A DNA stretch of 45,775 bases, the filler included, from Jimgerdemannia flammicorona (Eukaryota), in NCBI GenBank assembly GCA_003990765.1. It is 2 parts of 2 records of this genome, joined end to end, with 100 filler letters (N's around TTAATTAATTAA, not from the genome) between each part and the next. Parts side by side here need not be neighbours in the genome. Positions count along the whole stretch, not along the records: positions 22,940 to 45,775 come from RBNJ01001195.1; 1 more part is not named here. One strand, written 5' to 3'. The notes under the pieces were generated by a model. The model saw only the letters and a program-made list of their open reading frames with translations, was not told the DNA's origin and did not search any database. Shown here one piece after another: positions 1 through 45,775 of this stretch. The position numbers were made by a program, and so were the translations under genes. Numbering within the stretch: the first letter of the stretch is position 1; the number at the start of each line of letters is the position of its first letter.

Positions 1-38
1 GTGGTCTGGGGAGGCAGGCTGGCATTGAGAGTTGGCAC

Positions 39-1729
39 ATGGTGATGGGGGGCAGGAGGGCAGCTACTAGGCCCATGGGGGCAGGGCAGGGGGGACATAG
101 TGTTGACAGGGGTAGGAGTCAGGTGACTGGCCAGGTAACTGATCAGGTGACTGGTCAGGTGCCTGCCAGAGGCCAGGGGTCTGGAAGTGGTGTAGCTGGG
201 ACTGGTTTTCCTGGGGCTGGGCCGGTGGCTGGGGTGACTGCAGGAGTGTCAGAAAACAAGAAGAAGGTGATAATGGTAGCAGGTTCTGGGGAACTGGTGG
301 TGTATCTCTTCTTCCACAAGTCGGTGTCTATGTGGGCCATTTCTGCAAATTTTTTGGGGCTGGGGATATCTGCTAGAGAGGTCTTGCGGCTAGTGGGGGA
401 GGAGATTACAGGGGCAGAGTTGCTAAAGTTCATCCCATCAGTAGAGGTGGTTGAGATAGGATTTGTTGAGGAGGAGGAGATGGTGAAGGCCCTGGAGAAA
501 GGGCTGGTCATCAAGAGCATCAAGGTTGGCATGGTGAGGTGCCTGAGGTGGGACCCATGGGCAGTGTGTCTGGTGGTTGAAGGGCTGCTAATATTGGGGA
601 GACAGGAGACCAAAGGAATAGTGGCAGAGGCACTGGGGGTATTTGGCGAGATGGTTGACTTTGGATTCATGTTCTGGGAGAGGACCAAGCTGAGGAATGG
701 CAATTGCGAGGTGATGGTGAGACTGGAGGGCAAGGAGGCCACAGGGCAAGGGAGGGACTGGCCAGAAGTGATTCATGTCAGAGGGCAGGAGTGCAAAGTG
801 TGGAGAAGGAAGGGTTCTGAACAGGAGGAGGAGAAATTGCTAGTCGCCCTTGAAGAGAGAGAGGCTGCGAAGGAATTGCAGAAGAGAAAATGGGAGGAGT
901 TCACCAAGGACTGGATCTGGATCCCAACAGATGGGAGAAGGAAGAGGTGGTGGAGGGCAAACTGAGAGCACCTGCAGATGGTCCTCCAGGGCTTGGAAAA
1001 GGAGGAAAAGGAAAGAGCGGAGTTGGCCAAAAATCAGATGGAAGAGGTGGAGACAGCAGAGGTGTCCTTTTCGCAACTAGGGGGAGTGGAGAACTCTACT
1101 CATATACCAGTAAAGGGGAAGTGGGCTGATAAGGAGGAGGCGAATATGGGGGGCTTTGAGGAGATTATCAAGGTGGTACCGGAGACCCAGTTGGAGGATG
1201 TTTGCATGGCTGGAGTGGCAAATGTTCATTGGGAATGCCCAGAAGCAGGCGAAGTAGTCCAGCTGGAAAAAGGCACTGAGGAGGATGACCTGGTGGATGT
1301 GGCTTCTAATGTATCAGCAGATAGAGAGATGCTGCAGGAGCTGAGCAGGATCCCAAGGCCAGCCACTCCTGGGCCCATGGTAATGATGGCAGATGACTGG
1401 TATCAGGCAGTGCTCAAGGAACTGGCGGAGGAGGATATCAAGGAAGTGGATGTATTTAATGGATCGCAGGAGGCCTGGGAAGGGTTTCTCAATATGGCAT
1501 TGCAGGGGCCGAAGTTGGTGACAGCAATGGTGGTGGTGCTTCTGGATGATGAAGGTTATGAGGTTGATGAGGACCGCATGGCTGATATCAGGAAGGTGGC
1601 ATCAGAGTGAGTGGATGCCTTCTGCAGTGGTGTGAATGGAGCCCACATCTGGAGGGCTATCTGCAAGGAATAGAAGGCAATAATCTGTAGTAGGGCTGAA
1701 AAGGTAGTGGCAGCTCCAGCTGAGCTTTA
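39..1729 (+). pseudogene. LINE ORF1 (Gly-rich N-terminus, RRM-like core, acidic C-terminus), broken by frameshift and stops
   Basis: ORFs 39..965 and 978..1610 are homologous to the ORF1s at 38091..39143 and 40618..41829 (VEIGFVEEE, RCLRWDP, FGEMVDFGF, RNGNCEVMVRL, RDWP). Confidence 0.8.
120..167 (+). repeat. 12-bp tandem repeat x4 (CAGGTGACTGGC-like) encoding QVTG repeats in ORF1
   Basis: caggtgactggc caggtaactgat caggtgactggt caggtgcctgcc. Confidence 0.8.
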
Positions 1730-1742
1730 AATATTTATATTC

Positions 1743-4700
1743 ATGATGATGAACAGTCTATATATATTATCACTAAATATCAATGGTTTGTATGATGGAG
1801 TGAAGTGAAGGCATTTGTTTCGGTGGTTGAAGAACAGGAAGTATGATGTGGTATTTCTGCAGGACATTTGGGCCTATAGAGAGCAAGACTATAAGGAGTG
1901 GAGCAAGGAATAATATGGTAGTACAGGGTGGAATGAGCAGGTGGGCATCTTGGTTGGCTTGGGGAGAGGAGAGCTGAAGGAGGTTGAGATATATGGTGAT
2001 TGATTGGTCTGGGGAGATTGAAAGGAGGAGCTGGCGATGGATTGGTGGTTGGCTCTGTGTATATGCCGGCAGTTGGCAGGGAGTGAAACCAATGGATGGA
2101 AGGTTGACTGGATTGGAGAGGTCGAGATGAGATTGGGCTAGACATTCTGGGAGGGGACTTCAACATAGTGTGTGATAGGACATTAGATAGGTCAGATAGT
2201 GGAGTCGGTGTGGAAGTATCCACTGGGCTCTCATGATAGCTTCATGCTGAGAAGGAAATGAGATTGGTTGATGGAGTACGACAATGTTGAGGTGAGAAGT
2301 TAGGGCCATTTACTAGGTGGTATCCGATTGGTAAGAATTTGATTGGGACAAGGATTGACTAGATCCTAGTAGCAGAATGCTGGGGCAATATTTTGGATTC
2401 ATCAGAGGTACGGTGGTGTCCCTGGTCAGATCACTGGGGTGTGGAGGTGTGTGGGAGATTCCAGGCAGCCAGTGGTGGCAGAGGCAGATGGCGACTTAAT
2501 GTGGCACTACTCAAGAGACAGGTGGAATAGGAAAAGTTTGTTAAAATTGCAAGACAGGAAGTAGCACAGTGGAAGAACAGTGGCTAGTCAATAGCACAGT
2601 GGTGGGGGAAATTTAAACATCTAGCAGGTATATACTGGCATAATATAGGAGAGGTAGCTAGAAGGGAGCAGAAGGATAGAGAAAGGAGAGTGGAGCAGAG
2701 GCTTCACTGGTGGCTAAAACTTCTAGAAGGAGAGAATACCTCAGGGGAGTGACACTTTCTATTGATCAAGGAGGTGGCAGAGTTGTGGTCAGATTTGAAA
2801 GCAGTAGAAGATAGGGTGGTGGATGGGTTGCTGGTAAGATTAAGAGCAAAACGGTTGGAAGAAGGGGAGCGACCCACCAAATACTTATCCAGAATCTTGA
2901 AGGCTAGGAGAGTGCAGCACAGCTGGGCTTTGGTGTTGCGAGAGGATGGAACAGAGGTGACAGATATTACAGATATGCTTGAGGAGATCTCTGGTTGATG
3001 GTGCTCCCTATGGCAGGATGATGGAGGGCTAGTAGAGGGAGAGGCAGTGCTGGAGAATAACAACAGTTTGGTTGGCAGCTGGCCAGTGGTGGCAGAACCT
3101 GCAATTGGTGGGGCTGTAATGGGTAGAGTGACCCTGGAAGAGGTGTTGGAGGTTCTGAGGAAAGTGCAGGTGGGCTCGTCACCAGGGGAGGATGGACTGC
3201 CCTGGGAGTTCTGGAAGGAATTTCAAACTGAGTTTGGGGCATGGCTCATGAAAATGGTGAACTTCATGCTGGGGGAAGGCTGCTGGATAGGCAATGGCTC
3301 CTTGGGGCTAGTCTCTCTGCTCTACAAGGAGAAAGGGAATAGATGTGTGTGGCAGAACTGGAGGCCCATCATGTTACTGAATGTGGATAGGAAGCTGGTC
3401 TCCAAGATTCTGGCAGGGAGAATGCAACAATGGATTGGCAGATTGGTTGGTGAGGAACAGTGAGGGTTTGTGAAGGAGAGATAGATTAGAGACAGCACTG
3501 CCTGGGTGCAAAATGTTTTGGAGGGTTGTAGAATCTAGCAAGTAGATGGAAGAATGGTGTTTTTGGACCAGGAAAAGGCTTATGATAGGGTGAGGTGGAA
3601 TTACTTAGAGGCAGTCCTATGGAAAGCCGGGTTTGGCATGGGGGAGGCTCAAAAACTGATGGGTCTGGTGTGAGGTTGCTGGGCTACAGTGCTGATGAAT
3701 GGGTGGAGTGGCCCGGAGTTTTTCTTAGAGTGAGGAGTGCCACAGGGGGATCCTCTCTCACTCCTGCTTTATATTTTATCCTTGGAGCCCTTGTTGGCAT
3801 GGCTGAAGGGGAGGCTTACCGGGTTGTGGATGGGGGAGGTAGTCTGGAAGCTGGGGGCATTTGTGGATGACATGGTGGTAGGGTTAGGTAGTGTGGAAGA
3901 TGTGGTGAGCTTGCAGGAAGGGGTAGGACAGTATGAGATGCTGGCAGGGGCGAAATTGAACTGGGGCAAGTGCAAGACCATAGAGCTTGAAGCAGGCTTA
4001 GGGGAGCATGGACATTTTGGACATTTAGTTGGTGCTGGGGAGATAGTTCATTATTTGGGTATCTGGTTCTCAGTATATGGGATGGTGCTGCTGAAAGAGT
4101 AGTGGTGTGGATTGATACAGAAGTGGGAGAATGCCTTAGTGGGCTGGTCTGGGAGGGGATTCTCCTTGGTTGGGAGGATTGTAGTCTTGAATATATATTG
4201 GTTGCCAAAGCTGTGGTACTTGGGGTACCACCTGGACTTTCCAGGGTGGGTGGTACAGAAACTGAAGAAGGTGGTCGAAGGATGGCTATGGTAGGGAAGG
4301 AGATCACAGATTAGTTGGGAGATAATGGTGACGCTGAAGGCAGATGGAGGGCTGGGGCTGGTGGACTTTTGAAGGCAGCTGAAGGTGCTTCAGGGCTGGT
4401 GGGATCATCGAATGGCAGAACTAGGAGGGGAGGGTTGGAGCAAACTGGCTATAGATAATTGAGAAGTTAGGTTCTACCCCCGGAGTGAGATTCAGAAGGA
4501 TATGCGAGGTTTGCTCCAGGTTGGAAAGGTTGGCAGATTGCACTATTGGGGATTCTGGTGGGGTATTATAGAAGCTTGGTTAGCAATAGGGCTTATGGGC
4601 CTGGAGCCTGGTGGTGAAGAAGAGGACCCAGAACAGCGATGGTGGCAATTTGGTGTAGTTTGTATTAGCAGCCACCCATTGGCAGAATATTCTTTAACTG

Positions 4701-5364
4701 GGGCGATGGAGTGGATATGGATGGGACCACTCGAGAGGTGGCCAGTTGGTTGGCAGAAGGCTGGGTTTGGAGAAGAGTGGGAGTGGGACTGGATTTGGGG
4801 TTGGAGAACCTCTCTACTCAAGATAGCCCCATCTAAGTTCTAGGTGGTATGGTGGTGATTTTTGCAGAGGAATGTCATGTTGGGGTACAGGACGGGGTGG
4901 ATGGTGGATGAAGGTGTAAAGGAGTGTGAGTGGTATTGTGAGCTGGATGGGGGAGTAGTGCAGACACCAGAGCATGTTCTGGCAGATTGCCCAGGAGTTG
5001 AAGGATTTTGGCAGACATTAGAAGGTTATTGGAGAGTAGAGAGTGAGCAGGCAGAAGGCCCCACTTGTCAGGTGATCAAGCATTGTCAGATTATTGGCAT
5101 CTGGGTGCTGATGGTAGTGTACTGGCAATGGGTGTTCGAGTGAGATCCTTGGATGGGAATTGGAGAATTGGTGGAGTGGTGGAAGGGGTTACTCTTGGAA
5201 GTGATGCAAGGGTGGTGATATCAGGGGAAGAGGCACCAGTTGGGTACCATAAGGAAGGTGTTGGACATTGTCCAGAGGAGTCAGGAGCACCTCATACTTG
5301 GAGAGAAGGGGGTGAGATGGAAAGAAGGTGTAGGCTGAAGGGCCCTTTCTTGTATTATTATTAA
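1743..5364 (+). pseudogene. LINE ORF2: APE endonuclease, reverse transcriptase and CCHC domain, with multiple stops
   Basis: EN motifs: IISLNING, FLQD, GSVYMPA, GGDFN, TRID, WSDH. RT motifs: SPGEDGLPWEFW, WRPIMLLNVDRK, FLDQEKAYDRV, PQGDPLS, AFVDDM. C-terminal motif: CEWYC..TPEHVLADCP. Confidence 0.93.
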
Positions 5365-5462
5365 ATAGTGGAAGGATGGGTTCATTGTTGTTCTAGGGTA
5401 ATCAATGAGAAACATGGATAGTGTAATTCTATAGACTAGTGGAATAAAGGAGTTCAAGTGAC

Positions 5463-5502
<40 letters not shown>

Positions 5503-5504
<2 letters not shown>

Positions 5505-5670
5505 TAAGATTCTGTTTATGTAAATCTTGTTTCTGTGACTTCATATTGACTCAGCCTTGTGCACTGTGACTTCGGTTTGACTCAGCTTCATGATCAAGCA
5601 GGTGATTTCCAGATTTGTTCAGAGGTCGTATATGATTTCAGTGGCTTGTTCAGAGGGTGACGTATAATTT
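5503..5670 (+). repeat. Dispersed repeat with ~30-bp subrepeats, possibly the end of an unclassified DNA transposon; inverted copy at ~26885-27050
   Basis: aaatcttgtttctgtgacttcatattgactcagc...ctgtgacttcggtttgactcagcttcatgatc matches the reverse complement of ~26950-27045. Confidence 0.7.
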
Positions 5671-6275
5671 TGGTGGCTTGGAGATTGTGTGTTTATATAG
5701 TAGGAGGAAGACAATAGTGATAAGTTAGTATTAGATTAGTACTTTCTCTACTTTTTTGTAATTTCTGATATCTCTGGCTATATCTGGAGTATATTTGTTT
5801 TAGTGTGGTATCTTCTTCCTTTTGCTATCATCAATAAGATATCTTTTGATATATTATAGACTATATAGAGAGTTAGCTGACCCTAGATATCAAGAGCTAG
5901 TATAGGTTATCTACAGGTTATCAATATCTATAGTAGAGCTCTCTGAGCTTTGAAGAGCTTCTTGGCTAGTATAATTCTGATATAGATAACTACTTTTTGG
6001 ATAGTATCAGAATGGGAGAGAAGATGGCTATTACAGATAAGAGGAAGAATATTTATAATAGATCAGTCAGATACCAGGCTAATAATAATTATCAGAGTTA
6101 TTATAGATACTATATCAGTGAGATCTTCTGATTAATATAAAGTGATTAGATAATAGGTATTACTCTTGATAGCTCATATTACTTTTGGATTCTTATACTG
6201 ATAAAATAACTGTACTTGAATATATCTCAAGTTGATCAGACTCAGAATTATTAATAAGTTAGATCTGAGGATTTT

Positions 6276-6733
6276 ATAATAAGAATACTACTTTATTCTT
6301 ATATTCAGAGAAAGCAGAGCTTTAAGCTTTTCTTCAGCTTTCAGACTGAGATTATAATATACTCAGTATAGAGAATATTTATCCAGATTTGGAACTATGG
6401 CTAAATATAGTATATTGAGTATATTATATATAGTTATACTATATAAGATATTTATAACTATTAGTTAGAATTTTTATTAGAATTTCTGTTGGAATTTCTA
6501 TTGGAATTTCTATTAAAATTTTCAGTAACTAAAATATTCATACAGAAATAGATATAATGCAGACAATTTTGACAATTTATAGTTTAGTATAATGAGACAG
6601 ATTTGATAAATTTGGCAGATTTCTTGAATAGTACAGATTCTGACTTAAATGACATATATGATAGACTTTGAAAATTTGCAGATTCTATATAGTATGGCAG
6701 ATTTGATAGATTTATATATAATGAACTGTTATA
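6276..6733 (-). mobile_element. LTR-like repeat, heavily mutated copy (approximate boundaries)
   Basis: Termini tataataag...ctgttata resemble decayed TGTAAC...GTTACA. A purine tract on the minus strand abuts at 6734-6746. About 6325-6440 and 6582-6733 align with 7149-7441. Confidence 0.55.
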
Positions 6734-7148
6734 TTCTTTTTTTCTTAAATAATATAAATTTGATAAACTTAAATAGTATAGATTCAATAGACTTCTCAAA
6801 TAGCAGATGATGCAGACTTCTTTAGATGGCACAGATTTCTTTGGATAGCAGATGATATAGATTTCTCAAATAGCATATAATAAACTATTATATCCTTCTT
6901 TTCTTAAATAGTATGGAATTAACTAGAGAGTAGATTCTTAAGATTTTCTAGCTTTATCTGAAGCAGACCAAATTGGTAGACTATTCTTCTTCTATTAATA
7001 GAAAGTGGACCAGAGTAGAAAGGGAATAAGCTCATAACTTCTAGTAGTGGCTCTCAGTAGGTGTTTCTCTTAAGTATTGCAATTCTTTATAGATTAAGTG
7101 ACTCTCAGCAGGTGTTCACCTCCTAAGTATACCAGACAGTTGACTGTT

Positions 7149-7441
7149 GCTTTTTTCCACTTTCAGACTGAGGTTACAACACACTCAGTACAGAGGATAT
7201 TTATACAGGTTTGGGGTTATGGCTAAATATGGTGTACTGGGTGTATCTATACACAGTTTCCTAATTAGGCGCAGTTCAGCGTAACGAGGCGGATTTGGCG
7301 GATTTGGCGGATTCCTTGAATGGCGCGGATTCTGTAGACTTGAATGGCATGTAACGCGGACGATTTTGGCGGACTTTGGCAATTTGCGGATTCTGTGTAA
7401 TATGGCGGATGTGGCGGATTTGCATGTAACAAACTGTTACA
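7149..7441 (-). mobile_element. LTR-like repeat, CpG-retaining copy with GGCGGATTT subrepeats (left boundary uncertain)
   Basis: Starts TGTAACAG on the minus strand at 7441. Carries a TATAAATA...CCTCAG core like the other Gypsy LTRs in the window. Homologous to 6325-6733. Confidence 0.55.
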
Positions 7442-7460
7442 GTCAATACATTGTTTTGAT

Positions 7461-7813
7461 TTCCAAATTAGACAATTAAATGTTTACATCAATAACTTGA
7501 TGAAACATCATCCAATTTTAATGATTGTGGTTTCATTTGAAAGTCCTTAAAGAGGCCTTTCTAATGATACCAAGAATGTTAAAATCAGATGATACATCAC
7601 CAAGTTATCAATGAAATCATTCTTTTGAAGAAATTTTCAAAATTAGCAAGTTAGATATTTTTCTTAATAATTCAGCAATATATGATCTGATTTTATATTC
7701 TTGGTATCTTTAGAAAGACCTTGTTAAAGGTATTTGAATGACATTATGATTATCAAAATTGGATAATATTTCATCAAGTTATTGATATAAATATTTAATT
7801 GTCTAATTTGGAA
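7461..7813. repeat. Nested palindrome (two ~120-bp hairpins inside a ~350-bp inverted repeat), probably a DNA-transposon/MITE remnant
   Basis: ttccaaattagacaattaaat.. pairs with ..atttaattgtctaatttggaa. Each arm is itself ATAACT..GAAAG-N13-CTTTC..AGTTAT, with the right arm more decayed. Confidence 0.85.
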
Positions 7814-7844
7814 TAATATTGATATTGTGATAAACAAGTAAAAA

Positions 7845-8178
7845 AGTGGATAAAGAAGGCCCAGCAGGAGCCAGAGGAGTGAACCCAGAGCCATGGTCAA
7901 AATAAATGGAAGACATGTGGAAAGATATGTATAAGGAGAACAAATAAAGAACATAACTGAAAATATATTAGCTATTTATTATTATACAAAAGCACAGTTC
8001 TTATATATAAACTATGAGATCCCAAAAGGAAAGATATACTATAATATAGAGGTAATCAAATTAGAAACCACATGACTACTGGAGATTAGCAGAGATAAAG
8101 AGAGAGCCAATCCCAATTATAGGATAAAAATCACAAATAAATATAAACAAAACAAATCCAAATTAAGATTAAAAAACA
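7845..8178 (-). repeat. Inverted partial pLTR
   Basis: Reverse complement of 8335-8668 and of ~12380-12707 (agtggataaagaaggcccag vs ctgggccttctttatctact). Confidence 0.9.
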
Positions 8179-8670
8179 TTCTTACCTCCTCTAGGATATT
8201 GTACTCACTCCAGGGTCTTGGTCTTTACTCCACTCTCCTCCACTGTCTTTGGCCCCTTGCTTCACTCAGGCTTACTGTAGCTTGTTCCATTTTGGCCTCA
8301 CCTCTTACTCATGCTCACTCCTCTGGGGTCTGTAGATATTTTTTAATTCCAATTTAGATTTGTTTTATTTGTATTTGTTTGTGATTTTTATCCTATAACT
8401 GGGATTGACTCTCTCTTTATCTTTGCTTATCTTTGGTGGTCATGTGGTTTCTAATTTGGTTACCTCTATATTATGATATATCTTCTCTTTTGAGATCTTA
8501 TATTTTATATATAAGGACTGCACTTTTGTATAGTAATAAATAGCTGATATATTTTTAATTATATTCTTTGTTTATTTCCCATATATACCTTTCCACATGT
8601 CTTTCTTTTATTTTAACCATAGTTCTGGGTTTACTCCCTTAACTCTTACTGGGCCTTCTTTATCTACTGC
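8169..8670 (+). repeat. 5' pLTR (direct repeat copy 1)
   Basis: ttaaaaaacattcttacc...ctttatctact aligns along its length with 12216-12708. Confidence 0.9.
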
Positions 8671-9935
8671 TATTTTGTCTGCCCTCAGGGCCTCTGTCTC
8701 TATTGACAAGGTTATATATGAGTTTCTACCTCCTTCTCCTCCTCCTGCTTTCATCTCTACCATAGTCTCATTTAAGACTTATATCTCATCTACTGTTCTC
8801 TCTCTCTGGATCTTTGTTCTTCTGGTCATCTACTCCTCTCTCAGTTCCAGTCAGTCCTTGTTCTCTCTGCTAAGAAGGTTTATCTCTGCTAGAATATTGA
8901 TGTTATTACTCTACCCACTGTCTACTACTCTATCCTTTCTTACTATCAAATCCTCTCTGAGGAAATTCATACCACCTCTGTTACTGCTAAAGTTGCCACT
9001 ACTAATACTACCACTATAACTACTACTGCTATCTCTATTGCTGCTAAGATTACCACTACTGATGCCACTGCTATGACTATTGCTACTACATACCTCTGCC
9101 TTCTTTCAACATATCTATACCTCCTTCATGGCTCTTGTCTCCTCTTGTTTTTTAGATACTACATATCTCCTTTTATAGCTTTGATGTCCATAATATTCTC
9201 TCTACTATCACTGATATTGATATTGTTCATCATTTCCTTCTCACTGGTACCTTCTTTGTTACTTGTCTTCATGAGCAGAAAACATCTCATACTACTGCTG
9301 CTGCTTATACTGCCACTACTGCTTCCACCTCTGCCTCTCCTAAGGTCTCAGTCTCTAAGGCCATTCATGCTGAGACCCATGCTACTATACATGCTGAGGT
9401 TTATTCCTTTGCCACCACCACTATCAAGGCCCCCATCAAGCCAAATAAGGCTTCATCAGCCTCCTCTTAGTCACTCTTCTCTACTAAGGTCTCCTTCTCA
9501 ATTTCCCCTACCCCCAAGTATAGCTAAACTCTTGGTTCTCACTCTGCTAGGGCTTGACCATGTGCTGTCTGCTCTGGTCACCTCCACCATACCTACTAGT
9601 ATCTGGGCAAGTCTGTCTGCCCCTATGGTAGTGTCTCTCACCTTGCAGCTCCTTCTGCTACTCACTCTCCCTCTGCCTCCTCTGCTAGTTCCTCCTCCAT
9701 CTCCTCTATCCATGCCCCTGAATGTAATAGCTGCACAAAAGTCTGTGGCCACAAGGTCTGGTACTCTGATAGGGTGTGCTCCTACTTGTAGGGCTCACTA
9801 TCTTCAAAAAAAGTCAGAGGGAAGGGGAAGACCTTCTGCTCTTAAACTTCTTCTTGATATGGTTCTCCCCCAGTATCCCTGTCTCTTCTCAGATTCTATT
9901 ACTGCTTCTAGTGTGCTCTGAGTGGTTCCTCATAC

Positions 9936-10306
9936 TAGTGCTCCCAAACGAGTCAAATCAATTCGAATCGAATTGAATTGAGGGTTAAATGAGTTGAATT
10001 GAATTGAGGGTCTGATTCAAACCCTAATTTTCAAAATGCAATAACTCAGCATAAACTCATCCAAATCTAACGTACTTTAGCTCGTTAGAATCACATTAAT
10101 ACGGTGAATCTAACAAGCTAAAATATGTTAAATTTGGATGAGTTTTTGTCGAGTTATTACATTTTGAAAATTAAGGTTCGAATCAAACTTCAAATCGAAT
10201 TGGACCTTTGATTCGATTTGAATCAAATCGAATTGGACCCTTGATTCGATCGAATTGAATTGAGTTTGGGCCAAATTCGATTCGATTCGATTCATTGGGA
10301 GCACTA
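9936..10306. mobile_element. hAT-type MITE inserted in the PLE
   Basis: TIRs TAGTGCTCCCAA / TTGGGAGCACTA. 8-bp TSD CCTCATAC (9928-9935) / CCTCAAAC (10307-10314), 1 mismatch. Subterminal TCGAA/TTCGA repeats and an internal palindrome at ~10016-10182. Confidence 0.88.
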
Positions 10307-10399
10307 CCTCAAACTGTCCCCCCTTTGTCTTTCCCAGTTGCTTGTCCCAAACTTTCAGGTTTATTCTTCTGGATTACTTTTGTCTTCTCTTTTTTCTTC

Positions 10400-12140
10400 A
10401 GCTAACTACTTCCTTTCTCCTCTTCAAGTCTTTGCCCTTTCTTTGAGTCTTAACTTTGTTTTTCCTGTAACTCTCTCTCAATTCTCCTCTACTGATCTGG
10501 CTTATCTTATATGTTTTTGTCATGCTCTTGACCTTGCTATCTTTTTTGAAGATCATAATGAGATGCTCTCTCACTATTATGTCTTCAGTAATTGGGTCCT
10601 CCCTCTCAATGTCTCTTCACACTGTGTATTCCTTGATATGGCTTGCTCACTATCCATTCCTGAATGCACTTACTCTTGCTTGGTTTTGGACCATACTATA
10701 TGTTTTATACTTAAATCTGTCAAGCAATTACCTTTATATTTGCTCACAGTTATTGATAAGAATCAGATTTTTGCACTTATTCCTAAGTTGCTCTAACTTG
10801 ATGGCCTTTCTGCCCCCTTTCAAACTGTGGCTTACAAGCCTAGTGCTCTTAGATTAGATGAGGTTCTCACTCTTTTTTGGGTTTCTCTAGCTCATACCAA
10901 ATTACTTTCAGATTTCCCATTTGTGAACCCTATTTTCAACTTCTTTCAGGACTCTTTGTTCTCTCTAGACATTTATCTTCTAGTTTTCTACACTCTTCCT
11001 AAAGTTTACAAGCTTACTTGGCTTAGAATCTCATTATAGCTACTTTTAGTTCACCTATCATTAAGATTTTGAAGTAGTTATTTTGCTTTTTTCTCTCTTA
11101 GATAGCACTTATTCAGTACTATCTTGGGCCTGAGTACACTATTCTTTGTGATACTCAGGAGTTTGCTCTCCTTTATTTTACTATTGTACCTATTTATTGT
11201 TTTTCCCACTTGGCCTCTGGTAACTTCTCTTCCTTCTATACTACTATTTGCTTTAATGAGATTAATGATTATCTTTACTTCTTGAGTTCTATTGTTTTTT
11301 CTTTAAATTCTCCCTTCTATTATTGAGCTTATCTGTGGCTCTAATTATTTTGAGTCAGCCCTTGGCTCTTTTCACCAGACTTCTGATATTGCCATAGGAA
11401 TAAATTGTATTCTCACCCTTACTAATCTCATTGGCCTGACCCATGAACTTCATGCAATACATGATCCTTTTTCACCTCTTTCCATCATATTCTAGGCTGG
11501 AGATATCTTCTTTTACTAATATATTGATGACTTTATTGTTCTTACTGTTGCTGGTATAAATATTCCTAGTGTGTTTTATAATATCTACCCACTCTATCAT
11601 TCTATTACTTAGATATATGGTATGACTAGTATTCTCTTTTTAGACCTCTCTATTTCTCTTTCTCCTTTCCAAACTGTTGTTTATTCTTATTTCTCCCATT
11701 CCCAATAGTTTTCTGACTTTTGTTTCAATTATTCTCATTACACTCTTCTTGAATATATTTATAGTAAGGTTTGTTATCTTGTACTCTGCTGCTCCTGTCA
11801 TTCTGACTGAGTGTCTGCTGTTTGGATTCTCAGCAATTTTGTAATCTATTACCATGCTTACCCCATTTATATTATTCACAATTTACTTGCTTCTGTTGAA
11901 TGATCTGTTGTTTGCTCTTTCCTCTTCTCTCCTCTTTATTCTCCCTTCCTTCCCTCTCTCTCTCCTTATCTACTCTATACCCTCTCTTCTTTCCCACCCC
12001 TAATTCTTGTTATACTATTTGATCAAACTTATTGGGTTGCACAATATCCTGACACTGTCCTGCACTCTTCTCTTTTATGCTATAAACTTTTGTCTCTTTC
12101 TTAATACTCTCTAATTGCCAGATCACATCTTTCTTCTATT
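10400..12140 (+). pseudogene. PLE reverse transcriptase, degenerate (approximate boundaries)
   Basis: LSLSLNFVFP (cf. LxxGLNFxP), DKN, FYTLPKVYK (cf. FYxLPKxHK), FHQTSDIAIGINC..LTNL...HE (cf. QxxGxAMGxxxAPxxANL), FY*YIDDFIV, F-LDLSI (across an apparent frameshift), and a thumb-like ..EYIYSKVC..CCS. Confidence 0.85.
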
Positions 12141-12215
12141 TCTTCCTTAATCCATTGCTCTTGCTTTATATTTTCATTACCTTCTAGTACATATCTCTGG
12201 CTCTTTCAAAGAGAA

Positions 12216-12708
12216 TTAAAAAACATCCTTACTCTCTCTGGGGTCTTGTACTTGCTCCAGAGTCTTGATCTTTACTCCACTTCCCTCTACTGTCTTTGGT
12301 CCCTTACTTTGCTCAAGCTTGCTGCAGCTCACTCTATTTTGGCCTCACTCCTTGCTCATGCTCACCCCTCCAGGATCTGTAGATCTTTTTTAATCTTGAT
12401 TTAGATTTGTTTTATTTATATTTGTTTGTGATTTTTATCTTATAACTAAGATTAGCTCTTTTTTTATCTCTGCTTATCTATGGTTTCTAATTTAGTTACT
12501 TCTATATTGTGGTGTATTTTCTCTTTTGGGATCTCATATTTTATATATGAGAACTATACTTTTGCATAGTAATAAATAACTGATATATTTTTAGTTATAT
12601 TCTTTATTTATCCCCCTTATATATATCTTTCTATATATCTTCTATTCATTTTAACTGTAACTCTGAGTTCACTCTCCTGACTCCCACTGGGCTTTCTTTA
12701 TCTACTAC
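12216..12708 (+). repeat. 3' pLTR (direct repeat copy 2)
   Basis: Aligns with 8169-8670. Confidence 0.9.
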
Positions 12709-12709
12709 T

Positions 12710-13766
12710 TTAGGCTCACCAGAATTACTAGTCTTAGCTACTTTCTCTTAAAGAAATAGAATTATTACATTATCATACTTGGCTTGTTAGAAGATATCAC
12801 AATATATATATATTTATATACTTTAGCATAGCTCATATAGTCCATATATTGCTATCTAGAGCTTGCTGGCATATTTTAATAATTTTCTAAATTAGAATGA
12901 GTTTCTTAGTAAATGTTAGAGTACTTTTGTCTACTTTTTATAGAGGATCTCTCATTACTAGAAGATTTACTATTACATATCTTTATCTTTGATCTCTATT
13001 ATTTTTGATTCAGATAGCTTTGGCTCAAATATATATAGTAGTTGAAAATAATTTTGATTAACTATTAGAGAGGTAGATGATAGTTATGATACTTATACTA
13101 GCTGAGATATAGAAATCCTGATGGATATATCTATATAAAATTCTTGATCATCTTTTTTTCTAAACTATATATTATACAAAATAACTATATACTACTTGCA
13201 TAGATCTTAGAGTCAATATACCTTGTCAGAATACTCAAGAAATATATACTTACTGGCTTTTGGCTTAAATATATACTAATTAATATTACTTTTATTAAAG
13301 ATATATATCTTATAACTGAATATACATAGATGTGATACATTAGGCTTAGTTCTACTCTATAATTCTTTAGAGATAAGATCATTATCTCTAAAATAGTTAT
13401 TGTAGGACTCTTTGCTGAGAGCTCAAGAGATATATTGATTATAGATATATACTACTATGTTAATAGCTTTAGCCTAATAAGAATATAATAATTTAGTTAT
13501 ATTAATCATCATTTAAGTCATTTCAATAATCATATGATTAAATTGCTTAGTTACACTATTCTGCTGAAATATATAAAAAGTTATTATTTGATAGTATATA
13601 TTATATTTTCTCAGAAATTGCTTGAATATATTATTGATATATTTATATTTATGTATTATCTAAGTATATAGTATATACTCTATATCTTATTTTATTTTCA
13701 GCAATTACTTTGAATTCTTTAAATTTGTCTAGTACTTTACTCTTTACTAATAGAATATATATATAT
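12710..13766 (-). pseudogene. Ty1/Copia integrase remnant, extremely transition-mutated
   Basis: Minus strand reads SKVLDKFKEFK..LDN, YIFQQNSVTKQFNH (cf. YTPQQNGVAERFNR), SY*AKAINIVVYIYN (cf. YWAEAVNTAVY), KPNVSHLCIFSY, KASKYIFLEY. Confidence 0.8.
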
Positions 13767-14078
13767 TGTGGCATGTGGTTTGTATCTCTAGTTGCTTCAA
13801 GCACAGCTCAATGTGCCACTTGGTGGAGTATACGGTATATGACTGAGTGCGTTTGCAATGGTTGCGGGTTGATGGTCACATGATCGGTTCATCCGATTCA
13901 TATGGTGGAGGTTCAGGGTAAATTACTTCTTGAATGTACATGGTTCATGGTACAGTGGGTAAAAGGGGAACTCGTCCATCTGACTTGTTAGGTGAATGAT
14001 GACAGTGCTGGCTTTTCTAAGCTAAGTATTCTTGGGTTTCTTGGCTGGGGTCTTAACACTTGAATGGCGGGTGGTTCT

Positions 14079-14178
14079 GAATGCATGGCGGTTGGGTCGA
14101 ATGCATGATAGTTGGGTCGAATGCACAATGGTTGGGTCGAATGCATGACAGTTGGGTCGAATGTATGACAGTTGGACT
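14079..14178. repeat. 20-bp tandem repeat x5
   Basis: gaatgcatg(a/g)(c/t)(a/g)gttgggtc units with no spacers. Confidence 0.9.
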
Positions 14179-14204
14179 GGTGGGATCTCGGTGGCAGTTG
14201 ACAG

Positions 14205-14340
14205 TTTTTGTGTGGCTTTCTTTTAGCGGCGGGTCTTTAAACTGAACTAAATGGCTTTTTGTATGGCTTTCCTTAGCAGCGGGTCTTTAAACTGAACTGA
14301 ACGGCTTTTCATGTGGCTTTCCTTAGTGGCGAATCTTGAA
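14205..14340. repeat. ~52-bp tandem repeat x2.5
   Basis: tggctttc(c/t)ttag..gcgggtctttaaactgaact units. Confidence 0.85.
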
Positions 14341-14728
14341 CGTTTTCTGTGGCAAGAGAAAATTCTTTAACTCAAACCTTGAGTGATTGTTGCTCTAGTT
14401 ATCTTGTTCTCAGAATTTATCCAGTCTCTTGGAGGCAGTGAGGTTTCTCTGTAATCCTTTTTTTACTTTTAAACACAAACTAACTGAGGTTTATTCACTC
14501 TAAGATATAGGGTTATTTATACAAATTTGCTAGCTATAGGGGGGGCTAAGGTATACTACGTTGTGGTGGTTTAATTGCTGAATATGGATGCAACAGTTGT
14601 TTGCGCCAAATTGGGATAAGATAAGTGCTAGTGCTGGATATGGATGTTGTGGGTGGTATTGCTGAAAACGGATGTTGCTGACTTGCTGACAAATGTTGGC
14701 TGACCAGACTGAGGAAATGGACATTGGA

Positions 14729-15655
14729 TCACTGAATTATAAAGTACCCTTCATCAGTGAACCAATCATCTTGCTGGGTTGTGACTTCTTCATTCTGTTC
14801 TTCAAAGGGTGGGAGTGCCGGCCAGGAGGTGAGGGGGTAGAATTGTGGCCAATCATCTTTGACGACATTCTCCAACCCTTGGACTGCTTGAAGGCAGACA
14901 GAGAATTGGTAGATTCTTTGTTCCTCCTCTTCTTCTTCCTCAGATTCTTTAGTTTCTGTGTTGGTAGGGACTTCTGAGACTTCTTGATTTGGTTCCCAAA
15001 TGATGAGATGTGAATTGTAGCTGACAGGGTGGTGAGTAGTTGGGGTTGCTCCAACAGGTATTGTAATGGTAATGGGTGGTCCTTCGAAGATTTCCATGAG
15101 ACTCATTAGATGACCTTGATGGTTGTCTCGGAGTGGAGTGGTGTAAAAGCCTGGTTGAGTGGACTCGGTTTGTTGGCTTCCTACAGTGACCCAGTTACTA
15201 CCAATAGAGTCAGCTACTTCTGATTCTATCCAGTCTACATCTTCAGTTGAGAGATGGGCAAGACTTCCAGCAGTCACTCCTTATAAGTGTGCTATAGCCC
15301 AGGGAATATAGCGGAAGATGTAGTGGATATGGAGGGCTCTCTTGATTAGCCAACTGGTGGTTAACATTTCGGCAATGAGGTCTTCCTGGTCGCCTTCTTG
15401 GGTTTCATTATGAAGGTGGTGTCCAATTTCGTAATCATGCCAGAGGGTCATTCATTCAGTGGTATCTTTGAGCTATTGGGTCATTATGTACTGGAATTTG
15501 ATGAAGTGTCCAAGATCCTCAGTGTAGAAGTTCAGATGTTCAGAGGTGTCTGGGTGCCAAATAGCCTTCTTGATAGCTTCAAGGATTAGAGTCTTTGGGC
15601 TAGGCAGGGGGGAAGAGTGGCGGGAGGTCTGGTTGGGGTAGTGGATAGGAGGCAT
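14729..15655 (-). pseudogene. Gypsy accessory ORF3, copy B (unknown function), with in-frame stops
   Basis: ORFs 15473..15655 and 14729..15277 are in one frame. Reading through the stops gives HDYEIGHHL..KRALHIHYIFRYIPWAIAHL*GVTAGSLAHLS. Confidence 0.7.
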
Positions 15656-15924
15656 TGTGTGGTGGATACTTGTTCTTTAGTGCTGATTCCTGAGGCAGAG
15701 TATGGTTCTTTAAATAATGTAGTCTTCCTTTTGGCTTGGATTATTATTGCTCCTTTTGGGGTGATCACCTAATGGGTCAGGCTGTCTATTCGATTGTCAC
15801 GCCATTATGTCATCTGATCTTAGCAGTCACTGGTACTCCATTGTCAATTGCCTATGTCACATCTGCTCCTTGCAAAATTAGAGCCATCCTCAGTGGTGAA
15901 GATTACACAGAGTTGGGTGGTCTT

Positions 15925-17478
15925 AACTCCCCTCCAATCTTGATGGGAACTTCTCAGATCTTTCCCAGAGGGGTGGCTCTTATGCCATCTGCTGTGACAA
16001 AAACCAACTTAGTTACTTCTTCAATTTCCCAGCCTAGGCAGTCTGCTGCTTTCTTACTGAGGAGACATTCTCCTGCTCCAGTATTGATGATGGCTTCAAA
16101 GACTCTATCTTTGATTTGGTATGTTGCATAGGCAGAGGTTTTGCAATTGTCTTCACTTTCTTCTCCTGAGTCCTCTTGAACATTATTGGCCTTGGTTATC
16201 TTCTATCCTTGCTCCTTGGTTGTTTCAGCAAGTCTGAACCTCATTTGTTGTCTGAATGTTGGGATTTCTGCAAGCTGACCAAAGGTTGCATTGACCTTTT
16301 ATTGGCTAAGGTCTTTGAAGATATCATACTTAAAAGTCTTGGTCTTGCAAAGTTTCTTTTCTTTTTCTCCTTTGCTGGCTGGGGTAGTTCCTCGGATAAT
16401 ATCTTGAACTGCTTGCTCCAGCTCCATATCTTGGTCCATCTCTTCAGCTTGGCTTTTGGTGGCCATTTCCATCTGGGTTCTTCTTGAGTCTTTCTGGTGG
16501 TCTCTTGTAGGGTTCCTTGTGAACATTCTTCTTAGTAGTCTGAGCAGGATAGGCCTCCTATTCTTCTTCATCAGAATCTCCAATTTCCTTGAAGGTAATT
16601 ATATTGGCCTGCTCTTTGTTTCATATAGCATTGTTTGGTTGAGCCTTGTGCTTAGTTTCACTCATGTATTTATAGGAGTAGTGGCCTTCTTCTCTGCAGG
16701 TATGGCAGGTACCTTTCTTCTTGTCTGAGGTGGTAACAAACTTCTGAACTGGGTGGCAGTTTCTTCCTTGGATTTCTTTTACCATATCTCCCAGGTGGGC
16801 GGTCATTTTAGCAAACCTTTTGGCAAGTTCCTCCATAGGGTCACTGTTCTTTTGCTGCTCTGTAGTTTTTGGCTGAGGTGTGTTTCGATTGATCATTATA
16901 GTAGGGATCACACTGATTGCCTTGGGTGTTTCAATTCTGACTCCTGTGACTCTTTCCATTGTATGGTCTTGTGAGTGTCTGGCTGTCTAATATCGCTGAG
17001 CATAGGTGACCTTCTGTGGCAGATCCAAGACTACTGGTGATGAATGGATGGCCATGGCTATCTCTGGGTGAACTCCTTTCATGAAGGTTGCTTTGGCTAC
17101 TTGATCTTGGATAGCAGCAGCATAATCTGTGAGAATTATCTGATATCGAATTCTGGTATAGAATGTGTTTGGATCCTCACTCATTCCTTGGCATATTGTG
17201 TTGAGCTGATCCTTCAGAGCTTGCTTGATCTTGTCTGTATAATATGTATTTCAGAGCCAGGTCTTCTGTGCTGTCAGTATAGTATTAGCATCATTTCCTG
17301 CATGGGTTGCAGCTATAAATGCTGCTCTAGCAGGACCTTGTAGGCTGAAGGGCATGAGGGCTACTTGCTGTGCTGCTGTCAGGGTCCTTATAGTGGCATA
17401 CTGCTCGAAATCATCAATGAAGGTAATGATTAATTCATCTGAGGTATATCCATAGAATACTGGTGGTCTCATATCCAT
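15925..17478 (-). pseudogene. gag: Gypsy gag-protease, truncated after PR
   Basis: MDMRPPVFYG.., zinc-knuckle remnant CHTCREEGHYSY, protease FEAIINTGAGECL. Highly similar to 29520-32460. Confidence 0.88.
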
Positions 17479-17567
17479 TTTGTTTGAGTATTGTGGCTCA
17501 GTTTGTGTAGTTGCTCAGATAGTGGTAGTTGTTTGTTGTTCAGCTTGAAAGTGAGGGATTTGTCTTG

Positions 17568-17589
17568 AATCACCAGCCAATAGGCACCA
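17568..17589 (-). promoter_or_regulatory. Primer-binding site (TGGTGCCTATTGG..)
   Basis: Lies 3 nt after an LTR end (..TTACA ACT TGGTGCC on the minus strand). Same as 29411. Confidence 0.75.
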
Positions 17590-17592
17590 AGT

Positions 17593-17854
17593 TGTAATGT
17601 AGTGGATACTTACTCTTGAAAGTATATCAGATTTCTGTATCTTGAAAATTTGAAGTGTATCTACCCGCAGGCTTACTAGTTCCTTTGCTATCTCTTTACT
17701 TTAAACTATTTCAATCTGAGGTTTATTCACTCTAAGATACTGAGTTATTTATATAAGTTTTGCTAACTATAAGGTAGCTAAGTAATGGCTCATTTCGAAA
17801 ATGCTGAATCTTTTAACATCTGCTAAGATTTCACTGATTGCAAAGATTCTAACA
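17593..17854 (-). mobile_element. Gypsy LTR lying between two tandem elements (U3 boundary uncertain)
   Basis: 17593-17770 matches the R/U5 part of LTR 28942-29407 with a ~50-bp deletion. The U3 part is different. Confidence 0.7.
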
Positions 17855-18224
17855 TCTCCTAAATCTTTGCAAACATTAAAGTTTCTGCACTTTGTGGAAT
17901 ATGGCAGCTATTTATGAGGCTAAGCTATATTGGGAATCAGATTCAGGTACCATGATCAAATGTCTAATTCCTCTGTTTTATGTTACTAATTCAGATCAGC
18001 CATCACAATATCAATCAGTGGGAAGATATTATTGCTAGTAATGTCATCATATTCAGGGGTAGTAGGAGCAAGAAGATCAGGGGCTCTCTAATCTACGAGG
18101 TTCTTCTCTACAAAGTAGAGGACAAAGATGAGATCTTGAGAGAGTCTAATCTGGATACTGGGACCTTGGAATACTAAGATTAATCTCTATAAGAATTAAT
18201 CTAGATTATCCTGGAGAAATGAGA

Positions 18225-18721
18225 TTCTAGAACTCTTCTACTTTATTACTTCTGAGAGTGATGGTAGATTGAGCTTCTGTGGCCATTATGGCCTCCAGTA
18301 CATCTATTTGGCAGGCTGACAATTCCTTGAAGTCTAAGACTCTAGTGTTCTTCAAGTTGGAGATTGACCAGAGTATATGCCTAAAGACCTGATAGATCTT
18401 TTTGACTACCCTTAATTTATATGCATTTATAGAGATAGTATCTTGTATCTCTTAGAGACTGGCCTGAGGGAATTCCCAGTAGATGAGATTTCCTATTTTG
18501 TATTCCTGCTATATCTAGAGGTATTTGGTAGCAATAGTGATCCTTATTTCCATTTCATAATAGTTGAGGATAAAGTGGTAAGGGTCACCAGTATCCAGGT
18601 TAAGGTTAGGAGTCCTTCTAGTGTAGATTCTCATGGCTCTCCTGATGTCTTGGAATATCCTTTCTTGAACTGAGAAGTCTTGATGGTTTCTGGACCTTGA
18701 GGTTTGATAGGTAGTAGGCAT
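18225..18721 (-). pseudogene. Gypsy accessory ORF3, copy C (end approximate)
   Basis: MPTTYQ..QEYKIGNLI..RVVKKIYQVFRHILWSISNLKNTRVLDFKELSACQID. Confidence 0.7.
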
Positions 18722-19349
18722 TTTGTTTATAGTGAGTCTTTGAACTATTTTGGGATTTTTGTGAGTCTTGTTTGAGTTACTGCTGCTGTAGTTCCTTAGT
18801 CCTTCTTTTATATTCCTTAAGATATCTATCTTGTAGTTGTGATGACTTATAATTGGTCATTATTACTCATCTTATAGTCTGGGTAAGTTATACCATATAA
18901 TCTTCTTATGCTCCAATCTGATGGCTTGTAAGAAAAGGCTGTCTTCTGTAATGATATCACTATTCTGAGGTCACCATTACATCTTCCTTCTGAATAAAGA
19001 TCTTCTCTTGAACATCCTTATTCATTAGTCCAGTCTGAAAAATTTACTGATCCTATAATCTCTGGTAGGGGGTCAAAAAGTGATATTTATTGACTGGTAT
19101 CTTTCTTATGTATTTTGGCATGATGGTGAAGAGTCACTCTCTTCATATAAAGCAAGGATCTAATTCTGATCTTGACTAATCAGTTGATGATTCAAACTCC
19201 TCTAGCTTTGAAAGTCTCACAGATGAGTAGTTACTAGTGCTATATTCCTTAGAGAATGGTCCAGACAGATTGTCTGCTGGTCACAAGACATGCTATTATA
19301 ATTTATAAACTAGAATCTTGTAGGCAGTCATCATGTTTTACTTCTCTTA

Positions 19350-22300
19350 TATAGGTTTATGGTACTTCTTGAGTCTGTTTCTATGTATCATGGTAGATAG
19401 TATAGTCTCTGAGAGTTTCCTAAGCCAGAAAGTAGTTCTCTTGATATCTTATATATAGAAGAGTCTTTTCCATTTGGGCTCCAGCTTTTATAACTATGAG
19501 GCTTCTATTATATTTCAATATAGTAGAACCTTTTCTCCAATTTGAATGAGTTCTAGGGTTTTGTGATTCTTTTCTGTATTCTTCCTTATTAGTACTTGTG
19601 ACTTGATGATATAATCTTCTGCCTTCTTCCTGATTTGGTATAGTCTCTAGATTTCTGAGTCAATCTACCACTAAGTTAGATCTAGATTTGTAGCTGAGGT
19701 TCTATCAGAATCTTCTTCTCTGAAGAGCAGTTCTCTTGGGGTAAAGTGTGTACTCTGTGACTATATGTCTTGTAAGATAGAGAGAGCAGTTGGGAGATAG
19801 TTATCTCAATTCTTGTATGTATCAGAGATCTTGGCCAGGGCATTCTTGAGGGTCTTATTGGTTCTTTCTGTCTGTCTATTTCCTTGAGAGTGATACATAG
19901 TAGTCTTGATATACTAAATCTTATATTTCTGATATATTATCTTATAGAATCTGTTGACAAATTCTATGCTATGGTCTGTAGTGATTTGCCTTAGTGTCTT
20001 ATAATGGCAGATGATTTCTCAGTGTAAGAAGTCAGCAATAGAGAGAGTATTGGCTTCTTGTAATACTCCTGCTTCTATCTATTTGGTAAAGAGATCTACA
20101 ATAACTATAATATAGTAGTTTTCTGATAGAGTTACTAGTAGTAATCTAATAATATTTATTGTAATGTGGTGGAAGAGAATGGGCTCAATTCTTGATGACC
20201 TGGGTATCTAGTCTTACTGATCTTATTTCTGTTTTTGGCACTTGTCATACTCTTTGACAAATTGGCACAGGTCTTCTTCTATTTTTAGACTACTACATAG
20301 TTCTTCTTATCTTATTATATTGTGTTAGTTCCTCTTAAGTATTCTTATTTATGTACTTTCTTCATTACTTGATACTTATTATATTTGGGTATGAAGAGCT
20401 TTCCTCATTTTCAAGTAGTATTGTCTAGTGCAAATTGTTTCTAAGTTTAGTTGATAATAGTGATAATTTAGGGTTCAAGATGATTAGACATCTTCTGCTG
20501 CCCAAGGTAGCTGATTAATCTATAGTATAGCTTCTTATTCATATTGAATAGTCTTGAAAGAGGTGTTTTGTTTTGGGATATCCTTGAAAGTATATCAGCA
20601 TTGGCATTAATTCTTCCTAAGTGGTGTTTGACAGTATAGTTATACTCTTGCAGTCTGTAGATCTATCTGATATATATTCCTTTGGGATTCAGAGTGTGGA
20701 ATAGCTAGGTAAGAGCAGAATGGTCTGTTTGAATAGTGAAGTATTTCTCAGCTAGGTAGTAGTGGAACTTGTCTACTGCCTAGACTACTATTAAGCATTC
20801 AAGCTTGTATGACTCATAGTTCTGTTCTGCTCTATAGATACCTCAGCTTACATAGGAGATGACATATTCATGTCTATCTTTCTTCTGAGCTAGTACTGCT
20901 CTAAGTCCTATAGTACTTGTATCTGTCTGCAGGATGAACTCTAGGTTCCAGTCTGGTCTTCTGAGGATGGGTGCTTGGGTCAATCTGATCTTAAGTTTAT
21001 TGAAGATTTCTTATCTATTTAAACTTGATCTCTTTCTTCAGTAGCTCATAAATAGATACTATAATATTGGAGTATCCTTTGATGAATCTTCTATAGTAAA
21101 AGGTCAGTCCAAGAAAGGCATAGACTTCTGTAGTTATTTGAGGTCTTGAGTAGGCTACAATAGTCTCAATTTTCATAGAGTCTATATGAATTCTAGTCTG
21201 GTTGATAATGTGTTCTAGGTAGGTGATTTCTTGAGCTACAAACTTATACTTCTTGGACTTAATGTAGAGGTCATAATCCTTGAGCTTCTTGAGAGCTAGC
21301 TATATATAGTTAATATATTCCCATGTAGTATTACTGAAGATGATCATATCATTAATATAGAAAAAGAGCCATTTTCCAATTTCATTACTGAAGACTCTAT
21401 TCATTATTTACTGAAAACTTGCTGAGGTATTGTATATTCCAAATAGCATTCACAGATAGACATAGGTGGTATTAGGTGTGATGAAGACTGATTTCTCACT
21501 AATATCTTGAGTGAGACCAATTTGATAGAAGCCTAAGAATAGATCCAAGGTAGTGTAGTATTTGGCTTCACTTCTAAGAGTTATAAGGATTTCTTGAATA
21601 TTTGATAAGAGCTACCTATCCTTCTTGGTAATTACATTGAGCTTTCTATAATCAATATAGAGTCTTGGGGCAAACTCTTCTGGCTTGTTTCCTTTCTTTA
21701 AGGTAAGGATAATGGATAAAGCCCAGAGACTAATAACTTGCTTGATGATACTGGCTTCTTTCATTTCCTTGAGTTCTGCTTACAGCCATTCTCTGTAGGC
21801 AGGTGGTATGGGTCTGGCTTTCTGGTAGATAGACTTGGTATCACTAGTGTCACCTTTATAGTAGTACTTGAATTCTTGATTGTAGATATCTCTGAAGTCT
21901 GTAGCAAGTACTCTTTCATACTAATGTAGGATCTTGAGAAGTTGTTCTTCTAGGGGAAAGTTTTCCCCAATAATATATGTATACTTGTTCTGGTTCTTGT
22001 CTTTCTTATGCTTAAGTTTGGTAATCTTGATAGCAGCATAGGCTTCTCTTCCAGTAGATCCAAAGCCTTGTTCTTCTCTCTTAGTCTTGATGAGTTTGAT
22101 GGTTTCTATGATCTTAGACTTCTTGACTTCATGAATCAGCATCTGGTCAATCCTATCATACTTCTTGACTTCAAATGGAGTGGTGGGGTTGTGATTTCTG
22201 ACTATAAGAAAGATCTCACCAGTGTAATTGAAGTCAATGACTTCTCCTTTAACTGAGATTTCACTCTTAACCAGACTGCTCCTAGTCTTGATAATTCCAG

Positions 22301-22733
22301 CATAGTTCTCTAATAACTTGACTCCAATTCTAGTATCAAGTAGAGTAGTGGTCTGTGGTTCAAGGATAGTATCTTAGATATTGGTAAGGTTCATTCCTAT
22401 GGCTCCTTCAGTCTTGTATTCTGGGATCTTGGCTTTAGGGTAAAACTTCTTAATATTGAGAGTGATGTCTGGTTCTTATTCCTCCTCATCATTACTATCA
22501 GCTTGAAGCTCTGGAGGCTGGTCATCTTCTTCAGCTTCCCTTTTTGCTTTAGCTGCTTCTTGTTCATATCTTTGTTGACAGATTTTTCTAACTTCACTGA
22601 TATAAGACCAGTAGTTATTTAGATGTTCAGAGCAGTATATTCTAGTACCATGGGGACATCTTCCTTGAGGGGCATAGCTATTGATGATCTTGTTATATCA
22701 CTGCTTATCTGTAATCTTGGTTGTCTTACTCTT
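19350..22733 (-). pseudogene. pol: Gypsy pol (C/H motif, dUTPase, RT, RNase H, integrase), heavily mutated and cut by a poly(T) tract
   Basis: Colinear with 32700-36043: RSSL, GEVIDFNYTGE, GFGSTG; PRLYIDYRKLN, LDLFLGFYQ, YINDMIIFS; FILQTD; YHSQGNRQTERTN; RLKKYH. Confidence 0.9.
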
Positions 22734-22768
<35 letters not shown>

Positions 22769-22799
22769 CTTTTTGTTTTTTTTTTTTTTTATTCTTTAT

Positions 22800-22832
<33 letters not shown>

Positions 22833-22839
22833 TTTTTTT
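22734..22839 (-). repeat. Long interrupted poly(A) tail (poly-T on + strand) of a LINE inserted into Gypsy pol
   Basis: ~105-nt T-rich tract that abruptly truncates pol and ends at the gap. Confidence 0.75.
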
Positions 22840-22939
22840 NNNNNNNNNNNNNNNNNNNNNNNNNNNNNNNNNNNNNNNNNNNNTTAATTAATTAANNNNN
22901 NNNNNNNNNNNNNNNNNNNNNNNNNNNNNNNNNNNNNNN
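22840..22939. other. Artificial contig linker N44-TTAATTAATTAA-N44
   Basis: Exactly 100 bp, with a palindromic all-frame stop linker between N runs. Confidence 0.97.
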
Positions 22940-24157
22940 CCTTCTGTAGCAGTGGCACCCAACCTCCGCCCTGCAGTTCCTCAGCCCTCTTCAACCACCA
23001 AGCTCGCAAGCAGTGCAGCCTCTTAGGAAAATCCACCAGGCCAAGACCACCCCTAACTACCGGCATCGCAAGAGTATCCCAACTGATCTGGGACCTCCTT
23101 CCCGCCCAAATCCAATCCCTAGCCATCTTCATCAACTTCTTCACCACCCATGCTGGGAAGTCAAGGTGATATGCCACATACCACAGCTTGGGGAACCAAT
23201 ATACATTCAGAATTGTCACCCGCCACGCTAGAGAAATATGGCGCCCTCTCCATCCTCGCAGGGTCTCCCCCCAAATATCCACCCTGCTCTCCCACCAAAC
23301 TCGTGGCAAGACAGAACCATATACAGAGAGGAAGACGCCCAGGTACCACACCACCTCACCAGCAGGGACAATTGTTCCAATGACGTCCCCACCCACTAGC
23401 CCATTCCCTAGCACCATTGTCTCACACTTATGCCAGTTGAGCTTCGCCCTGGAGTGTGCCTCATACCATTCCACAGTCTCCTGAAGCACCTCGACATCCG
23501 CCACAGACCCAAGTCCAACCACCATATCATCAGCAAAGGCCCCCACCTTCCACTCGATGCCATAAATGGAGAGCCCTACCACCCTCCGGCAAATCCTATC
23601 CATCAGCTGCTCCAGCAAAAGGGCATAGAGAATAGGGGACAGAGGGTCCCCCTGAGGAACTCCTCTTCCCAAGGAGAATGCCCTCCCATGGTGACCATTA
23701 CACGTCAGAGCTGCCCTACTACCCTCCAGCAGACTCAGCATAGAGGCCCTAAACCTTGGGGGAACCCCAATCCGGTCTAACACCTTGCCCAGCCACACCC
23801 GCCGTACCCTGTCATAGGCCTTCTCCTGATCCAAAAAGACCAACCTTCTATCCAGCCCACAGGCCCGGACCCCTTCAATGACTCCATGGACCCATGCCAT
23901 CCCATCCCTTATGAGTCTGTCCCTAACAAAGCCCCGCTGCTCCTCCCCCAGCACCTGTTGGGCAACTTTCTGTAGCCTCGCAACAATCACCTTAGTCACC
24001 ATTTTCCTGTCCATATCCAGAAGCATGATCGGCCTCCAGTTCTTCCAGTCCTCTCTTCTCCCCTTATCTTTGAACAATAGGGCCACCAGCCCAAGATCCT
24101 GCTCCCCAACCCACTCACCACTCTGAAGGACATGGTCACAGAGATCAGCCATCTCCC
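22940..24157 (-). mobile_element. Young 5'-truncated LINE (family C); RT frame open up to the gap
   Basis: ORF 22884..24215: WRPIMLLDMDRK, FLDQEKAYDRV, GVPQGDPLSP, AFADDM. No stops, and many CpGs retained. Confidence 0.92.
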
Positions 24158-26560
24158 TCCTCCTCAGTAATCTCTTGCAGCCTCTTTCAGCTTGATCTAC
24201 TGGATGTCTATTCACACGCCCTCATGTACCCAGCCTATGATCTTTCCCTGAATGTCTGCCTCCCAAGAGTCCCACAACACCTTCTCAGCCAGCAGGAAGG
24301 AGTTAAGACACCAATGTCCAGATCCATCTCTACTTCTCTCAAACTGCCCCTACCCTAACTATCCCCAGTGGTCTGACCATGGGCACCACTTCACCTCCAG
24401 TATTCTCCAAACATCCAGACCCCAGCATTTGGCTGTCAGAATCCAGTCAATCCTTATCCTAAGGCCATTCACCCAATGCATATAAATCCTCTTTTTTCTC
24501 CACTGTATTCAACTCATATCTCCTAAGGAGCTAAGGTTCTCCACCTCCTCCTATGCATTCAGGCTATCACTTCTTCCACCAGTACTCCTCTCTCCATCTG
24601 TTCTATCCAACTGAGGATTCTACACCATATTGAAATCCACTTCCAGAATATCCACCCCATCTTTCAGAAATATGCCCTCCTCCAAAAGACCTCCCTCTCC
24701 TTATCAACCTCATACCCCTCCTCCTCTAGAAGAATTGCAAGCACCTCCACCTTCAGTGTCTCTACTACTCCATTACTATGCAGAATCTGTGTTCAATGCT
24801 CCTTGCTCATCACTCTCAGGTCCACTTCTCTCAACTCTTCAGCTGCAAAGTTATTCATCATCTGATACATCAACAGTAGGTTTCCCACCTTCTTCTCTCC
24901 TGGCATCACTAGCCTCTCAGTATCCAGCATTGTGGTATTTGTCTTTACACTCACAGTCTTATCTCACCTCTCCTCCAGGATATCCACCAGCTCATCCTCA
25001 CCAACTGCAACTATCTGTTCCCCTTTCACTATGTCAGGAACTCTAAAGTATACTCACTGGGTACTATACATCAGCACATCTTCTGCCATCTTGCTTCTCT
25101 CAGCTGGACCTCTCCTGACTAGAGGGGGAGTATTATTCAATACTTCTTCCCAGATATTGAATGTACCATCAGTGCAAGGGTCATTGTGTGGTATCTTCCT
25201 GGCCCCATCCAGGCCCTTCTCTCCATTCTCTCCTCTCTCACTAGCCCAGACACTCACTTTAGCACCTCTAGACTCCTCAGCTCCACCAGCATTCTTCTTT
25301 TCCCCTCCTTCTATGCTTGCCAACAACTCCCTCTATCTCTTGTACTCTTGAGGTCTCTTCTATTGCCTCTTGTCAGTATGAATATGTTTTCCATCCACAA
25401 TTTCCAAATATATAGACTCTTCATACATCTTTCAGACCTTTATCCTCTACTCTACTATCCTGGTTATCTCCTCTAGAGCCTCCAACAGATTCTTCTCCTC
25501 CTTCTCACTCTCTTTCATCATTTACACCTTACAGATGGAGGCCCCCCACAATATAACAAAAGGCCAGTTGCTCATCTTCCCTATAGCCTCTCTCCCTGCT
25601 AGTCTAATCCTGATGTCAAAATTATCAGTTCTGAAAGTATTCCCCTCCTATATCTGGAATCCAATATTGACTACATTACCATACTCAGCCATCACCTTCT
25701 CTGCCCTCCTCCTATTCTCAACCTTCATCACCATAGGAACCCCCTTCACCAGTAACTGAACCACTCTGGGGTCTGATCTCAAATACTGCACCATAGAGAC
25801 CACTATCTCTCCTACTGCCACTCAAGTCTTCAAAGCTTCCTCTAGTAGACCTGCCTCCTCAAAACCCACCTCAACCCCCTCCAATTCCTTCAGAAACATC
25901 ACTGAGGCAGCTCCAGCCACTTGCTCCAATATAATCCCTAGAATCATCTTTACCATTACTGCTAAGCTCTGGAAGTACAAGATTACAGCAAACTCCAAAA
26001 TTGACTTCTTGAGTAATAGTGCCACTGCTAGCCCTATTATACTATCAGCCAGGTCTCCTTTCCTCTTTGGTCCCACCTGCCCAGTTTTACCATCAATAGT
26101 CACATATGGATTTTTTTCTAGATTCCCAGTCATGCTACCATCAGTAGTCTCCCCCCTACTCCTGGCAGCTGCTCTACCAGCCCTTCCACCCACCAGTTGA
26201 TGAGCTACATCTTCCACTTCTTCTTCTCTCTGCTTTTCTATTCACTCTGTCTGCCCATCACAAGATCCAACAAGCCATCTGCTAGTCTTCAGCATATTGG
26301 CTAAGCTTCTCCTCTTCCACCCTCCTACTTCTTCCCCAGTACTGTTACTACTATCTGAACTGCCCTGCCCACTTAGACCACTAAGAGACCCAATCCCTAA
26401 TCCATACCATCATCCAACATATTGCTAGTCAAAGGCTCCAGGTCCACTCAACCTAGTACACATGTTGGCTTACTTATTGGTTACTATGAGCTTAGTATCT
26501 TTCTCCAATAAATGCTCTGAAAGCATGTTGGAGAAGTGTGTGTTACATGAGTGGTAACTG
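24158..26560 (-). mobile_element. Older LINE 5' half (5'UTR, ORF1, part of EN), heavily mutated, with an internal deletion (approximate boundaries)
   Basis: Homologous to ~40050-43050 (LLKKSILEFAV, GVEVGFEEAG, DGTFN, VDFNMV, RIDWILTA, WSDH). Confidence 0.85.
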
Positions 26561-26884
26561 AGAAAGGTGCGAATGTGGCCTGTTGCTGTTGCTGTTGAAC
26601 ATGTTTATGGTTCATTGTCAGAAAAAAAATATTTTGGAGATCAAAATAAAGAAAGCAAACTGCCAAGCTTTCAAAATAGCTAAGGGAACTCTATGGGAGC
26701 CAGAATACTCTTTTATTACTATGTTTTATTTCTAGTTTTATACAATATCTTACATATAAGTCTTAGATAGCTAAATTTACAGTTACATGTAAAACCATAA
26801 TGTCTAAGACAAAATAAAGCATGCCAATGCTTTTAGGATAGTATAAACCAACTCTGAAATGGTCCAGAACCAAGTAAAGCTTAG

Positions 26885-27050
26885 TTATATATCACTCTCG
26901 GAATAAATTCAGAAATCACATACAAGATTATAAAACTGGGTCAAACTGAAATTATAGATTATGAAGCTGGGTCAAACTGAAGTCACAGATTACAAAGCTG
27001 AGTCAATCTGAAGTCATAGAATACAAGATTTGTATAAATAGAATATTAAC
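26885..27050 (-). repeat. Inverted copy of the 5503-5670 repeat, with 30-bp tandem units
   Basis: agattat(a/g)aa(a/g)ctgggtcaaactgaa units x3. Confidence 0.7.
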
Positions 27051-27052
27051 AA

Positions 27053-28560
27053 TTAAGACCAAAAGTATATATACCAAATATACTACTTGTCAAAATAGAG
27101 AACCACATCAAATCAGATATATAACAATAACTCTCAAAAATATACCCAACTATAATCTAACTACATCTGTACTGACATTTTGAATGCCATTGTCAACAGA
27201 GCTACAGTTCCTCTATCCCTCATGAATATCTATAGTCTAATACCTCTCTATTTTATAGAAGCCCAATGGAATACTCTGAACATACTTAGCAAAGCCTCCT
27301 GATTTAGACAAATCTCAGCTACTACTAGATCAGTCACCTCCTAAAAGATATGGTTAGCTATCACTATGATATAGATATTACCAAAATGTCTCAATATCTG
27401 AAACTTACTACTCACAAATACTGAGAATTATTTTATAAGTAAAGTACCTTTATTCTCTATCTCTGAGTTACAACTACTGAAATAGTTACTACTCTGTCCT
27501 ATGGCCAAATCAATGATATGGTACCAGAACTCAACCACAAGTATATCAAATATGCCCAAACTATAGACAGACCCTTCCTATACTCTAATGAATAAATCCT
27601 GCAAATGCCCCAAGTTGGATATGCTATAAAGGATATCTATGATATAATCCAGCTTGATAATGATGAAGCAGAAGACAATGATCTCTCTGATACTAATATG
27701 ATCTCTAGTCAAGGATCTCTGCCAACCCTGATCACCCTGCCAATTTTGCCAATGAACTCACAATAGTTTAAAACCATCTATAAGACCTATTGGAATAATG
27801 ACTATTGGTATGATTACTAATCTGCATTTATACTTAATTACTTCAACTATAATAAAGAGACTGGAGAACATAACTTATACCTATAGACAACTCTCAAGAT
27901 CAAACCAAACAAAATAAACTACAGCTGCCAGCATACTATATGTAATCCTATAATAAATAGTACTATAATCTACCAAAGATATACTGATCATAAATATAAT
28001 GAAAATGAAAATTATATATCCCTTCTCTACCCACCAACATTCTACTCAGCATGTAAGATAGATTATATGATTCTGTAAGATATTAACATGGTTCCAACCT
28101 ACTATTCCATAAATAAACAGAGAGATATAATTCAAGAACCACTCTTTCTAAATAACTACTTCATCAGAGATAATGTCATCGATAGTGATCCTATTGAAGA
28201 ATACCCAGACAGCATTTAAATCTATCAATATCTTAGCAGTCATTAGTATAGTTAGATTAGCCTTATACTATACGACTGTATACTGACTCAGTAGTCAGAT
28301 GATCTCTTGATATATCAGTTTACTATTATATTATATGACTGTATTCTGACTCATCAGAGTTCTAAGTACTAGACCTATATTCAGCATAGTTCAGATTGTC
28401 TCCCATTAGTATAAATATCCACTCCCTCTGATCTCAAAAACGCAGACAGAAATATAGATAAGTATATAGTCAAGAATACTTCTCTATATAAATATCTCTT
28501 TACATACTACTCCTAGTATAGCTATATTATAAATAGCAAATAAACCAATTTAATAGTCAA
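27053..28560 (+). mobile_element. 3' remnant of a fourth Gypsy: ORF3 copy D plus an LTR-like tail, very degenerate (approximate boundaries)
   Basis: From 27320: YY*ISHLL..TTHKY*ELFYK*STFILYL*VTTTEIVTTLSYGQIND matches the ORF3 motif. An acidic tail runs to ~28218 and TATAAATA is at ~28409. Confidence 0.55.
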
Positions 28561-28941
28561 CAAACTACTCTTAAGTAAATCCATACTACATTAGGTCTTA
28601 CTTATAACTAAATTCTGAAATTTTCTAATTAAGTATTGTCTGTAGTAATATGTCAATTCAACTAAGCTGACCTTAGTTTCTTAAACTTTCTGAAATATGG
28701 AATATTCTGAACATTTAGAACAACTTTGAAAAAAGAACTATAATTAAGACATAAATCTAATCTTGTAATCAATAAATATAGAGAATATACTCTATATGAA
28801 AATGATCTTGACCTTAAGAAAATAGTCTTTCTGAATATCTAGAACTTCCAGAAACTCTTCCAGAACTATATAATGATACTCTAATATAGTAACTCTCTAA
28901 TAGTAGTACAGTCTGACTCTCACTATAAATATTATCAATAT

Positions 28942-29407
28942 TGTAACAGTATAGCTAGATTTGGAAGAAGGAAATAGAGAACAGACACTTGATTGCACCC
29001 AGTCCCAAAGTAGTATAGCCACATAGTTAGCAGTTCTTGATTTTGCCACTTGCTAAATATTTCACAAAGTACAAGATTGAGCTTCTCAATATAGTATAGC
29101 ATTTTGCAACTGGCAAAATATTTCACAAAGTGTTAAATGACTCATAAAATTAGCCATGTAACCCAGTAACCATCTCATAGCTAGCAAACTTGTATAAATA
29201 ACCCAGTATCTTCGAGTGAATAAACCTCAGATCGAAATAGTTCAAAGTAAAGAGATAGCAAAGGAACTAGTAAGGCTGTGGACAGATACACTTCAAACTC
29301 ACCCACCCTCCCCTACAACTCAAAGGACTCTGAGGAGTCAGAGAAGATCAAGTTTCAAGATACAGAAATCTGATGTACTTTCAAGAGTAAGCATCTGCTA
29401 TGATACA
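28942..29407 (+). repeat. 5' LTR
   Basis: TGTAACAG..TGATACA, with TATAAATAA ~29192 and AATAAA ~29219. Matches 36532-36997. Confidence 0.96.
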
Positions 29408-29410
29408 ACT

Positions 29411-29428
29411 TGGTGCCTATTGGCCAGT
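29411..29428 (+). promoter_or_regulatory. Primer-binding site (tRNA not assigned)
   Basis: TGGTGCCTATTGGCC, 3 nt after the LTR. Confidence 0.8.
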
Positions 29429-29521
29429 GATTTAAGATGAATCCCCCACTTTCAAGCTGAACAATGAACAACTACCCCTACCTGAACAACCATACAAACC
29501 GAGCCCCAATATCCAGACAAG

Positions 29522-32260
29522 ATAGATATGAGACCACCAGTATTCCATGGATATACCTCAGATAAATCAATCATCACCTTCATTGACGATTTCGAGCAGT
29601 ATACCACTGTAAGAACTCTGACAGCAGCACAGCAAGTAGCCCTCATGCTCTTCAGCCTATGAGGTCCTGCCAGAGCAGCATTCATAGCCGCAACCTATGT
29701 AGGAAATGATGCCGATGCTATACTGACAGCACAGAAGACCTGTCTCCGAAATAAATATTATACAGATGAGATCAAGCAAGCCCTGAAGGATCAGCTCAAT
29801 ATAATATGCCAAGGAATGAGTGAGGATCCAAACACATTCTATACCAGAATTCGATATCAGATAGTTCTTGCAAACTATGCTGCTGCTATCCAAGATCAAG
29901 TAGCTGAAGCAACCTTCATGAAAGGAGTCCATCCAGAAATAGCCATGGCCATCCACTCATCACCAGTGATTCTGGATCTGCCACAAAAGGTCACCTATGC
30001 TCAGTGATACTAGATAGCCAGACACCCACAAGACCATACAATGGAGAGAGTTACAGGAGTCAGAATCGAGGCACCTAAGTTAATCAGTGTGATCTCCACT
30101 ATAATGATCAATCAAAACACACCTCAGCCCAAAGCTACAAAGCAGCAAAAGAACAGTGACCCTTTGGAGAAACTTACCAAGAGGTTCGTGGAAATGACTG
30201 CTGAATTGGGGGATGTAGTAAAGGAGATCAGAGGATGGGGGGAGGCCCTTTGAGGTTGGGGAGACCACCATATCTCTCTAGTAGGGTGGGTAGAAATTTT
30301 GAATGTGTACTGGTTTCCCAAGCTGTGGTATGTGGCCTACCACCTTGACTTCCCAGCTTGGGTGGTGAAGAGGCTGACGAAGGTGGCTAGAGATTGGATT
30401 TGGGCAGGGCAGAGGTCCCAGATCAGTTGGGATACTCTTGTGACACTGGTGGTCAGGGGAGATCTTGGCCTTGTAGATTTCCCTAAGAGGTTGCACTGCT
30501 TGTGAGTCTGGTGGTTGAAGAGAACAGCTGAATTGCAAGGAGGGGGTTGAGTGCCTCTGTTGCAGAAGGTGTGGGAGATGTGAACCTCCCCTCAATGATC
30601 CTCTGGAGACCTACTCTCTTTGGTGGGGCTCAAAGAAATTCAGAGGCTGAGATTTAGGGGCTTTTGGTGGGGAGTAGTCAATGGAGTACACCAAATTGGT
30701 CTGCGCTGGCAAGACAATGAGGGGGAGATGTTGTGGGGACCTCATATGTGGTGATGAGATAGATTGCTACTGAGGGGTGCTCCACTTGCTGCTTTTGATA
30801 TTGGGGACAGAGTGGAGTGTCAGCAGGGTCTTGGCCAGGATCTTTGGCAAAGTGGCTGGCAGGCAGTCGGGATTGGCGAGGAGTGGGACTGGGCAGGTAT
30901 CTGGTCTTAGAGTGCTAAGGTACGGTGGTGGCTTCCCCCCAAGTTCTGGGTAGTGTGGTGGCAAATGCTGTGGTGGAATGTTATGCTGAATTTCTGTACT
31001 GGGCATCTGGTAGATGGTGGCTGTTTCGATTATGAGTAGTGTTACAATGTAGGGCAAGCTGGGGGTTTGGTGCAGACACTGGAATATTGGCTGGGAGAGT
31101 GTGAGGTTTTGGGGGACTTTTGGGTTGAAATAGGAGATAGGCTGGGTGTGGGGTGCAGGCTGGTGGGTGAGGGGGATCGCTGGGAGGACTTGAGGTCTCA
31201 GCTAATGGGGAGGGTGGGGGATAGTTGGCTCACTGTTGGGTGGGTGTTAGTAGTTTGGGTGGGATTGGCAGGACATTGGTTATTTGTGTTTGAGGAGGGG
31301 CAGCAGGTGAGCCTGTAGGAGAAGGTCTTAAGGTGGGAGGAGCTGCTGGGAGATCTGATGACTGGATGGTGGATATAGGTTGGGGTCCTTCAGGGGGGCG
31401 ATGGTAAGGTTTGGTGACAAGGATATGTGAACAGAGTCATGGGAGAGTGGAAATTGTTTTTGATAGGGTGGTGTTTCATCGAGAAGGGGTAGGGGGGAGG
31501 GTCCCCCCTAGGGGGATAGGGTAGGGGGTGGGTTCACTGTACTTATATGGGATAGATAGGTATAATAAAGGGAGAGTCTGAGTGACTATATAAAAAAAAA
31601 AAAGGAGATCAGAGGAAGAGACCACCACCCTGTCCAGAAGTTTTCTGCCACCTCAGACAAGAAGAAAGGCACCTACTATACTTGTGGAGAAGAAGGCCAC
31701 TACTCCTATGAATGCATGAGTGAAACCAAGTACAAGGCTCAACCAAGCAATGCTATATGAAACAAGGAGCAGGCCAATATAATTACCTTCAAGAAAATTA
31801 GAGATTCTGATAAAGAAGAATGGGAGGCCTATCCTGCTCAGACTACCAAGAAGGATGTTTGCAAGGAACCCTACAAGAGACCACCAGGAAGACCCAAGAA
31901 GAACCCAGTAGAAAAGCAGATGGAAACGGCCACCAAAAACCAAGCTGAAGAGATGGACCAAGATATGGAGCTGGAATAAGCAGTTCAAGATATTATCCAA
32001 GTAACTACCTCAGCCAGTGAAGGAGAAAAAGAAAAGAAACTTCGCAAGACCAAGACTTTTAAGTATGATATCTTCAAGGACCTTAGCTAACAAAAGGTTA
32101 ATGCAACCTTTGGTCAGCTTGCAGAAATCCCAACATTCAGACAACAAATGAGGTTCGGACTTGCCAGAACAACCAAGAAGCAAGGATGGAAGATAACTGA
32201 GGCCAATAACATTCAAGAGGACTCAGGAGAAGAAAGTGAAGACAATTGCACATCCTTTGC
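29522..32260 (+). pseudogene. gag: gag (capsid-like region, zinc knuckle, AT-hook-like motif), interrupted by a LINE
   Basis: MRPPVFHGY.., EDPNTFYTRI.., YYTCGEEGHYSYEC, KRPPGRPKK. Confidence 0.88.
30236..31600 (+). mobile_element. 5'-truncated LINE (family C) inserted in Gypsy gag
   Basis: Perfect 16-bp TSD AAAGGAGATCAGAGGA (30220-30235 / 31601-31616), AATAAA and poly(A). Encodes the ORF2 C-terminal half (NVYWFPKLWY). Confidence 0.96.
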
Positions 32261-35200
32261 CTATACTACCTGCCAGATTGAGGACCGAGTCTTTGAAGCC
32301 ATCATCGATACAGGAGCAGGAGGATGTCTCATCACTAAGAAAGCAGTAGACCACCTAGGCTGGGAGATAGAAGAAGCCACGAAATTGGTGTTTGTTACAG
32401 CTGATGGAATATGAGTAACATCTCTGGTAAAGATCTGGGATGTATCCATCAAGTTTGGAGAAGCCACCATCCCAGTAGATGTCATAATCACCAATGCAAC
32501 CAACTATGATATCCTCATTGGCAATCAATGGCTTCACAAAGCCAAGGCAATGATCGATCTCAGTGTACAGAAGATGCAAATCATCTACCAGGGAAAGAAG
32601 ATCAGAATTCCAATCAATGTCCACAAAGGAGTCCACCTGGAAATAGAGGAAGAGCAAGAAGAAGAAGCCTACATGGTTACTATAAAGAAAGGAAAAGATA
32701 AGCAGTGGACAGAGGAAGAATGGTACAAAAGGATTGCAGACAGATATGTCCCACTAGGAAGGTGCCCCCATGGTGAAAGAATGTACTATGCCCAGCACTT
32801 GGATTGCTGCTACTCCTGCATAATCAAAGTAAAAAAGATCTCCAACAAGCCAAAAAAGAACCAGGAGGAACCAGAAGATGGACCACCAGAGCTATTGAAT
32901 GACAGTGATGATGAAGAAGACATCACAGTCATGATACGAAGGATCCACCCCAATGCAGTCTTGCCACAGTAAAATTGGGGAATGCAGCAGGAATGGACCT
33001 ATCTATCACAATACACACAATCCTTGAACCGCAAACCACACTATGCTGGGAACAGAAATTGAAGTAACCATCCCACCAAATCATGTCAGAATCCTCAAAA
33101 CAAGGAGCAGCTTGGCGAAAAGCAAAATATCCATAGAAGGAGGAGTCATTAATTCAGATTATACAGTAGAAATCCTCCTCCTCACCAGGAATCATAATCC
33201 AACATTCCCATTTGAAGTAAAGAAGAAGGATCAGCTGGCACAAATGCTCATCCTACCTGTCCTTAATCCAAGAATCAAGGAAGTTGCAAACATCAGACAA
33301 ACTCAGTGAGGAAGAGCTGGATTCGGCTCTACAGGAAGAGGAGTCCTTGTATCAACCAAGATTATAGAATTGGAGCACAAGAAGGAGGAAAGCCAAGACA
33401 AACACACTTATGTAATCAGAAAGAACTTTCCCCTAAGGAAGGAGTTGCAGAACCTCTTGCATACATTTGAAGATATACTGGCTACAGATTTCAAGGACAT
33501 CAAGACTAAGAAACCCTTGCACTATCAATACATCAATACTGGAGATGCAAAACCAATCTATCAAAAAGCCTACCCCATTCTGCTAGCATACAGAGAATGG
33601 CTCAAGACTGAAATCAAGGAAATGGAGAAATCCAGTATCATTAAGGAAGCCAGCAGCCCTTGGTCTTCACCTATTGTCCTTGTACCAAAGAAAGGAAGCC
33701 AACCAGGAGAATTTGCACCAAGACTCTGCACAGACTATAGAAGACTCAACGAGGTCACAGAGAAGGATAGACAACCATTGCCCAACATTGGTGACATTCT
33801 TATCATGCTGGGGAATGAATCACGATTTTACACCACTCTGGATCTGTTCTCAGGATTCTACCAAATTGGTCTTACACCTGAAGCCAGCAAAAGATCAGTC
33901 TTCATCACTCCTAATGGAATCTATGTCTATCTCCACATGCCCTTTGGAATGTGCAATGCACTAGCAAGCTTCCAGCGAATGATGAATAGCATCTTCAGGG
34001 ATGTTATAGAAAAATGGATAATGGTATACATGGATGATGTGATCATCTTCAGCTGAACAGCCAAGGAGTACTTGGAATATATCAAGGAAATCCTCAGAAG
34101 GCTTTGCAAAAATGGCCTCTACATCAAGCCCAAGAAATGTAAATTTGGAGAAGAAGAAATCACATACCTTGGACACATCATTAACCACAAAGGAATAAAT
34201 ACAGATCCCACAAAGATCAAGGCAGTAGCAGTATATCCGGTACCCACCAGTGTCACTGAAGCCTGAGCCTTCATGGGACTAGCATCCTATTACAGGAGAT
34301 TTAATCGAAGATTCTCCCATATTGCCAGCCCTATCTATGATCTGTTCAGAAAAGAGGTCAAGTTCCAGTGGACATAACAACAGTAACTAGCCTTTGATGA
34401 ACTCAAGATCAGACTGACCCAGGCCCAAATCTTGAGAAGACCTGACTGGACACAAGAATTTATTCTACAGACAGATGTCTGTACAATGGGACTTAGAGCT
34501 ATTCTTACACAGAAGAAGAATGGTGCTGAGTATGTAGTAGCCTATCTCAGCCAAGGTACTCGTGGAGCAGAGCAGTCCTATGAGCCATACAAGCTAGATT
34601 GTCTTGCAGTCATCTGGGCTGTAGAGAAGTTCCACTATTACCTGGCAGGAAAACACTTCACCATCCAGACAGACCACTCAGCACTCACCTGGTTGCTCAC
34701 CACCAGTGAACCCAAAGGAATCTATGCCTGATGGATCATGAAGCTGCAAGTATATAATGCCACAATCACTCACCGCCCCAGAAGAATCAATGCCAATACT
34801 GACGCCCTCTCACAGACACCCCAATGGACCCCACCCTAACAAAATCACCATGAATAGGGAGCTGTACTATGGAATCATCAGCTACCTGAGGCAGTGAAAG
34901 ATGCCCCTGCATCTGGAAGAATGGACAAAAACAATTATTAATTGGAAATGGAAACAATTTGAAACTGATGGAGAAATACTCAAGAAAGGACAACAATTAG
35001 TCATCCCCAAGCACTGGAAGAATCAAGTAATGAAAGAAGTACATGAATAAGGCCACATAGGAGGAACAAATACATATGACAAAGCAAGAAGAACCATGTG
35101 GTGGCCTGGAATGGAAGAAGATATCAGACAATTCACCAGAACCTGTGACAAATGCCAGAAACAGAAACAAGACCAATGAAACCAGGCCCTGGGATCAACA

Positions 35201-36043
35201 TGCATAGAACCAGTACCATTTGCCCACATAGTAATGGATGTAATTGGCCCTCTACCCTTGACCCTGACTGGTAACCGATATATCATTGTCATCATAGACC
35301 TTTTTATGAAATAGATAGAAGCAGGACCCCTCAAGGAAGCCAATGCATAGTCAATCACCGATTTCTTTCACAAGGAAATCATCTGCTGGTTCAAGACCCC
35401 AACACAAGTAACTACAGATAAAGGAATATAATTTGTGAACCAGCTCGTTGAGGTTCCCTACAAGAAGTACAAGATCCAGCACATTTGGACCACAGCCTAT
35501 CACCCCCAAGGAAACAGACAAGTAGAAAGGACCAACAAGACCCTCAAGAATGTTATTGCCAAGATCAGCGATAACTATGAAAACTGGGATCACTATCTGC
35601 CAATAGCATTATCTGCTCTCTGAGATATCAGATTACAAAGTACCCACTTTACCCCCCAGAAGATGCTATTCAGAGAAGAAAGTTCTAGTGGAAGTTTGTC
35701 AGCAAATAATGATGCAGTCTGGAAGCATGTAGACACAGAGATATGGAGATTACATCAAATTAGGAAAAAGGCAGAGGATACCATAATCAAGGCATAGGCA
35801 CTATAATGGAGCAATACAGAAAAGATCCACAAGCCCCTAGAGATTATTAAGATAGGAGACGAAGTCCTGGTGTACCAGAACATGATAGAAGCTTCTTGGT
35901 CATGAAAACTGGAGTCCAAGTGGGAAGGACCTTACCTGGTGCAAGATATAAAAGGGACCACTTTCCAACTATGAAAGCCCTCAGGCACAATAATCCCCAC
36001 CACCATTCACTGAAACCAACTCAAGAAATACCATGGCCAGTAA
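32261..36043 (+). pseudogene. pol: pol: protease, dUTPase, RT, RNase H, integrase (GPY motif; no chromodomain seen)
   Basis: IIDTGAGG; PWSSPIVLVPKK, RLCTDYRRLN, LDLFSGFYQI, MPFGMCNA, YMDDVIIFS; FILQTD; H..GH/CDKC, MDVIGPL, YHPQGNRQVERTN, KWEGPY. Confidence 0.95.
32925..33335 (+). pseudogene. dut: dUTPase domain between protease and RT
   Basis: All five trimeric dUTPase motifs: AAGMDL, RSSLA, GVINSDYT, DQLAQ, *GRAGFGSTG. Confidence 0.93.
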
Positions 36044-36494
36044 CAAAAGTACTGCAATGGCACTCAAGATCACTAGCACTGCCCAAAGAGCCATCGAGAG
36101 ACAATGGCATACCACCGAGCCTCTGACCATAGAAGAGTCTTATGATAGTATCCAAAGCATTGTACAGACTCATCTCCCTCAAATCTCACACTTCAAGGTC
36201 TATCAGCATCGAAACGAATTTCAAGAGTACTTCAAACTTGGCCAAGTACTCAACTAAGACCCAGAAATGACCAAAGAAAATTGGATCACAGAATGCCAGC
36301 TCTCCTATTCCCAGATCACCATTGCTAAGAGAATCCACAAGCTATTTAGAGAGGATGAACCAGCACTAGCCCATCTACGAGGAGTGACTCTCTCAGACTA
36401 TGACCAAGTCAGGTGATATCATTGGGAAACAGTAATGCAACAAATTGCACAGTATAAGACCATACAGACCATTGAAGCCTGGGAGTTTGAATAG
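36033..36494 (+). pseudogene. Gypsy accessory ORF3, copy A (~153 codons, two internal stops)
   Basis: ATG overlaps the pol end. QEYFKLGQVL..IAKRIHKLFREDEPALAHLRGVTLSDY. Confidence 0.75.
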
Positions 36495-36521
36495 ATGCTT
36501 CAGGGACGAGATCATCTATTC

Positions 36522-36530
36522 AGGAGGAAG
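36522..36530 (+). promoter_or_regulatory. Polypurine tract
   Basis: AGGAGGAAG, 1 nt before the 3' LTR. Confidence 0.7.
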
Positions 36531-36531
36531 T

Positions 36532-36997
36532 TGTGACAGTATAGCCAGATTTGGAAGAAGAAAATAGGGAACAGATACTTGATCGCACTCAGTCCCAAAG
36601 TAGTATAGCCACATAGTTAGCAGTCCTCGATTTTGCCACTTGCTAAATATTTTGCAAAGTGTGAGATCGAGCTTCTCAATATGGTATAGCATTTTACAAC
36701 TGGTGAAATATTTCGCAAAGTATTAAATGACTCATAAACTTAGCTATGTAACCCAGTAAACATCTCATAGCTAGCAAACTTGTATAAATAACTCAGTATC
36801 TTCGAGTGAATAAACCTCAGATCGAAATAGTTCAAAGCAAAGAGATAGCAAAAGAACTAGTAAGCCTGCAGGCAGATATACTTCAAACTCACCCACCCTC
36901 CCCTGCAACTCAAAGGACTCTGAGGAGTCAGAGAAGATCAAGTTTCAAGATACAGAAATCCAACATACTTTCAAGAGTAAGTATCTGCTATGTTACA
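36532..36997 (+). repeat. 3' LTR
   Basis: TGTGACAG..TGTTACA, 466 bp. Confidence 0.96.
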
Positions 36998-37001
36998 ATA
37001 T

Positions 37002-37505
37002 ATATAAAGTATGTAAGTTAGTATCAATATATAACACTCTCTTCTTTCAATTCTCCTCTCTACTCTTCTAAGTATTCTATAACAAAAGGTTATGAATCTC
37101 ACCAGTGAAAGTAGTTAATAAATATACCACTAACACATATACTATACTATGCTATAATGTCAGTCAATACTAGCAGTGCATCAAACATAAGCCAGCCAAG
37201 TTGTATAAGTGGTATGGAACTCAGAACAGGTATCAGCAGTATATGTATGCTAATATAATAGTTATAACTACAGTAGTGCTGATAATGATAAAGTGGATGA
37301 TTCCTGTCTTCAATGATAAAGATTATACTATATGGATATACTATATGAAGAATCTTTTAGAAGAATGTGGTTTAGAAGATTATTAGAAGCCACAGGTGTA
37401 ACTAATGATATATAAAGTTATAAAGGATTACAGAGTGCTAAGAGAGATTAAATTTATCTTTTGAATGTATAAATGAAACTTATCATCAATATTACAATAG
37501 CATGA
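37002..37505 (+). mobile_element. Ty1/Copia 5' end remnant (LTR end, PBS, gag start); the rest of its LTR probably lies just left of 28942
   Basis: LTR-like end ..TATAACA (37084) is followed by AGGTTATGA (37087-37095). IPVFNDKDYTIWIYYMKNLLEECGL resembles the Copia gag N-terminus (FxGxxYxxWxxxMxxxL). Confidence 0.65.
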
Positions 37506-37509
37506 TCCT

Positions 37510-40004
37510 TTCACTGGTAACATTTGGGTGACACAAGATTCAGACATCACTTTTACTACATTTTCAGTGCTTAGCAACTAGCAACATGGATGGCATTGAT
37601 CGAACTAGTGAGCATACTGGCCAGGGGGGTGATGGCGCCTTTGGCTGGCAGCAGGTGGGGAGGAGGAGAGAAGGTTTGGGGATGCCGGGGGCCTCGATGA
37701 CTAGCTGAGGTTCTGGTGGTGGAGGGAGGGGAGGGCTGAGGCAGAGAGGAGGGAAGAGGTCGACCTTCGCAGACAAGGTCAGAATGGGCAAATGGCCTCA
37801 GGCCTTGATAGTTGGCTGGGCCTGGGGATAGCATCGACAGCTGCTGCTGGGGGACCGGGAGGTGTACCCAGGGGAGTCTCAGGTGGCAGGGGAGGAGCAG
37901 GAGTAGGGGCTGGAGATGTGACTGTTGATGGGGCTGTGACTGGGGATCTGGCAAAAAATCCAGATGTGATAGCGGTTGGCAATTCAGGACTGGGCATGGG
38001 TACAAGGCCCGGAGAACTGGCGGATGGGGTGATGGGCATGGTGTCAGCCCCATTACTCAAGAAGTCAAGGTTGGAATTCGCAGTCACCATGTGCTTCCAA
38101 GGTTGGCAGTGATGGTGAGGATGATTTTGGGGCTGGTGGCGCAGGAGGCTAAGGGAGCAGCATTGGTGAAGTTTTTGAGGGGAAAGAAAGGGATTGAGGT
38201 GGGGTTTGAGGAGGAAGATGCCTTGTTGGCAGCCATGGAGAAGGGGGTGATGGTTGGTGGGGTCATGGTCCCTATGGCCCAGTGCATGCGCTGGGACCCC
38301 CAAGTGGTGCAGTTGACAGTGTTGGATCTCCCTACCATGTCAAAGGAGAGGACCAGGGAGTTAGTTGTGGAGGCAATTAAGGAGTATGGCAAGATTGTTG
38401 ATGTTGGGTTCAAGGTCTGGGAGGGAACAGAGCTTAGAACTGGTGATGTTGGTGTCAGGGTGAGGCTGGCTGGGAAGGAGAATACAGGGAAGTCGAGAGA
38501 CTGGCCAGCAACATTGAGGTGGGGACTGGTGGAGTGTAAGGTCGCAAGGGTGAAGGGGACCCAGGAGGAGGAGGAGGATCTGTTAGAGGCTCTGGAGGAT
38601 CTGGAAGGGGTGGTTGCGAGGAGGAGATTGACTTGGAAGGAGTTTGAGGCCAGAACGGTGGTGGGGGAGAAGGATGGGAAGAGGGTCCGGATGGAGAAGG
38701 GGGCCTGGGAGAAGATACAGGGGAGGAGGATCCAGAAGGAGCTGCTGGTGAATTTGAGGGGGGGTAGGGCTGGTAGAAGCTCAGGTGAGGGAGTTACAGG
38801 GTTGCAGGAGAGTGCCTGGGCTGAGGGAGGAGAGATGGCCCAGGGTGGGGCTCAGATTGGAGTGGGGGAGGAGTGGGAGGGCAATTTGGAGGTGGATGCT
38901 GAAATGGGTGAAGGTGTGTGCCCTCAGTATAGTGTTCTGGATGGAGCAGAGGGGGAGGAGGAGCTGATGGATGTGCCGGATGAAGAGTGGGATGAGTCCG
39001 TGAGAAGGGGCATGATGGTGGGCCCTGAGGTGGATGGGGGTCAAATTGCTCAGGGTGCGGCAGAGGCGGTGGATGAGGAGAAGTGGATGTGGAAGACCCT
39101 GGAAGGGGTAGTGGCTGAAGAGCTTGGGGGTGAGGACTTCTAGGTGATGGAGGAGAGGCACTGGGAGGAGATTCTTTAGGGGGAGGAGGTGCCAAGGAAG
39201 ATGAGGAATGAGATCCTGGCTGTCCTCCTGGAGTCGGTTGAATATCAAGTTGATGATCAGCGGGAGGGGGAACTTAGGAAGATTGCGAGTGAGAGGGCAC
39301 TTTTCTTGTGGAACTTAAGGAAGGGACTAGAGAAGTGGCGCACAGTCTGCTTGGACTACCGGGCAGATATGGAGGAAGTGGACAGGGTGGAATGTCAGGA
39401 AATCTTGGGGGCACTGGAGGCTCAGGATATTGCGGAGGGTGACTTGGAAGCTGAACAGCACTTGGATCTGGCGGGAGATGAGATGAGCATGGAATTATAG
39501 GTTGGGGTCTCTGTCACAACATTTCTTCAGTATGAACAGTACAACTAAGATATTCTTGTTGAACATTAATAGGTTATGGGGATCGGCTAGGAGGAAATAT
39601 ATATTTGGTTAGCTCAAGGGACTGGATGTAGACCTCTTTTTGTTGCAGGATATTCGTTATGAGGTGGATGTAGACTTACAGGATTGGACTAAGGAATGGG
39701 GGGATGTGGCAGTTTGGAGGGAGAAAGTGTGTATTCTTGTTCGGAAGAGGATGGGGGACATTGGGAACATTGGACATTGGGGGTCTCGGGTGGTGTGGGG
39801 AGTGTGGAAGAGGCCTGAATGAGGCCCACTGACAGTTGGGTCTTGTTACTGCCCCGCTGAGAGACAGGAGAGGGTGGGTCGGATCTGCCAACTGAATGAG
39901 GCTGGTGTATTGGGAGAGATTGGGCTAAACTGTTTAGGGGGTGACTTCAACATGGTACAAGATAAGAAGATGGACAGAACGGATGGAGGAAGAGGCGTGC
40001 GGGG
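37510..40004 (+). mobile_element. LINE (family B) 5' portion, ORF1 plus EN N-terminus, interrupted by the next LINE (approximate boundaries)
   Basis: ORF1 at 37586-39500. ORF2 from 39532 (MNSTTKIFLLNIN, LLQD, GSCYCP, GGDFNMV) breaks at ~40004. Confidence 0.9.
37586..39500 (+). pseudogene. LINE ORF1
   Basis: ORFs 37792..38112, 38091..39143 and 39189..39500 are homologous to the other ORF1s. Confidence 0.85.
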
Positions 40005-40080
40005 TCAGGTTCAACATTCAGGTTACACAATCTTTTGGCAACACTTTCAACACAGTTTCTGGAGACAAGCTACTAGTATC

Positions 40081-42123
40081 ATGGCTACCGACAAGAATCC
40101 TGAGGTGTGTACTGGGCAGGGTGGCCCTGGAGCGTTTGGATGGCAGTATGTGGGGAGAGGACCTGGCTTGGGGGGAAGCATGAGGGGCCTGCTGGCAGGA
40201 GGACGTGGTGGAGGAGGTGGCAGGGCTGGAGGGCAAGGGTCTGCTGGCAACAATGGGGGAAGATCTGGGCTCCCGAGCTTCATGGACAAGGTCAAGGGGA
40301 GTGGGTGGCCAGCTGGTAATAGGGCTGGTGCTGCTGAGGGGAAGGGCAAGGTGAGTCTAGGGAGGAGAGGTAGTGCTCTGGCTGGGAGTGCAGGAGTAGG
40401 GGCTGGAGGGGCAGTGGCTGGGGGTGTGACTGCTGATGGGGGTGTGACAGGGAATCAGGAAAAAAAATGAGATGTGACAGCTGATGGCCAGGTGGGGCAG
40501 GGGGTCCCAATGCGGAAGGGGGACCTGGCCGATGGTATTATGGGGCTGGCAGTGGCACCATTACTCAAAAAGTCAATCTCGGAGTTTGCGGTGACTCTGT
40601 GCTTCTGAGGCTTAGGGGTGACAGTGAGGATGGTCTTGGGGCTTATCTCGAAGCAGGTGGCTGGGCCAGCTTCGGTGAAATTCCTGAAGGGTCTGGAGGG
40701 AGTTGAGGTGGGCTTTGAGGAGGCAGGCCCACTGGAAGAGGTGCTGAGGGCAGGAGTGGCAGTTGGTGAGGTGGTGATCCCCATGGTACGCTGTTTGAGG
40801 TGGGACCCCAGGGTGGTGCAGCTGCTGATGAAGGGGGTGTCCACAGTGACGAAGGAGGAGACAAGGAGGAGGGTAGAGGAGGTGATGGTGGAGTATGGAG
40901 ATGTGGTGGATATTGGCTTCCAGGTGTGAGAGGGGATGATGATCAGGACTGGTGACATTGATGTCAGGATTCGGCTGGCAGGGAGGGAGGCCACAGGGAA
41001 GGCTGGTGACTGGCCCTCAGTGTTGATGTGGGGGGCCTTCATTTGTAAGGTATCGAGGGTGAAGGGGAGTGAGGAGGAGGAGGAGGATTTGTTAGAGGCA
41101 TTGGAGGAGATGAGTGGTGCAGTGGAGCGGCAGGCAAAGGCCTGGAAGCTTTATGAGGAGTCAACACACTTGGAGATTGTGGAGGGGAAGCATATCCGCA
41201 CTGACAAGAGGCAGTGAGAGTGGGCTCAGGGGTGCTTGAGACAGAGGGAGCTCTTGGTGAGTATGACTGGAGGGGAGAAGAGGAAGGTTGATGGGGCTGA
41301 AGGGTCTGGAGGCGTCAAAGCCAGTGTATGGGCTAGCGAAGACAGCAAGGAGCTGGTGGTGACAGAAGAATGGGCTGCGAAGGTACTGGGCAGGGATCCC
41401 TATGCAGATGGTACTTTCGAGGTCTGAGAGGAGGAGTCGGATAGTACCCCCCCCCCATTTATCAGGAGGGGCCCGGTAGGGCGGAGAGGGGCAGCAGAAG
41501 ATGTACTGATGAAGGGGGCCCAGCGGGTTACCTTTGGGGTCCCAGATGTGGTGAAAGGGGGCCAGGTGGTGGCTGTTGGTGAGGATGAGCTGGTGGACGT
41601 CCCAGAAGAGGAGTGGAATGAGGATGCCAGTGTGGGTGCAGATACTACAATACTGGATACAGGGCAGCCAGGGACCCCTGGAGGGAAGGAGATCAGGAAT
41701 CTGCTGTGGATGAGCAAGGTGATGAATAACCTTGCAGCTGAGGAGTTGGGGGAAGTGGATCTGAGGGTTATGCCGGAGGAGCACTGGGCACAGATTCTGC
41801 AAGGTGAGGGAGTGGTGGAGGCACTGTAGATGGAGATTCTTATGATACTGCTGGAGGAAGAGGGTTATGAGGTGGATGAGGTGAGGAAGGCGGAGCTGGT
41901 AGTTGTTGCAGGTGAGCGGGTGGCCTACTGTTGGGCAGAATGCCATGGTTTGCAATTTTGGCAGGAGGCCTGTAGGGAGTATAGGGAGGACTTTGAGAAG
42001 AAAGAGGATGGGGCAATGGTTGAACTTCTGGAGGGATTGGAGGCACAGGGCGCTGAGAGGAAGGAACTGGCTGCAGGACATGACTTGGATTTGGCACAGG
42101 TGGACTTGAGTGCAGATTTGTAG
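40081..42123 (+). pseudogene. LINE ORF1 with stops and a frameshift
   Basis: GVEVGFEEAG, RCLRWDP, EYGDVVDIGF, RTGDIDVRIRL, and an acidic tail. Confidence 0.85.
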
Positions 42124-42154
42124 AGGAGAGATTTAATCTTTAACAATATTCCTC

Positions 42155-45100
42155 ATGAACAGTACAACTAACATATTATCTCTCAATGTGAATGGTCTTT
42201 GAGGATCTGGGTGGCGTAAGAACATTTTTACTTGGCTAAAGGGATTGGAGGCTGATCTCTTTTTACTGCAGGATGTACGGTGTGAGGATGAGGATGATCG
42301 GGTGGAATAGACTAAGGAATGGGATGGGGCTACTGCTTGGTTTGGAAAGGTGGCAATTCTGTTGAAGAAGGGTAGAGGAGATTTGAAAGGGATCAAGAAC
42401 TGGGGAGATTGATTGGTCTGGGGTGAATGGCACCAGCCAGGGTAGGAATCAGTGAGAGTGGGCTCATGCTACTGCCTGGCAGCTAGGGGAGAGAGGATTG
42501 CATGGATCAAGGAACTACTAGAGGAGGGTGTTCTCTTGGAGGATGGGGTTGATGTTCTTGGTGGTGATTTTAACATGGTTCGAGATGTACAGTTGGATAG
42601 AACTGATGGAGGAAGAAATGCTGGTGGGAGGAGTGGTGGTCTGGATGCATGGGAGGAGGTGGAAAACCTTAGCTCCTTAGGGGATATGGACCGAACATGG
42701 TGGGGCAACACCAGGGTCTACACACACTGGGTGAATAGCTTAGGAACAAGGATTGACTGGATTCTGACAGCTGAATATTGGGGTGCTGATGTCTGGAAGA
42801 CTTTGGAGGTGGTGTGGTGCCTGTGGTCTGATTACTGGGGACTGATTGGCCAGGGGCAGTTTGGGGGAAGTGGAGATGGACCTGGACATTGGCGTCTTAA
42901 CTCCTCCCTGCTGGCCGAGAAGGGGTTGTGGGACTCATGGATAGAGGACATACAGGCAAAGATTCCATTTTGGAGGCAGAAGGGTTTATCTGTGGGTGTC
43001 CATTGGATGAGATTAAAGGAGGCTGCGAGGGTTTATTGGGGAGGAGCTGGAAGGGAGGCAGGAAGGAGGAGGAGGCAAATACAGTCTGCCTCTGATAGGC
43101 TGGGGAGATTGTAGTTGGAGTGGGCAGATTTGCTTGCGTCTGATAAGGTGGAGGATTGGAGATTAGTGAGGGCGAAATTGGAGGTTGTAGAACTGCAACA
43201 GGTGTTGCAAGAGGAGGAGGAGATTCATATGCGGGGTATGGCAGCCAGGCTTAGATGGCAGGGGCTTGAGGAGGTGGAGCGGCCTACTAGGTACTTGTCT
43301 AGGCTCCTCAAAGCCAGGCAGGTGAGGCATAGGTGGGATGGGATCTTGGATGCTGAGGGAGAGTTGGTGCATGGCACACAGCAGATTCTGGGAGTGTTGA
43401 AGGAGAATTGGCAGGGTCTGTGGAGTGAGGAAGAAGGGGGTGCTGATGCCGAGGCAATTGGTGACACACTGGAAGAGTGGGAGCCACCACAGGTAGAGGG
43501 GCTGGGTGACTTGACCTTACCTGTCCAGGAGGAGGAGATACAGGGTATCCTGGCAGCGACTAAGCTTGGGACGGTGCCAGGGGAGGATGGGTTACCGTGG
43601 GACTTCTGGAAGAGATGGTAGAAGTCCCAGAGATGCTGGGTGAGATGGCGGCCCTCTGTGACCATGTTCTTCTGAATGGCATGTGGGTTGGTGAGCAGGA
43701 ATTAGGGCTGGTTGCCCTATTGTACAAAGATATGGGCCAGCATTAGGATTGGAAGAACTGGAGGCCAATCATGCTGCTGGATATGGATTAGAAGTTGGTG
43801 ACTAAGGTGATTGTTGCAAGGCTACAGAAGGTTGCTCAACAGGTGCTGGGGGAGGAGCAGCGGGGCTTTGTAGGTGGTAGACTTATAAGAGATTGATCTG
43901 CCTGGGTACATGGCATTATTGAAGGAGCCCGAGCCTGTGGACTGGATGGGAGACTGGTCTTTTTGGATCAAGAGAAGGCCTACAACCATGTTCGGCAGGT
44001 TTGGTTGGGCAAGGTACTGGACAGGATCGGCATTCCACCATGGTTTCAGGCCTCTATGTTGAGTTTGTTGGAAGGGAGTCAAGCGGCACTGATGTGTAAT
44101 GGTCACAGGGGTATGGCATTCCCCTTGGGGAGAGGAGTCCCTCAGGGGGACCCACTGTCCCCTATTCTTTATGCGCTCTCCTTAGAACCTTTGATGGAAA
44201 AGATCTGTAAGAAGGTGACTAGGCTCTCTGTATATGATGTGGAATGGAAGGTGGGGGCCTTTGCAGATGACATGGTAGTTGGACTTGGATCAGTAGCGGA
44301 TGTAGAGGCTCTTCGGGCAACAGTGGAGTGGTATGAGGCATACTCTAGAGCAAAGCTCAACTGGTATAAGTGTGAGACAATAGTGCTGGGGAATGGGCTA
44401 GTGGGAGAGGATGTCATTGGAACAATTGTCCACACATGAGAGGTGGTGCGGTACCTAGGTATCTTCCTCTCTGTATATGGATCAGTCCTACTATGAATAT
44501 GGAGAGAGGAGGGTGGCCATTTGGGGAGAGGCTCTAAAAGGCTGGGGGGGCCATCACATCTCCCTGGCAGGGAGGGTGGCAATTCTGAATGTATACTGGT
44601 TCCCCAAGCTGTGGTATGTGGCATATCACTTAGACTTTCCTGCTTGGGTGGTGAAGAGGCTGATGAAACTGGTTAGGGATTGGATTTGAGCTGGTAGAAA
44701 GGCCCAGATCAGTTGGGATACCCTTGTCGAGCCAGTGCTTAGGGGAGGCCTGGGCCTTGTGGATTTCCCTAAGCGTCTACACTGCCTGCGAGCTTGGTGG
44801 TTGAGAAGGGTGGCTGATCTACAGGGTGGAGGTTGGGTGCCGTTGATGAAGAAGGTGTGGGAGATGAGAGTCTCCCCCCGGGGGTCCACAGGGGATCTAC
44901 TCACTTTGGTGGGTCTGAATGGAAGCCAACGGTTATGGTATATGGCTTCTAGTGGGGAGTGGTTGATGGGGCGCACCGGATAGGCCTGCACTGGTGTGGA
45001 AATGAGGGGGAGGAGATATGGGGTCCAGCCATGTGGCGATGGGATTGTTTGCTTCTAGGGGGAGTTCCACTAGCTGAGTTTGACATTGGCGATGGAGTAG

Positions 45101-45775
45101 AGTGTCAGCGGCGAATTGGCCAGGATCTTTGGCCAAGTAGCTGGCAGGTGGTGGGGTTTGGTGAAGAGTGGGATTGGGCAAGGATCTGGTCTTGGAGTGC
45201 GGAGGTCCGGCAGTGGCTCCCTCCTAAGTTCTGGGTAGTGTGGTGGCGCATGTTGCAGAGGAATGTTATGTTGAACTTCTATGCTGGGCATCTGGTGGAT
45301 GGGGGTCAGCTGGATTGTGTGGAGTGTTATGATGTTGGGCAAGTTGGGGGTTTTATGCAAATGCCGGAACATTGGCTGGGGGAGTGTGAGGTTCTGGGCG
45401 ACTTTTGGATAGCTGTAGGGGACCGCCTTGGGGTTGAAAGGAGACCAGATGGGGAGAGAGGTCGCTGGGAAGATCTGGAATCTAGACTTGTGGGAGGTGT
45501 CCGTAATATATAGCTTACTGTAGGATGGGTTGTGGCAGTGTGGGTGGGGTTGGCTGGACATTGACTCTTTGTTTTTGAGGAGGGGAGACAGATGGGGATA
45601 TGGGAGAAGTTATTGAGATGGAAGGAGTTGGTGGCAGATTTGTTGACAGGGTGGTGGGTTGGGTGGGGATTGCAAGGTGGGCGATGTCGCCATCAGGTGG
45701 AAGGGATATGTGAGCAGAGTGATGGGCAGGTGGTGATGGTGTTTGATAAAGTGGTTTTTCATCGAGAAGGGGTAG
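42155..45775 (+). pseudogene. LINE ORF2 (APE-RT-CCHC) with stops
   Basis: ILSLNVNGL, LLQD, GGDFN, TRIDW, WSDY, PGEDGLPWDFW, DQEKAY, GVPQGDPLSP, FADDM, CVEC..MPEHWLGEC. Confidence 0.95.

Follow-up and report, generated by a model that had tools for sequence, protein, structure and literature searches.

Three Ty3/Gypsy elements in a decayed transposon nest

The window, by which we mean the whole 45,775-nucleotide stretch of Jimgerdemannia flammicorona DNA analysed here (assembly GCA_003990765.1, filler included), is filled by a decayed nest of transposable elements in which no host gene was recognised. Element 1, on the plus strand, is a complete Ty3/Gypsy element with the order LTR-PBS-gag-PR-dUTPase-RT-RH-IN-ORF3-PPT-LTR. 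It is bounded by a 5′ LTR at 28942..29409 (+) and a 3′ LTR at 36532..36999 (+), the latter having TG...CA ends and 91.7% identity to the former. The gag(CCHC)-protease-dUTPase-RT-RNaseH-integrase region (31680..36042, +) is spread across three frames with stops present, and closes with the TAA stop codon of pol (integrase) at 36040..36042 (+). Pfam analysis of element 1 identified a CCHC knuckle, an aspartic protease, a dUTPase placed between protease and RT, RT, RNase H, an integrase zinc domain and an integrase core, and reported no chromodomain in the three frames; the integrase terminates directly after its own C-terminal module. A LINE-like repeat, with a second occurrence at 44522-45775, is present as a foreign insertion within the gag region (30236..31492, +). 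The polypurine tract (PPT), AGGAGGAAG (36522..36530, +), lies 27 nt past the ORF3 stop and adjoins the 3′ LTR.

The two other elements lie on the minus strand, where the ORF3 of element 3 is followed by an LTR core and then by element 2. Element 2 retains part of an LTR, gag and protease (15932..17773, −), with 83-87% DNA identity to element 1, and the dUTPase-RT-RNaseH-IN region is missing ahead of its ORF3. Element 3 retains pol from part of the dUTPase to the end of the integrase (19359..22370, −), with 66.7% DNA identity to element 1, its 5′ part being lost at a gap of 88 N at 22840-22927. An LTR core box was found downstream of the ORF3 in both of these elements, and a box of about 55 nt containing GTATAAATA and AATAAA is conserved across the LTRs.

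The observed/expected CpG ratio is 0-0.44 across all elements, with TpG and CpA in excess, suggesting methylation-driven decay rather than classical RIP. RIP lowers the (CpA+TpG)/(ApC+GpT) ratio, for which the threshold is about 1.03; a classical RIP signature was dropped as a candidate, given that the values of 1.12-1.83 throughout the elements point the opposite way. The closest RT relatives are environmental sequences with a dUTPase domain (65%, 48% and 46% identity). Within the best 120 RT relatives, the named ones are animal elements with 36-45% identity, together with one metagenome-assembled record, and none is a fungal element.

Three ORF3 relics between pol and the 3′ LTR

A sense-strand accessory open reading frame, ORF3, stands between pol and the PPT and 3′ LTR. 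Copy 1 (subfamily A; 36033..36494, +) comprises 153 codons and a stop, is interrupted by two premature stops and is identical at 123 of 153 positions to P0024, an intact homologue of 153 aa. Its ATG at 36033, set in the context ACCATGG, is in the +1 frame and overlaps the pol stop. Copy 2 (subfamily C; 14729..15655, −) has 308 codons with three premature stops, and 221 of 301 residues are identical to those of the intact homologue P0005. Copy 3 (subfamily B; 17920..18721, −) begins at the ATG at 18721, is frameshifted near 18220, ends with a stop at 17920-17922 and contains several premature stops; its N-terminal part shares 110 of 167 residues with P0020. The premature stops of the window copies fall at sense codons of their intact relatives.

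An earlier reading of the sequence alone (the sequence-only reading) had listed four such copies, joined by a protein motif, and had placed the ORF directly downstream of the integrase wherever integrase was retained. Its coordinates for copies 1 and 2 stood, whereas copy 3 proved longer than it had been drawn, extending from 18721 to 17920. The placement was likewise correct for copy 1 and incorrect for copy 3, in which about 640 nt separate the ATG from position 19359, where the pol match ends.

Relatedness among the copies was assessed by BLASTP of read-through peptides with X in place of stops. Copies 2 and 3 matched each other with an E value of 1e-10 (33/142 identical) and copies 1 and 2 with 8e-5 (20/54 identical), while the match of copy 1 to copy 3 was marginal (E 0.022). 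An HMM built from 30 outside homologues and zero window sequences was then run over the six-frame translation of the window. Matches were obtained at 36033-36473 (E 1.1e-46), 14921-15643 (1.2e-60) and 18221-18676 (5.1e-42), with the frame-shifted continuation of copy 3 at 17986-18222 (1.2e-12), and a single noise match was seen at 8529-8576 (E 3.5). The proposed fourth copy (27140..28218, +) fell away in both analyses. This AT-rich segment gave a best BLASTP E value of only 2.6 against the other copies, the outside-only HMM was blank over 26.2-28.9 kb with filters off and E ≤ 10, and the region has no similarity to elements 1-3 at the DNA or translated level (best E 0.48 and 0.84). Judged from its sequence, the window thus carries three inactivated ORF3 relics, one for each of the subfamilies A, B and C.

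ORF3 defines a protein family under selection

A three-sequence profile searched against 1.84 billion representative proteins retrieved 14 proteins at E ≤ 1e-3, of which 13 are credible, with lengths of 56-342 aa and alignments spanning the whole core. The other, P0013, a repetitive and unrelated-looking protein of 1686 aa, matched at just 42 profile positions and was set aside; apart from it, this protein set yielded neither a cellular nor a longer homologue. A word-indexed search with 13 query sequences gave 21 clusters at E ≤ 1e-3, and a separate search with copy 2 as query found an intact 325-aa protein with 71% identity. The members whose sources were read all derive from environmental assemblies (JGI/IMG, ENA, Logan or SRC), with none of NCBI or UniRef origin among the cluster members read, and are labelled as unnamed or 'hypothetical protein'. 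Searching the ESM Atlas returned just unnamed or unrelated clusters, and the viral contigs scanned contained no relative.

A metagenome scan with seven closer sequences uncovered two real loci, L001 and L002, whose ORFs are intact, begin with M and encode about 323 and 291 aa, respectively. A third match, L003, was judged spurious because it runs antisense to a 284-aa gene on a bacterial contig. The genomic context of ORF3 beyond the window consists of two short contigs. In L001, LTR-like sequence containing TATA and AATAAA lies downstream of ORF3, and in L002 a PPT-like tract comes directly after the ORF3 stop and then a TG start.

The subfamilies are only 13-25% identical, yet the length of the core is fixed. 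The motif noticed by the sequence-only reading corresponds to this family core, in which the A and F of A-x-R-I-H-x-x-F are at least 90% conserved across 38 aligned sequences. Nei-Gojobori analysis gave pN 0.257 and pS 0.845 for L001 versus copy 3, and pN 0.398 and pS 0.75 for L001 versus L002. Conservation as coding sequence between pol and the PPT and 3′ LTR, as had been proposed, was thereby supported, pN being far below pS in both pairs; since synonymous sites are saturated, constraint is visible but the dN/dS ratio that had been asked for is only bounded.

The domain proved to be uncatalogued in Pfam, where no family was assigned to the four window peptides or P0005, and where 30 members searched at E ≤ 10 gave nothing above noise. 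Seven weak families were listed for these members, including an isolated match of one of the 30 to herpesvirus gB (E 0.15). A sequence-profile search of PDB chains found nothing related, the lone match having an E value of 0.48. Full-text literature searches, with most subscription papers outside their scope, returned no description of the ORF3 protein. Taken together, ORF3 is a new protein family in a known niche, that of the ORF3s of LTR retrotransposons, and is very probably a real, selected accessory gene of a chromodomain-less, dUTPase-carrying Ty3/Gypsy lineage.

Predicted structure of the ORF3 protein

The ORF3 protein is soluble, 150-340 aa long and all-helical in the models, with a conserved core that precedes an acidic tail evolving fast. 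The core measures about 88 aa (87-94 residues in full-length rows). Its pI is 5.3-5.9 in subfamily B and reaches about 10.8 elsewhere (10.7 in the P0025 group), so that the core is not uniformly basic, which would be odd for a shared DNA-binding surface. Tails of at least 25 aa are net negative in 29 of 29 aligned members, with charges from −1 to −34, in a table of 35 rows from which three of the 38 sequences had been dropped for too short a core. Tail length ranges from 27 to >200 aa with no motif common to all subfamilies, the tail of subfamily A being merely 27 aa with a charge of −1.

AlphaFold2 modelling of P0024 (subfamily A, 153 aa) with the 38-row alignment gave a pLDDT of 90.7 and a pTM of 0.82, and predicted seven helices, including one of 36 residues at positions 40-75. 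The model of P0006 (subfamily B) has the same core with a pLDDT of about 90 and a poorly ordered tail. Both models bear out the small helical protein anticipated from the sequence. Foldseek searches with these two models produced no match at E ≤ 0.001 in PDB, and none at that cut-off in BFVD. Two BFVD rows pointing to DUF3102, with probabilities of 0.41 and 0.20, are recorded as a lead only. Foldseek values above the cut-off may reflect no more than a helical arrangement that is common.

Modelling of two chains predicted a homodimer with a score of 0.45, compared with 0.00 for the best control. Among solved structures, this score was reached by 21 of 30 one-chain pairs and by none of 23 single-chain proteins, and among eukaryotic ones by 17 of 29 pairs and none of 30 single chains. 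Contacts agreed to at least 65% between runs, with a partner pLDDT of at least 65, and the predicted interface is formed in antiparallel orientation by residues 40-76 of the long helix. The models therefore suggest that the ORF3 protein pairs with itself as an antiparallel homodimer.

The ORF occupies the position of an env gene, and the sequence-only reading had already doubted that it encodes one. In agreement with this, no conserved membrane segment was found across the 38 family sequences: a 19-aa window with a Kyte-Doolittle mean of at least 1.6 was present in just one of them, within the variable tail. Neither PDB nor BFVD gave a fold match to a fusion-glycoprotein ectodomain for these proteins of 56-342 aa, of which the models are all-helical.

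A candidate internal promoter

The motif TATAAAAG, which was picked after inspecting the sequences, occurs four times in the window on both strands against 2.36 expected. Of these occurrences, two are on the coding strand of an ORF3, at 35947..35954 (+), 86 nt upstream of the ATG of copy 1 and in the last integrase codons, and at 18805..18812 (−), 91 nt upstream of the ATG of copy 3. L001 and L002 each contain a single TATAAAAG, 65 and 80 nt upstream of the ORF3 ATG, respectively. The box therefore precedes the start codon by 65-91 nt in three of four subfamilies; copy 2, of subfamily C, has a variant box without an exact TATAAAAG. In copy 1, the presence of the motif may reflect protein coding, as it lies within integrase codons. 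Its placement nevertheless suggests an internal promoter, from which a subgenomic mRNA would extend up to the poly(A) signal of the LTR. The idea that L001 and L002 are themselves such subgenomic transcripts was dropped: L001 begins at the TATA box and both contigs are without a poly(A) end, which makes them uninformative on transcripts. Translation by reinitiation after pol cannot hold as a general rule, given that the ORF3s of copy 3 and L002 lie far downstream of pol.

Comparison with accessory ORFs of other retroelements

Foamy viruses have an internal promoter inside an upstream coding region that drives the 3′ transactivator gene tas, located before the 3′ LTR. The layout of a small 3′ regulator gene with its own upstream promoter would be shared by analogy, the promoter of ORF3 being putative, and Tas has no sequence or fold similarity to ORF3 (BFVD, E ≤ 0.001).

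Among LTR retrotransposons, those of bdelloid rotifers are described in the available part of PMC5408684 as having a dUTPase domain and varied ORF3s. As here, these are extra post-pol ORFs in Gypsy-like, dUTPase-encoding elements, with types that are shared or exchanged. According to the same part of that paper, they are Env-like or encode a GDSL esterase or DEDDy exonuclease, and none of these families was found in the ORF3 studied here. For fungal Gypsy elements, the legend of Fig. 3 in PMC2864245 mentions an 'additional ORF with unknown function', and PosPlaTy3-5 has its dUTPase between PR and RT, as in element 1; the additional ORF is known from that legend, the portion of the text available being without sequence or description of it. 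The sequence-only reading had suggested that ORF3 and the dUTPase together define a 'complex' Gypsy lineage. The dUTPase between protease and RT supports it, but, given the fungal additional ORF (PMC2864245) and the rotifer combination of dUTPase and ORF3s (PMC5408684), the concept of such a lineage is not a new one.

Plant Tat/Athila Ty3/Gypsy elements likewise contain extra ORFs of unknown function, with PMD, coiled-coil, Tr28 or Env-like features according to PMC4408406; none of these features was detected in ORF3 by Pfam analysis of 30 members. The seven weak Pfam families of those members include no GDSL esterase, DEDDy exonuclease, PMD or Tr28.

According to PMC10309623, the Gypsy element Cer1 of C. 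elegans encodes CERV, a novel protein needed for genomic RNA export and, like ORF3, a lineage-restricted accessory protein of a Gypsy-type element, there with a regulatory role. CERV differs in being a 517-aa protein made from a spliced five-exon mRNA that has exons in common with gag (PMC10309623), whereas ORF3 is 150-340 aa, apparently unspliced and located after pol, the two being compared by architecture alone.

The best recurring structural superposition on the conserved core, seen with two models, is with the HTH domains of ParB, SopB, VirB and KorB, a predicted resemblance that is weak. No ParB-type Pfam family was matched by the 30 members at E ≤ 10, in a single-sequence hmmscan that is insensitive to remote homology, and a profile search gave no such PDB chain.

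Possible functions of ORF3

ORF3 lies immediately ahead of the 3′ LTR and has its own putative promoter, and its product combines a tail that is acidic and variable with a helical core that is predicted to dimerise and weakly resembles HTH domains. These four features are together best accommodated by a self-encoded regulator of the promoters of the element. According to this proposal, a subgenomic ORF3 mRNA would start at the TATA box 65-91 nt before the ATG and end at the poly(A) signal of the 3′ LTR. The protein would dimerise via its long helix, the dimer would bind nucleic acid in the nucleus and play a regulatory part there, and the acidic tail may recruit host machinery. ORF3 would in this way transactivate the promoters of the element that encodes it, in a manner comparable to the internal promoter and Tas of foamy viruses. 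We put the probability of this whole mechanism, in which the element encodes a dimeric regulator, expresses it from an internal promoter and thereby acts on its own promoters, at roughly one in three. Its boldest form is unlikely: a two-promoter circuit in which the internal TATA promoter at the end of pol yields a dimeric DNA-binding transactivator of an unseen helical fold that switches on the LTR, amounting to an independently evolved Tas-like loop and a new DNA-binding domain family.

It is also unlikely, though conceivable, that ORF3 is an integration-targeting or tethering adaptor, in which the helical core would bind the pre-integration complex and the acidic tail chromatin or a host factor. 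In its favour, no chromodomain was reported in element 1, whose integrase ends just past its C-terminal module, and the predicted dimer and acidic tail, with its short hydrophobic motifs, are compatible with an adaptor; a tail that varies from 27 to >200 aa with no motif common to all subfamilies is harder to reconcile with it, and a dedicated promoter is explained no better by an adaptor than by a regulator.

A role in genomic RNA export, stabilisation or packaging, by analogy with CERV, appears rather improbable. For Cer1, itself of Gypsy type, PMC10309623 documents that export of the genomic RNA depends on a novel protein restricted to its lineage, and an HTH-like helical core, as modelled, could bind RNA. 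However, no RNA-binding family was detected by Pfam in 30 members, the acidic cores of subfamily B speak against general RNA binding, and CERV itself, with 517 aa, a spliced mRNA and an overlap with gag (PMC10309623), is built differently.

The fast evolution of the tail beside a conserved core would suit a protein that counteracts silencing by the host, or that interacts with the host in some other way, without binding nucleic acid. The gag-protease DNA of elements 1 and 2 shows 83-87% identity, yet their ORF3s belong to subfamilies A and C, which suggests modular exchange of ORF3; such apparent swapping between otherwise close elements fits this explanation too, as does the heavy CpG decay of all elements, taken as silencing by the host. 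The case is purely circumstantial and no similarity to a known suppressor was found in BFVD or Pfam, and we regard it as quite doubtful.

It is very unlikely that ORF3 is a captured host gene fragment or a chance ORF without function for the element. Foreign ORFs do get captured by LTR elements, as reported in PMC5408684, but no cellular or longer homologue exists among the proteins searched bar the repetitive one of 1686 aa. Conservation across subfamilies that share 13-25% identity and keep the same core length, pN far below pS and a confidently modelled fold all argue against it as well. Finally, that ORF3 is not a separate gene but a Pol C-terminal extension reached by frameshifting, for which the +1-frame overlap of copy 1 with the pol stop might speak, or a decayed env remnant, is hardly credible and was already disfavoured, as the pol-to-ORF3 spacers of copy 3 (about 640 nt) and L002 (at least 375 nt) contain stops in all frames, all full-length homologues begin with M, the search without a length limit gave 14 hits of which none is a pol-fused ORF3, and the family is devoid of a conserved membrane segment.

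Significance

Whether a retroelement is 'simple' or 'complex' depends on its accessory genes, of which, retroviruses apart, few are understood. ORF3 is a useful addition: it is recurrent, occurs in several diverged subfamilies, is intact in environmental DNA, has a confidently predicted fold without a close solved neighbour, and has no entry in the Pfam copy searched. If ORF3 does encode a regulator of its own element and is expressed from a separate promoter, it would provide a compact system in which a retrotransposon controls its own expression, and a new domain for the catalogue used in transposable element annotation. If it is merely a lineage-specific adaptor, the ORF3 profile would still mark the Gypsy lineage concerned.

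Base composition, decay and neighbouring repeats

Analysis of base composition gave a CpG observed/expected ratio of 0.0–0.44 in every 1.5-kb bin of the whole window, together with a (CpA+TpG)/(ApC+GpT) ratio of 1.12–1.83, a signature of CpG deamination rather than of classical RIP. Decay is strongest in the AT-rich blocks at ~5.5–8 kb, 11–14 kb and 26.2–29 kb. LINE-like elements, with APE endonuclease and RT domains recognised by Pfam, lie at 1–5000, 22887–26164 (−) and 37900–45775, and a further copy (30236–31492) interrupts the gag of element 1, a decayed Ty3/Gypsy retrotransposon on the + strand. Strand asymmetry in these LINE-like elements is extreme, with a GC skew magnitude of ~0.3–0.55 across kilobases.

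A pair of direct repeats (8168–8671 and 12215–12709), 77–87% identical and ~4.04 kb apart, encloses AT-rich sequence and may represent a small non-autonomous LTR element. A Pfam search with two + strand stop-to-stop ORFs between the repeats returned no match, and no coding domain was recognised in them.

P0013, a repetitive, bacterial-looking protein of 1686 AA residues recovered in the ORF3 profile search, matches 42 profile positions in five stretches (E = 1.9e-7), and its repeat is similar to the F-R...A-I-x-H-L-x-G portion of the ORF3 core. This match could reflect chance or a very distant link.

LTR core and element structure

LTRs that hardly align elsewhere have in common a conserved core of ~55 nt, found at 29177–29230, 36767–36820, 14484–14541 and 17716–17774 in the window and at 1210–1269 of L001, an environmental contig with an intact ORF3 homologue. 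This core contains a TATA box (GTATAAATA) followed, ~17 nt on, by GTGAATAAACCTCAG with a poly(A) signal.

Element 3 (−) is cut off at its 5′ side by an assembly gap of 88 N (22840–22927). A long A/T homopolymer tract adjoins this gap. Between the ORF3 of element 3 and the gag of element 2 there appears to be a single LTR (−, 17500–17920, limits approximate); if this holds, the two elements would be arranged in tandem with one common LTR. Element 2 (14729–17773, −) is an internally deleted derivative with the structure LTR-gag-protease-ORF3-LTR, in which dUTPase-RT-RNaseH-IN was lost and ORF3 was kept. Despite the 83–87% identity of elements 1 and 2, their ORF3 genes belong to different subfamilies (A and C, respectively), and this mismatch suggests recombination between lineages.
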